The translations under genes and the position numbers were made by a program. The notes beneath the pieces were generated by a model. That model was not told where the DNA came from, searched no databases, and worked only from the letters and a program-made list of their open reading frames with translations. From Clostridiales bacterium (GTDB lineage Bacteria; Bacillota; Clostridia; Peptostreptococcales; NVVX01): DNA of 64,000 bases. Shown in pieces: positions 1 to 64,000 of this stretch. How positions within the stretch are numbered: position 1 is the first letter of the stretch; each line of letters begins with the position of its first letter. The stretch is from contig JAJOKP010000012.1 of the NCBI GenBank assembly GCA_021129775.1, forward strand, positions 280 through 64,279, written 5' to 3'.

Positions 1-1212
1 TAATCCTATGCCTCCACCCTCGCCACTTCCAACTATCCACTGTAAGTTGTACAAGAACGAGTTAGGATTTACAATTCCTATGTTAAAGTAATATTCTACT
101 AATGGACCTGAAATTATCATAAGAATAGGGATTGCTAGCTGGACTATCATATTTGAAGCTGAAAAATAACGTCCTAACATATCTCTTCTAACTTTAGTTT
201 GGACAAAAGAAGTGTTAGAAACACTTGCTATAACTGCAAAGAAAAACATCGTAAAAGCTCCAATAGATATTATTATGACGTTCTGCCCTGTCCCCATTAA
301 AAATACTCCTAATCCAAGTAAGAAAATAGAAACAAGCATTACGTGCATTTTTTTAAAATCTGCTTTTACACTTGCCATATACATACCTGCCAAAATTCCA
401 CCAACTGCGGCGACTGCTAAGACAATCGCTAATGCTACTTCATTGTTTTGTGTTCTCGCGAGTACTAAAGGGTTCATCAAAGTTGCTGCAACAGCAGTAA
501 TAGAATTTACTATAAGAAACATTATTAAAATTGCAAAAAGTGAATTGTTTTTAATTATATATACAAAACCTTTTTTCATGTCGTCAAACATTCCTAATTT
601 ATCAGTAATCGCTTTTTTCTTAACGTCCTCAGGTATTCTAGTTGCAATAAGAAGTATTATTGCGAAAATAAATGTTACAACGTCAATCCAAAGTATAGTA
701 GAAAAATCAAAAATTCTAATTACAACTGCTCCTAAAAGAGGCGCTGCTATTCTTGATGCCATTTTAGAAATTGCCATTAACCCGCCAACACGTGGTAAAT
801 GTTCTTTCGGAACAATAATAGGTATTGCTGCCATAAATGCAGGCATTTGAAATGCGCCTACTGCTCCAGTTACAGTAGCATATACGTATAAATGCCATAA
901 ATCTAATATCCCTAAATGAATAAGAATTAGCAAACCAATTGATGCTACTCCTGATATTACGTCAGATACTGCCATAACAAACTTCTTATTATTGTTATCT
1001 ACTAGTACCCCTGCAAAAGGACTTACTAATACTACTGCAGCAGCTACGAAAAAAGCAAAATTGGTAACAGGAATTGCGCTATCGTATTCTCCCCAAATCC
1101 AAATCATAATCGCAAAAGCCGTCATTCTTGTTCCTACTAGCGATACTGTCTGTCCTACCCACAACTTCATATACTCTTTTATTTCTGCAAAACTGTTAAC
1201 AATATTCTTCAT
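1..1212 (-). CDS. MFS transporter, partial (C-terminus lies beyond the window start)
   Basis: The minus frame is open from ATG 1212-1210 to position 1. It is absent from the ORF track because there is no stop in the window. My translation: MKNIVNSFAEIKEYMKLWVGQTVSLVGTRMTAFAIMIWIW...PFAGVLVDNNNKKFVMAVSD...; many hydrophobic helices; RBS GGAGAGG lies 10 nt upstream. Confidence 0.7.
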   Translation of the reverse strand, partial: MKNIVNSFAEIKEYMKLWVGQTVSLVGTRMTAFAIMIWIWGEYDSAIPVTNFAFFVAAAVVLVSPFAGVLVDNNNKKFVMAVSDVISGVASIGLLILIHLGILDLWHLYVYATVTGAVGAFQMPAFMAAIPIIVPKEHLPRVGGLMAISKMASRIAAPLLGAVVIRIFDFSTILWIDVVTFIFAIILLIATRIPEDVKKKAITDKLGMFDDMKKGFVYIIKNNSLFAILIMFLIVNSITAVAATLMNPLVLARTQNNEVALAIVLAVAAVGGILAGMYMASVKADFKKMHVMLVSIFLLGLGVFLMGTGQNVIIISIGAFTMFFFAVIASVSNTSFVQTKVRRDMLGRYFSASNMIVQLAIPILMIISGPLVEYYFNIGIVNPNSFLYNLQWIVGSGEGGGIGL

Positions 1213-1268
1213 TTTTTAAAAACCTCTCCCCTTTTTTTAATCAAAAAAGTATTTTTAAAACTCCCTGT

Positions 1269-1808
1269 CTATTTTCCATTTAAAATATGCCTGTTTATTT
1301 TTAAGTAGTCCATTCCAGAAATAATGGTAACTATTACAGCTATCCCCAACACGATGTCGTCTAGAGGCACCCCAATTAAACTAAAGGGGAAATTACCTAA
1401 AAGTATTATAATAATTGCGGTGACTTGTGTAAAGGTTTTAACTTTCCCCCACCAACTTGCAGCTATAACTAATCCTTCTGCGGCTGCTACTGCTCTTAAT
1501 ATACTGATGGTTAATTCTCTCCCTATTATAATAAATGCAACCCACGCTGATATTTCTCCCATTTCTACTAGCGAAATTAAAGCTGCTGAAATTAATAATT
1601 TATCAGCAAGGGGATCCATGAATTTACCAAAATTTGTTATCATCTTGTTCTTTCTCGCAATGTACCCATCTAATGAATCTGTCAAGGCGGCTATGATAAA
1701 TATAAAAGCTGCTATTTCACCTCCATACGGAATTCTACTTAATAAAGTTACCATAAAAAGTGGAATCAATAAAATTCTTGCTATTGTAATCTTATTTGGC
1801 AAATTCAT
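1269..1808 (-). CDS. pgsA: CDP-diacylglycerol--glycerol-3-phosphate 3-phosphatidyltransferase
   Basis: 179 aa; CDP-alcohol phosphatidyltransferase motif DSLDGYIARK..GKFMDPLADK; overlaps the end of rimO. Confidence 0.9.
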   Translation of the reverse strand: MNLPNKITIARILLIPLFMVTLLSRIPYGGEIAAFIFIIAALTDSLDGYIARKNKMITNFGKFMDPLADKLLISAALISLVEMGEISAWVAFIIIGRELTISILRAVAAAEGLVIAASWWGKVKTFTQVTAIIIILLGNFPFSLIGVPLDDIVLGIAVIVTIISGMDYLKINRHILNGK

Positions 1809-3150
1809 TTGTCACATCTCCCATCAAATCATATTCTATTGCGTTATTAATTCTGACATTTACAATATCTCCAATTTCTCTGGATAACTTAGAATAGAAA
1901 TATACGACCCCGTCTATCTCTGGAGCATCAGCATAAGTTCTACCCACATACTCATTGTCCTCTAGTATCTCTTCTATTATAACTTCATATGTTTGCCCTA
2001 TCTTATTTCTATTGTGCATTAAAGAAATTGATTGCTGAATTTCCATTATTTTTTTTCTTCTATCTTCTTTAATTTTGCTTTCTATTTGGTCAGCAAAAGT
2101 TTCAGCTAAAGTCCCTTCTTCTTTTGAATAAGAAAATACTCCCAATCGATCAAATTTATTTTCTTCAACAAATGTCTCTAAATCTTCAAAATGTTCTTGT
2201 TTTTCACCAGGAAACCCTACAATTAATGTAGTTCTAATTGTAATATTAGGTATGTTCGCTCTTAATCTACCAATTACGCTAATCAGCATTTCTTTTGTAG
2301 ATCGTCTATTCATTTTAGCTAATATTTCGTTACTAGAATGTTGTATTGGCATGTCGATATAATTACATGCTCGCTCGCAACTAGCTATAGTATCTATTAA
2401 TTCATTTGTTATCATTTCAGGATAAGCGTACAGAATTCTTATCCACTTTATTCCTTCTACATCATTAAGTTGGCTAAGCAGTTCAGGTAACATTAACTTA
2501 TTATAAATGTCTATACCGTATCTAGTTGTATCTTGTGCAACTAGAATGATTTCCTTCACTCCTCTTTTAGTCAAATCGATTGCCTCGTTAACAATATTCT
2601 CTATTTTTCTGCTTCTGTATTTTCCTCTTAGAGTAGGAATTATACAATACGAACAAATATTATCACAACCATCGGAAATTTTCAAATACGCCGTATGATT
2701 GGGTGTAAGCATTTTTCTGGGTAATGCTTCTGGGATATTATTACTAATTTCTCCTGCTCTGATTATTACGCATCTTCCATTTTCTTCGTTAGTAGCATCT
2801 ATTCCCTTAGTAATAACATCTACTATTTCACTAACATTACCTGTGCCAACAATTACATCAATTTCTGGTAATTCATCTGTCAAGACAGATTGATATCGTT
2901 CTGCAAGGCAACCTGCTACAACTAGTAGTTTTAACTTGTTATTCTTTAAATAGCCAAGTTCTATTATTTTGTTGATTGATTCCTCCTTTGCATCGTTTAT
3001 AAAACCACAAGTGTTAATTATTACAATTTCGGCTTCGCTTGGATTATCTGATATTATATATCCATCTTCTTTCATTAATCCTAGCATAGTCTCCGAGTCA
3101 ATTAAATTCTTAGGACATCCGAGAGGTTCTAAGTACACCTTTAATTTCAT
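1792..3150 (-). CDS. rimO: ribosomal protein S12 methylthiotransferase RimO
   Basis: 452 aa; N-terminal LEPLGCPKN, radical-SAM CDNICSYC, C-terminal TRAM-like region; rimO-pgsA synteny. Confidence 0.85.
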   Translation of the reverse strand: MKLKVYLEPLGCPKNLIDSETMLGLMKEDGYIISDNPSEAEIVIINTCGFINDAKEESINKIIELGYLKNNKLKLLVVAGCLAERYQSVLTDELPEIDVIVGTGNVSEIVDVITKGIDATNEENGRCVIIRAGEISNNIPEALPRKMLTPNHTAYLKISDGCDNICSYCIIPTLRGKYRSRKIENIVNEAIDLTKRGVKEIILVAQDTTRYGIDIYNKLMLPELLSQLNDVEGIKWIRILYAYPEMITNELIDTIASCERACNYIDMPIQHSSNEILAKMNRRSTKEMLISVIGRLRANIPNITIRTTLIVGFPGEKQEHFEDLETFVEENKFDRLGVFSYSKEEGTLAETFADQIESKIKEDRRKKIMEIQQSISLMHNRNKIGQTYEVIIEEILEDNEYVGRTYADAPEIDGVVYFYSKLSREIGDIVNVRINNAIEYDLMGDVTNEFAK

Positions 3151-5468
3151 TAGTCCGTTGCTCCTTCACAGCTAGTGCTAGTCGTTTTCATTTTATCTTC
3201 TTGTGTTATTAAAACTCGTCTAGGCTTGCTTCCTTCATGTGGACCTACTATCCCCTTTTCTTCGAGGTCATCAATTATTCTTGCCGCCCTAGTATATCCG
3301 ATTCTTAGTTTTCTTTGTAGCATTGATATTGAAGCTTGTTGATGGTCTACTACTAGGTCTAGTGCAGCATAAAATAGATCGTCAGTTACTTCTTCATTTA
3401 TAGAATCTTTTTGTTCTATACGGGTAATGATTTCTTTTTCGTAAACAGGATTATCTACTTGGTTTTTAATGAAAGATAGTACAGCCTCGATTTCTTTCTC
3501 AGAGACATACGCACCTTGGATTCTAAGTGGTTTGCTTGCTCCTGAAGGATAAAATAACATGTCCCCTTTACCTAATAACTTCTCAGCACCACCCATATCA
3601 AGTATTGTTCTTGAGTCGGTAACCGAAGTTACAGAAAAAGCTATTCTCGATGGAATATTTGCTTTTATAGTCCCAGTGATAACGTCAACAGAAGGTCGTT
3701 GAGTAGCAATAATCATATGAATCCCTGATGCCCTTGCCATTTGAGCTAGGCGGCAAATGCTGTCTTCGACATCATTTGCTGATGCCATCATTAAATCAGC
3801 CAATTCGTCAACAATAATGACTATAAAAGGTAAGTTTTCTTCGGTTTCTTTTAAGTTATATGAGTTAATATCTTTTGTTCTGGTTTCAGCAAACAAATTA
3901 TATCTTCTAGTCATTTCTTGAACTGCCCAATTGAGTGCTCCAGCAGCTTTTTTTGTATCAGTTACAATGGGAATCAATAAATGTGGTATTCCATTATATT
4001 GATTTAGTTCTACTACTTTTGGGTCGATTAAAATCAATTTAACCATATCTGGGTTAGACTTAAATAGAATACTTAATATAATTGCATTAATACATATGCT
4101 TTTTCCTGAACCTGTGGCACCTGCTACTAACAGGTGAGGCATTTGACTAATGTCTGCAATTACAGGATTGCCGGAGATATCTTTACCTAAAGCATATGGA
4201 ACATTAAAAGTAGTTGATTTATAATTCTTAGAATCTATTACTTCTCTTAAACTAACTATTGAAGTATCCGCGTTTGGAATCTCTATACCAATAGCAGCCT
4301 TTCCTGGTATTGGCGCTTCTATTCTTATTGATGGAGCAGCTAAATTAAGTGCAATATCATCGCTTAGATTAACTATTTTACTTACTTTTACACCAGCAAA
4401 AGGCTGAAGTTCATATCTAGTAATTACAGGACCTTTGCTAACTTGAACTACTTTTGCCTTTACTCCAAAATTTTCTAGAGTTTCTTCTAGTTTTTTTGCT
4501 TGTTTTATAATATTCCTTTTGTCAGACGTGTTAGACTGTGATTCTTCTTCCGCTAGTAACTCTATACTTGGAATAATATATTCAACTTTTCTATCTTTAA
4601 CTAAGCTTCCCATCTCTATTTGAACTATCTCTTCATCTTTGATATTAGGCTGAGATGCGAGCAGTTTTTTTATCTTTTCATGTTTGTTATCAGAATCATT
4701 GTTAGTCGACTCATCATTAAATTCAAGAATTTTTATTTCCTGTGTTTTCTCTGTTGGATCGAATAAATTTTTATACTTTATTCCTTTTGTTAAAGTTTTT
4801 CTAATCTCATTAGTCTTAGAGTTCTTGTTTCTTTCATTTTTAGTATTTGGTACAAAGATAAAGTTTACAGTAATAGATTTAATATATAAAAAACTCTTTA
4901 TAGAAATACTTTTTATGTATACTAAAATTGAAAGTAAAGATATTTTAGTATATATCAAAATAGAGATGATAAATACACTAATTAGTAGTATGTAAGTGCC
5001 TGATATACCAATTAATTGCACAAGTAGATATGTTATTAAATTCCCAAAAACACCGCCGCCAACTCCATCTAATCCGAGCAAATAATAAGCTTCAATACTT
5101 TTATTAAATGGCAGAGCAAAAACATCTTCTAATAAGTCTATGTCTCTAAGAGAAAATAACACAAACAAACAAAAATACTGTAAAGAAAAAAATGCTATAT
5201 TATTGCGACCATCCCAAATACGTGAGCTCGTAAACATTAGTATCCCGCATAAAATCACAATATACGGTAAGGTAAGAGAGGCAGTGGAAAATAAACCCAG
5301 CAACAGACTTCTTGTCATTTCCCCAACTTTTCCAGCACCATAACCTTGAATGCTAATTAACAGCATTATACCTAATGCTATAATAGATATCCCCTTGACT
5401 TCGTTACTAAATTGAAATTGTTTTAATTGTTTTGTTGGATTTTTTTTACTTTTTCTTTGTCTTAGCAT
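3150..5468 (-). CDS. ftsK: DNA translocase FtsK/SpoIIIE
   Basis: 772 aa; N-terminal TM helices, Walker A GATGSGKS, Walker B IVIIVDELADL, C-terminal gamma domain QRKLRIGYTRAARIID. Confidence 0.92.
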   Translation of the reverse strand: MLRQRKSKKNPTKQLKQFQFSNEVKGISIIALGIMLLISIQGYGAGKVGEMTRSLLLGLFSTASLTLPYIVILCGILMFTSSRIWDGRNNIAFFSLQYFCLFVLFSLRDIDLLEDVFALPFNKSIEAYYLLGLDGVGGGVFGNLITYLLVQLIGISGTYILLISVFIISILIYTKISLLSILVYIKSISIKSFLYIKSITVNFIFVPNTKNERNKNSKTNEIRKTLTKGIKYKNLFDPTEKTQEIKILEFNDESTNNDSDNKHEKIKKLLASQPNIKDEEIVQIEMGSLVKDRKVEYIIPSIELLAEEESQSNTSDKRNIIKQAKKLEETLENFGVKAKVVQVSKGPVITRYELQPFAGVKVSKIVNLSDDIALNLAAPSIRIEAPIPGKAAIGIEIPNADTSIVSLREVIDSKNYKSTTFNVPYALGKDISGNPVIADISQMPHLLVAGATGSGKSICINAIILSILFKSNPDMVKLILIDPKVVELNQYNGIPHLLIPIVTDTKKAAGALNWAVQEMTRRYNLFAETRTKDINSYNLKETEENLPFIVIIVDELADLMMASANDVEDSICRLAQMARASGIHMIIATQRPSVDVITGTIKANIPSRIAFSVTSVTDSRTILDMGGAEKLLGKGDMLFYPSGASKPLRIQGAYVSEKEIEAVLSFIKNQVDNPVYEKEIITRIEQKDSINEEVTDDLFYAALDLVVDHQQASISMLQRKLRIGYTRAARIIDDLEEKGIVGPHEGSKPRRVLITQEDKMKTTSTSCEGATD

Positions 5469-5521
5469 ACCATCACTCCGATTATGTATAAGTTCTACAA
5501 TATCTTTTAAAATCCTTTAAT

Positions 5522-6286
5522 CTAATATTTTTTTTCTGTCTCATGCAACCTAATTAATTCTTTCAACTTCAATAATGCGCTATTTAACCCACCCACTTCA
5601 TCAATTAAATTGTAATCCACCGCTTCTTTGCTTACTAAAATTGTACCAATATCATTTGCAAACACATCCGTTGAATTCATTAACTCAGTTAATTTTTGTT
5701 TGTCAATATTAGATGCCCTGACAACAAAATCAACAATCCTCTCTTGCATCTTAGCAAAATACTTAAAGGTTTGTGGTACTCCTATTATTAGTCCTGTCAT
5801 TCTTATTGGATGAATTGTCATCGTCCCTGATGGGGCAATAAATGAATAGTCTCCTGCTGTTGCGAGTGGGACTCCTATACTGTGGCTTCCACCAAGTACT
5901 AAAGTTACTTTAGGTTTTGATAAACTCGAAATCAACTCCGAAATCGCAAGGCCTGCCTCAACATCGCCTCCTACGGTATTTAAAATTACTAATAATCCTC
6001 TGATTTTTTTGTCTCTCTCAACACCTACCAACTGAGGAATAATATGTTCGTATTTTGTTGATTTGTTTTGTGGTGGGGATAAAATGTGCCCTTCAATTTG
6101 CCCTATTATTGGCAACACGAAAATAGAATCGTCAATTCTACCTGGTATGTACGGAGTTCCTAATTCATTGATGTTAGTCAAGTTTTGTTTGCTTTCTTTT
6201 TTCTCTTTATCATAGTCTTTTCCTTCTCCATATAATTTTTGTGCAAGTTTCACAGTCGTCACTTTATTATTCAAATCTTTTGTCAT
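5522..6286 (-). CDS. tepA: ClpP-fold translocation-enhancing protein TepA (YmfB-like)
   Basis: Strong resemblance to B. subtilis TepA as I recall it ([47 protein letters not shown]). Start chosen at ATG 6286, after RBS GAGAGGTG. Confidence 0.85.
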
Positions 6287-6382
6287 CACTTCACCTCTCG
6301 TATAGTATAGAAGTATTTTTGCCAACTTCTCTTCATATATGCTCTATTTTAAAAATCAATGCTCAACTTGTAATCCTCGACT

Positions 6383-6642
6383 CTAAAAATTTAGATCCCT
6401 TTTTTCATCTTCTAATTCTATAATTATCATATCATTGCCTATTTTTTTGATAGAATCCCAGGGAATCTCAAAAAAAGCTTCCTTTGAAAAAAACTAAAAA
6501 CACTTTTGTTCGCAGGCATTAAAAGAGCCTTAATTTTACCTGTTTTTTCGTCTATCAAAATATCCGAGTCGCCAATAATCCCCAAACGACTTCCATCACT
6601 CAAATTAACAATTTCTTTCCCACTAATTGTGCTAAATCTCAC
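6383..6642 (-). pseudogene. ylmC: YlmC/YmxH family (PRC-barrel) sporulation protein, frameshifted in a homopolymer
   Basis: The N-terminus MRFSTISGKEIVNLSDGSRLGIIGDSDILIDEKTGKIKALLMP is typical of the family. The expected C-terminus EAFFEIPWDSIKKIGNDMIIIEL is read in the -1 frame, after a T7 run (plus-strand A-run 6487-6493). Confidence 0.7.
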
Positions 6643-6713
6643 TTAGTCCACCCCCATACAAAGTCATTTAGCTATATAAATTGGCTCTTTCATAGCTCGC
6701 TATACTTTCTTAA

Positions 6714-7943
6714 TTATTCTGTATTACTCACTATTACCGAAGCAAAATTATTTAGATTTATCACTTTATTTATTATTTCATTAACACTTTCGATATCAAT
6801 GCAATCAATCAAACTAATAATCTCTTTTGGTGTATATATTTTGTTTAGAAGTAACTCAGATTTTCCTATAGAAGACATTCTACTACTAGTGCTCTCCAAA
6901 CCTAGTATATAATTGCCTTTTAGCTGTTCTTTGGTTTGTGTTAGTTCTTCATCTTGTATTCCCTTGTTAACAAGTTCGTTTAACTCACTAAAAATTAGTT
7001 CTTTTACTTGACCCAATTGATTTGCGTTTGTACCAGCATAAATATTCAATGAACCACCGTTCTTATAAATAGACGGATATGAGTAGACGGAATAGGCTAA
7101 TCCTTTTTCTTCTCTAATCTTTTGAAAAAGTTTAGAGCTCATACTACCACCTAAAAGGTTATTAACTACTAATAAAGGGTAAAGCTCTTTTCTGTTAAGT
7201 AGAGAAACACCTTTAAAGCCGAGACAGTAATGTGTTTGTTCAATATCCTTAATTTTACTTGCTCGCTTAAAGTTATAATCAATCGTATTTCTATTTTTAT
7301 AAATACGTCGAGTGCCATTCATCTTACCAAATTTCTCTTTTATCTCTTCAATCAATCTATTTTCTTCAAAATTGCCTGCAACTGAAATTACAATGTTGTC
7401 TGCGATATAATATTTTTTCATATAATCTAGCAAAGATTTTCTATCTAAATCAGAAAGACTCTTTCTCGTCCCTAATATTGAAAGCCCAAGTGAATGATTA
7501 TTATATAATGTTTGAGACAACAGATCATGTACTAAATCTTCTGGAGAATCTTCATACATGCTTATTTCTTCAATTATTACACTTCTTTCTTTTCCTATTT
7601 CAACTTCATCAAATTTCGAATTAAGAAGAATATCTGCTAAAATATCAATCGCTAACTTGTAGTGAGAGTCAAGCACTTTAACATGATAACAAGTACACTC
7701 TTTCCCCGTAAATGCATTTATATGCCCCCCAATGCCGTCAATTGTATTAGCAATATTTTTTGCATTTCTTTTATCTGTTCCTTTAAATAACATATGTTCA
7801 ATAAAATGAGAAGCTCCATTTATTGTTTTGTCTTCGTTTTTCGATCCTACTTCTATCCATACGCCAATTGATATTGAGTTAACATGTGGAATATGTTCTG
7901 TTACTACTCTAATCCCATTTTTTAAATTAAATTTTTTGTACAT
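6714..7943 (-). CDS. M16 family zinc peptidase (YmxG/MlpA-like)
   Basis: Inverted zinc motif HFIEHMLFKG; about 410 aa; synteny pnp-ylxY-mlpA-ymxH as in B. subtilis. The start is uncertain (ATG 7943, TTG 7955 or 7964). Confidence 0.85.
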   Translation of the reverse strand: MYKKFNLKNGIRVVTEHIPHVNSISIGVWIEVGSKNEDKTINGASHFIEHMLFKGTDKRNAKNIANTIDGIGGHINAFTGKECTCYHVKVLDSHYKLAIDILADILLNSKFDEVEIGKERSVIIEEISMYEDSPEDLVHDLLSQTLYNNHSLGLSILGTRKSLSDLDRKSLLDYMKKYYIADNIVISVAGNFEENRLIEEIKEKFGKMNGTRRIYKNRNTIDYNFKRASKIKDIEQTHYCLGFKGVSLLNRKELYPLLVVNNLLGGSMSSKLFQKIREEKGLAYSVYSYPSIYKNGGSLNIYAGTNANQLGQVKELIFSELNELVNKGIQDEELTQTKEQLKGNYILGLESTSSRMSSIGKSELLLNKIYTPKEIISLIDCIDIESVNEIINKVINLNNFASVIVSNTE

Positions 7944-8045
7944 TTGGTTATTCAAAATACACAAATCCTCTCTGTTAAATTTACTAATGTAGTGAAATAA
8001 AAAATGCTAAGCAGAGTATCCGCAGACTTAAAGCCGAGACCCATT

Positions 8046-8096
8046 CGACTCACATCGTTCGCTCAGGGTGACAAACGGGTGAAACACATAACTAAT
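8046..8096. repeat. Intergenic repeat family B, copy 1 (GAGACCCATTCGACTCACATCGTTCGCTCAGGGTGACAAACGGGTGAAAC)
   Basis: Near-identical cores at 34068-34113 and 37981-38033. All three lie in short gaps between co-directional minus-strand genes and have the same orientation. Confidence 0.8.
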
Positions 8097-8114
8097 CTTA
8101 ATATATCAGTAAAA

Positions 8115-8851
8115 TCAATACAACACATCACTGACTCTACCTACCTCTATTTCCATTTCTCTAAGCGAATCTATTAAATAGGCTAGCGCTTTTACTGTTT
8201 CCTTTTTAGGATGCATCAATACTATCGAACCTCTAAGATTTTCTCTTTCTAATACTCGTTTTATAATAACATCCTTCGTGCTACCCTTTTTCCAGTCAAT
8301 TGTGTCAATAGACCACAATATTGTTCTGTACCCTAGCTTTTGTGCTGCTAAAAGTGTATTCTTGTTATATGCGCCTGATGGTGGCGAAAAAAATTTAGGT
8401 TCTAATTTGATATGTTGTGAGATTATTTTTTCAGCCAAAATAATTTGTTCTAAATTCTCTTCAAGAGATAATTTGCTGTAGTTAAGATGTCTATGCCCGT
8501 GGCTTGCAATTTAATGATCCCCTCTTATAATGCTATTTAATAATTCAGGGTATTTTTCACTCCATCTACCAGCAACAAAAAATGTAATTTTTACATTTTT
8601 TTCTTCCAAAATGGAAAGTATTTCAGGAATATTTTCATTTCCCCAGTCTACGTTACATGCAAAAGCAATGTATTTCGAGTCAATCACTCCTCTTTCACTG
8701 GTTTTTCAATACTTCTATTATATACAGTACTGCTATGTCGTATACTACCTGAATGTATTAATGTTCCCACAGTAAACAAAACCATTATTAAAAAAATCGC
8801 AACTAAAAAAATAAATGCTTTTTTGCCGATAATAATTAGCATTATATATCA
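8115..8851 (-). pseudogene. polysaccharide deacetylase family sporulation protein (YlxY/PdaB-like), with a frameshift plus an in-frame TAA
   Basis: Three collinear pieces: a TM leader MIYNANYYRQKAFIFLVAIFLIMVLF.. that stops at 8684-8686; then IDSKYIAFACNVDWGNENIPEILSILEEKNVKITFFVAGRW..RGDH; then TAA at 8511-8513; then IASHGHRHLNYS..WSIDTIDWKK. Confidence 0.75.
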
Positions 8852-8878
8852 TCCCCTTAACGCTTAAGATGGAGCAAA

Positions 8879-9016
8879 CGGGGTCAGGCTTGAGAAGTTG
8901 ACAAACTCGCTTTCGGGGGGTGTCGTGGGGACGTTTCGTTTGACACCTTTTTACAGATTTTTAGATAAGAGGTGTCAAACGAAACGTCCCCACGACACCC
9001 CTTCAAGCCTGACCCC
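8879..9016. repeat. Palindromic element family A, copy 1, with a nested perfect ~31-bp inverted repeat
   Basis: Outer arms are GGGGTCAGGCTTGAGAAG and CTTCAAGCCTGACCCC. Inner arms are GGGGTGTCGTGGGGACGTTTCGTTTGACACC (8916-8946) and GGTGTCAAACGAAACGTCCCCACGACACCCC (8969-8999). The loop is 22 nt. Confidence 0.85.
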
Positions 9017-9125
9017 CTGCATAAGTCGTTTTAATATTATATTCCTAAGCATTAAAGATATGCAATTTTCTTTTAAAAAACATAAACCTTAGTTAGTTAG
9101 TTTATGTTTATAGTTATAGTTATAG

Positions 9126-11237
9126 TTACTTGTCTTCTTTTTTTCTTTCATTATAAGACTGCTTTGGTAACAGCATTTTTCTTGATAAACTGATTTTCCC
9201 TTGCGGATCAATCTCAATAACCTTCACTTCAATTTCTTGCCCTTCAGCTAAAACGTCTTCAACTTTGTTTATCCTCTCGCGAGCAATATGCGAAATATGC
9301 ACTAATCCTTCTTTACCTGGTAAAATTTCTACAAAAGCACCAAAGTTCATTATTTTTATGACTTTTCCTTTGTATACTTCACCAACAACAGGATCTTTCA
9401 CGATGTTTTCAATTATTTCTTGTGCATTTCTACCAGATTCTTGATCTGGTGCAGATATAAATATTGAACCATCATTTTCTATATCTATTTTGACGCCTGT
9501 CTCATCAATAATTTTATTAATAATCTTACCACCAGCGCCAATAACATCTCTAATTTTTTCGGAATCTATTTTCATCTGAATAATTTTTGGAGCGTAAGGT
9601 GAAAGTTCAGGTTTTGGCTCTGAAATTAAATCTTGCATTTTATTTAGAATGAATAGTCTTCCTACTCTTGCTTGTTCTAGAGCATCTTTTAAGATTTCTC
9701 TGCCTATTCCCTTGATTTTAATATCCATTTGAATTGCCGTTATACCCTTTTGAGTCCCTGCTACTTTAAAATCCATATCTCCTAGGAAATCTTCCATTCC
9801 TAGAATATCTGATAAAATAGCAACTTTTTCTTCTTCTTTAATTAAACCCATTGCAATACCAGCAACCATATTCTTAAGCGGAACGCCTGCATCTAACATA
9901 GCTAATGTGCTACCGCAAACACTTGCCATTGATGATGACCCGTTTGAACTTAGAACTTCAGACACTAACCTAATAGTATAAGGGAATTCATCTCTACTTG
10001 GAATCATCGGCTCTAATGCTCTTTCTGCTAAAGCACCGTGACCTATTTCTCTTCTTCCTGGTCCTCTTATAGGTCTTGTTTCTCCTACGCTAAATGGAGG
10101 GAAATTATAGTGATGCATATATCTCTTAGATTCGTCGTCGCCTAGCCCATCAATTATTTGCACATCGCCTAATGCTCCTAAAGTCGCTATAGTAAGCACC
10201 TGAGTTTGCCCTCTAGTAAATAAACCAGTTCCGTGAGTTCTAGGAAGCAACGAAATATCGCAAGTTATTTCTCTAATTTCATCTAGTTTTCTACCATCTG
10301 GTCTAACACCTTCATCTAAAATCATTCTGCGAATTTCTTCTTTTACAATTTTGCCAAGTAGTTCACTAATATCTTTTAACTGATTTTCATAGTCAGCAGA
10401 AAAAAATTCTTTAGTTTCTTCTTTAACGGCATCAATATTACTGTTTCTTTCTGTTTTTTCTTTTGTCTTAATAGCCTCTATAAGCTTTGCTGTGGCAAAG
10501 CCACGAACTTTACTCTCAATTTCTTCGTCAATCGTGTTAGCATGATATTCTACTTTTTCTTTTCCTACTTCACTAACGATTTCTTCAATAAACTCAACAA
10601 TTTTTTTGATTTCATCATGTGCTAGTAAAATACAGTCTAGCATTTGTTCTTCTGTTAAATCATTTGACATTGCTTCAATCATCATAACTGCATCTTTTGT
10701 ACCTGATACAACTAAATGCAGGTCAGAAATCTCACTTTCTTCACTCGTAGGATTAATTATAGCTTTTCCATCTATCATTCCAACTATTACAGCAGCAGTT
10801 GGCCCCATAAAAGGTATACTAGAAATTGAAAGAGCAATTGATGAGCCTATCATAGCAACAGTTTCTGGAGCATAATCTTGATCTACCGATTGAACAGTAG
10901 CAATAACTTGTACATCATTACGATATCCTTTAGGGAATAATGGTCTAATTGGTCTATCTATTAGACGAGCAGACAACACAGATTTTTCAGAAGGTCTTCC
11001 TTCTCTTTTAATAAAACCACCTGGGATTTTACCTACTGAATACATTTTTTCGGCATATTCAACGTTCAACGGGAAAAAGTCAATTCCCTCACGAGGTTCT
11101 TTAGAAGAACATGCTGTTACCAATATAACCGTATCTCCATATCTTAGAATACAAGCTCCATCAGCAAGTAGTGCTAACTTTCCTACTTCAACCTCGAAAG
11201 CTTTTCCTGCAATTTCTGTTTTAAAAATTTTATGCAT
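9126..11237 (-). CDS. pnp: polyribonucleotide nucleotidyltransferase (PNPase)
   Basis: 703 aa; two RNase PH domains, then KH ([15 protein letters not shown]) and S1 ([20 protein letters not shown]) domains. Confidence 0.97.
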
Positions 11238-11298
11238 TTTTACTCCTCCTCTCAGAAGTCAAATAATTTTTATGCAAAATTTCTTAGAATTTAATAAT

Positions 11299-11318
11299 AG
11301 AGCGGGATACCCCGCTCT
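11299..11318 (-). terminator. rpsO terminator / pnp leader hairpin
   Basis: AGAGCGGG-atac-CCCGCTCT, an 8-bp GC-rich stem 5 nt after the rpsO stop, followed on the minus strand by ATTATTAAATT. Confidence 0.6.
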
Positions 11319-11323
11319 TAAAT

Positions 11324-11587
11324 CTATTTTCTTAATCCTAATTTTGCTATTAATTCTCTGTATCTTTCAACATCTTGTGCTTTTACATACTTAAGTAAAT
11401 TTCTTCTTTTTCCTACCATCTTAAGCAATCCTCTTCGTGAATGATGATCTTTTTTATGCATTTTAAGATGATCGTTTAAGTCATTGATTCTTTTTGTAAG
11501 CATAGCTACTTGAACTTCTGGAGAACCAGTGTCTGTTTCATGTAGTTTATATGAATCAATAACGACTTTTTTTTCTTCCAAATTCAT
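11324..11587 (-). CDS. rpsO: 30S ribosomal protein S15
   Basis: [62 protein letters not shown]; RBS GGAGGTGG upstream. The longer ORF in the track is an upstream read-through. Confidence 0.95.
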
Positions 11588-11674
11588 ACTTCCACCTCCC
11601 TCTTCTTTATATCCCCGAATTCTAAGTAGATGTTGGTGAATCAAGCTACCGAGAATCGGTTCTTCTAACATCTG

Positions 11675-12613
11675 CTATTCTATCACACCTTGACCATAAT
11701 GTAAATATTTTTTGACACTCTCTACATCCATGCTTAGTTGAGTCTTTAGAGCATCTATATTATCAAATTTGATTTGATTTCTAAGTTTCTTAACAAATTC
11801 TATCCCTATTTTTTTACCGTATAAACTACCATCGTATTCTAGTATGAAGGTTTCAATAGATATTCTATCAGCAGAAAATGTTGGATTCTTTCCTATGCTA
11901 GTTGCTCCAAAATAGGTTTTTCCATCTACATTAACATAAGTCGCATACACTCCTTCTTTTGGAAGTATTTGTTTCTTGTCTATTGAGATATTCGCAGTAG
12001 GAAAGCCTAGTTCTCTTCCTCTTCTTTTGCCCTTTACAACTACTCCTTCTAGCGAAAAATATCTTCTCATAAGTTTTTTCACTTTAGTCATATTACCTTC
12101 TTTAATGTATCTTTTGATAAGTGAGCTACTTACTTTCTCGCTATCTATTTTTACGGGACTTATGACATATAGAGTAAAGTCATATTTTTTACCTAGCTGG
12201 CTTAGTAAGTTAACATCGCCTTCTCCTTTAAAACCAAACCTAAAATCAAATCCAACGACAACAATTTTAGCATGTAACTTTTCAACTAAAACTTCCTCCA
12301 TAAATTCTTGTGGGTTTAATTTCATTATTCGTTTGTCGAATTTTTCATACACTACTGTATCAATACTTAATGACTCAAAAATCTTGTTTTTTATATCAAA
12401 ATTTGTGATTTGCGAAGGTATAACGTTGTTAATTATTGACAAGGGATGATTATCAAATGTATAAATGCAAGATTCGATTTTGAGTGCATTGCATTTATCT
12501 ACAAGAGTGTTTAGTAATTCTTGGTGCCCAATATGAATACCATCAAAGTTTCCAAGAGCAACTCCTCTAGCTATACTAGTATTAATTTGTGCATTTTCTT
12601 TGATTATATTCAT
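11675..12613 (-). CDS. ribF: bifunctional riboflavin kinase / FMN adenylyltransferase
   Basis: 312 aa; GNFDGIHIGHQ nucleotidyltransferase motif and a C-terminal riboflavin kinase region (GFPTANI). Confidence 0.92.
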   Translation of the reverse strand: MNIIKENAQINTSIARGVALGNFDGIHIGHQELLNTLVDKCNALKIESCIYTFDNHPLSIINNVIPSQITNFDIKNKIFESLSIDTVVYEKFDKRIMKLNPQEFMEEVLVEKLHAKIVVVGFDFRFGFKGEGDVNLLSQLGKKYDFTLYVISPVKIDSEKVSSSLIKRYIKEGNMTKVKKLMRRYFSLEGVVVKGKRRGRELGFPTANISIDKKQILPKEGVYATYVNVDGKTYFGATSIGKNPTFSADRISIETFILEYDGSLYGKKIGIEFVKKLRNQIKFDNIDALKTQLSMDVESVKKYLHYGQGVIE

Positions 12614-12646
12614 CAGGATACTCCTTTTAGGCTATGTTGTATACAC

Positions 12647-13552
12647 CTATACAAATAGCTTTGCAAATTTTATATAGTCTTTATCTTTATTATCTTTTTT
12701 CATCGTTGCAATTCCAATAAATTTATCTTCTAAATATATCCTTAATGTGTCTCCTATTAAAATATTCAAATCTCTATTTAAAAAATCTAAATAGGAAATT
12801 CTAGCTCCATTAAGAGCTAGTTTAGCTACTCTTGGATTAATATCTATTCTGCCCAGATGTAACAAAGGGAAGTCTATAGGAAGTATATATTTTTCTACCT
12901 CTTTTGACTGTCTAAGTTCTTCTAATGTAACTGAAGTTGATAAGTCAAATGGACCTGTCTTTGTTCTAAGCAAGAAAGACATAATTCCACCACAACCTAA
13001 TTTCTCCCCTATATCATGACATAGGGTTCTTATATATGTTCCTTTTGAGCAAATTACGTCAAATATCACTTTATTCCCTTTTATGTATATAACATCAATG
13101 CTACTTACATGTATAAATCTAGTTTTTCTTTCAATTTTAATGCCTTTTCTTGCTAATTCATACAATTTTTTCCCATTAATTCTTACTGCTGAGTACATAG
13201 GAGGAATTTGATTAGAATCACCTACGAAGCTAAGGACTGCATTTTTTATAGACTCAGCGTCAATATCCACTTCTTTTTGATGGGTAATATTACCATAACT
13301 GTCTTGAGTATCAGAAGTAAACCCTAAGGTTAGTTCAGCTCTATAACACTTAATAGAATCTAGTAGGAATTGAGAAACTTTAGTCCCTTGCCCAACACAA
13401 ATAGGTAATACGCCTGCTGCGTTAGGATCTAGGGTGCCTGTGTGCCCTACTCTTTTCATGTTTAGTGTTTTCCTCACAAATGAAACGACATCGTGGGATG
13501 TCATACCAGGTGGCTTTAGTACATTTATTATTCCATTAAATTTCTTCACCAA
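12647..13552 (-). CDS. truB: tRNA pseudouridine(55) synthase
   Basis: 301 aa; NVLKPPGMTSHDVV and catalytic GHTGTLDPNAAGVLP motifs. Confidence 0.93.
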   Translation of the reverse strand: MVKKFNGIINVLKPPGMTSHDVVSFVRKTLNMKRVGHTGTLDPNAAGVLPICVGQGTKVSQFLLDSIKCYRAELTLGFTSDTQDSYGNITHQKEVDIDAESIKNAVLSFVGDSNQIPPMYSAVRINGKKLYELARKGIKIERKTRFIHVSSIDVIYIKGNKVIFDVICSKGTYIRTLCHDIGEKLGCGGIMSFLLRTKTGPFDLSTSVTLEELRQSKEVEKYILPIDFPLLHLGRIDINPRVAKLALNGARISYLDFLNRDLNILIGDTLRIYLEDKFIGIATMKKDNKDKDYIKFAKLFV

Positions 13553-13569
13553 TTCATGCCTTCCTTGCT

Positions 13570-14529
13570 CTATCTAAAAGATTTTTCTACTGAAGCAACT
13601 AATTTTTCCTTTGCTTCTTTTAAACTGCTAAAAATAATTGCACCTGCGGCTTTCTTATGCCCACCGCCACCAAATTGGTTTGTTAAATAGTTTACATCAA
13701 AACGTTTTTTTGATCTAGCGCTTACTTTCACCTTGTTTTTTTCAAACTCGTATAAAGTAATAGCAACTTCTACTCCACTAATATCACGTGCGTAATCAAT
13801 CATACCGCTAGTATCTAAATAGCTTGCATTATATTTTGATAATTGCTTATCTGTAAAGGAAATAATTGCAAGCCTCTTATCAAGATAAAAATCAATGCTT
13901 TCTAAGACATTTCCTAAGAGTTTTATTGAGTTCAAACTCTTATTTTGATAAAGATGATATGATATATCCTCAATATCGACACCATGTTCTAATAATTTTG
14001 AAGCTATATAGTAAGTTCTTGATGTTGTATTTATGTATGTAAAATTGCCAGTGTCTGACATTAAACCTGTGTGCAAGCAAGTTGCAATGTCTCTATCAAT
14101 TGGAATTTCTAAATCATTTTCTAGGACATTATAAATTATTTCACTAGTTGAAGATGCATCTAAATCTACAATATTAATGTCACCAAAATTCTCATTGCTT
14201 ATATGGTGATCAATGTTTACAATTGTTTTGCTAACCTCAAATAATTTTTCACCATTCTTTACCCTACTTTTACTTCCGCAATCTAATACAAAGCAAATAT
14301 CAAATTTAGAGTGCTTTTTAACATCAAATACAGTAAGATGTTCTTTGGCTGGTAGAAAGAATAATTTCTTAGGCAGAGAATCGTTTAATATAGTAACAAC
14401 TTGCTTATTAACCTTTCTTAGTGCTAGTCCTAACGCTAATATCGAACTAACACTATCACCATCTGGATTCACATGTGCAATAATTGCAATTTCATTGCTT
14501 TCGTTGATAAGTTTCAGTAATCTATTCAT
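13570..14529 (-). CDS. nrnA: DHH/DHHA1 phosphoesterase (NrnA-like oligoribonuclease / pAp phosphatase)
   Basis: HVNPDGDS, IDHH and GGGHKKAAG motifs. Start chosen at MNRLLKLINE; it overlaps the rbfA stop by 8 nt. Confidence 0.85.
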   Translation of the reverse strand: MNRLLKLINESNEIAIIAHVNPDGDSVSSILALGLALRKVNKQVVTILNDSLPKKLFFLPAKEHLTVFDVKKHSKFDICFVLDCGSKSRVKNGEKLFEVSKTIVNIDHHISNENFGDINIVDLDASSTSEIIYNVLENDLEIPIDRDIATCLHTGLMSDTGNFTYINTTSRTYYIASKLLEHGVDIEDISYHLYQNKSLNSIKLLGNVLESIDFYLDKRLAIISFTDKQLSKYNASYLDTSGMIDYARDISGVEVAITLYEFEKNKVKVSARSKKRFDVNYLTNQFGGGGHKKAAGAIIFSSLKEAKEKLVASVEKSFR

Positions 14530-14896
14530 TATCCGTATCCTTACTTTCATTTTGCGCCCGATACTTTGAAAGAGTTTCGAAAATTTCAAAACTCTTTTCA
14601 ATTGAAGTATCCATCTTAAAAATAACTTCAGGTACAATGCGTAATTTTACTTTCTTACCGATTTCTTTTCTCAAATATCCGCTAGCTTTTTTAAGTCCTT
14701 CAAGTGTTTCTCTTTTTTCTTTATCTGATCCTAATACACTAATATAGACTGTAACGTAACTAAGATCCCTCGTCACATCTACATCTACAATACTAGTCAT
14801 AGATGCAATCCTAGGGTCTTTTAAATCAGTCCTAATAGTACTGCTAATTACTTTTTTTACTTCTTCATTAATTCTATTTGTTCTAGGATATGCCAT
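14522..14896 (-). CDS. rbfA: ribosome-binding factor A
   Basis: MAYPRTNRINEEVKKVISSTIRTDLKDPRI..SIVDVDVTRDLSYVTVYIS; located between infB and nrnA. Confidence 0.92.
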   Translation of the reverse strand: MAYPRTNRINEEVKKVISSTIRTDLKDPRIASMTSIVDVDVTRDLSYVTVYISVLGSDKEKRETLEGLKKASGYLRKEIGKKVKLRIVPEVIFKMDTSIEKSFEIFETLSKYRAQNESKDTDNE

Positions 14897-14932
14897 GCCT
14901 ATCACACTTTCTAATATTATTTTTAAAGTCTA

Positions 14933-16978
14933 TTATCTCTTCATAGTCTCTCTTTCTTTTTCTTTCATTTGATATGCTTCTATAACGTCACCATCTTTTA
15001 CGTCATTAAAATTTTCGATACCAATACCGCATTCGTATCCTGTAGCGACTTCTTTAGCATCGTCTTTAAATCTTTTAAGTGAACTGATGCTACCTTCGTG
15101 AATAACTACACCATCTCTTACAAGCCTAACTACTGCATTTCTTAAGATTTTACCTTCTGTAACGTAGCAACCAGCAATTAGTCCAATATTAGGAACTTTA
15201 AAGGTAGCTCTAACAGATGCTTTCCCTAATTCTTCTTCATAATATTCAGGGTCTAGCATTCCAATCATCGCTGATTCAATATCGTCAATAGCATTGTATA
15301 TTACTCGGTACATTCTTAAGTCAACATTTTCTCTGCTAGCTAAGCTTGCAGCAGTTGAAGTTGGGCGCACATTAAATCCAATTATTATAGCATTAGATGC
15401 AGCAGCTAGCATAACATCGGACTCTGTTATTGCTCCAACTCCACCATGAATAGATTTTATAACTACTTCTTCAGTCGATAATTTATTTAAGGATTGTCTT
15501 ACAGCCTCAATAGAACCTTGAACATCAGCCTTAACAATTACGTTTAGCTCTTTAATTTTGCCCTCTTTCATTTGCCCAAATAGTGCATCCAAAGAAATTC
15601 TTTGGCTTTTCCTTAAATCGTCTTCTTTAATTTTATTTTTTCTCTTTTCAACAATTTCTCTTGCCTTTTTATCAGTTTCAACAGCAAGCAAAATATCTCC
15701 CGCTTCTGGAACTTCAGAGAGCCCATTAATTTCTACAGCAGTTGATGGTTCAGCTATTTTAATTCTTCTTCCTCTGTCGTTGAGCATAGCTCTAACCCTT
15801 CCACAAGTTGTTCCAACAACAACAGAATCACCGATTTTTAGTGTTCCCTTTTGTATAAGTACAGTAGCAACTGCACCTTTTCCTTTATCAATATGTGCTT
15901 CAATAACAATAGCAGCAGCATTTCTATTTGGATTAGCTTTTAAATCTTCCATTTCTGCAACTATTAAAATCATCTCTAAAAGACCATCAATATTTAGCCT
16001 CTTCAAAGCAGAAACTTCAACACATATCACATCTCCGCCCCATTCTTCAATCAAAACTCCATGTTCACTTAATTCTTGTTTCACTCTATCGGCATTGACA
16101 CCTTGTTTGTCAATTTTATTTATTGCAACAATGATTGGAACTTTTGCCGCCTTTGCATGATTAATTGCTTCAATAGTCTGCGGCATAACACCATCGTCAG
16201 CTGCTACAACTAAAATTGCTATATCTGTTACCTTAGCTCCTCTAGCTCTCATTGATGTAAAGGCTTCATGTCCTGGAGTATCAAGAAAAATAATCTTTTT
16301 ATCATTTATTACAACTTCAGAAGCACCAATATGTTGAGTTATTCCACCTGCTTCTTTTTCCATAACTTTGGTTTCTCTTATTGCATCTAATAACGAGGTT
16401 TTCCCATGATCTACGTGTCCCATAACCGTTACAACAGGCGGTCTTACGGCTAGGTCGCATTCCTTATCAGTATGCACACATATATCATTTTCTTCATCTT
16501 CAATGTCTTCTTCTAACAGTTCAACCTCTATCTCAAATCCAGATGCGATTGTTTCACAAGTTTCATAATCGATCTCATTATTCATCGAAGCCATAACACC
16601 TATATTTATAAGTTTAGATATTACTTCATTAACTTTCTTCCCAAGTAGTTCTGCAAAATCTTTTACTATTATTTTACTTCCAATTTTAATTGTTTTTTTA
16701 GTACTTTCTTTCTTTGATTCCTGCTTGTTAGGCATTTTCGATTTCTTCTCATCTATCTTTTTTTCGTTTTTGGTATTTTGTTCTTTTTTTACTTCAGCGT
16801 TATCTTTTATGATAGTTTTTCCTCCAGTTAATAATTCTATAACAATTCCAGCGTCTTCCTCACTTATTGAACTCATATGATTTTTCACTTCAACTGATAA
16901 ATCTTTCAAGTGTTCCACTAACTTTTTACTGCTAATTTCCAAATCTTTTGCCAATTGATATACTCTTACTTTCGACAA
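14933..16978 (-). CDS. infB: translation initiation factor IF-2
   Basis: 681 aa; GTPase motifs [17 protein letters not shown] and NKID; TTG start after a GGGGGTG RBS. Confidence 0.97.
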
Positions 16979-17002
16979 GCTTACACCCCCAAAAATTTGA
17001 TT

Positions 17003-17311
17003 TTATTCTACTGCATCAATGTACTCGATTAATTTCCTTGCAAATCCTATGTCTTTTATAGCTATGGTAGCTCTATCACTTTTTCCTATGTTATCGCCTA
17101 AAGTGCTCTTAGTACCATAGACTCTATAAGGTATGTTTCTAAACATCGTTTTGTTTTTAAATAGTTTCTTAGTATTAGCCGAAGCATCTTTTGCAACAAT
17201 TACTAAATAGACACTATTCTTTTTTACATGGATTAAGCAAGTACTTTCTCCTGTAACAACATTTCCTGATTTCATTGCGAATCCAAGTAAAGAAAAAATC
17301 TTATCTTTCAT
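17003..17311 (-). CDS. L7Ae/L30e family RNA-binding protein (YlxQ-like)
   Basis: 102 aa; LLGFAMKSGNVVTGE...LVIVAKDAS pattern; conserved position between ylxR and infB. Confidence 0.8.
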   Translation of the reverse strand: MKDKIFSLLGFAMKSGNVVTGESTCLIHVKKNSVYLVIVAKDASANTKKLFKNKTMFRNIPYRVYGTKSTLGDNIGKSDRATIAIKDIGFARKLIEYIDAVE

Positions 17312-17573
17312 TCTCTTTAATCTCCAATTCTAAATGGTTGTATACTTCTTCAGAAACTTGCTTTTTAAATACTCTGTTCAATGCTTTGGTTTTTCTGGCT
17401 TTTTCAAAGCAGGCGTTTGAGTAGCAGACATACGCTCCGCGTCCATCTTTTTTTCCTGTTTTATCAATAGTAACTTCTCCTAATTTATTGCAAACTATTC
17501 TAAGAAGTTCTCTCTTATGTTTCATTTCGTTACAACTAACACACTTTCTAAGTGGCGCTTTCCTCTTCTTCAT
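17301..17573 (-). CDS. YlxR/RnpM family (DUF448) RNA-binding protein
   Basis: 90 aa; PLRKCVSCNEMKHKRELLRIV...DGRGAYVC; directly downstream of nusA. Confidence 0.85.
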   Translation of the reverse strand: MKKRKAPLRKCVSCNEMKHKRELLRIVCNKLGEVTIDKTGKKDGRGAYVCYSNACFEKARKTKALNRVFKKQVSEEVYNHLELEIKENER

Positions 17574-18624
17574 CAGAACACCTCACTTTATCTACCACTT
17601 GTAATTCACTCTTTATGTCTATTTTCCATCCGGTTAACTTAGCTGCTAATCTAACATTCTGACCTTCTTTACCAATTGCCAGAGACAGCTGATAATCAGG
17701 TACTACAACCCTTGCAGCTTTGCCACCTTCATCAATCTTCACGGAAACAACCTTAGCTGGTCGTAGCGCATTTGAAATAAATATAGTTGAATCTTGACTA
17801 TATTCTATAATATCAATTTTTTCTCCTCTTAATTCTTCTACTACTGACTCCACTCTATTTCCTTGTGCTCCAACGCAAGCGCCTACAGCATCGACTTCTT
17901 GATTTTTTGATTCCACGGCAATTTTCGTTCTAGAGCCAGGTTCTCTTGATATACTCTTAATTTCTACTGTTCCTTCATGAATCTCGGGTACTTCAAGTTC
18001 GAATAATCTTTTAATTAGCCCTGGATGGGTTCTTGAAACAGCAATTTGAGGACCTTTAGTTGTGTTTTTCACTTCTGTTATATATGTCTTAATTCGATCC
18101 CCATGATTGTATTTATCACTAGACATTTGCTCGCTTTGCGCTAATATCGCCTCAATTTCCCCAATATTTACAAATACTACTCCTTTTGAAACCCTCGCCA
18201 CCTTTCCAGTAATAATATCAGACTCTCTATTTACAAACTCTTCAAATATTACTGTCCTCTCCGCTTCCCTAATTCTTTGGACAACGACTTGTTTTGCAGT
18301 TTGCGCAGCGATTCGTCCAAAATTGCTAGGCGTAACCTCATTCTCCACAATATCCTCAAGGCTATAATTAGGATTGATCTTTTTAGCTTCACTTAATGAC
18401 ACCTCCAGTAGCTCGTCCTCTACTTCTTCTACAATACGTTTTTGTGAATACACCCGAATTTCGCCCGTATCTTGATTAATATCCACCTTAACATTTTGTG
18501 ATGTGCCAAAATTTCTTTTATAACTTGAAATTAAGGCCGCTTCTATTGTTTCAATTAATATATCTTTTGGTATTCCTTTATCCTTTTGAATTTGTTCAAG
18601 AGCACTGATAAATTCAGCATTCAT
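17548..18624 (-). CDS. nusA: transcription termination/antitermination factor NusA
   Basis: 358 aa; N-terminal domain, S1 (GKVARVSKGVVFVNIGEIEAIL), and two KH domains (AVGACVGAQGNRV, LAIGKEGQNVRLA). Confidence 0.97.
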   Translation of the reverse strand: MNAEFISALEQIQKDKGIPKDILIETIEAALISSYKRNFGTSQNVKVDINQDTGEIRVYSQKRIVEEVEDELLEVSLSEAKKINPNYSLEDIVENEVTPSNFGRIAAQTAKQVVVQRIREAERTVIFEEFVNRESDIITGKVARVSKGVVFVNIGEIEAILAQSEQMSSDKYNHGDRIKTYITEVKNTTKGPQIAVSRTHPGLIKRLFELEVPEIHEGTVEIKSISREPGSRTKIAVESKNQEVDAVGACVGAQGNRVESVVEELRGEKIDIIEYSQDSTIFISNALRPAKVVSVKIDEGGKAARVVVPDYQLSLAIGKEGQNVRLAAKLTGWKIDIKSELQVVDKVRCSDEEEESAT

Positions 18625-18628
18625 TCCA

Positions 18629-19102
18629 TTATCCCTCCCTAAAATTTAATAGTAGTCGCGTTAATGCGACTTTTTCTTTTTCTATTTCAAACACATCTCC
18701 ATCTTCAAGTTTGATGCTTATTTTCCCTTCAATTAATCCAATTAATTCTCCTTCTATCATTTTATTGCCTTCAATTGGTTTATAAAGTTTCAGTTCAATG
18801 TTTTTACCTATGTATTTAGTAAAATCGCTTTCTTTCTTAAGCGGTCTATCTAAACCTGGTGATGAAACTTCTAAAAAGTAGCTTTCTTCAATGGAATCTA
18901 ATTCATCAAGTCTAGCACTTACTTGTTTGCTCACTAATTGACAATCATCAAGTGAAATTCCACCTTCTTTATCAATAAATACTCTTAAGTATCTACTCGG
19001 ACCTTCCTTTTTAAACTCAACATCAACTAGCTCAAAATTCTCAGCATTCGTTATTGGTTTAACAATTCCCTCTACTAATTTCTCTACCTTGTTTTGCGCC
19101 AC
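18629..19102 (-). CDS. rimP: ribosome maturation factor RimP
   Basis: 157 aa; ..YLRVFIDKEGGISLDDCQLVS..LEVSSPGLDRPLK; GTG start after AAGAGGAGGGG. Confidence 0.92.
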   Translation of the reverse strand: MAQNKVEKLVEGIVKPITNAENFELVDVEFKKEGPSRYLRVFIDKEGGISLDDCQLVSKQVSARLDELDSIEESYFLEVSSPGLDRPLKKESDFTKYIGKNIELKLYKPIEGNKMIEGELIGLIEGKISIKLEDGDVFEIEKEKVALTRLLLNFREG

Positions 19103-19140
19103 GATACCCCTCCTCTTAATAATTAATTGAAAATTTAAAT

Positions 19141-19169
19141 ATTCTATTTTTTAAAAATTCATTCATCAA
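19141..19169 (-). promoter_or_regulatory. candidate sigma-A promoter of the rimP-nusA-infB operon
   Basis: Minus strand: TTGATG, 17 nt, TAGAAT, about 35 nt upstream of the rimP RBS. The background is AT-rich, so the specificity is weak. Confidence 0.3.
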
Positions 19170-19250
19170 GTTAGATACATATATATTTTTATATTCTACA
19201 CATTATTATAGAAGACAGAGCTTCTACTTTTAAAGACACATCTTCATCCT

Positions 19251-19284
19251 AAAAAAACACGAAGAGTGGGCAAAATCCCACTCT
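19251..19284 (-). terminator. intrinsic terminator closing the accessory island
   Basis: Minus strand: AGAGTGGG-attttg-CCCACTCT, followed by TCGTGTTTTTTT. Confidence 0.7.
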
Positions 19285-19374
19285 CAGTCTTTAAATCATG
19301 TTATGCTTATATATTAACACAATGAATGTGCCGTGTAAATAGTTGTTTTTAAAATAGTTATGTCAAAACATATA

Positions 19375-19770
19375 CTATTCTGCACTCTTTCTAAATACAA
19401 ATAAGTACTCATGTGCAATTAGGAGGAAGTTATAGTCTATACTCTTCTTGTACCAGAAACCTGCCGCCTTGCAATTATGTTGTTCTTTAACTATTGTTTC
19501 CTTAAGCACAAATCCTATGCCTAAAAATTTTTGCATCACTTTAAATCCTAATGGTAGCGTATGTTTGTTTCTTCTTGTGTCACCAATTAGAATATCACAA
19601 TATGATTCCTTTTTCAAAATCCGATGCGCTTCTTCTGCGACTTTTCCCATTTCTTTTACAAATTCCTCAATATCAAAGTGAGATAAATCACCTTTTAAAC
19701 CATCGCTATATTTAATAATATTAGCGTATGGTGGATGGGTACAAATAAGATCAATACTTTTATTACTTGG
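19375..19770 (-). pseudogene. 5'-truncated DNA methyltransferase fragment (paralog of the 20306-21052 gene)
   Basis: Reads PSNKSIDLICTHPPYANIIKYSDGLKGDLSHFDIEEFVKEMGKVAEEAHRILKK..KEQHNCKAAGFWYKKSIDYNFLLIAHEYLFVFRK. This is collinear with residues ~135 to the end of the neighbouring methylase. It lacks the FxGxG half and is preceded by TAA TAA. Confidence 0.8.
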
Positions 19771-19867
19771 TTATTATGATATATTGCCCTGTTCGACTAT
19801 TAGCATTGGCATCTGTTAGTTTTGTTAGGTTTCCTAATGCATCATATTCGTAGTTATAAAAAGACCG
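19763..19867 (-). other. isolated RHS/YD-repeat-like coding scrap
   Basis: Reads RSFYNYEYDALGNLTKLTDANANSRTGQYIIITK*. This matches the YxYDxxGNLxxxxDxxG repeat signature. There is a single repeat, no start codon and no flanking Rhs gene. Confidence 0.35.
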
Positions 19868-19879
19868 GGAATTGAGGTT

Positions 19880-20187
19880 ATATAGAATTATCAATCCCTA
19901 TAACGTATCCATCAGATCTCCCCGGGTAAGACTTCAATCTTTCTTTCCATATATCTGCCACATTTACTCCTATAGCTTTTCGTGTGACTGGACTTTGTTT
20001 TGTTTAGCAAACTAATCCAACTACAGTAAGCCTCAAATGTGATTCGTGTACCTCAGACCGGAAATTTGCTCATCAAGCTTCCTTCAGATTCGCAGTCACC
20101 CACGACACCCTTGCTCTTGGCTAACGCTTACGTCACCTTCAGCGTTCGGGACTTTCACCCTATAGATTGCACCCATGCCGGGCACAC
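19880..20187 (-). mobile_element. group II intron (class C / IIC) 5' fragment: domain I and start of domain II, with no IEP ORF and no domains V/VI
   Basis: Minus strand: GTGTGCCCGGCATGGGTGCAATCTATAGGGTGAAAGTCCCGAACGC..CAAGGGTGTCGTGGGTGAC..GAATCTGAAGGAAGC..AACAAAACAAAGTCC..CTTACCCGGGGAGATCTG. It is near-collinear with the Oceanobacillus iheyensis IIC intron 5' end as I remember it, and it begins 7 nt after a terminator hairpin. Confidence 0.75.
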
Positions 20188-20224
20188 TAAATAAAGCACC
20201 AATCCAACTAATGAATTGGTGCTC
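20188..20224 (-). terminator. intrinsic terminator downstream of the second methylase (also the apparent intron target)
   Basis: Minus strand: AGCACCAAT-tcattagttgg-ATTGGTGCT, followed by TTATTTA. Confidence 0.65.
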
Positions 20225-20305
20225 ATGCTTATGTTATTTAATTTCTTTCAACTTAATCTAACAAATGCTCTTAATTTTTCTTGAAAATATACAAATACTC
20301 ATGTG

Positions 20306-21052
20306 CTATAAGTAAAAAATTATACTGTAAACTTTTTTCATGCCAATAACCAGTTCCTTTGCAATTGTGTTGCTCCTTAATACGATTTCTTTAAGCTCAA
20401 ATCCTACTTCCATAAATTCACTCATAACTTTGTTTCCTAATGGGATGATATAACCCTTTTTCCTAATATCCCCCATAAGTATTGCACAGTATTTGTTTTT
20501 CTTTAATACTCTATAACATTCCTTAGCCACTTTCTGTATTTCTTCTAAAAAAGACGCATCATCGTGTAGTGAAATATCTCCATCTATAAACTCACTATAC
20601 TTAATAACATTTGCATATGGGGGATGAGCACAAATTAAATCGATGCTTTCATTGTTTAAAAAACTCATCTTTCTAGCGTCTGCACAATAAATATTTGGTT
20701 CAAATTCACCATTATATTTAAAAGTTATATTGTTTTTGGCAATATTTATACTGCTTTGATTTATATCAATACCAATACCTTTTCTTTTCAATAATTTACA
20801 CTCTATCAATGTAGTACCTCCACCTAAAAATGGGTCTAATACAACATCATTTTTTTTCGAATACCTCAAAATTAAATTCCTTGGTATGTATGGTGACCAA
20901 TTTCCTCTATACTTACCATTATGAGTCGCCCAACTACCCCTATTAGGAAAGCTCCAAACTGATGAAATTTCTAGCTTAAAATCATTCGGAGCCCAATTAT
21001 TAGAATTACTATAACTCCCCTGTGAATCACAAATTTTAATAGGTTCCCCCAT
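20306..21052 (-). CDS. site-specific DNA methyltransferase (N4-C/N6-A type), C-terminus frameshifted
   Basis: Motifs VLDPFLGGGTT (AdoMet binding) and CAHPPYANVIKYS (catalytic). After KEIVL the paralog-like tail KEQHNCKGTGYWHEKSLQYNFLLIAHEYLYIFKKN* is read in the -1 frame and ends at 20271. A 1-nt loss near 20385 (TTAAGGAG where TTAAAGGAG is expected) would explain it. Confidence 0.8.
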   Translation of the reverse strand: MGEPIKICDSQGSYSNSNNWAPNDFKLEISSVWSFPNRGSWATHNGKYRGNWSPYIPRNLILRYSKKNDVVLDPFLGGGTTLIECKLLKRKGIGIDINQSSINIAKNNITFKYNGEFEPNIYCADARKMSFLNNESIDLICAHPPYANVIKYSEFIDGDISLHDDASFLEEIQKVAKECYRVLKKNKYCAILMGDIRKKGYIIPLGNKVMSEFMEVGFELKEIVLRSNTIAKELVIGMKKVYSIIFYL

Positions 21053-21182
21053 TTGATTTTACTTCACTATATCCAATTCCATCTACTGCTGGTTCCATTC
21101 CCATTATAGAATTAAACAACTCAATCTTTCTGAGCTCAGCACCAGTATCGTTGTTTTTAATATTTTGATTTAATTCGTTCAT
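21036..21182 (-). CDS. hypothetical 48-aa ORF overlapping the methylase start
   Basis: ATG 21182 lies 9 nt after AGGAG. Translation: MNELNQNIKNNDTGAELRKIELFNSIMGMEPAVDGIGYSEVKSNGGTY. It overlaps the methylase ATG by 17 nt. I recognise no family. Confidence 0.25.
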   Translation of the reverse strand: MNELNQNIKNNDTGAELRKIELFNSIMGMEPAVDGIGYSEVKSNGGTY

Positions 21183-21406
21183 ATATATACTCTCCTAAAT
21201 ATATTTCAGTCAATTGAAAACTATTCATTCTATCTTGATAAATCCATAATCCAATTAATCCAACCTGCTATCGTCGAAGCACGTCTATAAAAAGTAGATT
21301 CTGCTTCAACATGAAGCAATTGTGATTCCTTCATAAAACTAACAATCGTTTCCTTTGATGGCATCTCATATGTCTTTAAATATTTCTTATGCGGCAAATA
21401 AAAAGC

Positions 21407-22525
21407 TCAATGTTCTAATACCCATTTAATAAATTTAAGGTTTCTTGACTTAATATTCATATTAAATAAACTCTTGCCTTTTGAACTGAGAAAATAATTT
21501 ACAACACCATTTTTTCTTTTTTTATCTACGAGTCCCAAATATCTAGCTGCATCAGTATAATAATTGGTTTGTCTTACATCAAAATCATATTTATACGTAA
21601 TTTCATCTCTGCTTAAAATATCATTTTCATGTAATATTTCACATAGACTAATAACTCTCTCAAAACTATCAGCTTGTGGAAATGGTATTCCTTGAGGCTC
21701 TTCAATCAATCTTGTCTCATTTGAAATTACCAATATATCATCTAAATGGATATCTTCTGGTTCAATTGAATAACTTTTTTGTTTAAGTAGTGCTAGCGAA
21801 TTATAGTTAGTAATATCTTCAAACACATATTCATAGAGACTGAAAATCCCATTTGAATATGTTAAGAATACTGGCTTTACTTGTTTAGTAACTTTCTTTT
21901 CCCACGATCTAAATGGATAATATAATTGTCGAATTAGAAAGTCATCTGAAATCGAGTTCTTTGCTTCAATTAATGTTAGCGAACTTAAACCTTCATAACC
22001 ACCATCTATTTCAACTTGAGAATTTTTTATGGACAACGGTATTATTTGTCCACTTCTCTGATTTCTTATGTTAAACTCAAATTGATTAGAACTCATTCTA
22101 CCATCAACAGTTGGCAATAATTCTTCATCCCCTATAAAATCGGCCAGCATCCCTGAAACATATGCTGTATTAATAGCAGTAGCTTCACTAGTTATGTTTT
22201 CAAAATCAATACTTTGTATATAATCAGGAAAGCTCAAACTATGTACCTCATGCCTTACTTTTTCAAACTTATGGTATGCTTCAAATCTTGCAATAGTATA
22301 CTCACCACGCGATATTGGTAATATTGACAGACCATTTTCTTCAAATAGCTGTGGTAAATTGCTTCTATGGTCAAATTTAGTCATTAATCTAGCTTCTCTA
22401 AATTCATTTATCTGTTCAGACTTAATATTCATATAACCATTTTTATCTACAGCATTCACAATATTATATTTTTGGAATAATAATTCCCAAACTTTATCAT
22501 TTCTAGTTTTTGGCTTGCTACTCAT
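21407..22525 (-). CDS. putative type II restriction endonuclease (PD-(D/E)xK), ended by an in-frame TGA; the frame stays open to 21230
   Basis: 372 aa; candidate catalytic VEIDGGYEGLSSLTLIEAKNS; 8-nt overlap with the upstream dam-type methylase. After TGA 21407-21409, 58 more sense codons follow (AFYLPHKKYLKTYEMPSKETIVSFMKESQLLHVEAESTFYRRASTIAGWINWIMDLSR*). Confidence 0.6.
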   Translation of the reverse strand: MSSKPKTRNDKVWELLFQKYNIVNAVDKNGYMNIKSEQINEFREARLMTKFDHRSNLPQLFEENGLSILPISRGEYTIARFEAYHKFEKVRHEVHSLSFPDYIQSIDFENITSEATAINTAYVSGMLADFIGDEELLPTVDGRMSSNQFEFNIRNQRSGQIIPLSIKNSQVEIDGGYEGLSSLTLIEAKNSISDDFLIRQLYYPFRSWEKKVTKQVKPVFLTYSNGIFSLYEYVFEDITNYNSLALLKQKSYSIEPEDIHLDDILVISNETRLIEEPQGIPFPQADSFERVISLCEILHENDILSRDEITYKYDFDVRQTNYYTDAARYLGLVDKKRKNGVVNYFLSSKGKSLFNMNIKSRNLKFIKWVLEH

Positions 22526-23354
22526 AATTTCTCACCAATACCTCATCAACTTCTCCACGTTTATCACCTTTCGAATTAATAGAACGCTTAGCTTTAATAA
22601 TCTCAACTTTGTAATCTTTATAAAGGTCAAGTATATATTCTGTTGCTGAATTTGATAACAGAAACTTGACTCCCCTTGAATCAAGTTTGTCACATTGAAT
22701 TTTCAATCTTTCTTGCTCTTTTCTATCAAACCCACCTTTTGCATAACCAGTAAAATTAGAACTGTCTGAGACGGGATCATAAGGTGGGTCAAAATAAACA
22801 AATGTACCTTTTCTAATCCCTTTTAAAGCTGATTCAAAATCACCACTTTTAAAAAGTATATTAGAATTATTGAAATATTTACTAACAGCTCTAAAATTGA
22901 TTTCATTTACAATATTTGGATCTTTGTACTTGCCAAAAGGTGAATTGAACTGACCTGCCATGTTAACTCTAAATAACCCATTGTAACAGGTCTTATTTAA
23001 ATAATGTATTCGTGCCGCCCTTTCTACATTGGATAAATTAGAATATGTTTTTTCATTTCTATCTAAAGAACGTGTCTCATAAAAAAATTCTTCTTCATTC
23101 CTGTATTCTTTTAATTCATTCACTAATTCATCCACATTGTATTTTATTACACAATACAAATTAATTAATTCATCATTGATATCATTTATTATCGCCTTTT
23201 TAGGTTGTAATTCAAACAAAACTGCTCCACCACCAACAAATGGCTCATAATATGTAATATCTCTTTTAGGTATATATTTTTTTATTTCAGGTAGTAATTG
23301 TCGCTTACCACCAACCCATTTAAGCACAGGTGTCACAAGTTTATTATACTTCAT
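22518..23354 (-). CDS. Dam-family DNA adenine methyltransferase (MethyltransfD12 type)
   Basis: 278 aa; LKWVGGKRQLLPEI, EPFVGGGAV (motif I) and VYFDPPY (motif IV). The gene is intact. Confidence 0.9.
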   Translation of the reverse strand: MKYNKLVTPVLKWVGGKRQLLPEIKKYIPKRDITYYEPFVGGGAVLFELQPKKAIINDINDELINLYCVIKYNVDELVNELKEYRNEEEFFYETRSLDRNEKTYSNLSNVERAARIHYLNKTCYNGLFRVNMAGQFNSPFGKYKDPNIVNEINFRAVSKYFNNSNILFKSGDFESALKGIRKGTFVYFDPPYDPVSDSSNFTGYAKGGFDRKEQERLKIQCDKLDSRGVKFLLSNSATEYILDLYKDYKVEIIKAKRSINSKGDKRGEVDEVLVRNYE

Positions 23355-23439
23355 GCAAATTCCTCACTTTTCAAAAGACATATATACAATATAACTCATT
23401 TTTAAGAATAGTAACATATGTTCCCATAAAATTATTGAT

Positions 23440-23706
23440 TTATATTTTTACCTGTCCGCATAATATCTGTGGTGAAATATTTGCTTCCTCACCTCTGCAA
23501 GGAGTACAGTAACTCTGTATACCATCTGGATTATTTATTGTTCCTCGTTTCTCGGATGTTCCAAATAATTCATCTAGATAATAAACATGTTCATCACCAT
23601 TTTCAATCGAACAATTTGGACAAGATTTATAATTTTTTCTATGAATAGTCGCCCTTTGTGATTCTTTCAATTTCAATCCACAAGCCTGACATATTTCATT
23701 TTTCAT
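23440..23706 (-). CDS. zinc-ribbon protein of unknown function
   Basis: 88 aa, from ATG 23706, 10 nt after GGAGGG. Translation: MKNEICQACG..(18)..SCPNCS...YCTPCR. It heads the R-M cassette, where a controller protein often sits. Confidence 0.5.
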   Translation of the reverse strand: MKNEICQACGLKLKESQRATIHRKNYKSCPNCSIENGDEHVYYLDELFGTSEKRGTINNPDGIQSYCTPCRGEEANISPQILCGQVKI

Positions 23707-24076
23707 GGTATACATTCCCTCCAAATAATAATATATTTTTCGCATCACATATTATTGAACAAAATCACTACCTCTATAATTTCCAAAAGCAAACTATAAA
23801 ACATACAAAAATGGAAACTATTCATGTTAATATTATCATATTTTACTTCAAACCACAATTGCATATTTTATCTGTAACACAGTTTGCGATAAAAAATTCT
23901 TCACTGCGTAACGCTACACCACCTGCTATTGAAAGTAAAAAATCCGACAAAATATTCACCTCGTTATCTCAAATTCAAATTTATACTCAGCAAAGAGCAT
24001 TTTGTTTTCCTTAAATCTTGACTGCATTATAATAATTGAAACATCAGAAGTAATACACCTATCAACCTGTTAGTTT

Positions 24077-24333
24077 TCACTCATCAAGATTTTTTCGCAA
24101 ATTCAACCCATTCTTCTCTGAGAGATACCTTGTTTTTTTCCACCCACTATTCAACCATTCTTTCGCTTGTGAATGGGTTATATCGTTGGCCCACCATGAG
24201 TTTCCACTGATAAAAGAATAGGCCGAAGACGGAAGTTTATCTTTAGTTACAGCTTCTATTTTGGCAAAAGTCGGTCGAATGCTTTCTTGACTTAATCCCT
24301 CTAAATAAACTCCTAACAATCTATATTTCCCAT
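24077..24333 (-). CDS. small WWAN-motif protein (DUF7662-like; family name from memory), with a start-proximal frameshift or non-ATG start
   Basis: Reads ..GKYRLLGVYLEGLSQESIRPTFAKIEAVTKDKLPSSAYSFISGNSWWANDITHSQAKEWLNSGWKK... The only ATG served by an RBS (AAGGAAGG, 10 nt, ATG at 24333) is 1 nt out of frame. ATGGGGAAATAT in place of ATGGGAAATAT would restore MGKYRLL. Confidence 0.5.
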
Positions 24334-24356
24334 TTATATCATCCTTCCTTAATCAC

Positions 24357-24884
24357 TTAAATATTTTCGTTTGTGCCAAGTATATTCTCGAACATAAAAT
24401 CTTTATGTAAATCGTTCCATTCTTTGATACTTAAAACTTTAAAATCATCAATTAAGTTTGTTGAAAGTCTTGGTAATTTTTTTTGAATTTCAAAGGGTAA
24501 TTTCTTTTTGATTTTACCTGCAAGTCTTTTTCTTATAATTGGGTCTGCAAGAGCTGATTCTAGTACATAGTAGTATCTAAAAAACTTTTTCCTCAATTCA
24601 TCAATAGCATTCAAATAGATAATACTATCGTAATATTTACGCGCAATTTTTCGGTAATGTTCCTCTGAAGTTATTTTACTATCGAACGTATCAGGATACT
24701 TTGCACCATCAATCATTGAGTTTTTATACTCCATAAATACGACCTCGTCTTCTAACTCAAGTACTACATCAACGTCACATAACAAACCCCCCAATTCTGA
24801 GTAAAAGCTGTTTAGTTCAATAAGGTTAATTGCTTTATTACAGTTGATTTTATAATTTTTATTTTCTTCAATAAATATGCTCAT
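24357..24884 (-). CDS. hypothetical protein with a PD-(D/E)xK-like nuclease motif
   Basis: 175 aa; CDVDVVLELEDEVVFMEYK (D39..E52-x-K54) followed by a helical C-terminal half. It starts 32 nt after the ATPase stop. Confidence 0.55.
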   Translation of the reverse strand: MSIFIEENKNYKINCNKAINLIELNSFYSELGGLLCDVDVVLELEDEVVFMEYKNSMIDGAKYPDTFDSKITSEEHYRKIARKYYDSIIYLNAIDELRKKFFRYYYVLESALADPIIRKRLAGKIKKKLPFEIQKKLPRLSTNLIDDFKVLSIKEWNDLHKDFMFENILGTNENI

Positions 24885-24916
24885 CTTCAGTGCTCCCCTT
24901 TAAATCACTTTATTAA

Positions 24917-25934
24917 TCAATCCCCTAAATTTTTGTCTAATACTTCTTCCATTAAAGCATCAAATGCTTTAATAATAGGATTTTCTTTCAATTCTCTAAA
25001 ATTATCACACTTCTCATGATTTACGTATCCGTTCTTGTCTTTAAATAAAGAATAGTGGGCTATTGTATGTTCTTTTTGAGCTTTTACTTCAAAGTATTTT
25101 GCTAAAATATAATCATGTGTTGAGATAAAAATTTGCACTCCTTCTTTTTGTAGTTCAAGTAATATTTCTACTATTATTGGTATTACGACTGGGTTTATAT
25201 GTGCTTCAGGCTCATCCCAAAATAGAACTGAACCTTTTTCTAACACGCCATTTTCAATTAGCTTCCACAATAATGCTAGTTTTCTCCAACCTTCAGCAAT
25301 GAGTTGAAATTCTATTTTCTCTTCATTTCCTGAGTTTAAATAAAATTTTTCATTTTCAATAGATAGAATACCCGAAGTTATCTTCTTAATCGTATCTAAA
25401 TATCTTTTTCGTTTTGCTTGCCTTTTCCCTTTTCTAACATCAATTTTAACAGCTGCAATTATATCTAAGTAAGTTTCGTCAAAATCAATAACGTTTTTTA
25501 AATAAGCCGATTCAAATTGATATGCATTTGTTAAAATATCTTTAGCTGGGATATATGTACTAATCAAATCTTTATTTTTCTTCTCCCATTCACTTTCTCC
25601 ACTCACAAGAGCATCCCATTTTTTTGTATGATTAGTAAACTGTGTTTTTATACAAACATTTTTTTGAATGTACCACTATTAACGTACTTCCTGCAACTTT
25701 ATTTTTACTAAGAAATCTATTTATAGATGATCTGTCAGGCTTTAATACTTTAACAAGTTTATGTGAAAACATAACATCTTCTCTTGCAGTTTGACATGCA
25801 GAGTATAATATCTTCATTATGTGCGTTTTGCCAGTTCCATTTTCACCAATAAAAATATTTATGCCGTCTGTAAAATCCAGTTCAATTTTTTTAAATACTG
25901 TAAAATTCTCTAATCTCAATCCTGTTATCGACAT
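24917..25934 (-). pseudogene. AAA15/ABC-type (SMC-like) ATPase split into two ORFs by a frameshift
   Basis: The N-terminal ORF carries Walker A FIGENGTGKTH. The C-terminal ORF carries a signature-like LIAEGWRKLALL, Walker B SVLFWDEPEAHINP and ISTHDY. Both frames are open only in 25635-25675, which contains A7 and A5 runs. RBS GGAGG lies before ATG 25934. Confidence 0.8.
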
Positions 25935-26007
25935 ACTAAACCTCCAAATAAAATTATTCCCATGTCCCCTCACATAGCACTATCTTTTATTAGCACATAT
26001 TTACACT

Positions 26008-26036
26008 ATTAAACCAAATAAAATGGTATTGCGCAA
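26008..26036 (-). promoter_or_regulatory. candidate sigma-A promoter for the ATPase module
   Basis: Minus strand: TTGCGC, 17 nt, TTTAAT, about 70 nt upstream of ATG 25934. The background is AT-rich. Confidence 0.25.
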
Positions 26037-26211
26037 TGAATCTAGAATTTTAGGTATTACTACTTCACAGTTTTTCAGTTTACTTGTATTATATTATGTA
26101 GCCTCAACTGTTTCTTTCTATTTCGCTTGCCGTCATCAAGAATGTTTCTCATCTTAGTATATGAAGAGAGAGACAGGCATTCTACCTTGTCCCTCTTCAG
26201 TAGATATCATA

Positions 26212-28575
26212 TTACCTTATCGGACAAACTCCACTTTCACATTCTGACGAATCGGACAAGTCAAATTCTTCTCCACTTTCGTATCTGCCAATTAGTGACG
26301 GATTAAAAGGTTTCATTAAATCTAGTCTTCTTTTATATTCTTGTTCGCTAATGTTTTCATAAGGTAAATCCTCATAAAAATTATTTACATGAGAAATAAA
26401 AGATACAGCAACTATTTTATCCCAATTATTATATACAAATTCTTCTACTTCTGACCATTCATGATCTCTGACATGAACAGTTATTGAAGTATTGTGGTCT
26501 ACAAAACATTCTTGGTACATTAAATATCTTTCAAGCTGTTCAATTGCCGATACATCATTCTTAGTCTTTCCTTCTGGTGACTTACAAGGAAACTCAATAA
26601 AAACTGTATTTGCTTTGCCCTTGTCTTCAAATACTGGATACTCAAGTTTTCTACAAACGTTAACTAATGGGTCAGTATCAGAAATTCGAATTCTCCTTAC
26701 ATAGTATGGACTATGTGCGTAATGTATTCCACTTGATACTTGCGGTAAATTCGACTGAGTGCCTTCTGGTTTGATAGCAGTAGTTCTTTTGGACCTAGGA
26801 AGTCCTAAGCTGTCTGCATAACTATCTGCTTCCATCTTAACTACTTCTTTTAGCTCTTTCAGAAGTTCTCTCTCTTGCTCTCTTTTCATATTAGTGGCGT
26901 TTACCATATCAAGCCATCCCATGAAGCTAACACCAAGTAGTCTATTTTCCTTTTGAACTGTATCCCATTTTGGTAGCTCTAGGGTTACGCATGTCATTCT
27001 ATATGCAACTCTAGTTGCTAATTGAAATGCTCTCTTTACTCCTGCATTATCTAACTTGCCTTCTGTTACAAATCCCATTACGTTTACGGAAGTTAAATTG
27101 CACAAGCCTCTATCTCTTAGTGCTGCCTCACCACAAGGATTTAGCCCAATGTCTTCATTTGTAGCTTCTGGCATGCGTTCTAGCAGCGCAACTTTGTTTA
27201 TCCATGCGGGCTCACCACTATATCGCATTTTTTCTATTTGCCAATGTAATTTTTCTCTCGTGGGTCTTTTAGTATACATTATTGAATTATTGCTCATTTC
27301 TCTGTGAGTTATTTCAAGATTTTTAATCCACTTGCCTTCTACCTCTTTATACAAATCAGCCTTTGCATTAATTGATTCAATATCATTCGGGCTAATAATA
27401 ATCATTTGCGCAGTTCTTCTAACTCCGCCAGATACAACATTTTCACCAATGGATGTACAAATGTCCAACACGTTAATTGGCTTTAATTTTATATTCTTGC
27501 CTTTTTGAAATCTTAAACCGCTTTTGATTATTTTATCGATTTTAACAAACATGGTCTTAAGTGATTCATGCCCTGAAGCAGTGCCTCCCATTTTCTTAAG
27601 AACTTCTCCTTTTGGTCTTACATTGTTGTAATTAAAAACAATGGTTTTAATGTTTCTATATTTATGTGAATGCAAAATGTTGAAATATGTTTCTATGGCT
27701 GACATCCAACCTTCTTTAGAATCTCCTACTACAATCCTTGCAAGGTTATTGTTTTTAAATATAATTGAAGTACTATCCTCTCTCTCTTCAATAGGAATTG
27801 ATAAATATTCTTCGTGAATAATATCGTAGTCAATCCTTACATTAGGGAGTTTATCTACATCTTCTTCTAAAATTCTTAGACCTACGCCTGCTCCAACCAT
27901 AGATAGATAAAAAATTTCTGAAAAGGCTTCAAAAGAGTCCATAATTTTAAAAGCACAGTTGAAGTTTGCCATCGGATATTCATAAGATACAGGAGTATTT
28001 CCAATCCAGTTTGTTCTACCACTCATAAATTGACGAAGATAAAAAATATTGTTATACAGTTCTTCTGCTTCTTCTCGTGTAGTTGTAGGTACTAAAGAAC
28101 AATTATAATCAACTATTCTTCTGACTACCTCGTGCCAAAACTCTCTCCTTCTATATTCAGGCAAATATCTTGAATATGTTCTATAAAAAACAAATGTACC
28201 AATTGCACTCATTGGGTTAGGCAAGCGTTTATACCGACTGATAAATTTATCACTTATTAGTTTTTCTTCGTCTCCTTTTTTAAATTTTCTTTCTTTTTGT
28301 TTTTGATCTCTATGCAATATGTAATTTATAGCCACATCTTGTCTTGGGCTACTCATTAATTTCTTTACAACTAGGTCTTGTATTTCTTCAATTTCAGTAA
28401 TTTCTTTTGTCAACTCGTCAGCTATCTCATCAGCAATTTTTTCTGCTAAGTTAAAGTCAGCTCCCATATCGGTTAATCTCATAGCGCTTAAAATAGCTTT
28501 TGCTATTTTTGTTTTGTCAAAAGAAACTATTTTTCCTGTTTCACCTTTTTTAGGTCTTTTTCTTACCATTACCAT
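26212..28575 (-). CDS. nrdJ: adenosylcobalamin-dependent ribonucleoside-triphosphate reductase (class II, monomeric RTPR type) with an N-terminal ATP-cone
   Basis: About 787 aa; ATP-cone VRKRPKKGETGKIVSFDKTKIAKAI; active-site NPCGEA; C-terminal Cys pair CESGVCPIR. It resembles the L. leichmannii-type RTPR. Confidence 0.85.
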   Translation of the reverse strand: MVMVRKRPKKGETGKIVSFDKTKIAKAILSAMRLTDMGADFNLAEKIADEIADELTKEITEIEEIQDLVVKKLMSSPRQDVAINYILHRDQKQKERKFKKGDEEKLISDKFISRYKRLPNPMSAIGTFVFYRTYSRYLPEYRRREFWHEVVRRIVDYNCSLVPTTTREEAEELYNNIFYLRQFMSGRTNWIGNTPVSYEYPMANFNCAFKIMDSFEAFSEIFYLSMVGAGVGLRILEEDVDKLPNVRIDYDIIHEEYLSIPIEEREDSTSIIFKNNNLARIVVGDSKEGWMSAIETYFNILHSHKYRNIKTIVFNYNNVRPKGEVLKKMGGTASGHESLKTMFVKIDKIIKSGLRFQKGKNIKLKPINVLDICTSIGENVVSGGVRRTAQMIIISPNDIESINAKADLYKEVEGKWIKNLEITHREMSNNSIMYTKRPTREKLHWQIEKMRYSGEPAWINKVALLERMPEATNEDIGLNPCGEAALRDRGLCNLTSVNVMGFVTEGKLDNAGVKRAFQLATRVAYRMTCVTLELPKWDTVQKENRLLGVSFMGWLDMVNATNMKREQERELLKELKEVVKMEADSYADSLGLPRSKRTTAIKPEGTQSNLPQVSSGIHYAHSPYYVRRIRISDTDPLVNVCRKLEYPVFEDKGKANTVFIEFPCKSPEGKTKNDVSAIEQLERYLMYQECFVDHNTSITVHVRDHEWSEVEEFVYNNWDKIVAVSFISHVNNFYEDLPYENISEQEYKRRLDLMKPFNPSLIGRYESGEEFDLSDSSECESGVCPIR

Positions 28576-28608
28576 AAGTGTCACGCTCCTTGTTATCTCC
28601 TATATGTA

Positions 28609-31600
28609 TTAAAACAGCGACAGCTGATTAGTTTCGGATAAACCATCTAAACAACCATGAATTTTTAATGCCTCTATTGCCGTTTTTGTTGCTTTTGTCC
28701 TTTGTATTATATCCTCTATTGAAATGAACTCGCTTTTTTTAGCTTCTTCTTGTATTTTAATTGCAACATTGTGTCCCAGTCCTTCTAATGTTTTTAAAGG
28801 AGGTAATAGTTTTCCATCAACGATTAAAAATTTTGCGGCATCTGATTTATATAGATTTACTTTTAGCAAGGTAATATCTCTCAGAAGCATTTCCAGTGCA
28901 ACTTCTAACACTGTTGAAATGTTTTTTTCTTTAGCAGTCAATTTCTTTCTTTGATTCCCTAAATTCAATTGTTTTTCTTTCTCTTCTAATTCTTTGAGTT
29001 TTGAGAATACAAACTCTTTGCCTTTAATAATAAAATCAACATCAAAATCTTCTGCTTTTGTAGTAAAATACGTAGCATAAAAAGCTTCTGGGTGATGAAC
29101 TTTGCAATATGCTATTCTAAACGACATCATAACATACGCTGCTGCATGCGCTTTAGGGAACATATACATTATTCTATTGCATGAATCAATATACCATTTT
29201 GGAACCTCGTGTTCTCTCATTAATTCTTCATCACAGGCAGATAATCCTTTTCCTCTACGTACGTTTTCCATAATATTAAATGCTGATACTGATGGCAGTC
29301 CCTTTTTACTTAAATAGTTGATAATATCATCTCTTGTCGATATTACATCTTTAAGTCCAGCTATGCCTTCTTTAACAAGTTCTTGAGCGTTATTAAGCCA
29401 CACATTGGTTCCGTGAGACAATCCACTAATTCGTATTAATTCAGCTAGAGTACTAGGCTTAGTTTCAAGTAGCATTTGCCTTACAAACTTAGTTCCAAAT
29501 TCGGGGATTCCAAGCGTGCCTACTTTAACGTCAAATCTTTCATCTTCTATCTCTAGTACATCTATTCCTCTAAACAAACTGAGTGTTTTAGCATCATCAA
29601 GTGGAATATCAGTTGGTTTTATATTGATAAGGTCTTCTAGCATTCTTAATATACTTGGCACATCATGACCTAGAATGTCTAGCTTTAATAGTCTTCCACT
29701 AATTGAATGGTAGTCAAAATGAGTCGTAATTACTCCCGATTTAGGATCGTTAGCGGGATATTGTATCGGTGTAAATTCGTGTATATCATTACCTTCTGGT
29801 ACTATCATTACACCACCAGGATGTTGTCCTGAAGTTCTCTTAACACCTGTACATCCTAAGGTCAATCTATCAGTTTCTGATTTTGATTTATAAATTTGCT
29901 TTTTTTCTTGAAATTTTTTAACAAATCCATAGGCAGTTTTCTGTGCAATCGTGCCAATAGTTCCAGCTCTAAAGACTTTATCTTTTCCAAATAGTTCTTC
30001 TGTATATTTATGTGCCTCACCTTGATACTCACTAGCAAAGTTTAAGTCAATATCAGGTTCTTTATCTCCTTCAAATCCAAGAAAGACTTCAAAAGGAATA
30101 TCATGCCCCTCTTTGTAAAATTGTGTATCGCATCTCGGGCAATTTTTGTCTGGCATATCAACTCCAGAACTATAGGGGCTGTCCTTAATAAACTCAGAAT
30201 ATTTACAATTAGAGCAAATATAGTGAGGAGGCAAAGGATTTACTTCTGTAATATCGCTCATTGTAGCTGCAAATGAAGAACCTACAGATCCCCTAGAGCC
30301 AACTAAGTAGCCATTTTCTTCTGATTTTTTTACAAGCTTTTGTGCAATTACGTACATAACTGCATAGCCATTACTAATTATTGAGTTAAGCTCTTTATCT
30401 AATCTATCTTTAACTTTTTGAGGTAATTGCTCCCCATATATTCTTTTTGCTTTTTCATAGCAAGTTTTTTTTAACTCTTCGTCAGAACCTTCGATTTTGG
30501 GGGTAAAAGTACCTTCTGGAACTGGCATTAATTCTTCTATCATTGCATTAATCTTTTGTGGATTGCTCACAACTAATTCAAATGACTTTTCTTTTCCTAA
30601 GTAGTTGAATTCTTGAATCATTTCCGCAGTTGTTCTTAGATATAGTGGCGATTCAGCATCTGCATCACTAGGTCCTTTACCTAACATAAGAATTCTTCTA
30701 AAAACCTCATCTTTTTTGTCTAAAAAATGTACATCGCCTGTAGCAATTACTGGAAGATTTAATCTGTCTCCTAATTCAACTATCTTTTTGTTTATTCTTT
30801 TTAAATCATTGATATCCTTTACTGCCCCTTTGTTAACAAGGTATTTGATATTAACTAATGGCTGAATTTCTAAATAGTCAAAGTATTTCGCTATTTCAAT
30901 TATATCACACTCTAACCTAGATGTTAATTCACTCTGATATAGTGCCCCTTGTGCGCAAGCAGAACCAAGGATTAGCCCTTCTCTATGTTTATCTAATTCA
31001 CTTTTCAATATTATGGGCTTTCGGTAAAAATTATCCATATGTGAAACAGATACGAGTTTATATAAATTCTTTAATCCTTCATAATTTTTCGCTAAAATTG
31101 TTATATTATACGGTCTTATTTTTTTAAATTCAAATTCTTTTATTAGTTTTTCATTAGCATCATATATACTAGAAATATCCCTGTCCTTCATTAAGCCAAT
31201 AAAATAAACAAATAATTTTGCAGTTGCTGTAGCATCGTCAAGGGCTCTATGGTGATTTTCAATTTTAATGTTTAGTTTTTTTGCAATTGTCTTTAGCTTA
31301 AAAGTTTTTAAATCTGGCATAAGGACTCTTGCTAACTTGATCGTATCAATAAGTAAATTATTCACTGTGATTCCAAGTTTTTTAGCATTCTCTCTTATAA
31401 ATCCAATATCAAAATTTACATTATGGGCTACTAAAGGCGAGTCCCCAATAAAACTAATAAATTTTGGTAATACTTCTTCTATTTTAGGGGCATCTTTTAC
31501 CATGTCATCAGTAATTCCTACTAGCTCAACTAAATCTGCAGGTATACTTACTTCTGGATTAATTAACTGGGAAAAACTGCCTACAATAATCGCATTTTTT

Positions 31601-32967
31601 ACTCTCACAGCAGCTAATTCTGTAATTTTATTACTAACCGCTGAAAGTCCTGTTGTCTCTATATCAAATATTACAAACTCATCTTCAAATAGATAATTCT
31701 CTGTACATTCTATTAAAGGCTCCTCATCATTTACTATATATCCTTCAAGTCCATATATGATTTTTACACCGTGTTTTTTACCCGCTATGGCAGCATCTGG
31801 GAAAGCTTGTACTACACCGTGATCTGTTATTGCAATAGCTTTATGCCCCCAATCACTAACTCTCTTAACTAAATCTTTAACATTACAAATCCCGTCCATA
31901 GATGACATTTGAGTATGCGCATGTAATTCAATTCTTTTTTCATCGCTATCATCTGTACGTATTTTTTTAGCAACAGCATTTATATCCGATACTATGATTG
32001 TATTTTCATTTATATATTTATCATATACTACTTCTCCTTTTATTCTCAAACATTGTCCTATTTTGAAATAACTTTCAATATTTTCTTTTTGCTTCTTCCT
32101 TTCAAACAATTTCGTTACAATTGTATCTTCATAGTCGGTTATATTCAAGGTGTATAGTTTTTTCCCACTACTTAATATCTTAGTCTCTTGTAGTGCAACA
32201 TCACCTTCTATAATAATCCTATGGTCATCTTGCGATATATTAATAATACGAGTAATTTCTCCGCTTATCTTCTTGCCGATTATTACTGAACTGTCATTTG
32301 AAGAAGTAGTTTCATTTTTAAGTTTTCGCTTATATTTGTTTTGCGATTTTTTGCCTTCATTGCCAGTTTTAGCTACAGCTGATGCTTCGTTTTCCTTTGC
32401 TATACTCTTTGCTAATTTTGCTGATTCTTCATCTTTTTGTTTGCTATAATTCTTTACTTTTTCTTCACTACGCCTGTCTAAAACGATTCTACATTTTATC
32501 TTCTGACCAAATTCAGCAAAAAAATAATTTTCTATTCTAGTTGGAAGTTTTCTCTCTTCTGATTTTTGCACAACTATACTCTCAGCTACATTTATGATTA
32601 ATTCATTGTTTTCTAGTTGCCATGATATAGTGCTTGCATCTTTATAAAATGATGGGAAAAATTCCTGAAAAAAGAAAATAATATTATCATTGTTTAACTC
32701 AATCATTTCTGTGATTGTACTAAACTTAATGTCATAAGTAAAATTAAATTTCGGATATTCACTCAACTGTAAAGATTCTTGAAGTAATTCTGATATTACT
32801 CTAAGTTTTTGCAGTTTTATAACTTGTTCAGAGTATAAAAATATCTCTATTTTTTTTTTCTCTTTAAAGTATTTAACCCTAGTCATATCGCAATCACAAT
32901 CTAAAAACTCATCTATTTTTAATTGTTCTAGAAACTTATTAAATTTCATTACCTTACTTGGATTCAT
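28609..32967 (-). CDS. polC: DNA polymerase III PolC-type alpha subunit
   Basis: About 1452 aa; PHP domain (ELHAHTQMSSMDG), DEDDh exonuclease (FVIFDIETTGLS..H..FD) and a polymerase core. Start chosen at MNPSKVMKFNKF, after GAGGGGATGGGG. Confidence 0.96.
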   Translation of the reverse strand: MNPSKVMKFNKFLEQLKIDEFLDCDCDMTRVKYFKEKKKIEIFLYSEQVIKLQKLRVISELLQESLQLSEYPKFNFTYDIKFSTITEMIELNNDNIIFFFQEFFPSFYKDASTISWQLENNELIINVAESIVVQKSEERKLPTRIENYFFAEFGQKIKCRIVLDRRSEEKVKNYSKQKDEESAKLAKSIAKENEASAVAKTGNEGKKSQNKYKRKLKNETTSSNDSSVIIGKKISGEITRIINISQDDHRIIIEGDVALQETKILSSGKKLYTLNITDYEDTIVTKLFERKKQKENIESYFKIGQCLRIKGEVVYDKYINENTIIVSDINAVAKKIRTDDSDEKRIELHAHTQMSSMDGICNVKDLVKRVSDWGHKAIAITDHGVVQAFPDAAIAGKKHGVKIIYGLEGYIVNDEEPLIECTENYLFEDEFVIFDIETTGLSAVSNKITELAAVRVKNAIIVGSFSQLINPEVSIPADLVELVGITDDMVKDAPKIEEVLPKFISFIGDSPLVAHNVNFDIGFIRENAKKLGITVNNLLIDTIKLARVLMPDLKTFKLKTIAKKLNIKIENHHRALDDATATAKLFVYFIGLMKDRDISSIYDANEKLIKEFEFKKIRPYNITILAKNYEGLKNLYKLVSVSHMDNFYRKPIILKSELDKHREGLILGSACAQGALYQSELTSRLECDIIEIAKYFDYLEIQPLVNIKYLVNKGAVKDINDLKRINKKIVELGDRLNLPVIATGDVHFLDKKDEVFRRILMLGKGPSDADAESPLYLRTTAEMIQEFNYLGKEKSFELVVSNPQKINAMIEELMPVPEGTFTPKIEGSDEELKKTCYEKAKRIYGEQLPQKVKDRLDKELNSIISNGYAVMYVIAQKLVKKSEENGYLVGSRGSVGSSFAATMSDITEVNPLPPHYICSNCKYSEFIKDSPYSSGVDMPDKNCPRCDTQFYKEGHDIPFEVFLGFEGDKEPDIDLNFASEYQGEAHKYTEELFGKDKVFRAGTIGTIAQKTAYGFVKKFQEKKQIYKSKSETDRLTLGCTGVKRTSGQHPGGVMIVPEGNDIHEFTPIQYPANDPKSGVITTHFDYHSISGRLLKLDILGHDVPSILRMLEDLINIKPTDIPLDDAKTLSLFRGIDVLEIEDERFDVKVGTLGIPEFGTKFVRQMLLETKPSTLAELIRISGLSHGTNVWLNNAQELVKEGIAGLKDVISTRDDIINYLSKKGLPSVSAFNIMENVRRGKGLSACDEELMREHEVPKWYIDSCNRIMYMFPKAHAAAYVMMSFRIAYCKVHHPEAFYATYFTTKAEDFDVDFIIKGKEFVFSKLKELEEKEKQLNLGNQRKKLTAKEKNISTVLEVALEMLLRDITLLKVNLYKSDAAKFLIVDGKLLPPLKTLEGLGHNVAIKIQEEAKKSEFISIEDIIQRTKATKTAIEALKIHGCLDGLSETNQLSLF

Positions 32968-32989
32968 TAAATCGCCCCATCCCCTCGCT

Positions 32990-34036
32990 TTACATTTTCT
33001 CAATTTCATATAATAGCACATTTAGCGCTTCGTTTTTTTTTACTTTCTTAATAAGTTTTCCATTTTTAAACAATATAAAACCAGATGCTCCACCTGCAAT
33101 GCCAATGTCAGCATCTTTAGCTTCTCCTGGTCCATTTACAGAACATCCCATTATAGCTACTTTTATAGGCTTTTTAATATCCCGAAATCTTTCATTAGCT
33201 TCATTTGCCAAGGAAATTAGATCAACTATACATCTACCGCAGGTGGGACATGAAATTATAGTTATTTCATCCCTAATAATGTCTAATGATTTTAATATCT
33301 GTCTCCCTACTTTTATTTCCTCTACTGGATTACCAGTAAGCGAAACTCTAATTGTGTCGCCAATTCCTTGCAGTAACAAATGTCCTATCCCTATTGCCGA
33401 TTTAATTGTTCCACTCCAAGTAGTCCCTGCTTCCGTAACTCCAATATGAAGTGGATAATCAACTTCATTAGAGATTATCTCACATGCATCCACAGTAAGT
33501 TTAATGTCACTTGCTTTTAACGAAATAAGTATTTTATCGTAATTAAGATCTTCTAAAATACTAACTTGTCTAATTGCGCTCTCAACCATTGCTTCAGCTG
33601 TAGGTCCTCCGTATTTTTCAAGCAACTGCTTCTCAAGCGAGCCTGCATTTACACCAACACGTATTGGTATATTTTTCTCTTTTGCGGCTACAACAATTTC
33701 TTTAACTTTATTGTCGTTTCCAATATTACCTGGATTAAGTCTTAGAGCATCAACATTTTGCTTTATTGCTTCTAAAGCTAGTTTATAGTTAAAATGAATG
33801 TCAGCTACAAGAGGAATTGAAATTTGAGATTTAATATTTGCAAGTTGATATGCAGACTCCATTGTTGGCACTGCAACTCTTACAAAATCGCATCCTGCCT
33901 TCTCTAACTCTTTGATTTGTTTCACTGTATCCTCTACATATATAGGGTCAAAAGTTGTCATAGATTGAACAGAGATAGGATTATTCCCACCTATCCTAAC
34001 TTTGCCTAGTTGCACTACTTTTGTTTTTTTTCTCAT
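32990..34036 (-). CDS. ispG: 4-hydroxy-3-methylbut-2-en-1-yl diphosphate synthase
   Basis: RKKTKVVQLGKVRIGGNNPISVQSMT...; C-terminal 4Fe-4S cysteines ISCPTCGRC..GCSVNGPGE. Confidence 0.93.
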   Translation of the reverse strand: MRKKTKVVQLGKVRIGGNNPISVQSMTTFDPIYVEDTVKQIKELEKAGCDFVRVAVPTMESAYQLANIKSQISIPLVADIHFNYKLALEAIKQNVDALRLNPGNIGNDNKVKEIVVAAKEKNIPIRVGVNAGSLEKQLLEKYGGPTAEAMVESAIRQVSILEDLNYDKILISLKASDIKLTVDACEIISNEVDYPLHIGVTEAGTTWSGTIKSAIGIGHLLLQGIGDTIRVSLTGNPVEEIKVGRQILKSLDIIRDEITIISCPTCGRCIVDLISLANEANERFRDIKKPIKVAIMGCSVNGPGEAKDADIGIAGGASGFILFKNGKLIKKVKKNEALNVLLYEIEKM

Positions 34037-34067
34037 TTTAACACCTTCTCTTTTGTCTGACACAATT

Positions 34068-34113
34068 GAGACCCATTTGACTCGCAGGCTCGCTCAGGGT
34101 GACAGAATAAGGG
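34068..34113. repeat. Intergenic repeat family B, copy 2
   Basis: GAGACCCATTTGACTCGCAGGCTCGCTCAGGGTGACAGAATAAGGG, between the rseP stop and the ispG start. Confidence 0.8.
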
Positions 34114-34135
34114 AATTAATTCCCTTTATTCTGTC
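34101..34135 (-). other. stem-loop overlapping the rseP stop codon and abutting repeat B2
   Basis: GACAGAATAAGGGAAT-taa-TTCCCTTTATTCTGTC, a stem of about 15 bp with one bulge. There is no downstream U-run, so it is not a canonical terminator. Confidence 0.55.
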
Positions 34136-35138
34136 AATTAAACAATCTAAGTATATCTTTGTAAGTGATAAATATCATTAACGATATTAGTAGAACAAAT
34201 CCAAGCAAATGAATTCTTCCTTCTTTTTCTGTGTCAATAGGTTTTCCCCTTATTAGTTCTACTAATAGAAATAGAATTCTACTTCCGTCAAGTGCTGGTA
34301 TAGGGAGTAAATTTATTAAACCGAGGTTGATACTAATCATCGCTGCTAAAAAAACAACATTCAACCAACCTGCTCTTGCCGCTTCACCTACAAGAGTTAT
34401 TATCCCTATTGGACCAACTACTTCTGCATCTTGTGCCTGACCTGTGACAAGTTGCCTTAAAAAGTTCCCCATCTCACCTATAATATGCCATACGCTAGTA
34501 AATCCTTGACCAATAGCTCTGATGAGCGATTTTTCAACCCTTGGTACTATTCCAATCATTACACGATTTGTTTCTTCTTCTAGGTATGTACTTATTATTT
34601 TAGTCATTTCAATTTCGCCGCGTATAAAAGCCACTTCTAAATCATCACTTTTTGAATTAGAAATAATTGAAACTAGTTCATTCCAACTATCTATTTCAAT
34701 ATCGTTAATAGAAGTTATCTCATCCCCACTCTGAAGTCCTGCATGTTCTGCCGGAGAGTCTGGTACTGTATTGTCAATTGTAGTGACTGGAAATCCTAAA
34801 CTATAACTTAGAATTATAAAGAGAACAATGGCTAATAAAAAGTTCATCATTGCTCCTGCAACTAATATCGCCGCCCTTGCGTATACCGATTTATTATTAA
34901 AGCTTCTCTCATCATTGGAGGCTTCATCTTCACCTTCCATTTTTACGTATCCACCTATTGGCAAAAGTCGCAAAGTATATCTCGTTTCACCCCTCGTAAA
35001 TTCCACTATTTTAGGTCCCATACCGATTGCGAACTCGTCTACTTTTACCCCTACAAGCTTTGCTACTCCAAAATGCCCAAGTTCATGAAATGCAATCAAT
35101 AAACCAAAAACCAAAATTGCCACTACTGCTGTTTGCAT
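34134..35138 (-). CDS. rseP: RIP metalloprotease RseP (site-2 protease)
   Basis: 334 aa; HELGH zinc motif, PDZ domain, C-terminal LNLLPIPALDG. Confidence 0.92.
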   Translation of the reverse strand: MQTAVVAILVFGLLIAFHELGHFGVAKLVGVKVDEFAIGMGPKIVEFTRGETRYTLRLLPIGGYVKMEGEDEASNDERSFNNKSVYARAAILVAGAMMNFLLAIVLFIILSYSLGFPVTTIDNTVPDSPAEHAGLQSGDEITSINDIEIDSWNELVSIISNSKSDDLEVAFIRGEIEMTKIISTYLEEETNRVMIGIVPRVEKSLIRAIGQGFTSVWHIIGEMGNFLRQLVTGQAQDAEVVGPIGIITLVGEAARAGWLNVVFLAAMISINLGLINLLPIPALDGSRILFLLVELIRGKPIDTEKEGRIHLLGFVLLISLMIFITYKDILRLFN

Positions 35139-35150
35139 ATTATCACCTTC

Positions 35151-36296
35151 CTATTTTAGTTCGTACTTAATCCAATTCCTTACCCATTCATCAACTTCTA
35201 ACAACTCTTCTAATGATGCATAGTCAAAACTACTATGACTATTCATAGCTTTTTCTATATACTTTGGTATATCATAAAAATCAATTTCTTCATTTAAATA
35301 TTTACTCACTAGCACTTCATTTGCACCATTTAACACACATGGCATTGTTCCGCCAATTTTTATAGCATCATAAGCTAGTTGTAAACATGGAAACTTATTT
35401 AAATCTGGTTCTTCAAAAGTTAAAGTTCTAATTTCACTTAATTTTAGCCTATCTACGTTTAATTTTTCCCTGCTCGGATAAGTCAGGGAGTATTGAATTG
35501 GTAACTTCATACTTGGTAGTCCTAACTGAGCAATAACAGAGCCATCTTTAAACTCCACCATAGAATGGATTATACTTTGCGAGTGAACAACCACTTCAAT
35601 ATCATCTAATTGTATATCAAACAACCACTTTGCTTCTATGACTTCTAATCCTTTGTTCATTAGTGTTGCTGAATCAACTGAGATTTTTCTACCCATTTCC
35701 CAGTTAGGATGTTTTAAGGCATCATGATATTTTGCGTTAACTAATCTTTTCTTTTCCCAATTTCTAAATGGGCCACCAGAAGCAGTTAAGATAATTTTTG
35801 ATATATTACATGCGTCCTCTCCCTGCAAACATTGGAAAATTGCCGAATGTTCACTATCTACAGGAATAATCGAAACATTATTTTTTACTATCTCTTGCAT
35901 TATAATTTTCCCTGCAACAACTAATGTTTCTTTATTAGCTAAAGCAATATCCTTTTTGCTACGTATCGCATGATATGTTGGTACCATTCCAACGCTTCCT
36001 ACTACTGAATTAAGCACGGTTTCAACTTCATTGTATGTTGCAACTTCTATTAATCCTTGCATACCAACTACAATTTTTGTTTTTGTAATTACCCTATTCG
36101 ACAGTTCTTTAGCTTTCTCTTCATCAAATACAGCAACAATTTCAGGATGAAATTCATTGATCTGCTCTTCTAGCTTATCAATATTTCTCATAACTGCTAA
36201 ACCCATAATCTTAAATTTATCTGAATGCTCTCTAACTATCTCTATAGTCTGACCCCCGATTGAGCCAGTAGAGCCTAATACGCTAATTTTTTTCAT
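35151..36296 (-). CDS. dxr: 1-deoxy-D-xylulose 5-phosphate reductoisomerase
   Basis: 381 aa; GSTGSIG NADPH motif; LANKE and PVDSEHSAIFQC motifs. Confidence 0.96.
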   Translation of the reverse strand: MKKISVLGSTGSIGGQTIEIVREHSDKFKIMGLAVMRNIDKLEEQINEFHPEIVAVFDEEKAKELSNRVITKTKIVVGMQGLIEVATYNEVETVLNSVVGSVGMVPTYHAIRSKKDIALANKETLVVAGKIIMQEIVKNNVSIIPVDSEHSAIFQCLQGEDACNISKIILTASGGPFRNWEKKRLVNAKYHDALKHPNWEMGRKISVDSATLMNKGLEVIEAKWLFDIQLDDIEVVVHSQSIIHSMVEFKDGSVIAQLGLPSMKLPIQYSLTYPSREKLNVDRLKLSEIRTLTFEEPDLNKFPCLQLAYDAIKIGGTMPCVLNGANEVLVSKYLNEEIDFYDIPKYIEKAMNSHSSFDYASLEELLEVDEWVRNWIKYELK

Positions 36297-36414
36297 TGTA
36301 TCTCTCCGTTTAAACTATTGTATAGAACAAAGCAGGAGTTGCCCCTACTTTCTTTTATTTTTTCCTAACCAACTGACCAACTAAGCAACTTTTTTCCCTT
36401 TCCAACTGTCCAAT

Positions 36415-37191
36415 TTACATAATTACATAAATCATAAAATAATATACCGCAGGTGCTGTAAAGATAATACTGTCAATTCTATCCAAAATTCCACCATGTC
36501 CTGGTATAATGTTACCAAAATCTTTAATACCAATATGCCTTTTAATTGCAGAGGCAAACATATCGCCTACTTGTGATAGTATGCTCCCAAAAAAACCTAA
36601 AAATATGATAGGAAACAGAAACTTTGGAATCAACAAGTATGCAAATATTCCACTAATAAGCATACTTCCAAAAATTCCTCCAATAGCACCTTGGACTGTT
36701 TTTTGGGGGCTAATTTTAGGGCATAGCTTTTTCTTGCCAAAGAAATGTCCTGAAAAATAGGCAAAAGTATCTGTTGCTGAAGCTATAATAAACACTAGCC
36801 AAATCAAATAAAAATTTTCTACGTTAATGAATAATAAAAGATGGGCGAGTGTTGATCCAATATAGATTACACCAAACAATGTTATAGCAAGATCAACAAT
36901 GTTGTACTTCTCAAAATTAAAAACTAATGTGACAGATAGTGTTAACAATGCTACCGAAAGTAAAGGCAGAGTCAAAGTATTTGTAGCGCAATATATTAGA
37001 ACTGCTGTTATAATAACACCTGTTTTTTTAGCTGGATTTATATTTATGTTTTTAAAAGCCTTATATAATTCAAGAAGTGCAATAGTTGAAATTATCATAA
37101 TTGCAGCTACCAAAACTACGTACTCTTGCAATAAAACAAATATAAGTACTAAAAAACTCAACACTCCACTGACAACGCGTTTAAGCATCAT
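36415..37191 (-). CDS. cdsA: phosphatidate cytidylyltransferase
   Basis: 258 aa; polytopic membrane protein; C-terminal signature SAIKRHIGIKDFGNIIPGHGGILDRIDS. Confidence 0.93.
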   Translation of the reverse strand: MMLKRVVSGVLSFLVLIFVLLQEYVVLVAAIMIISTIALLELYKAFKNININPAKKTGVIITAVLIYCATNTLTLPLLSVALLTLSVTLVFNFEKYNIVDLAITLFGVIYIGSTLAHLLLFINVENFYLIWLVFIIASATDTFAYFSGHFFGKKKLCPKISPQKTVQGAIGGIFGSMLISGIFAYLLIPKFLFPIIFLGFFGSILSQVGDMFASAIKRHIGIKDFGNIIPGHGGILDRIDSIIFTAPAVYYFMIYVIM

Positions 37192-37910
37192 TGTTCCCCC
37201 TCAGACATTCCGAATCTTCTATCTCTATTTTGAAAATCCTTAATTGCATCTAACATATGTTCTCCTTTAAAATCGGGCCATAAGACATCGGTAAACCAAA
37301 GCTCAGCATATGCAGATTGCCATATCAAAAAATTACTAATTCTATATTCTCCACTTGTGCGTATTAGTAAATCTACATCTGGCATGCCTATAGTATCTAA
37401 GTAATTGTTTAATAATTCTTCAGTTATATTTAATGGTGCTAGTTTATCTTCTTTTACATCACTACATATTTTCTTTGTTGCTCTTACTAACTCGTCTCGA
37501 CCGCCATAATTCAACGCAATAGTAAGAATTATTCCACCGTTTGATTTAGTTAATTCAACAGCTTTTGAAATTTTAGTTTGAAGTTCATCAGAAAATTTGC
37601 TAGTACTACCTATTATATTAATCCTAACGTCATTCCTGTGTAATTCTATAGTTTCTTTTCCTAGGTACTCGACTAACAATTGCATAAGTGCAGAAACTTC
37701 ATTTTTAGGTCTGTTCCAGTTTTCGGTAGAGAAAGCATATAGTGTCAGATATTTTATCCCAATATTTTTAGCAGTTTTAATTACATCTCTAAGTGCGTTA
37801 ACTCCTGCTCTGTGCCCTAAGGCTCTTGGAAGAAATCTTTTTTTTGCCCATCTTCCATTACCGTCCATTATTATTGCTATGTGTTTTGGTACGTTTTTTA
37901 GGTTTACCAT
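37188..37910 (-). CDS. uppS: isoprenyl transferase (undecaprenyl diphosphate synthase)
   Basis: HIAIIMDGNGRWAKK and YAFSTENWNRP motifs. Start at MVNLKNVPK. The longer ORF in the track reads through repeat B3. Confidence 0.94.
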   Translation of the reverse strand: MVNLKNVPKHIAIIMDGNGRWAKKRFLPRALGHRAGVNALRDVIKTAKNIGIKYLTLYAFSTENWNRPKNEVSALMQLLVEYLGKETIELHRNDVRINIIGSTSKFSDELQTKISKAVELTKSNGGIILTIALNYGGRDELVRATKKICSDVKEDKLAPLNITEELLNNYLDTIGMPDVDLLIRTSGEYRISNFLIWQSAYAELWFTDVLWPDFKGEHMLDAIKDFQNRDRRFGMSEGEQ

Positions 37911-37980
37911 TGTACTAGTTCCTTTCAACTGAAATTCAAACATAAAAAGTTTTATTAAAAAACTAATCCTAATCATCCCC

Positions 37981-38033
37981 AGGCCCATTCGACTCGCAAG
38001 CTCGCTCAGGGTGACCAAGGGGGAAACGAGGGT
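37981..38033. repeat. Intergenic repeat family B, copy 3
   Basis: AGGCCCATTCGACTCGCAAGCTCGCTCAGGGTGACCAAGGGGGAAACGAGGG, between the 74-aa ORF and uppS. Confidence 0.8.
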
Positions 38034-38257
38034 TAAAAATACGAGACAGTTAATTTTACAGCAGACTCAATAGAAGTCCTCTCCCATGATTCCACTTGAT
38101 ATGTATCAGTTGTTTCTTGTTTAACGACTCTCAGATTACCATACTCTAGTTTTTTCTTCCCACTAGTTTCTTGTACAACTACAGTGTACCCCTTTATTTC
38201 TAATCTCAACAATGCATCTTTTAAACAAAATCCAAGTACATTAGAAACAGTGTGCAA
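38033..38257 (-). CDS. hypothetical 74-aa protein (PASTA-like sequence pattern)
   Basis: TTG start 7 nt after a GGAGG that lies inside the frr 3' end. Reads VSNVLGFCLKDALLRLEIKGYTVVVQETSG...; no family is assigned with any confidence. Confidence 0.4.
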   Translation of the reverse strand: MHTVSNVLGFCLKDALLRLEIKGYTVVVQETSGKKKLEYGNLRVVKQETTDTYQVESWERTSIESAVKLTVSYF

Positions 38258-38259
38258 AT

Positions 38260-38817
38260 TTATACCTCCATAATTTCACTTTCTTTTTTGACTAGTATGT
38301 CATCAATTTGTTTGCTAAATTTATCTGTTAATTTCTGTGCTTCATCAAGTGATTTTTTTAAATCATCTTCGGTTAATTCGTTGCTTTTTTCCATTTTCTT
38401 AAGAAGATCATTGGCATCTCTTCTTTCATTTCTAAGTGCTACTTTTGCTTCTTCAGCAGTTTTTTTTGCGATTTTTATCAAGTTTTTTCTTCTTTCTTCT
38501 GTTAATTGAGGAATACTTAGTCTAATTATTTTACCATCATTAGATGGGTTTAATCCTAAATCAGACTGGAGTATTGCTTTTTCAATGTTTTTAATAGCAG
38601 TTTGATCGTATGGTTGAACTACAATAAGTCTTGGTTCAGGTGCAGAAACAGATGCAAGCTGATTTATAGGTGTTGGCGATCCATAATAGTCAATTGAAAG
38701 TCTATCTAATAAAGAAGGATTAGCTCTACCAGCACGAATGCTTTTTAAATCATCTTTCATTGCACCAATTGTTTTATTCATTTTCACTTCTAATTTTTCA
38801 TGGATATCAGTACGCAT
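38260..38817 (-). CDS. frr: ribosome recycling factor
   Basis: 185 aa; ..LKSIRAGRANPSLLD...YYGSPTPINQLASVS..PEPR..; classic RRF. Confidence 0.97.
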   Translation of the reverse strand: MRTDIHEKLEVKMNKTIGAMKDDLKSIRAGRANPSLLDRLSIDYYGSPTPINQLASVSAPEPRLIVVQPYDQTAIKNIEKAILQSDLGLNPSNDGKIIRLSIPQLTEERRKNLIKIAKKTAEEAKVALRNERRDANDLLKKMEKSNELTEDDLKKSLDEAQKLTDKFSKQIDDILVKKESEIMEV

Positions 38818-38878
38818 AATTTACCTCCAATTAAACAAATTTGTATTAATAATTGTTTTCGTAATAACTTTGTTAACG

Positions 38879-39589
38879 TTAGCCACTTATCGAGGTACCA
38901 ATTTCTTCGCCTAAAATAACTCTTTTAATATTCTCTGGAGTTTTAAGACCAAATACTTTTATTGGAATACTATTTTCCATACATAGCGAAACAGCAGTTA
39001 AATCCATCACCTTTAGTCCTAATTTTAATACTTCAATATACGTTAAAGATTTAAATTTCTTTGCAGTAGAATCATTAGTTGGATCCTTATCATACACAGC
39101 ATCAACCTTTTTTGCCAAAAGTATTACTTCTGCATCAATTTCAGCAGCTCTTAGTGAAGCAGCTGTGTCAGTTGTAAAAAAAGGATTGCCAGTTCCACCA
39201 GCGAAAATTACAATTCTGTCTTTTTCTAAATGCCGTATTGCTCTTCTTCTAATATAAGGCTCTGCAATTTGCTTCATTTCAATAGCCGTTTGGAGCCTTG
39301 TAGCAACTCCAACATTTTCCAAAGAATCTTGTAAGGCTAGTCCGTTTAAAACAGTAGCAGTCATTCCCATATAATCTGCTGTCGCTTTGTCCATGCCAGC
39401 ACTAGTTCTGCCACGCCAAAAATTTCCTCCTCCGACTACTATGGCAATCTGTACTCCCATCAAAGCAATTTCTTTTACTTGGTTTGCAATTACATTAACT
39501 GTGTTAGTATCTAAACCAAATTTCTTATCACCAGCTAGTGCTTCTCCACTGAGTTTAAGTAAAACCCTTTTATATATTGGGGTCGCCAT
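38879..39589 (-). CDS. pyrH: UMP kinase
   Basis: 236 aa; [23 protein letters not shown]. Confidence 0.97.
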
Positions 39590-39715
39590 TTTTTTTACCT
39601 CCTAAAGACGTTTTCTACATTTAATAGAAAATCCCTTCATCATATTTGAAAATATTTATTGCTTTGCTTAGAGCTTGTTCCTAAGGAGAACAAAATTGGT
39701 TCTCCTCTTTAAAAA

Positions 39716-40363
39716 TTATTTGGCAATTTGTTTTGCTACTTCCTCAGCGAAATTTTCTTCTCTTTTTTCAAGCCCTTCGCCAACTTCAAATCTTGCAAAT
39801 CTTCTAATGCTTAATTTTTCTCCTATTTTAGCAATTTTTTCATTTAGTAAGTGCCCTATTGTAATATCAGGGTCTTTAACAAAAGCTTGCTCTAACAAAC
39901 AAACTTCTTTATGGTATTTTCCTATCCTGCCTTCAACCATTTTATCAACAATTTTTTCTGGTTTGCCTTCATTTAGTGCTTGTTTTCTTAATATTTCGCG
40001 CTCTTTATTAATTTCTTCTGCCGGTATTTCATCAATGCTTACAAATTTCGGATTTGATGCAGCTACTTGCATTGCCACGTCTCTAGCAAACTCTTGAAAT
40101 TCTTGGTTCTTAGCGACAAAGTCAGTTTCTGAATTTATCTCCACTAAAACACCAATTCTACCTCCATGTATATAAGATGTGACAATTCCTTCTGCTGCAA
40201 TTCTTCCTGCTTTCTTTGCTGCTGCTGCCAGTCCTTTTTCTCTTAACGTCTCAATAGCTTTTTTAATATCACCATTTGCGCTTACTAGTGCTTTTTTACA
40301 GTCAAGCATACCTGCACCAGACTTTTCTCTTACCTCTTTTACCATTGATGCTGTTACGTTCAT
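39716..40363 (-). CDS. tsf: elongation factor Ts (short form)
   Basis: 215 aa; [25 protein letters not shown]-like N-terminus. Confidence 0.96.
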
Positions 40364-40390
40364 CTAAATTCCTCCTATTTAATGTCATAA

Positions 40391-40432
40391 AAGGTAAGGG
40401 AGTAAGGGAAAATCCCTCTATACCCTTACCTT
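40391..40432 (-). terminator. rpsB-tsf intercistronic hairpin (attenuator or partial terminator)
   Basis: Minus strand: AAGGTAAGGG..(inner AGGGA-ttt-TCCCT)..CCCTTACCTT, followed by TTAT. Confidence 0.5.
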
Positions 40433-40457
40433 GCAGTAGTAAATATTTATTGCTTTA

Positions 40458-40498
40458 CCATCGTCCAACAATCGCTTCACTATCGCTCAACCATCGCT
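40458..40498. repeat. about 3.5 tandem copies of an 11-nt unit (NNNNNATCGCT) directly after the rpsB stop
   Basis: accATCGTc caacaATCGCT tcactATCGCT caaccATCGCT, read on the plus strand. Confidence 0.6.
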
Positions 40499-40500
40499 TT

Positions 40501-41202
40501 CTACTCTTCTTCAGTTTGTACTCCTTGTTTCCCTTCTATCACTGCATTTGCCATAGTACCTGTAAGCAATCTAACTGCACGTATTGCGTCATCGTTTCCA
40601 GGGATTACATAATCAGCCTCATCAGGGTCACAGTTAGTATCTACTATTGATACTACTGGAATACCTAATTTTTGTGCTTCTTTAATTGCAATTCTCTCCT
40701 TGCGTGGGTCTACTACAAAAATAGCCCCAGGAAGTTCTTTCATGTCCTTTATTCCACCTAAGAATTTGTTGAGCCTGTCTTTTTCGAGCCTTAGCTTTAT
40801 TACTTCTTTTTTAGGTAGAGCTTCAAACGTGCCGTCTTCTTCCATTTTCTCTAGTTTGTGTAATCTGTCTATCCTAATTTTAATTGTCTTATAGTTAGTA
40901 AGCATCCCGCCCAACCACCGGTTATTTACATAGTACATATTACATCTTTTCGCTTCTTCTTCGATTGCAGCCTGTGCTTGTTTTTTTGTTCCAACAAAGA
41001 GAATATTCTTTCCTTCTGACGCGATATCTCTTATGATATTGTACGCTTCTTCAACTTTTCTAACAGTTTTCTGTAGGTCAATAATATAGATTCCATTTCT
41101 CTCTGTGAAAATGTAGTCCGCCATTTTCGGATTCCATCTTCTAGTCTGATGTCCAAAATGAACACCCGCTTCTAATAATTGTTTCATTGAAATTACTGGC
41201 AT
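40501..41202 (-). CDS. rpsB: 30S ribosomal protein S2
   Basis: [27 protein letters not shown]; RBS AAAGGAGG 7 nt upstream. The longer ORF in the track is a read-through. Confidence 0.96.
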
Positions 41203-41303
41203 TTCATTGCCTCCTTTAGTTTTTCTTCCACTTTCATCATCTTCACTTAGAACCTTTGGCACCACTAAGTGAATTAGGAAGTGTGTTTTTTTTACCCTTA
41301 AAC

Positions 41304-41332
41304 ATCTTAACATATAGTTTGGTACAATTCAA
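41304..41332 (-). promoter_or_regulatory. candidate sigma-A promoter for rpsB-tsf
   Basis: Minus strand: TTGAAT, 17 nt, TAAGAT, about 100 nt upstream of the rpsB ATG and just downstream of palindromic element A2. Confidence 0.3.
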
Positions 41333-41365
41333 CAGGAATATGCAATAAAAAAAATTCCTACTAAT

Positions 41366-41468
41366 GGGGTCAGGGTTGAAAAGTTGAATTGATTTCGTGT
41401 CTATTTGACTGTATACCTCGTGTAATCCTTCGCACAACTGGTGTATTCAACTTTTCAACCCTGACCCC
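41366..41468. repeat. Palindromic MITE-like element family A, copy 2 (103 bp, perfect 24-bp terminal inverted repeats)
   Basis: GGGGTCAGGGTTGAAAAGTTGAAT ...55 nt... ATTCAACTTTTCAACCCTGACCCC. The termini match copy 1 (GGGGTCAGGSTTGARAAGTTGA). Confidence 0.85.
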
Positions 41469-41473
41469 CTAAA

Positions 41474-42016
41474 TTACTTTATTAGGATTTTAATAATTTC
41501 TTCTATAGTGCTATATTGAGGTATAACTTTCTTGCCGTGTTTTAAAGTTCTAGTCGCACTTAGTCTGTTTGCAACTTCTATGAATTCTACTACATCTTTA
41601 ACTAATCCTTTTTCGTATAACAATTCAGCTATTTCCGTACTGTTCATCCCTTCATCTATTTCAAAGAGAACATAGGTCGCATTTTCGGTTTCAGTTTTCT
41701 TTCTACTTTCTTGATTGTCAACGCCAACTTCCTTATTATTTTCTTCACCTGCTATATTATCGTCTTTCTCGTTACTCTCATCAACTGAATTAATATTTTC
41801 AATAATAGTTTCTTTACTCTGGTCTGTTTCCGTGTTCAAAAGGTTCTTAATTCTATTAACTGAGTGCTCGAAATTTAATTCTTCAGAAGTAAGATTAACA
41901 TCTTCACTAGGTTCAGTAGGATTATAAAAAAGCAGATTAATCGAAGCAATAAGAATCATTCCTATACCAATGCCAATTGTTGCACTCTTAGTACAAAATT
42001 TATACAAAATATCCAC
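41474..42016 (-). CDS. hypothetical membrane-anchored protein (C-terminal region resembles the small N-terminal domain of MltG/YceG)
   Basis: 180 aa; one N-terminal TM helix, an acidic linker, then MNSTEIAELLYEKGLVKDVVEFIEVANRL..LKHGKKVIP. Confidence 0.4.
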   Translation of the reverse strand: MDILYKFCTKSATIGIGIGMILIASINLLFYNPTEPSEDVNLTSEELNFEHSVNRIKNLLNTETDQSKETIIENINSVDESNEKDDNIAGEENNKEVGVDNQESRKKTETENATYVLFEIDEGMNSTEIAELLYEKGLVKDVVEFIEVANRLSATRTLKHGKKVIPQYSTIEEIIKILIK

Positions 42017-42017
42017 C

Positions 42018-42446
42018 TCATTTAAGCAATTTTATAATCATCTCCACTTCTCTATAGCTCTTTTTTAGCTGTTTAGCAATGTCCTCTGTAGTGACATTCG
42101 ATTTGTATAAAGAAATGACTTCCTCATTCTTTTTCTCAAACATTTGATATTTAAGTGTACTATTAAATGAATCATCGTCTTCTCCAAATTCTAAGTCTGT
42201 TTTTCTTGTTTTGTATTTTTTATCATTTCCCTCTAAATCGATTGATTTTAGTACTAATCCTATGTTCTCTGAAAGTTGCTTTACTTCATTATTTATTTTA
42301 GCAACTTCCACTCTTATAGCATAGTTTTCCTGCGTGGTATTTTTATCACTGTCATTTCTCTGAAATCTATTCTCTTTAATTATCAAAAATACTGCCACTA
42401 ATATCACTATACAACCTATAATTATAATATATGAGTTATAATTCAT
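42018..42446 (-). CDS. hypothetical membrane-anchored protein
   Basis: 142 aa; N-terminal TM helix, coiled region, C-terminal HTH-like TTEDIAKQLKKSYREVEMIIKLL. Confidence 0.4.
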   Translation of the reverse strand: MNYNSYIIIIGCIVILVAVFLIIKENRFQRNDSDKNTTQENYAIRVEVAKINNEVKQLSENIGLVLKSIDLEGNDKKYKTRKTDLEFGEDDDSFNSTLKYQMFEKKNEEVISLYKSNVTTEDIAKQLKKSYREVEMIIKLLK

Positions 42447-42504
42447 TTTACACCTCGTGTTTTCTAACGACTTGGGCGAAGCTCAAGTATCGCGTCACCA
42501 CCGT

Positions 42505-42855
42505 CTAAATTCTGATATCCAATTTTGACCCAACTTGCTCAGACTCATCAACAATTCTATTTTTCCTTGAATTGTCTTGCTTTTTACTAGTTTCTGAATC
42601 TTGCTTGTTTTTTTTTCTTCTTTTCTTTGCATTTTGTTGCTCTTTAGTAATCTTATCCTTAGAAATTCTCGCATGTTCCTTAGCTTCAGCAGATCTAACT
42701 TTGCTCAAGTTTTTCTTTATCACAACCTCTTGTTGGTTTTGAATTTGACTGCTCAACACCTTAGGACGATTCAAATCGCTCTGCTTTATTTTAGCTTCTT
42801 TTACAGAGGTTGCTAACGTCATATGCATATCTATTGGCTTAATCGACATACTCAA
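42505..42855 (-). CDS. hypothetical lysine-rich protein at the end of the fla/che operon
   Basis: 116 aa; MSIKPIDMHMTLATSVKEAKIKQ.. then a K/R/Q/E-rich low-complexity region. Confidence 0.35.
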   Translation of the reverse strand: MSMSIKPIDMHMTLATSVKEAKIKQSDLNRPKVLSSQIQNQQEVVIKKNLSKVRSAEAKEHARISKDKITKEQQNAKKRRKKNKQDSETSKKQDNSRKNRIVDESEQVGSKLDIRI

Positions 42856-42860
42856 TGCAC

Positions 42861-44465
42861 CTACTTTTCATAAGCTCCAATTGTAACTTCTCCATTTTTC
42901 TTAAATAAAGTACTGCAAGGTAATTCATCGCTAATATGCATTATTGCATCAATTATTGTAATTTTAACTCCTGGGTAAATTACATTTGATGCATGAACCT
43001 TGCCTCTTGATAGATTGTTAATCATATTATCTATAATCTTTCTTCTCGCTTTAAGTGCAGTCTGATTAGCCATTAAAGCTTTGTAAGCATTTAAGGAGTT
43101 TATTAAAAGCTCTTTCTTTGTTGTTGGGAGATGCCCTTCTTTTAGCGCTTTATTTAATAGCTCTATTGTTTTCATTAGCTCATTACACTTTTTTTGAATG
43201 TTTTTTATTTCATTCGCTAACTCTATGTGTTTTGTTCTTATTTCTGGATCAATGCCTACTTCTAGATCAGTAGTCGTTCCCATGTTAGAACCAATAATTG
43301 CTGCTCTAATAAATTCTCCTGCTCTCAGTTTTCCACCTGCTATAGTCGCTTTTTTTCCATTAACAATTATTTTTCTTTTTGCTGTAACAAAACTATGTAA
43401 TATAAAATCAACTTCCACGTCACCATGGCAAATCACTTCGGCATTTTCAATGAATTTGGTATGCAAATTGCCTTCACATTCTATTTTGGCTTGATTATTT
43501 CCTTGTATTCCTCTGTCTACCGTAATGTTTCCTTTAGCACTTATAGTTGCTCCTTCAATTACACCCTTCACGTGGATATCACCGCCAGCAACAATTGAAA
43601 AACCAGTTCTGACACTGTTTTTTACAATGACCGTTCCTTTAAAGCTAATATTTCCTGTAGCGTTATCTACATTATGCTCAATTTCGAGAATTTCACTCAC
43701 TGTTATTTTTCCGCTTTTTTCAACTATAACGCGTCCGTCTATAGCAGAATAATACTTCAACTTATCTTCACTTTCAATAATATTGGCACCTGTTTTAATT
43801 TTTGCATCTTTGCCATTTTTTGCTGATATACTTACCCCCATAACATTGGTACCTACAATTCCTTCAGTCGCAGGACTAATTTCTAGTAATAACTCACCTT
43901 TCAATACGTTTTTAACAATATTCAATCGTTTATGATCTATTGTACCATCACTTCTTGTTGTAGGTGTAATTTCTTTTTCAGTACAAAAATGGTAAAGTAT
44001 TTTAGCGTCTGTCCCATTAACAGGTGGTTTTCCCTTAGCAACTAATAAATAGATATCCGTTAGTTTTGCAGAAACCATGGAATTAATTTGGTTTTCATCA
44101 ATGCCATGCACAACCCCACGGGCATTCAGTTCATCAATCAATTCGCTAGTAGTAATAAATGTTGAGCCTTCATTTGGAGTAAGTTTTAAATTAGCTTCCA
44201 TTTTATCTTTAGATATATCTAGGATTGCTTTATTTTTGATTTCTATTTCGCTTTGTTTTGGTGCAATTTTTATATTTTCTCCTTTTTTATGAGTTGCATA
44301 TTCAACTTGCTCTGCATCAACATCAAAAACCATCTTCTTGTCTAAACGAGAAAGTATGTCAGAAGCAATTACCGAAACGTCTGAAGCCACATTTTCGCAT
44401 ACTTTTACATAAACTCCATCTTCTCTATAGAATACTTCAAATTCCTGAGTTTCTTTAATGTTCAT
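42861..44465 (-). CDS. DUF342 (FapA-like) flagellar-associated protein
   Basis: 534 aa; beta-helix-like repeats (GDIHVKGVIEGATISAKGNITVDRGIQG..) and a C-terminal coiled coil; conserved position after sigD. Confidence 0.75.
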   Translation of the reverse strand: MNIKETQEFEVFYREDGVYVKVCENVASDVSVIASDILSRLDKKMVFDVDAEQVEYATHKKGENIKIAPKQSEIEIKNKAILDISKDKMEANLKLTPNEGSTFITTSELIDELNARGVVHGIDENQINSMVSAKLTDIYLLVAKGKPPVNGTDAKILYHFCTEKEITPTTRSDGTIDHKRLNIVKNVLKGELLLEISPATEGIVGTNVMGVSISAKNGKDAKIKTGANIIESEDKLKYYSAIDGRVIVEKSGKITVSEILEIEHNVDNATGNISFKGTVIVKNSVRTGFSIVAGGDIHVKGVIEGATISAKGNITVDRGIQGNNQAKIECEGNLHTKFIENAEVICHGDVEVDFILHSFVTAKRKIIVNGKKATIAGGKLRAGEFIRAAIIGSNMGTTTDLEVGIDPEIRTKHIELANEIKNIQKKCNELMKTIELLNKALKEGHLPTTKKELLINSLNAYKALMANQTALKARRKIIDNMINNLSRGKVHASNVIYPGVKITIIDAIMHISDELPCSTLFKKNGEVTIGAYEK

Positions 44466-44480
44466 TCAATACACTCCCTA

Positions 44481-45206
44481 TCAGAATACCAATTTCGGTT
44501 TTAACCGTGAAATAGCTTTAGAATGAAGTTGCGATATCCTTGATTCAGATACTCCTAAAATTTTTCCAATTTCTTTATATGTCAGTTCGTCATAATAATA
44601 GAAAGCAATAATGGCTTTTTCTCTTTCTGGTAGTTCATCTATACTCATTTTCAATGTTTCTACAGTCTCTTTGTCACATATGATATTTTCTGGGAGGCTA
44701 CTTTCGCTACTAACAAAACTACTAGTATTTCCCTCTATAAGCTTTTCCTCAAGCGAAATAATATTTAAGTTGCTAATTTGCAACAGCAAATCTTGAAATT
44801 CTTTCACTGATACTCCAATTTCGTTTGCTATTTCAAAATCGTAAGCGTTTCTACCTAATTTGCTTTCTAATTTTTGGCAAGCTGTTTCTACTATTTTCGA
44901 TTTTTGTCTAACAGATCTAGGTATCCAATCTAAACTTCTTAATTGATCAACAATCGAGCCACGAATTCTAATTTGCGCATAGGTTTCAAACTTAATATTT
45001 TTTGTGATATCAAATTTTTCTATAGCGTCAATTAACCCAAAAATTCCGTAACCTACTAGGTCGTCATAATCGACATTAGAACCATATGTACTATACATTC
45101 TGCCTGAAATTATTTTTACTAATTCTACATACTTTTCTATAAGAGCATTTTTTGCATTCTTACTAGAATTATTTTTATATTCCTGCCACAAATCTAAAGA
45201 ATCCAC
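44481..45206 (-). CDS. fliA: flagellar sigma factor FliA/SigD (sigma-28)
   Basis: 241 aa; sigma-70 regions 2, 3 and 4 (DDLVGYGIFGLIDAIEKFD; LTYKEIGKILGVSESRISQLH). Confidence 0.93.
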   Translation of the reverse strand: MDSLDLWQEYKNNSSKNAKNALIEKYVELVKIISGRMYSTYGSNVDYDDLVGYGIFGLIDAIEKFDITKNIKFETYAQIRIRGSIVDQLRSLDWIPRSVRQKSKIVETACQKLESKLGRNAYDFEIANEIGVSVKEFQDLLLQISNLNIISLEEKLIEGNTSSFVSSESSLPENIICDKETVETLKMSIDELPEREKAIIAFYYYDELTYKEIGKILGVSESRISQLHSKAISRLKPKLVF

Positions 45207-45232
45207 CAGTAAGCCCCCTTAAGAAGAAAAAA

Positions 45233-45721
45233 CTAAATAGTTTTCACTCCATGACCAATAGTTTTAATCAATAAGTCTCCGTTACTAGGGTCAAATTCTA
45301 TAGTACGTCCATAATTCCCACCTGTATCTTCTGATAAAATTGGAATACGACACTCTTGTAAAATTGATTTAGTAGCCTCAGCATTTCTAAACCCTATTTT
45401 CATCAGATCATTAGCATTATTCGAAAATGCAAACATTTGCGCCCCACCAGCAATCTTAGCTACAATTTTACGCCTAGCAGCTCCCAAATCAATTATATCA
45501 CTTAATAACATTTTTATCGCTGTATCTGCAAATTTCGCTTTGTTTGAATTGTTTTTTATTTGGGTACTAGATGGAAGCATTATATGAGCTAACCCTGCAA
45601 TTTTTGCTTGTTTGTCATATAAGCAGATTCCAATACAAGAGCCTAATCCTAGTGTTGTCAATACATCTGGAGTTTTCGCAGTTTTGAACTCAGCCATCCC
45701 AACTTTAATCATTTTTTTCAT
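45233..45721 (-). CDS. cheD: chemoreceptor glutamine deamidase CheD
   Basis: 162 aa; TLGLGSCIGICLYD..GLAHIMLP. Confidence 0.92.
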   Translation of the reverse strand: MKKMIKVGMAEFKTAKTPDVLTTLGLGSCIGICLYDKQAKIAGLAHIMLPSSTQIKNNSNKAKFADTAIKMLLSDIIDLGAARRKIVAKIAGGAQMFAFSNNANDLMKIGFRNAEATKSILQECRIPILSEDTGGNYGRTIEFDPSNGDLLIKTIGHGVKTI

Positions 45722-46339
45722 TTACAAGGACACTCCTAAACTCTTCATTAAAGTTTTAAATGAATCAAAATCAGGAATTAGCAGAAAATTAGCATTAACC
45801 TGCTTATCACCTTCACACAACTCTGTATTTATTAATAAAATTTTATCGCTAATTTGCGAGAAATAAATTGCTGGAACACTTAAAATAGCCCCTGCCATAT
45901 CGATACATAAGGAAGGCACAGAAATCTTTATGTTTAAATGCGTTAGTGAAGATAAAGAAGAAATATATGCGCCAGATAGTATATTGCCCACCTCTTGCAA
46001 AGCTGATTTATCCATTTCGTCAAGTTCCTGTGTAGAATCTTCCCTACCCATTAATATGTTCGTTAAATTTTTTGACGATTCGATATCTAATAAGAACATA
46101 ATAAACCCATTAAGATCACCATCCATTTGAAAATAAATACCAGCCACAATGTTTTCTTCGCCGCCTAGTGATGCCGCAACTTCATTTAGCTCCAAGATTC
46201 TTACTAAAGGTAGAGTCATATCTATTTTTCTATTCATTAGTTTTGATAACGAGGTTGCAGCATTACCAGCACCAATATTACCTATTTCTTTTAATACGTC
46301 AAAATGAATATCTTTAATACTATTCGAATTGTTATCCAA
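45722..46339 (-). CDS. cheC: CheY-P phosphatase CheC
   Basis: 205 aa; duplicated D/S-x3-E-x2-N motifs (LKEIGNIGAGNAATSLS, LQEVGNILSGAYISSLS). Confidence 0.9.
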   Translation of the reverse strand: MDNNSNSIKDIHFDVLKEIGNIGAGNAATSLSKLMNRKIDMTLPLVRILELNEVAASLGGEENIVAGIYFQMDGDLNGFIMFLLDIESSKNLTNILMGREDSTQELDEMDKSALQEVGNILSGAYISSLSSLTHLNIKISVPSLCIDMAGAILSVPAIYFSQISDKILLINTELCEGDKQVNANFLLIPDFDSFKTLMKSLGVSL

Positions 46340-46353
46340 TGTTCTACACCACC

Positions 46354-46794
46354 TTAGTTTTCTTTATGACAAGTATTAACCAATTTGTGTGTATCAATTA
46401 TAATAATCATCCTGTCATCAAATTTCCCAATTCCTTTAATAAAATCATCTTCAAATGAGTTAGTAAACTTAGCAGCAGAATCTATATCTTCATCGTCAAT
46501 AGTTAACACTTCTGAGGAACTATCAACATTTAGTCCTATCACAATATCATCTATCTCTAAAACAATAGTCCTCGCATCTTCATCCTCTTCTTTTTTTTCA
46601 AAACCAAACCTCAGTCTTAAGTCTATAACTGGAACTACTTCGCCTCTTAAATTCATTACACCTTTGACGTAATTATCAGCATTAGGAACTCTAGTAATAT
46701 CAGTTGTTTTTTCTAACGTCTTGACATAAGAAATAGGTATACCATAATATTCTTCTTTCAACTTGAAAACAACATATTTATTGGTTTTCTTCAT
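46354..46794 (-). CDS. cheW: chemotaxis coupling protein CheW
   Basis: 146 aa; VVFKLKEEYYGIPISYV..GVMNLRGEVVPVIDLR. Confidence 0.93.
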   Translation of the reverse strand: MKKTNKYVVFKLKEEYYGIPISYVKTLEKTTDITRVPNADNYVKGVMNLRGEVVPVIDLRLRFGFEKKEEDEDARTIVLEIDDIVIGLNVDSSSEVLTIDDEDIDSAAKFTNSFEDDFIKGIGKFDDRMIIIIDTHKLVNTCHKEN

Positions 46795-46806
46795 GTATAT
46801 TCCCTC

Positions 46807-48864
46807 CTAAAAAAACGAATTAGTATCTACAATAAGTGCTATTGATCCATTCCCAAGAATTGTAGCCCCTGCAATTGATTTAATATTTGCAAGATACTTA
46901 CCCAAAGACTTAATTACAACTTCTTGCTGCCCTATTAAATCGTCTACGACAATGCCAATGGTTTTATCACCTTTTTTTACAATTACTATTATTTTTTCAT
47001 CCTGATTTTCGTAGTTAGCTAATTCACTTTCTACATTAAATATTCCCGCTAATCTTTTTATAGGCAAAGTTTCGTTTCGATACAAAACTACTTCGTTTCC
47101 TTGAATTTCTCTAATTTTACTCTCATTAATTGAAGTAATTTCTTTAATCGAATTTAGTGGAATCGCATACTTTTCACTACTCGTTTTCACTAATAATGCT
47201 TGAATAATAGCAAGCGTAAGAGGCAGTCTAATAATAAATCTACTCCCTTTTCCTAAAGTAGTATTAACTTCAATGTTTCCCCCCAAAGACTCAATCTTTG
47301 TTCTTACTACATCTAGCCCAACGCCTCTACCTGAAAGATCCGAAACTTCATTTGCAGTGCTAAAGCCTGCATTAAACAGTAATTTAATTACATCTTCGTC
47401 ACCCATTGTCTGACGCTCTTCATTTAAAATTAAACTTCTCTCCACCGCTTTATTTCTTATAGTTTCTAAATTGATACCTGCTCCATCATCTGCTACTTCC
47501 ATAACAACACTATTGCCATCTGAGTAGGCGATTAGCTCTACAGTCGCTTCTTTGGGCTTTCCTAAAGTTACTCTCAAGCTAGGTTGTTCTATTCCGTGGT
47601 CAATGGAATTTCTAATTAAGTGTATTAATGGCTCTCCAATTTCATCAATAACTGTTCTGTCTAGTTCGGTCTCCTGCCCTTGCATTTTTAAAGTAATTTC
47701 TTTTCCAAGTTCCTTGGCTAAATCGCGAACCATTCTTGGAAATCTATTGAATACCCTCTCTACAGGTACCATTCTAACTTTCATCACTGAATCATGTAGG
47801 CTTGTAGTTATCCTCTCTAGATACTCAGTAGCTTCATGGATATTAGGATTTGTTCCGTCACTATCAATATCTTCTAGTCTTGTTTTTATAATAATTAACT
47901 CACTAACAAGATTCATTAAATTGTCTAAACGCTCAATATCAACTCTTACTGTTTTCCCAATTTTCGGCTTACTTATTTTTTTCTCTGCATCAACTTTATT
48001 CCTCTGATTTTGCACTGTGTTTACATCAATATTTACATCGTCAGTAAATTTTGTATCTCCATCAAAATCAAGCGAGTTATCATCTACTTTGTCTATTTGC
48101 AAAACGTTGTTTTTTTTCAAATCAACAATAGAAATACTTTCTATTTCCATAACGTTTTTGAGTTTGTTGCTTATTACTTTTTCGTCAACTTTTGTAATAA
48201 CAATAAGCTGAAATTCTAGGTCAAATTTCTCATCTTCTATATCTTCAATACTTGGATTAGAGTAAATTATTTCTGCTAAGCGTTCAAGTTCATTAATTAC
48301 AATATAAGCTCGTGCTGCCTTGAGCATGCATTTTTTACTAAGTTCTACTCCAATTAAATATGTATTGTATTCCTTCTCCCATGCTTTTTTCACAGCATTT
48401 TCTACATGAATTCCAACTTTAATTCTATCAATGTTTAAGGCGGCAGCAATTTCATTTTTTTCATTGACATTTTCTTCATCATTTTTATGAATTGTTTTCT
48501 TAATAAGCTTAATCAAACCAACTGAATCGTCATCGCCTTCATTTCCTTTTGTTTCAACTTCTAACACATACTTTTCAAGCTTGTCTAAACATTGAAAAAG
48601 CACGTCTATTATTGAAGCGTTAATTTCAATTTCGCCGCTTCTAACAAGTTGTAACGCATTCTCCATTTCATGTGTTAAGTGTGCAGTATGAGTATACCCC
48701 ATAGTACCTGCCATTCCTTTGATCGTATGTGCCACTCTAAAAATTTCATTAATCATGTCAATGTCGCCATGATTGTTTTCTAACTTCAATAAAATTTGAT
48801 TCATGCTTTGCAAATGCTCTTTCGACTCCTCAATAAAAATATCTAAATATTGATTCATATCCAT
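46807..48864 (-). CDS. cheA: chemotaxis histidine kinase CheA
   Basis: 685 aa; HPt (FRVAHTIKGMAG), HATPase (DHGIE..DDGAGI..GRGVGLDVV) and a C-terminal CheW-like domain. Confidence 0.96.
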   Translation of the reverse strand: MDMNQYLDIFIEESKEHLQSMNQILLKLENNHGDIDMINEIFRVAHTIKGMAGTMGYTHTAHLTHEMENALQLVRSGEIEINASIIDVLFQCLDKLEKYVLEVETKGNEGDDDSVGLIKLIKKTIHKNDEENVNEKNEIAAALNIDRIKVGIHVENAVKKAWEKEYNTYLIGVELSKKCMLKAARAYIVINELERLAEIIYSNPSIEDIEDEKFDLEFQLIVITKVDEKVISNKLKNVMEIESISIVDLKKNNVLQIDKVDDNSLDFDGDTKFTDDVNIDVNTVQNQRNKVDAEKKISKPKIGKTVRVDIERLDNLMNLVSELIIIKTRLEDIDSDGTNPNIHEATEYLERITTSLHDSVMKVRMVPVERVFNRFPRMVRDLAKELGKEITLKMQGQETELDRTVIDEIGEPLIHLIRNSIDHGIEQPSLRVTLGKPKEATVELIAYSDGNSVVMEVADDGAGINLETIRNKAVERSLILNEERQTMGDEDVIKLLFNAGFSTANEVSDLSGRGVGLDVVRTKIESLGGNIEVNTTLGKGSRFIIRLPLTLAIIQALLVKTSSEKYAIPLNSIKEITSINESKIREIQGNEVVLYRNETLPIKRLAGIFNVESELANYENQDEKIIVIVKKGDKTIGIVVDDLIGQQEVVIKSLGKYLANIKSIAGATILGNGSIALIVDTNSFF

Positions 48865-48868
48865 AGGA

Positions 48869-49948
48869 TTACACCTCCAACTTATTTAATATAGTCCACG
48901 TAATGTCTGATAGTGGAACAATTTCATCAACTACTCCATTTTCGATAGCGCTCTTAGGCATTCCGAACACAACGCAGCTGCTTTCTTCTTGTGCAATAAC
49001 ATAAGCTTTTCTCTTCTTTTTTAAATCTTTCAACCCGCTTGCTCCATCTGCTCCCATTCCAGTCATTATTGCACCAACTGTGTTTAAGTCGTCGAGTGTG
49101 GAGAGGGATCTAAACATTACATCAACAGATGGGCGATGCCCTGACACTTCTTTATCTTTACTTAATGAAATAACCAACTCCTTTTTGTCGTTGCGTTTAA
49201 CCTTGAGATGATAATCGCCTGGAGCAATATATGCGTAACCTTTTCTTAATATTTCACCATCTTCTGCTTCTTTCACACTAATATTTGCAAAACTATCCAA
49301 TCTATTTGCTAAAGATTTCGTAAACCCTTTAGGCATATGCTGAACAATTAGTAAGGGGGCAGGAAAGCTAGATGGAAATTCAGCTAACAAATACTGCAAC
49401 GCTCGCGGTCCCCCTGTTGAAGTGCCAATAGCAACAACTGTTTCAATATTGTTATTGTAACTCCTTTTATTAGTTGTATTTTTTATTATGGACCTAACAT
49501 GTTTATATGTTCTTTTTTCCACAATAGGGTACACTAGCCTTGCTTTTGAAGCCTCTATTATTTTACCCGTCAATTTTTCTTTTAGTTCTTTGGGATTTAT
49601 CATTAAAGCACTAGAAGGTTTTTGAACAAAATTTACTGCACCTATCTCAAGAGCTTGAATTGTCGCTTCTGCTCCTTCTGACGTATGAGAACTCAGCATT
49701 ACTACTGGCAAAGGTGCTTTTTTCATAATCTCTCTTAAAGCATCAATTCCATTCATAATCGGCATCTCTACATCCATAGTTACTATATCGGGCTTAAGTT
49801 CTAATACCTTTTCAACCCCTTCTTTCCCATTTTTTGCATGCCCTATAACATTAATTTGTGAATTTTCTTCAAATATGTCCGTTAAAATTTTTCTCATAAA
49901 CGCAGAGTCTTCAACAATTAGCAAGCGGATAGCATTGTTTTTATACAC
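48869..49948 (-). CDS. cheB: protein-glutamate methylesterase/deamidase CheB
   Basis: 359 aa; receiver domain (LLIVEDSAF..DVEMP) and methylesterase domain (GTSTGGP..HMP..GMGADG). Confidence 0.95.
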   Translation of the reverse strand: MYKNNAIRLLIVEDSAFMRKILTDIFEENSQINVIGHAKNGKEGVEKVLELKPDIVTMDVEMPIMNGIDALREIMKKAPLPVVMLSSHTSEGAEATIQALEIGAVNFVQKPSSALMINPKELKEKLTGKIIEASKARLVYPIVEKRTYKHVRSIIKNTTNKRSYNNNIETVVAIGTSTGGPRALQYLLAEFPSSFPAPLLIVQHMPKGFTKSLANRLDSFANISVKEAEDGEILRKGYAYIAPGDYHLKVKRNDKKELVISLSKDKEVSGHRPSVDVMFRSLSTLDDLNTVGAIMTGMGADGASGLKDLKKKRKAYVIAQEESSCVVFGMPKSAIENGVVDEIVPLSDITWTILNKLEV

Positions 49949-50599
49949 CTATATCAATCCTCTTTTTCTTAATAGCCTTTGAAACTCAAAGATATATGAA
50001 ACTATATTATTTCTCGTTGAGTCGCTTATATTTTCAAACTCTACACTTAATTCGTACTTAGTCTCGTCAATACTTTTTTTCGTTGTAATAATTTTTCCAA
50101 CTGCGGTAACCATATAGCCTTCTTTTAAAAATAATTTACACTCAATAACTTTGCCTGCTTGAATTTTTTTGTTGCAAATTAGTTTAATTCCACCACCGCT
50201 AATATTTTTCGTGTAACATTTAACCTCTTTATCGCTCTCTAGCTCTTTAACCGTCACATTCTTTAGCATATCTATTCTAAAATATTGTCTTCTCTGTACA
50301 ACTATGGGTTCACTAATCGGCTTTACTCCATAAATAGTGATTTTATTTGTCTTCTTACTAATTACTTCGGCAATCACACTAAAATTTCCTTTATCTTTAT
50401 GACTAAAAATAATTTTTATTTTGGAACCAACATAAAGGTAATACGGTGTTCCAGAAAATATTGGTAGCGAAATAAATAGAAATTCTTCATTTTTGTCTAT
50501 CAGTTGTGAAGTGATAATTCTATTATCATTATAATCATTCAGCGTAGCCTGACTGATTTCGAGTTTTTGACCAATTTTCAAATCTGTGATATTTCTCAT
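49949..50599 (-). CDS. PilZ-domain flagellar brake protein (YcgR/MotI-like)
   Basis: 216 aa; YcgR-N-like region plus PilZ motifs QRRQYFRI and NISGGG. Confidence 0.8.
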   Translation of the reverse strand: MRNITDLKIGQKLEISQATLNDYNDNRIITSQLIDKNEEFLFISLPIFSGTPYYLYVGSKIKIIFSHKDKGNFSVIAEVISKKTNKITIYGVKPISEPIVVQRRQYFRIDMLKNVTVKELESDKEVKCYTKNISGGGIKLICNKKIQAGKVIECKLFLKEGYMVTAVGKIITTKKSIDETKYELSVEFENISDSTRNNIVSYIFEFQRLLRKRGLI

Positions 50600-50613
50600 A
50601 TCTAGTCTCCCAT

Positions 50614-51504
50614 CTAAAACATATTTATGATTTTAGCAAAAAAACTATCACTATCTTGTTTACTCGTTTCATTAGAGTTGTTTGCTAATTTAGATGCAAT
50701 ATATTCTATGTTTTTGCTAGTTGAACTGTTTGGATATTGCAAAATTAACGATTTTTGCAGTTTTATTGTCCTGCCGAATTTTGGATCTTCATGCATAATT
50801 CCTAATTTTTCTATACTACTGCTTAAAAAACGCTCACTAGCATATCTTAATTTATTAAAAGCAACTTTACCCTCACTTGCATTATCAGCACGATTAATTA
50901 CAATCATTATTTTTTTGTCTTTATCTCTTTTTTTTATAGTCTTAATCATGGCATAAGCATCAGTTATAGAAGTGGGTTCTGGAGTCGCAATTACAATTAC
51001 TTCTTGCGATGCTAACACAAAAGATAATACAGAATTTGAAAGTCCAGCTCCAGTATCAATCAGTATAATATCAGCATAGCTGTTTATTCCTTCAATTTTA
51101 CTCATTAAACGTTTTATATCTACTTGGGGTAAATCTACAAGTCTCGAAATACCAGACCCTCCAGATATTATTTTAATCTCGTTTGGACCGTTGGTCAAGA
51201 TGTCCTCAATGTTCATATTTTCATTTAGCAAGTCTAATAGGTTGTACTTGGGAAGTATTCCCAAGATTACATCCACATTTGATAAACCAAGATCTGCATC
51301 GATAATTACTACTCTTAGATTAAAGCTGCTAAGCGCAATTGCTAAATTGACCGTAAAACTAGTTTTGCCAACACCACCTTTTCCACTAGTAACGCAAATA
51401 GTTCTCGCTTGTTTTTTGTTAATACTTTCTTTATTCTTTGTATTAATATCAAAATTTTTCTTAGCATTAATCAATTCTCTTAATTTTGTAGCTTGGTCAT
51501 TCAT
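50614..51504 (-). CDS. flhG: MinD/ParA-family flagellar number regulator FlhG (YlxH)
   Basis: 296 aa; deviant Walker A SGKGGVGKTS; immediately after flhF. Confidence 0.9.
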   Translation of the reverse strand: MNDQATKLRELINAKKNFDINTKNKESINKKQARTICVTSGKGGVGKTSFTVNLAIALSSFNLRVVIIDADLGLSNVDVILGILPKYNLLDLLNENMNIEDILTNGPNEIKIISGGSGISRLVDLPQVDIKRLMSKIEGINSYADIILIDTGAGLSNSVLSFVLASQEVIVIATPEPTSITDAYAMIKTIKKRDKDKKIMIVINRADNASEGKVAFNKLRYASERFLSSSIEKLGIMHEDPKFGRTIKLQKSLILQYPNSSTSKNIEYIASKLANNSNETSKQDSDSFFAKIINMF

Positions 51505-52654
51505 ATTTAATCCCCCTTGTTAGAAGACTAATTATTTTTTCTATTGTGACTATCTCAATATCATCAGGAACAGATTGACCTGCTGTAATGTAAGAAAGTT
51601 GTTTTTGCGTATAAGATGCTATATTAATGATCGATCCATAAGTAGCTGCTTCGTCAATTTTTGTTAGCACGATTTTGTAATTTTCAATAAAATCATAGGC
51701 ATTTATAATTTCTTTATGGTCATTTTTGCTAGATGTACAGCTTAAAGTAAGATAAACCTCTTTTTCGCTAACTTCATCTAATAGCTTCTTTAATTCTGCT
51801 AATTGCCTTGCATTTTTGTGATTTCTTCCAGCAGTATCCACAATAATGACGTCATTTTGCTTCAGGCGCTCCAGAGATTCACCAATTTCAGATGGATTAT
51901 ATATTATTTCTAGAGGAATATTTAGAATGTCAGAATAAGTCTTTAGCTGGTCAACTGCTGCAATTCGGTACGTGTCTGCACTAATTAAACCCACGCTTTT
52001 CCCTCCTTCTAATGAGTACTTTGCAGATAGTTTTGCTATTGTAGTTGTTTTTCCAACACCAGTAGGTCCAACGAAAAAAATAATTTTTGGTGCTGTTTTA
52101 TGATTATCAATACTAACAAAATCTAATAGCAGTCTACCTAGATTTTCGTTAATTATATCACCTTCTTGTTCCGCGTTAACTATTTCCTTGCTAGCTGTAT
52201 CAAATTTACTTAATAGTTTTTCTATTAATTCTTCTTCCACATCTTGATTTAACAAGCTATTATACAAATTAGTAATGCTAGGATTATCTCTGTTTCTAAT
52301 TATGTCAGGTAATGAATCTCTATTTGCTTTTTCAACGACTACTGCAAGCATGCTTTTGAGTTCTTCAATTTGATTAAGTGTAGGCATACCTGTATTTGCT
52401 TTATTAGTTTTGTTTGTCCTACTTTTAACAGAATATGTATCTGCTATTCTTCGTGTTTCGGCAGGAGTATTTTTATTAACAGAAACATCTTCAACTGCAG
52501 CAACAATTTCTATATGTGATTTCTTAAAAAAACCCAAAATACCTTTTGGCTTAACTTTTTTTTGATGTAGAATTATAGCTTCAGAACCTAATTCTGTTCT
52601 TATCTGTGCCATTGCATCATAATTATTAGATGCGGAAAATCTCTTTACTTTCAC
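51497..52654 (-). CDS. flhF: flagellar biosynthesis SRP-type GTPase FlhF
   Basis: 385 aa; GPTGVGKTTT, DTAGR, TKIDE. The GTG start overlaps the flhA stop by 1 nt. Confidence 0.93.
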   Translation of the reverse strand: MKVKRFSASNNYDAMAQIRTELGSEAIILHQKKVKPKGILGFFKKSHIEIVAAVEDVSVNKNTPAETRRIADTYSVKSRTNKTNKANTGMPTLNQIEELKSMLAVVVEKANRDSLPDIIRNRDNPSITNLYNSLLNQDVEEELIEKLLSKFDTASKEIVNAEQEGDIINENLGRLLLDFVSIDNHKTAPKIIFFVGPTGVGKTTTIAKLSAKYSLEGGKSVGLISADTYRIAAVDQLKTYSDILNIPLEIIYNPSEIGESLERLKQNDVIIVDTAGRNHKNARQLAELKKLLDEVSEKEVYLTLSCTSSKNDHKEIINAYDFIENYKIVLTKIDEAATYGSIINIASYTQKQLSYITAGQSVPDDIEIVTIEKIISLLTRGIKYE

Positions 52655-54681
52655 TAAATATTCACCATCCCTATTGATTCAATTTCAACAGATGCATCTA
52701 TTTCGTTATATGAGAGGACAACTAAATCAGGTGTCAATTGTTCACTTAATCGCTTAAAGTATATTCTAACAATTGGTGCCGTAATTACAATAGGCTGTTC
52801 ACCCAAAGATAGCACCTTTTGTACTAATTGTGATAAACTTGCTAAGAAAGCCTGCAGTATCTCAGGATCCATCGAAACATAATTTCCTCTATCAGTTTGT
52901 TGAATTGAATCGATAATTTTTTGTTCTAAATTTTTATCAACTGTGATTACTTTAGCAGGATGACTAGTAATAAATTGTTTTGAAATAGATCTCGCTAATG
53001 CTTGCCTTACATATTCTGTGAGCATATCTGCATCTCTAGTTATACTAGCGTGATCTGCAAGAGCCTCTAATATTGCTGCCATATTCCTTATTGATATCCC
53101 TTCTTTTAGTAAATTCTTAAGTACCTTTTGAATTTCTCCAATTGTCATTTGATTTGGAATCAATTCATCCACTAGAGCAGATTGAGTTTCTTTTACATTG
53201 TCAATTAACTTTTTAACTTCTTGTCTGCTTAATAACTCAAAAGAATGCCTTTTAATAATCTCAGTTAAATGTGTAGCTATAACTGAAGGCGGGTCTACAA
53301 CAGTATATCCTAACACCTCTGCATTTTCTCTTTCTTGCTCATTAATCCATTTAGCAGGTAAGTTAAAAGCAGGTTCGGTTGTATCTATACCTTCAATGTC
53401 ATCATTAGCACCACCTGGATTCATCGCCATATAGTGGTCAAACATAATTTCTCCCCTACCAATTTCAATACCATTAATCTTAATTATATATTGATTCGGT
53501 TCTAGTTGTATATTATCTCTTAGTCTTATAATAGGTACTATAACCCCAAGCTCCAAAGCACATTGTCTTCTAATCATTACTAATCTGTCAAATAAATCTC
53601 CTCCTTGACTTACATCTGCAAGAGGGATTATTCCATACCCAAATTCTAGTTCAATCGGGTCTACATTAAGTAATGGCATGACGTTTTCAGGTTTTCTAAG
53701 CTCTTGTGCTTCTTCATCAATTAAATCGGGTTCATCTTCAGTTTCTGCTTTTTTTAATGAACGTCTCATTACAATACCTATGAAGAAGAAAACTGTTGCT
53801 AATCCCACAAAAGGAATTGTCGGCATTGGTGTTATTGATAAGAAAAATAAGAGTCCGGAAAGCATAAACATTATTTTCGGATTGTTAAACAACTGATCAG
53901 TCAAATCTGTTCCCATATTTTCTTCCGAAGCTGCTCTTGTTACAACAATACCAGCTGCAGTAGAGATTAATAATGCTGGGATTTGACTTGCAAGCCCATC
54001 TCCAACGGTTAAAAGTGTATACTTATGTAGTGATTCAGCAAAACTCAAATCATTTATTGTCATTCCTATTACAAATCCAGCTAGTATGTTTATCATAGTA
54101 ATTATAATCGCAGCAATAGCATCTCCTTTAACAAACTTACTCGCCCCATCCATGGCTCCATAAAAATCAGCTTCTCTTTGTACATTCTTTCTTCTAATTC
54201 TTGCATCATCATCAGTTAATATCCCTGCGTTTAAATCAGCATCAATCGCCATTTGCTTTCCTGGCATTGCATCTAATGTAAATCTTGCTGCTACTTCCGC
54301 AACTCTTTCGGAACCTTTTGTAATAACTAAAAATTGTATAATAACAATAATCAAGAAAACTATAAACCCAACTACAGCATTCCCCTGCATCACAAACTCA
54401 CCAAATGCGGCTACTAAATCACCTGTTTCTCCTTCTCCTAATATGTTTCTTGTAGTTGTAATGTTTAGACCTAGTCTAAACAAAGTCGTTATTAGCAGCA
54501 ATGAAGGAAATATAGAAAACTGCAACGGTTCTTTAACATACATGGCTATTAGAATAATCAATAATGATAAAGAAATACTTAAACTTAGCAGTATATCAAC
54601 AAGTAATAATGGAATTGGTAGAATAATAATAAAAACTATTGAAATAACTGCTAATGCAACGACTATGTCTCCAAATTTCAT
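52654..54681 (-). CDS. flhA: flagellar export apparatus protein FlhA
   Basis: About 675 aa; FHIPEP family (VVGFIVFLIIVIIQFLVITKG..RVAEVAARFTLDAMPGKQMAIDADL). Confidence 0.97.
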   Translation of the reverse strand: MKFGDIVVALAVISIVFIIILPIPLLLVDILLSLSISLSLLIILIAMYVKEPLQFSIFPSLLLITTLFRLGLNITTTRNILGEGETGDLVAAFGEFVMQGNAVVGFIVFLIIVIIQFLVITKGSERVAEVAARFTLDAMPGKQMAIDADLNAGILTDDDARIRRKNVQREADFYGAMDGASKFVKGDAIAAIIITMINILAGFVIGMTINDLSFAESLHKYTLLTVGDGLASQIPALLISTAAGIVVTRAASEENMGTDLTDQLFNNPKIMFMLSGLLFFLSITPMPTIPFVGLATVFFFIGIVMRRSLKKAETEDEPDLIDEEAQELRKPENVMPLLNVDPIELEFGYGIIPLADVSQGGDLFDRLVMIRRQCALELGVIVPIIRLRDNIQLEPNQYIIKINGIEIGRGEIMFDHYMAMNPGGANDDIEGIDTTEPAFNLPAKWINEQERENAEVLGYTVVDPPSVIATHLTEIIKRHSFELLSRQEVKKLIDNVKETQSALVDELIPNQMTIGEIQKVLKNLLKEGISIRNMAAILEALADHASITRDADMLTEYVRQALARSISKQFITSHPAKVITVDKNLEQKIIDSIQQTDRGNYVSMDPEILQAFLASLSQLVQKVLSLGEQPIVITAPIVRIYFKRLSEQLTPDLVVLSYNEIDASVEIESIGMVNI

Positions 54682-54692
54682 ATGACCCATCC

Positions 54693-55778
54693 TTAATTTT
54701 TGTTGTTAGTTTGATAAATATATGCTAGTATTTCAGCAACAGGCTGATATAAATCTTGTGGTATGAAGTCGCCAACTTCGACTATCTCAAACATAGTTCG
54801 TGCTAGTTTCTTATTCTCTACAATAGGGATTTCATGTTCGTTAGCTATTTCCCTAATCTTCTTAGCAACAAAATCCTGCCCTTTGGCTAACATCTTAGGA
54901 GCAATAGCTTTATTTGAGTCATATTGAATAGCAATAGCTATATGAGTAGGATTAGTTATTATAACATCCGCTTTTGGAACATCCTGTATCATCCTCATCA
55001 TTGACATTTGTCGTTGCTTTTCTTTTATCTTTGATTTCAATTGTGGATTACCTTCAGTTTGCTTATACTCTTCCTTTACTTCTTGCTTCGACATTTTTAG
55101 ACCTTTATAGTATTCATATCTTTGATAAACATAATCTAATATTGCGAGTATAATTAAGACAGCACCAGCCCTAATACCAATACTTACTGCAAAGCTTTTT
55201 AGCGTAGATATAATGGACTCTACATCCATGGCAACCGTGTTAGTGATATTTACCATTTGGTTCCTCATATAACTATATACAATATACCCTATTAGAATAA
55301 TCTTAACAAACGATTTAACAAGTTCAACTAACGATTTTAAAGAGAATATTCGCTTAAATCCCTCTATTGGATTTAATCGGCTAAGCTTTATTTCTAAAGT
55401 CTTAGTAGTAAATAAAAACCCGACCTGCATATAGCTAATTATTAAGCCAATTATTAAAGCCATGCTAGCTAAAGGGACAAAAACCATAAACAAGTTATAT
55501 GCGGCAATTTTAGTTAATCTGTTAACGTTGGCAAGATTAAATACAAATTCATTATTCAAGTATTCATTATATATAAAATATGTTCCACTTACTAGCGTGC
55601 TTCCAAAATGAGCTGCTAAGAGACTCAAGACCATAAAAGAAACTAACAGTAGAAAAGCAGAATTTACTTCTTTGCTTTGTAGAACTTGACCTTTTTCTCT
55701 TGATTCTCGCAATTTCTTCTGTGTATGTCTTTCTGTTTTTTCTTGATTAAATAATTGCAAATTGATAATTAGTTCCAC
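54693..55778 (-). CDS. flhB: flagellar export apparatus protein FlhB
   Basis: 361 aa; autocleavage site NPTH (ITNPTHIAIAIQY). Confidence 0.96.
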   Translation of the reverse strand: MELIINLQLFNQEKTERHTQKKLRESREKGQVLQSKEVNSAFLLLVSFMVLSLLAAHFGSTLVSGTYFIYNEYLNNEFVFNLANVNRLTKIAAYNLFMVFVPLASMALIIGLIISYMQVGFLFTTKTLEIKLSRLNPIEGFKRIFSLKSLVELVKSFVKIILIGYIVYSYMRNQMVNITNTVAMDVESIISTLKSFAVSIGIRAGAVLIILAILDYVYQRYEYYKGLKMSKQEVKEEYKQTEGNPQLKSKIKEKQRQMSMMRMIQDVPKADVIITNPTHIAIAIQYDSNKAIAPKMLAKGQDFVAKKIREIANEHEIPIVENKKLARTMFEIVEVGDFIPQDLYQPVAEILAYIYQTNNKN

Positions 55779-55791
55779 ATAATCAACCCTT

Positions 55792-56574
55792 TTAGAGTAG
55801 CCTTATCATCTCATAAATAGAAATAAACATTAGTTCAAAAAGCTTCTCTGAAAAATATCCTAAATGTTGTATAATAATAACCGCCATTACCATGCCCACC
55901 ATTATTTTTAAAGGCAACCCAACAATAAAGACATTCATCTGAGGCATTGTCCTTGCTAAAACGCCTAAAAGTACATTCGTCAAAAAAATTGCTATCAATA
56001 CAGGTGCACTAAACTGCACAGCTAGCATGAAAAACTGAGAAAATATCCTTATTAGATGATCCACCAGTGATGTTCTTAATGTAAATTCAAAACCAATAGG
56101 TAATAATTCATAACTACCAACTAATGCTCTAATGATTAGATGATGCCCATTAAGCACAATGAAAATAAATGAAACTAAATTATTAAAAAAGTTTCCCATT
56201 ACTGGAACTTGAACATTCAAATTTGGATCCATTACACTAACCATTCCAAACCCCATTTGAGTGTCAATTATCGTTCCTGCAAGATATAGTGCAGAAAAAT
56301 AAACAAATGCAACATATCCTATTATTATACCTATCAAAAATTCAGTAATTGAGTATATAAAAATTTGCATCGCATTGTCAAATTCAATATCTACTTCTTG
56401 CCCTAAAACTGGTAACAAAACAAAAGAAATAATTGCTGATAATCCAATTTTAGATAGAGAGGGAATACTTCTGCTTGCAAATATTGGAGCAGTGATAAAT
56501 ATTCCTGAAATTCTGACTAAAATTAAAATGAATAAGCCAAAATCTTGTAATATAATGTTATTTAATAAATCCAT
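55792..56574 (-). CDS. fliR: flagellar export apparatus protein FliR
   Basis: 260 aa polytopic membrane protein between fliQ and flhB. Confidence 0.92.
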   Translation of the reverse strand: MDLLNNIILQDFGLFILILVRISGIFITAPIFASRSIPSLSKIGLSAIISFVLLPVLGQEVDIEFDNAMQIFIYSITEFLIGIIIGYVAFVYFSALYLAGTIIDTQMGFGMVSVMDPNLNVQVPVMGNFFNNLVSFIFIVLNGHHLIIRALVGSYELLPIGFEFTLRTSLVDHLIRIFSQFFMLAVQFSAPVLIAIFLTNVLLGVLARTMPQMNVFIVGLPLKIMVGMVMAVIIIQHLGYFSEKLFELMFISIYEMIRLL

Positions 56575-56632
56575 AGCACCACTCTTAGTTTTTAATTTAA
56601 ATACTCTATTTGTTAAAATTTTGTTGTTTCTT

Positions 56633-56902
56633 TTACTGCACGAAATTATTTATGTTAATAAATAAATCTGTTGTAAAATCTATTATAACAGATAACATCC
56701 ATGGTCCAAACAAGACTATTGCTACTAAGATAGCCACTATTTTAGGTATAAATGCCAAAGTAGCTTCTTGAATCTGCGTAGTTGCCTGAAAAATACTAAC
56801 GGCTAATCCTACCATAAGACCAATGCCTAGTATTGGAGCTGAAAGGAGCAATATTGTAAACATAGCCTGTTGCCCTAATTCAATTACTATTGCTTCATCC
56901 AT
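56633..56902 (-). CDS. fliQ: flagellar export apparatus protein FliQ
   Basis: 89 aa; two TM helices; ..LLLSAPILGIGLMVGLAVSIFQATTQIQE. Confidence 0.93.
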   Translation of the reverse strand: MDEAIVIELGQQAMFTILLLSAPILGIGLMVGLAVSIFQATTQIQEATLAFIPKIVAILVAIVLFGPWMLSVIIDFTTDLFININNFVQ

Positions 56903-56912
56903 TTTATCACCT

Positions 56913-57704
56913 CTAATTAAACCCAGTTACCAAAGATCTAATAACAATATTCCACCCATCTACCATAACAAAGAGTAAAATCTTAAATGGCAAGGAAATC
57001 ATTGCAGGCGGTAACATCATCATACCCATTGACATTAACGTACTTGCCACAACCATATCGAGGATTATAAAAGGTATAAACAAAATAAAACCTAGCTGAA
57101 ATGCAGTTTTTAATTCGCTAATTATAAAAGCTGGTATCAGCACTATAGTTGATATTTCATCTAAATCTTCTGGGAGTTCACTGTTTGACATTTCGAGGAA
57201 AAGCGCTAAGTCTTTTTCTCTAGTTTGACGAAACATGAACTTTCTAACTGGTTGCATCGCATATTCAATTGCTTGGGCATCTGTGATTTCTTCCGCTAAA
57301 TACGGTTGAATAGCGTTTTGGTTTATTTCACTTGCTATAGGACTCATCACAAAAAATGTTAGAAACAAAGCTAGACCAATCAAAACTTGTGTTGGTGGCG
57401 TCTGTTGTGTTGCAATAGCATTGCGTAAAAAAGACAAAACAATAATAATTCGTGTAAAAGCCGTCATCATAATTAATATTGAAGGCGCAAGTGATAAAAT
57501 AGTAAGTAATAGTAAAATTTGTAATGAAGTAGTTACTTGTTGTGGGTTTTCTGCTTCATCAAACGTTATCCCAATTCTAGGAATTGGTATGGTAGGTTCA
57601 GCGTACACTTGGTTTAAACTTAGTATAACTACAAACACTACTATTAATAATATTAATGATTTCGTCTTTTTTCCTGCAAAATTCCATTTTATTATTGCTT
57701 CCAT
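56913..57704 (-). CDS. fliP: flagellar export apparatus protein FliP
   Basis: 263 aa; signal/TM segment, then ILLLLTILSLAPSILIMMTAFTRIIIVLSFLRNA. Confidence 0.95.
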   Translation of the reverse strand: MEAIIKWNFAGKKTKSLILLIVVFVVILSLNQVYAEPTIPIPRIGITFDEAENPQQVTTSLQILLLLTILSLAPSILIMMTAFTRIIIVLSFLRNAIATQQTPPTQVLIGLALFLTFFVMSPIASEINQNAIQPYLAEEITDAQAIEYAMQPVRKFMFRQTREKDLALFLEMSNSELPEDLDEISTIVLIPAFIISELKTAFQLGFILFIPFIILDMVVASTLMSMGMMMLPPAMISLPFKILLFVMVDGWNIVIRSLVTGFN

Positions 57705-58078
57705 CTATCCCTACTCAACACCTTTTTTAACAACAATTTACCTTTTTCATTCATATTTTTTAGGGAATGAAAATGTTCTATGTTCTCTATTTCTTGCCTA
57801 TCGTTAGAGTCTGTGCTAAAAATATTTTCTTGCCACTTACTAACAGAATATGAATCTAGTAGTTCAATGTTTTTAGAGTACACAGAGATTATGTATATTT
57901 TGATATTTATTTGTACAACTACAATACTATGCTGGTATCCCACTGTTATACGCTCTAAAACTTTTATATTTCGCTTGCTATGCAATGCATTTGTTTTTCT
58001 TCCAATAAAAATTGTAACAAAATAAGCTGCAGCAATTACACAAATTGCAATAATAATATTAAATATTTGTTCCTGCAT
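57692..58078 (-). CDS. fliO: flagellar biosynthesis protein FliO/FliZ
   Basis: 128 aa; single N-terminal TM helix; lies between cheY and fliP and overlaps the fliP start. Confidence 0.75.
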   Translation of the reverse strand: MQEQIFNIIIAICVIAAAYFVTIFIGRKTNALHSKRNIKVLERITVGYQHSIVVVQINIKIYIISVYSKNIELLDSYSVSKWQENIFSTDSNDRQEIENIEHFHSLKNMNEKGKLLLKKVLSRDRWKQ

Positions 58079-58091
58079 TCTGTCTCCTTAA

Positions 58092-58454
58092 TCAACCCAA
58101 AGCTTTTTTCACTGCTTCTATAACACGATCTGCTTGAAAAGGCTTTACAATAAAGTCCTTCGCACCAGCTTGAATTGCTTCAATAACCATTGCCTGCTGA
58201 CCCATAGCAGAACACATTATTACCGTCGCTTTCTCATCAATTTTTTTTATTTCCTTAACTGCTTGTATGCCGTCGAGTTCGGGCATTGTAATATCCATAA
58301 TCGTTAAATCTGGAGTTAGTTCTTTATATTTTTCAATTGCTTTAACTCCATTTTCAGCTTCACCAACGACATCAAATCCATTTTTAGTTAGCACATCCTT
58401 AATCATCATTCTCATAAAAGCAGCATCGTCAACTATTAATATTCCTTTTGCCAT
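58092..58454 (-). CDS. cheY: chemotaxis response regulator CheY
   Basis: 120 aa; ILIVDDAAFMR..DITMPELDG..K receiver; RBS GGGAGG lies 8 nt before ATG 58454. Confidence 0.94.
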   Translation of the reverse strand: MAKGILIVDDAAFMRMMIKDVLTKNGFDVVGEAENGVKAIEKYKELTPDLTIMDITMPELDGIQAVKEIKKIDEKATVIMCSAMGQQAMVIEAIQAGAKDFIVKPFQADRVIEAVKKALG

Positions 58455-58590
58455 AAATATTCCTCCCATATGCTCTTAAGAACATTTAAAAAATTTCAAT
58501 TCTAATAAGAAGCATCAATCAAACTACTCCTCAATGTATTATATACTTCATTTAACATATAGTCCACAATTATTCTTAAACAATGCTTTT

Positions 58591-59715
58591 CTAAATCTTA
58601 CCGTAGCGTTTTTCTTGGCTGACAATATCAGTAATTCGTATGCCATAATTTTCATCAATTACAACAACTTCGCCTTTTGCAACATATTGACCATTTATTA
58701 GTATGTCTAAGGGTTCACCTACAACCTTATTCAGTTCAATAATTGTTCCCGGTCCAAATTCAAGTATCTCACTAATTTTTTTAACAGTTCTACCGAGTTC
58801 AACTGTTACATTTAAAGGTACCTCTTGAATTAATTGAATGTTTTCTGGTACTCCTTTAGATCCAAGATTATCAAACGCTTGAAAATTAACTTGTTGCACG
58901 TTTACTGGCTCTTGTTTAGGCATCCTAATTTCAGGCGCATTATCTGTTTCAGGACTGTCATAAGATACATTGTTTTGTGTGTTTTGCTTGTTAACAGGTG
59001 CATTTCCCTTATCTTCTTCAAAAGTAAGCGAAGATTGTATCGGTTCTGTAGAATATGCAGTCATCAAAGAATTTACTATCTCCTTTGCGAAATCAATAGG
59101 AATTAACTGCATTAGCTCACTATCAATTAAATCTCCTATTACCATATTAAAAGATATTTTCACAAAGTTGTTTTTTAGTTCTGGAAATAATTCCGCAAAA
59201 TTACCCGGCATTGTTTCCATACGAAAAGTACGAGGTGGCGCGATATTAATTTTTTTGTCAAACATTTCTGACATAGAAGTTGCTGAAGCTCCTACCATCT
59301 GATTCATCGCTTCACTAATTGCACTAAGATGCAATTCACCAAGTGAATCCTCTGAAGCAGTACCACTTCCACCCATCATTAAGTCGGTAATAATCTTGAC
59401 GTCTTCCTCTTTTAAAAATAGCACATTAAGACCTTTTAGCCCTTCATTGTATTTAACATCAACAATTACAAAGGGTATAGGATATTGCTCTGCTATTTCT
59501 TCAATATTCAATATTGAAACTGATGGTGTTGTAATATTGACTCTGTTATTCAATAGAGCCGAGAGCGAGGTAGCTGCTGTTCCCATACTGATATTACCTA
59601 TCTCTCCAATAGTGTCCTTATCTTCTTCTGTAAAGTCTACAGTTACTTCACTTCCCTCATTTTCGTTACTCTTTAATAAGGCATCAATTTCCTCTTGCGA
59701 AAGCATTTCGCTCAT
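58591..59715 (-). CDS. fliY: flagellar motor switch phosphatase FliY (CheC-like plus FliN domains)
   Basis: About 374 aa; CheC-like motifs (IGEIGNISMGTAATSLS, ISEAMNQMVGASATSMS) and a C-terminal FliN/SpoA domain (VELGRT..ILEFGPGTIIEL). Confidence 0.92.
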   Translation of the reverse strand: MSEMLSQEEIDALLKSNENEGSEVTVDFTEEDKDTIGEIGNISMGTAATSLSALLNNRVNITTPSVSILNIEEIAEQYPIPFVIVDVKYNEGLKGLNVLFLKEEDVKIITDLMMGGSGTASEDSLGELHLSAISEAMNQMVGASATSMSEMFDKKINIAPPRTFRMETMPGNFAELFPELKNNFVKISFNMVIGDLIDSELMQLIPIDFAKEIVNSLMTAYSTEPIQSSLTFEEDKGNAPVNKQNTQNNVSYDSPETDNAPEIRMPKQEPVNVQQVNFQAFDNLGSKGVPENIQLIQEVPLNVTVELGRTVKKISEILEFGPGTIIELNKVVGEPLDILINGQYVAKGEVVVIDENYGIRITDIVSQEKRYGKI

Positions 59716-60703
59716 AGTTTTCATCTCCTTCTCTATCGATTTTTGTTACTCTCACTGACAAATTGTTTTTTACTGTGCCTGGTAAACCAAAATATTTTTG
59801 TTTTTCCCCGACCTTGATTTCTATTTCATCCTTTGCAACGTTATCTAGTTTAATAACATCGCCTATCTGCAGTCCAAGAAAATCCTTAACTGTAATTTCA
59901 GTTCTACCTAATATGGCTGTAACTCTCAGTTTGCCTTTTTCTAGTTTTTTTCTTAATGTACTTTTTTCGTTTTCTGTAATCTCCTTGCTAACTTTTGAAA
60001 ACCAAAACTTAGTGCTTAGTTTTCCTAGTATTGGCTCAATAACAATATGTGGAATACAGAGATTAATCATCCCTTCTACATCTCCAATTTTTATTGACAA
60101 CGTAATTAGAGCCACTGTTTCATTAGGCGATATAATCTGTACAAATTGCGAGTTGTACTCTATTTTGTCAAGTCTGGGGGTTAATTCTATAACATTTGCC
60201 CAAGGTTCAATTGATAAGTCCATAATTTGTTTAACTAGTTTTTTTATCAATGTCGCTTCTATTTCAGTAAAAGTTCGCTTTTCATCGAAGAGTTTACCCG
60301 TCCCTCCAAGTATCCTATCTATAAAAGCGAAACTAACTGTAGGAGACAAGTCCATAACAATCTGCCCCTCAAGTGGGTTAAAATCGATTATTGATAATAC
60401 TGATGGATTGGCAATCGAATTGCTAAACTCATAATATGATAATTCTTCTACAGAAAGTACTTCAGAATGCACATAACTTCTTAAATAACCTGCTAAAAAA
60501 GTGTTTAATGCTCTACAAAAATTATCATGTATTATTTGTAAAGTTTTTAATTGATCTTTAGCAAGTTTCTTTGGACTTCTAAAATCGTATGCTATTATTT
60601 TTTTGTCTTCATCACTACCCTTTATTTCTTCAACATCTACTTCACCAGTACTTAACGCATTAAGTAAACTGTCTATTTCATTTTGCGACATTATCTCTGC
60701 CAA
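59684..60703 (-). CDS. fliM: flagellar motor switch protein FliM
   Basis: About 339 aa; LSQNEIDSLL CheY-binding N-terminus, FliM core, C-terminal SpoA-like domain. The start is uncertain (TTG 60703 or ATG 60691). Confidence 0.93.
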   Translation of the reverse strand: MAEIMSQNEIDSLLNALSTGEVDVEEIKGSDEDKKIIAYDFRSPKKLAKDQLKTLQIIHDNFCRALNTFLAGYLRSYVHSEVLSVEELSYYEFSNSIANPSVLSIIDFNPLEGQIVMDLSPTVSFAFIDRILGGTGKLFDEKRTFTEIEATLIKKLVKQIMDLSIEPWANVIELTPRLDKIEYNSQFVQIISPNETVALITLSIKIGDVEGMINLCIPHIVIEPILGKLSTKFWFSKVSKEITENEKSTLRKKLEKGKLRVTAILGRTEITVKDFLGLQIGDVIKLDNVAKDEIEIKVGEKQKYFGLPGTVKNNLSVRVTKIDREGDENYERNAFARGN

Positions 60704-60715
60704 TAATCTCACCTC

Positions 60716-61135
60716 CTATTGGATGATATAATCAATAAAAAACAAATTAGTTATTTCATCCGTATCCATTACGTCAGAAACAGCAGTAATAATCTCTTCT
60801 CTTAGTTTTTGTAATCCTTCCTTACTTAAAATATCATTAGGGCTTTTTGTAATAATAATTTTTATGATTCTATCTCTAATTTCAGCATTCTTGTCTTCAA
60901 ATTCACCTATTAAATCCTTATCGCTAGTTTCAATTACAATTTCACCTCTAAAAAAGTCTCTCGAATCACTCAAATTAGTTGTAAATTTTCCAAGATGAAA
61001 TTCAAAGGTCTCAACTTCTTTAATTGATTCTTCGCCCGTATCTCTAAATACAGTGAAATACAAAATAAGGCCACCAATTATGCCCAACACAACTAAGCCT
61101 ATTATACCAAATAAAATGATTTTTTTCATGCTCAT
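60716..61135 (-). CDS. fliL: flagellar basal body-associated protein FliL
   Basis: 139 aa; N-terminal TM helix and a FliL domain (..FTTNLSD..FFRGEIVIE..). Confidence 0.9.
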   Translation of the reverse strand: MSMKKIILFGIIGLVVLGIIGGLILYFTVFRDTGEESIKEVETFEFHLGKFTTNLSDSRDFFRGEIVIETSDKDLIGEFEDKNAEIRDRIIKIIITKSPNDILSKEGLQKLREEIITAVSDVMDTDEITNLFFIDYIIQ

Positions 61136-61166
61136 AGAACTTTCCTCCTTTTCAGACGAGTACTAT

Positions 61167-61916
61167 CTATTCAGTAAAATCTATTATCATTTCTGCACGA
61201 AGTATTACAATATCCACTCGCCTGTTTTTCGCTTTATTGATTGCAGTATCATTAGGAGCAACTGGGTGATATTTTGAATATCCTGCTGCAGTGAAGCGTT
61301 CTGGAGCAAGTCCCTCGGTTTCAATTAAATGTCTAACAACCCTAGAAGCACGTGCTACAGACAGCTCCCAATTTGTTTCATATCTCGCTCCTGGGTGTAA
61401 GGGATCCGTGTCAGTGTGCCCTTCAATTCTTATATGTTTATCTGCAAATTCGGACTGCTTTAGCAATGTTGACAAATATGTTAATAATTCTAGCGCTTCT
61501 TGTCTTAATTCGGATCTGCCTGAATCAAAAAGTACATTATCTTGAAGTCTTAAAACTAAACCAATAGTTTCTAGTGTTACAAGAACATCTGCTTGCAAAT
61601 TATGTTCCTCTAAGAAAGCTTCTAACTGTTCCTGTAGTTTTCTAAAATCTTCTAATTCTTCCTCTTGTTTTGTTTTCAGTTCCTCTTCTAGGGCTTCTGA
61701 TATAAATTCTGTAGGTTCTACAGTAGTTCCATCCTCCATAATTCCAATAGAGCCTTGAAAAGCAGTAATAATGGCCTGAAATTTTTCAGCATCTAAAGTA
61801 GAAAATGCAAACAAAAGCACAAAGAAGCATAAAAGTAATGTTACTAAGTCGCCATATGTCGTCATCCATGCGGGAGCACCAACTGGAGCTTCTTCTCGTT
61901 TTTTTTTCCTAGGCAC
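61167..61916 (-). CDS. motB: flagellar stator protein MotB
   Basis: GTG start overlapping the motA stop. Plug/TM region APAWMTTYGDLVTLLLCFF and a C-terminal OmpA-like domain (GHTD..NWELSVARA..N.AKNRRV). Confidence 0.92.
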   Translation of the reverse strand: MPRKKKREEAPVGAPAWMTTYGDLVTLLLCFFVLLFAFSTLDAEKFQAIITAFQGSIGIMEDGTTVEPTEFISEALEEELKTKQEEELEDFRKLQEQLEAFLEEHNLQADVLVTLETIGLVLRLQDNVLFDSGRSELRQEALELLTYLSTLLKQSEFADKHIRIEGHTDTDPLHPGARYETNWELSVARASRVVRHLIETEGLAPERFTAAGYSKYHPVAPNDTAINKAKNRRVDIVILRAEMIIDFTE

Positions 61917-62700
61917 CTTCAACCACCTCTTCTTGCTTGGCTTGTAAAGCTTCTCTAATTCTCGGCGGCAAAAAAGCCTTAAGTTTTTCTTCAATAATTC
62001 TTGGGTTTTCGCCAGCTTGTATTGAGAGTAATCCTTCTACTATTATTTCTTTAATTAATATTTCTTCTCTACTTCTTGACTTTAATTTTGTCGCAATTGG
62101 AATAAAAATTAAATTCGCCATTAATGAACCATAGAGGGTCGTAATAAGGGCAAGAGCCATGCTAGGACCAACTGTTGCGGGATCCTCTAGTTTAGCTAAC
62201 ATATTGATTAGTCCTATCAAAGTTCCTACCATACCAAAAGCTGGCGCGAGCATACCTAATGTATCAAACAAGCCTCTTCCATCGTTGTGTCTCTCTTCTA
62301 TAAAAGCAAGTTCAGTCTCAAGTAAATTTCTCACTAGTTCTGGATCAGTGCCATCAACAATTAACATAACACCTTTGTTTAGAAATTTATCCTCTATGCC
62401 TTCGGCGACTTCTTCAAGAGCAAGTAAGCCTTCTTTTCTTGCGGTATTAGCCAACTCAATTATCTTTGATAATACAATTGTTGGGTCTGCTTTTGAGGCA
62501 CCAAAAACTTTCCTTGCTATTTTTGCAGATTCGAAAACTTTTTTCATAGGATAAGCTATCATAGTTGCAGCGAACGTTCCACCAACTACTATTTGAAACG
62601 ATGGTATGTTAAAAAATGATGCAAGATTTCCGCCATCCATAATACCTAGTGCTATAAATATTAACCCTACTAATAGACCGGCTATACTTCCTATGTCCAT
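61909..62700 (-). CDS. motA: flagellar stator protein MotA
   Basis: 263 aa; four TM helices; MotA/TolQ/ExbB channel signature (APAFGMVGTLIGLINML). Confidence 0.94.
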   Translation of the reverse strand: MDIGSIAGLLVGLIFIALGIMDGGNLASFFNIPSFQIVVGGTFAATMIAYPMKKVFESAKIARKVFGASKADPTIVLSKIIELANTARKEGLLALEEVAEGIEDKFLNKGVMLIVDGTDPELVRNLLETELAFIEERHNDGRGLFDTLGMLAPAFGMVGTLIGLINMLAKLEDPATVGPSMALALITTLYGSLMANLIFIPIATKLKSRSREEILIKEIIVEGLLSIQAGENPRIIEEKLKAFLPPRIREALQAKQEEVVEGA

Positions 62701-62715
62701 TATATTACCCCTCTT

Positions 62716-62925
62716 CTACAAACTGTCATCTTCTAGATGTTCTCCTAAAAAAATTTCTTTCTTATAGCTCTTAATCTTTTCTAAGATTTCCTCCGAACTC
62801 TCTAATACTACGTATTTATGCCCATTCACAAGTGTGATAATAGTATCAGGAGTTTCGTCTATGAATTCTATTAAGTCCGAGTTTAACGTGAACTCTTCAT
62901 CATTCAATCGTCTTAAAATAATCAT
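62716..62925 (-). CDS. flbD: flagellar protein FlbD
   Basis: 69 aa; MIILRRLNDEEFTLNSDLIEFIDETPDTIITLVNGHKYVVLES. Confidence 0.9.
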   Translation of the reverse strand: MIILRRLNDEEFTLNSDLIEFIDETPDTIITLVNGHKYVVLESSEEILEKIKSYKKEIFLGEHLEDDSL

Positions 62926-62978
62926 AAAACATCATCCTTTTGCTCTCAGGCAATAAGCCTGAGAGCTATATTTACTCA

Positions 62979-64000
62979 TTATCTCTTAAGATTAACTAAT
63001 TCTTGCAACATTTCGTCTGTCGTAGTGATAACTCTAGAATTTGCTTGAAACCCTCTTTGCGTTGTAATCATATTAGTAAATTCTCTTGATAAATCAACAT
63101 TTGACATTTCAAGAGCACCTGGGTTCAAACTACCAAACCCACCTACACCAGGTTGTCCAATTATAGGATCGCCCGAGTTTTGAGTATTTACAAACATATT
63201 TGCAGACGTTTTTGCAAGCCCAGATGTATTCTTAAAGTTTGCAAGTGCAACTTGTCCAAGTACTCTTCTTTGTCCATTATCAAAGGCACCTAATATCTCC
63301 CCTGAAGGAGCGATTGCAAAATCATTTAGAGTCCCTTGCTTAAATCCATCAATGCTAGTAGCTGATACAGTTGAAGTGTTTGCGAACATATTTAGTTTTG
63401 TGAAGTCTACTTCAAAGGTAAATGCACCTGCTCCACTTGTCAAGGTATCGGCTATTGTGAAGTTAGTGGTAGTGGTAGCAGACAATTTACCAGTTTCAAG
63501 AAAGTTTAAAGTAGTAGGTGTGCCCTGTCCCAGTCCGCCAGCACCAGCAGCATGATGCATATTCCCATTTTCCTCAATATAAAAAGCTTCTACTGCAAAA
63601 TCATTATTTGTTGTTTTAATAAATGCTAGTTTTATCTGATGCATTCCACCTAGTTGATCAAAAACTTGAAAAGTAGTTTCTCGTGCAACAGCCTCTTCAA
63701 AGTTTGGGTTTACTTCAAAAGTTGTTATTACTGGTGCTGGTGCTGTTCCTGCTTCTTTTCTTAGATAAACTGAGGTTGTAACACCAAGAGTTCCAACATT
63801 AGCGGTAGGTTGAGGAGTATATGAATTTGTGGCTTTAGTCTGACTATCCAAATTCCCTTCTAAAACAGCATTTTCTGTTACCTTAGCATCTGAAGTAACA
63901 GCCTTAGATATCACCAATCCTTCTAGCCTAGGCTGTAAAACACCATTTTCATCAGCTAAATAACCTAATACTTTAAAACCTTCTGTAGTTACTAAATTCC
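62979..64000 (-). CDS. flgE: flagellar hook protein FlgE (C-terminal part; N-terminus lies beyond the window end)
   Basis: The frame stays open upstream of the track's GTG to the window edge (..NLVTTEGFKVLGYLADENGVLQPRLEGLVISK..). C-terminus: LEMSNVDLSREFTNMITTQRGFQANSRVITTTDEMLQELVNLKR. Confidence 0.93.
   Translation of the reverse strand, partial: NLVTTEGFKVLGYLADENGVLQPRLEGLVISKAVTSDAKVTENAVLEGNLDSQTKATNSYTPQPTANVGTLGVTTSVYLRKEAGTAPAPVITTFEVNPNFEEAVARETTFQVFDQLGGMHQIKLAFIKTTNNDFAVEAFYIEENGNMHHAAGAGGLGQGTPTTLNFLETGKLSATTTTNFTIADTLTSGAGAFTFEVDFTKLNMFANTSTVSATSIDGFKQGTLNDFAIAPSGEILGAFDNGQRRVLGQVALANFKNTSGLAKTSANMFVNTQNSGDPIIGQPGVGGFGSLNPGALEMSNVDLSREFTNMITTQRGFQANSRVITTTDEMLQELVNLKR

Follow-up and report, generated by a model that had tools for sequence, protein, structure and literature searches.

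A frameshifted, most likely inactive copy of the HEC-02 ATPase-nuclease pair and an adjoining broken DUF7662 gene in a Clostridiales bacterium

The three genes and their surroundings

We analysed a 64,000-nt stretch (the window) of contig JAJOKP010000012.1 from a Clostridiales bacterium (assembly GCA_021129775.1), in which three co-directional genes occupy positions 24077-25934 of the minus strand (Table 1). The three ORFs, and all the motifs that an initial annotation had described in them, were found at the positions given for them, and the matches to family models reported below lie far beyond chance. Gene 1 codes for an ATPase and is split into two parts. The N-terminal part contains GENGTGKTH, while the C-terminal part contains LIAEGWRKLALL, VLFWDEPEAH and STHD, with a signature-like AEGWRK, a Walker B LFWDEPE and the H-loop STHD; these motifs were invariant in the alignment of homologues. 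Gene 2 codes for a 175-aa protein, begins 32 nt past the ATPase stop and carries CDVDVVLELEDEVVFMEYK. The ORF of gene 3 (24319..24077) carries the patterns KY..L..YL, LPSSAY, WWAN and H..A..WL..GW.

Table 1. Features of the three-gene locus; positions are those of the window, and L033 is the related locus nearest to it.
Feature	Position	Strand	Details
HEC-02 ABC ATPase, N-terminal fragment	25632..25934	-	100 aa; residues 30-37 are the Walker A GENGTGKT; cut short by a TAA behind the frameshift; PDLC04213 and Pfam AAA_15
A7 homopolymer with the +1-nt frameshift of the split ATPase	25659..25665	-	A6 in the nearest relative, L033
HEC-02 ABC ATPase, C-terminal fragment	24917..25606	-	229 aa from GTG; PDLC04213 and Pfam AAA_21
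HEC-02 partner protein, NERD-like PD-(D/E)xK nuclease candidate	24357..24884	-	175 aa, intact; PDLC04226
DUF7662 gene remnant (gene 3)	24077..24333	-	Pfam PF24698; longest in-frame ORF from TTG 24319, 80 aa
A7 run with the second 1-nt deletion of gene 3	24133..24139	-	last ~18 codons shifted

The locus lies in an island with polC/RNR on one side and rimP-nusA-infB on the other. It adjoins a restriction-modification (R-M) cassette, as the initial annotation had proposed, and the methylase of this cassette matched the Dam family at 1.3e-89. The restriction endonuclease gene beside the three genes contains an in-frame TGA, and the island is eroding. The candidate promoter that had been suggested for the three genes was not supported, since promoter-like sites were not above chance (19 sites, versus 15.5 +/- 3.6 in shuffled sequences), and no terminator was found for the module.

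The frameshift in the ATPase gene had already been noticed, and we could place it in the A7 run. In the frame of the C-terminal part, homologous coding sequence reaches upstream to about position 25658, and a pairwise alignment with L033 showed one extra nucleotide in the window ATPase at position 25658. Removing one A from the run yielded a 338-aa ATPase that aligned without gaps to intact 338-aa homologues.

Gene 3, which had been taken for an intact gene of ~85 aa, carries two 1-nt deletions that the initial annotation had overlooked, has no in-frame ATG and has a shifted C-terminus. According to the comparison with L033, the ancestral ATG (24333-24331) is kept but lies out of frame, due to a 1-nt deletion right behind it; we thus rejected ATA as the start codon at the position where homologues have ATG. 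The sole in-frame canonical start is the TTG at 24319, downstream of the invariant K-Y. At the other end of the gene, the alternative frame reads VSLREEWVEFAKKS followed by a stop, which matches VSFSEEWVEFAKIL in L033.

We considered sequencing or assembly error as the source of the homopolymer frameshifts and rejected it, because the same three lesions were present in every assembly covering each site, among seven independent assemblies (ENA, JGI, Logan; 99.7-100% identity). In particular, the A7 run of the ATPase was the same in all five other assemblies covering the site, and that of gene 3 in all six assemblies covering it. The dN/dS values relative to L033 were 0.14 for gene 1, 0.12 for gene 2 and 0.24 for the repaired gene 3; selection thus acted on the genes until recently. 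With gene 3 doubly frameshifted as well, the locus is a decaying copy and not a sequencing problem open to repair.

Assignment of the ATPase-nuclease pair

The PADLOC model PDLC04213 matched the N-terminal part of the ATPase at E=5.8e-30 (model positions 1-91 of 337), the C-terminal part at E=4.1e-84 (positions 113-334) and the repaired ATPase at 1.3e-120 (positions 1-334). In Pfam, the N-terminal part matched AAA_15 (E=3.6e-12) and the C-terminal part AAA_21 (E=2.1e-13). The adjacent, co-directional 175-aa protein matched the partner model PDLC04226 at E=1.1e-51 (model positions 3-166 of 171). Both are models of HEC-02 (Hma-embedded candidate 2 in PADLOC-DB v2), which combines an ABC ATPase with a NERD-like partner carrying a (D/E/Q)xK motif (Payne, Hughes, Fineran & Jackson, bioRxiv 10.1101/2024.01.29.577857). 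In E. coli, the HEC-02 of Dickeya dianthicola NCPPB 3534 lowers plaquing by several coliphages, and this defence needs both genes (bioRxiv 10.1101/2024.01.29.577857). The antiphage evidence for HEC-02 comes from that one preprint and its heterologous E. coli assays, and the NERD-like label from the structural comparison of the Dickeya protein by the same authors (bioRxiv 10.1101/2024.01.29.577857).

The ATPase of the tested Dickeya system matched the same model, PDLC04213, at 2.2e-83, and its alignment with the window ATPase covered nearly the full length (28% identity, E=5e-43). Both nuclease partners, that of the window and that of Dickeya, matched the model PDLC04229. The two proteins resemble each other only remotely: hhalign aligned the catalytic core alone, with a probability of 0.4%. 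The (D/E/Q)xK motif of the HEC-02 partner is present in the 175-aa protein.

Based on these HMM matches, the gene order and the conserved motifs, we assigned genes 1 and 2 to HEC-02, as a Clostridia-type copy of this already named two-gene antiphage system. The pair has the HEC-02 arrangement of an ABC-clade ATPase of ~340 aa immediately followed by a candidate PD-(D/E)xK/NERD-like protein of ~170 aa, and related copies sit inside BREX and type I R-M loci, the setting in which HEC-02 was discovered. It differs in that its partner falls in another sub-model (PDLC04226), with only the catalytic core in common with the Dickeya partner; in its 32-nt spacer with an own ribosome-binding site, where most relatives have 0-4 nt or overlapping genes; in its frameshifted ATPase, so that the two genes are not both intact; and in the additional DUF7662 gene downstream. 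The initial annotation was right about the functional class, namely an ABC/AAA15-type ATPase with a small PD-(D/E)xK-type effector in a defence island. Its proposal of a distinct or undescribed system falls, because genes 1 and 2 match the named and experimentally tested HEC-02.

The PD-(D/E)xK-like nature that had been proposed for the 175-aa protein held at the level of its motif, and the evidence for the fold was weaker. Residues D37, D39, E52 and K54, as well as RKY-DS, were invariant in 22 homologues. The AlphaFold2 model (pLDDT 86.7) had PD-(D/E)xK endonucleases as its top Foldseek matches (e.g. Nt.BspD6I, EcoO109I, BstEII and FokI), with best E-values of 0.039 in PDB and 0.004 in BFVD and no match at E<1e-3 in either. 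No Pfam family matched the protein at E<=1, NERD (PF08378) included; the nuclease profile, searched against the sequences of solved structures, gave nothing at E<=10, and PHROGs and NCBIfam held no family for gene 2 or gene 3. The predicted structure is consistent with a PD-(D/E)xK nuclease fold, short of proof.

The likeness to PARIS, Septu and Gabija that had been drawn from the ATPase-plus-effector logic holds as an analogy, and Pfam and PADLOC gave no matches to TOPRIM/DUF4435, HNH or helicase domains in the partner, in agreement with the initial annotation. PARIS (AriA and AriB) shares the two-gene logic of an ABC-ATPase sensor and a nuclease effector, and AriA was the next-best named match of the repaired ATPase (3.5e-20; AriA models about 1e-17 to 1e-20). 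However, AriA scored ~100 orders of magnitude weaker than HEC-02, the effector in the window has a PD-(D/E)xK-type motif, and none of the three proteins matched AriB, DUF4435 or TOPRIM in Pfam and PADLOC. The ATPase has an AAA_15-type N-terminus in common with Septu (PtuA and PtuB) and the PtuAB effector of retron Ec78. PtuA structures were the closest solved ATPases by sequence, with similarity limited to ~40 residues around the P-loop; neither gene 2 nor gene 3 matched HNH in Pfam and PADLOC, and the locus is hence without a PtuB-type partner. Gabija/OLD-family systems and AbiL (RloA/RloB-like) also couple an ABC ATPase to a nuclease and occur in defence islands. In contrast to Gabija, the GajA matches spanned residues 1-50 only and the module contains no TOPRIM or UvrD-like GajB helicase; in contrast to AbiL/RloAB, there was no RloB/AbiLii (PF13707) match, and AbiLi matched at 1e-7 to 1e-13, versus 1e-120 for HEC-02. 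The HMM matches to both groups were confined to ATPase motifs.

In about 70 related loci, the gene immediately preceding that of the nuclease encodes an intact ATPase. This order was found in all the loci from the genome collection with room for an ATPase and in 44 out of 45 metagenome loci. The pair is located within BREX, between PglX and PglZ, in three loci (L008, L009, L035); it adjoins a type I HsdR in L006, and RloA/B-like and GmrSD-like genes in L003. It is also pseudogenised in three other loci (L081, L086, L094). These observations bear on whether the pair serves defence at all, rather than being a toxin-antitoxin/AbiE-like module or a RecF/SMC-like ATPase and a nuclease with a housekeeping function in repair. 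Matches to Pfam AAA_21 ('putative AbiEii toxin'), AAA_23 and SMC_N, and to RecF and Rad50 of NCBIfam at the P-loop, could be read in that sense. However, they span the N-terminal P-loop or the Walker B region only, far under the family cutoffs, and the HEC-02 models score better by tens of orders of magnitude. The patchy distribution of the pair, the several copies in or beside BREX and type I R-M, and the tolerance of pseudogenisation here and in the three loci above likewise argue against a non-defence role, which we consider highly improbable.

The DUF7662 gene

The real ORF of gene 3 matched Pfam DUF7662 (PF24698) at 3.9e-6, with 27.0 bits against a gathering cutoff of 26 (model positions 7-58). 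The score rose to 35.1 bits for the repaired 83-aa sequence (model positions 1-70 of 72), and the orthologue of L033, which is intact and 85 aa long, reached 65.1 bits. A phmmer search recovered 634 representative homologues, and the best 150 of these 634 all matched DUF7662. Gene 3 shows the family pattern KY.PL..YL...LTF..IE.I.G..LP.SA....WWAN...H.QA.AWL.AGW....V.F.R., although the window copy is without an in-frame ATG and its C-terminal strand is shifted.

The structure model of gene 3 (pLDDT 82) contains a beta-hairpin wing, and Foldseek returned only non-significant winged-helix matches (MarR and CodY wHTH domains, E>=0.4); from the model, DUF7662 is probably winged-helix-like. We also considered the R-M-proximal repressor RptR (PDB 9R2Z), which has a compact four-helix, all-alpha repressor fold (PMC12255303). 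This candidate was rejected, given the beta-hairpin wing of the model and the absence of 9R2Z among the 50 matches listed. Elsewhere, DUF7662 stands alone, forms arrays of as many as ~10 copies, or is fused to HEPN_Swt1, NERD, GIY-YIG, VapB and XRE-HTH domains, and some DUF7662 proteins match the PADLOC candidates PDC-S11 and mad1. The stand-alone DUF7662 genes that we examined elsewhere were in unrelated contexts, and a literature search for DUF7662 found no papers.

Only this strain and its nearest relative L033 have a DUF7662 gene behind the pair. The two share a homology block of 78% nucleotide identity, which runs from ~20 nt before gene 1 exactly to the stop of gene 3; the DNA past this stop is unrelated. 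DUF7662 was absent from all the other HEC-02 loci examined, including the next-closest L034 (74% nucleotide identity) and L035. In L003 and L006, the pair is followed by small genes, which we rejected as DUF7662 relatives because they had no Pfam matches. The three-gene module of the initial annotation thus stands for this strain and L033, and it does not extend to the other related loci surveyed.

The trio could still be a functional unit in this lineage, that is, a distinct HEC-02 variant with DUF7662 as a working part (e.g. a winged-helix-like DNA-binding regulator or a sensor adaptor), intact in L033 and decayed here. The intact trio of L033 and its homology block, the dN/dS of the repaired gene 3, and the domain fusions and PDC-S11/mad1 matches of the family fit such a unit. 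On the other hand, the domain is missing from L034, L035 and all the other HEC-02 loci examined, the Dickeya system works with two genes, and the stand-alone copies elsewhere lie in unrelated contexts. Moreover, the trio was found in just two lineages, which come from related samples, so one acquisition is enough to explain it. We regard the functional trio as unlikely; rather than a core component, gene 3 is most probably an accessory or a hitch-hiker. As a separate observation, the end of the homology block at the gene 3 stop, together with the purifying selection on gene 3, argues for a DUF7662 that may do more than stand by.

State of the system and its meaning

Analogy with PARIS, Septu and the ATPase-nuclease systems of the OLD family suggests a mechanism in which an oligomer of the HEC-02 ATPase would sense an infection cue through variable inserts and, by ATP binding or hydrolysis, would activate or release the nuclease. 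D37/D39, E52 and K54 would form the metal site at which this nuclease cuts nucleic acid. The extra A in the A-run splits the ATPase of this genome into pieces of 100 aa and 229 aa. The DUF7662 gene came to the pair in this lineage and its nearest relative only, and here it is broken by the two 1-nt deletions.

Judging from the sequence, the system in this genome is most likely switched off. Some activity could be left by slippage at the A7 run or by assembly of the two ATPase fragments. Such a module would still be active, either through two assembling polypeptides (one with Walker A, the other with the signature and Walker B) or through slippage that restores the ATPase in some of the transcripts or cells, which would make it switchable like a phase-variable gene. 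The position of the frameshift in a homopolymer, the intact nuclease gene, the two ATPase fragments open to their ends and the stability of the allele across the seven assemblies would all agree with this. However, every covering assembly has A7 and no A6 variant was seen, and efficient slippage in transcription, like phase variation, is usually linked to tracts of ~8-9 nt or longer, more than the seven present here. A +1 shift would be required to regain the frame, whereas A-rich heptamers promote -1, and the only start of the C-terminal fragment is a GTG without a clear ribosome-binding site. All the other intact loci encode the ATPase in one ORF of about 310-350 aa, and the two further lesions in gene 3 and the in-frame stop in the neighbouring restriction endonuclease gene fit general decay. 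We therefore hold an active module to be quite improbable. Our preferred reading, to which we give a probability of about 0.78, is a HEC-02 copy most likely switched off by its split ATPase, with the DUF7662 gene as a lineage-specific accessory or hitch-hiker that is also broken.

What looked like an undescribed ATPase-nuclease system is already covered by the HEC-02 models of PADLOC, and the finding has little weight beyond annotation; the frameshifts would hide such a locus from protein-based defence finders. Since a natural allele with a broken ATPase and an intact nuclease gene is fixed across samples, the HEC-02 nuclease may not be toxic without its ATPase, a weak suggestion that presupposes expression of the nuclease. 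If the nuclease is non-toxic alone, the ATPase would more probably act as an activator or sensor than sequester the nuclease as in PARIS. DUF7662 is a common domain with many fusions of the conflict-system type, and its occasional linkage to HEC-02 is one further data point on it. If DUF7662 were indeed a third HEC-02 component, this would give a widespread, promiscuous and otherwise uncharacterised domain its first functional context.

Domain assignment of genes 1 and 2

We identified three genes running in one direction on the minus strand (24077-25934, ORF reading of the window), with gene 2 starting 32 nt past the ATPase stop. All the motifs listed in the initial annotation were found in genes 1-3 of the window sequence, including KY..L..YL, LPSSAY, WWAN and H..A..WL..GW in gene 3. 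The candidate promoter of that annotation was not upheld: promoter-like sites in 23300-26300 were no more frequent than in shuffled sequence, and no terminator was found in that interval.

Features of the three-gene locus and of the surrounding island
Feature	Coordinates	Strand	Description
Gene 1 ORF 1, ABC/AAA15-type ATPase	25934..25632	-	100 aa; Walker A GENGTGKT
Gene 1 ORF 2, ABC/AAA15-type ATPase	25606..24917	-	229 aa; AEGWRK, LFWDEPE, STHD
Gene 2	24884..24357	-	175 aa; contains CDVDVVLELEDEVVFMEYK
Zinc-ribbon ORF	23440-23706	-	88 aa; four cysteines
Dam-family methylase	22518-23354		TIGR00571, 1.3e-89
DUF6996/DUF6997/DUF7226 protein	21407-22525	-	presumed endonuclease
Second N6/N4 methylase	20306-21052	-	
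Group II intron RNA	19931-20105	-	Rfam RF02001 D1-D4, 131.8 bits
N6/N4 DNA methylase fragment	19375-19650	-	
polC + class II RNR	26212-33021		island flank
rimP-nusA-ylxR-L7Ae-infB operon	14933-19102		island flank

In the PADLOC-DB search, HEC-02 models matched both ATPase fragments (5.8e-30 and 4.1e-84; model positions 1-91 and 113-334 of 337) and the 175-aa protein (1.1e-51). With its frame restored in silico, the ATPase matched HEC-02 at 1.3e-120, against 3.5e-20 for AriA, the next best named system. Pfam returned only generic AAA_15 and AAA_21 matches for the ATPase and none for the 175-aa protein, for which NCBIfam and PHROGs also had no family. The functional class first proposed (ATPase plus nuclease-like effector, in defence) was thus guessed correctly, but the system is not an undescribed one, as HMM searches place genes 1 and 2 in the named HEC-02. 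The subunit labels of PADLOC-DB v2 are inconsistent: PDLC04146 (344 positions) is named HEC-02B yet models the ATPase, and PDLC04145 (170 positions) is named HEC-02A yet models the nuclease partner; in the later models PDLC04213-04229, A is the ATPase and B the nuclease.

HEC-02 is defined by an ABC ATPase and a NERD-like PD-(D/E)xK protein and occurs nested within Hma, BREX, DISARM and type I R-M loci; in E. coli, the Dickeya dianthicola NCPPB 3534 system cut plaque formation by orders of magnitude for at least two coliphages, and both genes were needed (Payne et al., bioRxiv 10.1101/2024.01.29.577857). The window ATPase shares 28% identity with the tested Dickeya ATPase over near full length (E=5e-43), and both match PDLC04213. 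The nuclease partners both match PDLC04229, but are far more divergent, hhalign aligning the catalytic core only. A sequence search of solved structures found none of a HEC-02 protein; the nearest solved ATPases were PtuA of Septu, with the match confined to the P-loop surroundings.

Homologues of the 175-aa protein were used to fetch loci from genome-collection and metagenome sets. An ATPase ORF spanning the full profile lay directly upstream of the partner in every genome-collection locus with room and in 44 of 45 metagenome loci, and the junctions were mostly 0-4 nt or overlapping. The ATPase and its 175-aa partner are a conserved unit. Three pairs were located in BREX, with PglX on one side and PglZ on the other (L008, L009, L035), another adjoined a type I HsdR and a BrxB fragment (L006), and one adjoined RloA/RloB-like and GmrSD-like genes (L003). 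HEC-02 decay appears common, with degraded copies at L081/L092, L086, L087, L090 and L094; L020 and L032 are also fragmented, and in these metagenome and genome copies the ATPase is truncated, the partner gene is split, or both. In Crassaminicella indica (L002, 3300-4721) a reverse transcriptase of the group II intron type (RVT_1 + GIIM) lies immediately upstream of the pair; the window island likewise contains a group II intron.

ATPase frameshift and nuclease candidate

When the A7 run at 25659-25665 was shortened by one A, the ATPase came to 338 aa and aligned with zero gaps to its intact, equally long counterparts in Crassaminicella indica and a Marinisporobacter MAG (63-64% identity). L033, the nearest relative, has A6 at this position. 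Seven assemblies from ENA, JGI and Logan samples were a few SNPs apart (99.7-100% identity to the window), and all of those covering the site had A7, with no A6 variant among them; an assembly artefact is therefore ruled out. Judged from the sequence, the frameshift most likely abolishes function in the window genome.

The alignment of 22 gene 2 homologues showed invariant E7, N8, D37, D39, E52, K54, N55 and an RKY-DS motif. The AlphaFold2 model was confident (pLDDT 86.7, pTM 0.84) and its best Foldseek matches were PD-(D/E)xK enzymes (Nt.BspD6I nickase, EcoO109I, BstEII, FokI, arenavirus endonucleases) and phage entries named 'restriction endonuclease' or 'PD-(D/E)XK', at best E-values of 0.039 (PDB) and 0.004 (BFVD), none below 1e-3. 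The motif proposed for gene 2 was therefore borne out by the homologues, while the model is consistent with, and does not prove, a candidate PD-(D/E)xK nuclease fold.

The DUF7662 gene

The actual gene 3 ORF matched Pfam DUF7662 at 27 bits (cutoff 26; positions 7-58), and the repaired 83-aa protein at 35.1 bits (positions 1-70 of 72). A phmmer search of the full library recovered 634 representatives, the best 150 of which were all DUF7662. The domain occurs as a stand-alone form (80-90 aa, beginning M-x-x-K-Y), as arrays that reach about 10 copies (7-10 tandem repeats in proteins of 769-1314 aa, P0025-P0028), and fused to CBS, DUF4268, HEPN_Swt1, DUF6884, HTH_17, XRE-HTH, VapB, NERD, GIY-YIG and kinase domains; a few multidomain proteins matched the PADLOC candidates PDC-S11 and mad1. 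A literature search on this promiscuous domain found nothing. The gene 3 model (pLDDT 81.8) has the layout H-beta-H-H...H-beta-beta; since its Foldseek matches, mostly MarR and CodY winged helices, were non-significant, we only infer a winged-helix-like fold. Identity with RptR was rejected, as RptR is described as an all-alpha four-helix protein and did not appear among the 50 structural matches listed for the model.

Relative to L033, gene 3 lacks 1 nt just past the start codon (ATG GG AAA TAT vs ATG ACT AAA TAT), so that the kept ATG (24333-24331) now encodes MGNIDC and a stop; its only in-frame canonical start, TTG 24319, comes after the invariant K-Y. Another single-nucleotide deletion, within the A-run 24133-24139, puts the last ~18 codons out of frame: the alternative frame reads VSLREEWVEFAKKS to a stop, and its L033 counterpart is VSFSEEWVEFAKIL. 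Both lesions were present in all assemblies covering them.

No DUF7662 gene was found in the 3-4 kb around the pair at any genome-collection or metagenome locus, nor in L034 and L035. The sole exception was L033, whose sample belongs to the study series that also yielded L001; it has an intact trio (338-aa ATPase, 169-aa partner, 85-aa DUF7662 protein) in a block that has 78% nucleotide identity to the window, extends as far as the gene 3 stop and is followed there by unrelated DNA. The trio is a lineage-restricted arrangement, because DUF7662 adjoins the pair only in these two loci; two stand-alone DUF7662 genes elsewhere were in unrelated contexts. The three-gene module initially annotated therefore stands for the window and L033, and at the other surveyed loci it reduces to the ATPase/175-aa pair; gene 3 is mostly not part of the HEC-02 system. 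The dN/dS values between the window and L033 were 0.14 (gene 1), 0.12 (gene 2) and 0.24 (repaired gene 3), so purifying selection acted on all three over most of the period since the two copies split. 3' of the L033 trio (1941-2642), a 233-aa protein had a sub-threshold match to the PIN-TPR-GreABC PIN domain (2.9e-5, 24.8 bits, cutoff 27.8) and may be another defence gene.

Island surroundings and proposed mechanism

The R-M and HEC-02 island (within 14933-33021) is inserted whole between polC/class II ribonucleotide reductase and the rimP-nusA-ylxR-L7Ae-infB operon, which are usually near neighbours in Firmicutes. The presumed endonuclease gene (21230-22525, minus strand) contains an in-frame TGA (21407-21409), with DUF7226 model positions 1-83 ahead of it and 91-141 in the next 55-aa ORF of the same frame; either the gene is nonsense-inactivated, with an intact Dam-family methylase next to it, or the stop is read through or recoded. 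The group II intron RNA sits amid the two N6/N4 methylase fragments, which suggests that an ORF-less intron splits the second methylase gene; Rfam reported no domain V/VI match for it. Gene 3 and the Dam methylase are separated by the zinc-ribbon ORF, whose PHROG matches were phrog_7682 (4e-8, function unknown) and, with weak similarity, an HNH endonuclease family; this ORF was kept in all strain-level assemblies and could be an R-M controller.

The analysis shows that genes 1 and 2 belong to HEC-02, that the ATPase motifs and the D...ExK motif are conserved, and that the two genes are strictly paired. By analogy with PARIS, Septu and OLD-family systems, the ATPase would sense infection and then activate or release the nuclease. 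The intact nuclease gene next to a broken ATPase, a state fixed across samples, gives a weak hint that the nuclease may be harmless without its partner; if so, an activator model would fit better than sequestration. The feature is real but not new: a degraded HEC-02 member with a lineage-specific, likewise degraded DUF7662 neighbour, whose possible role as an accessory component is the remaining novelty.
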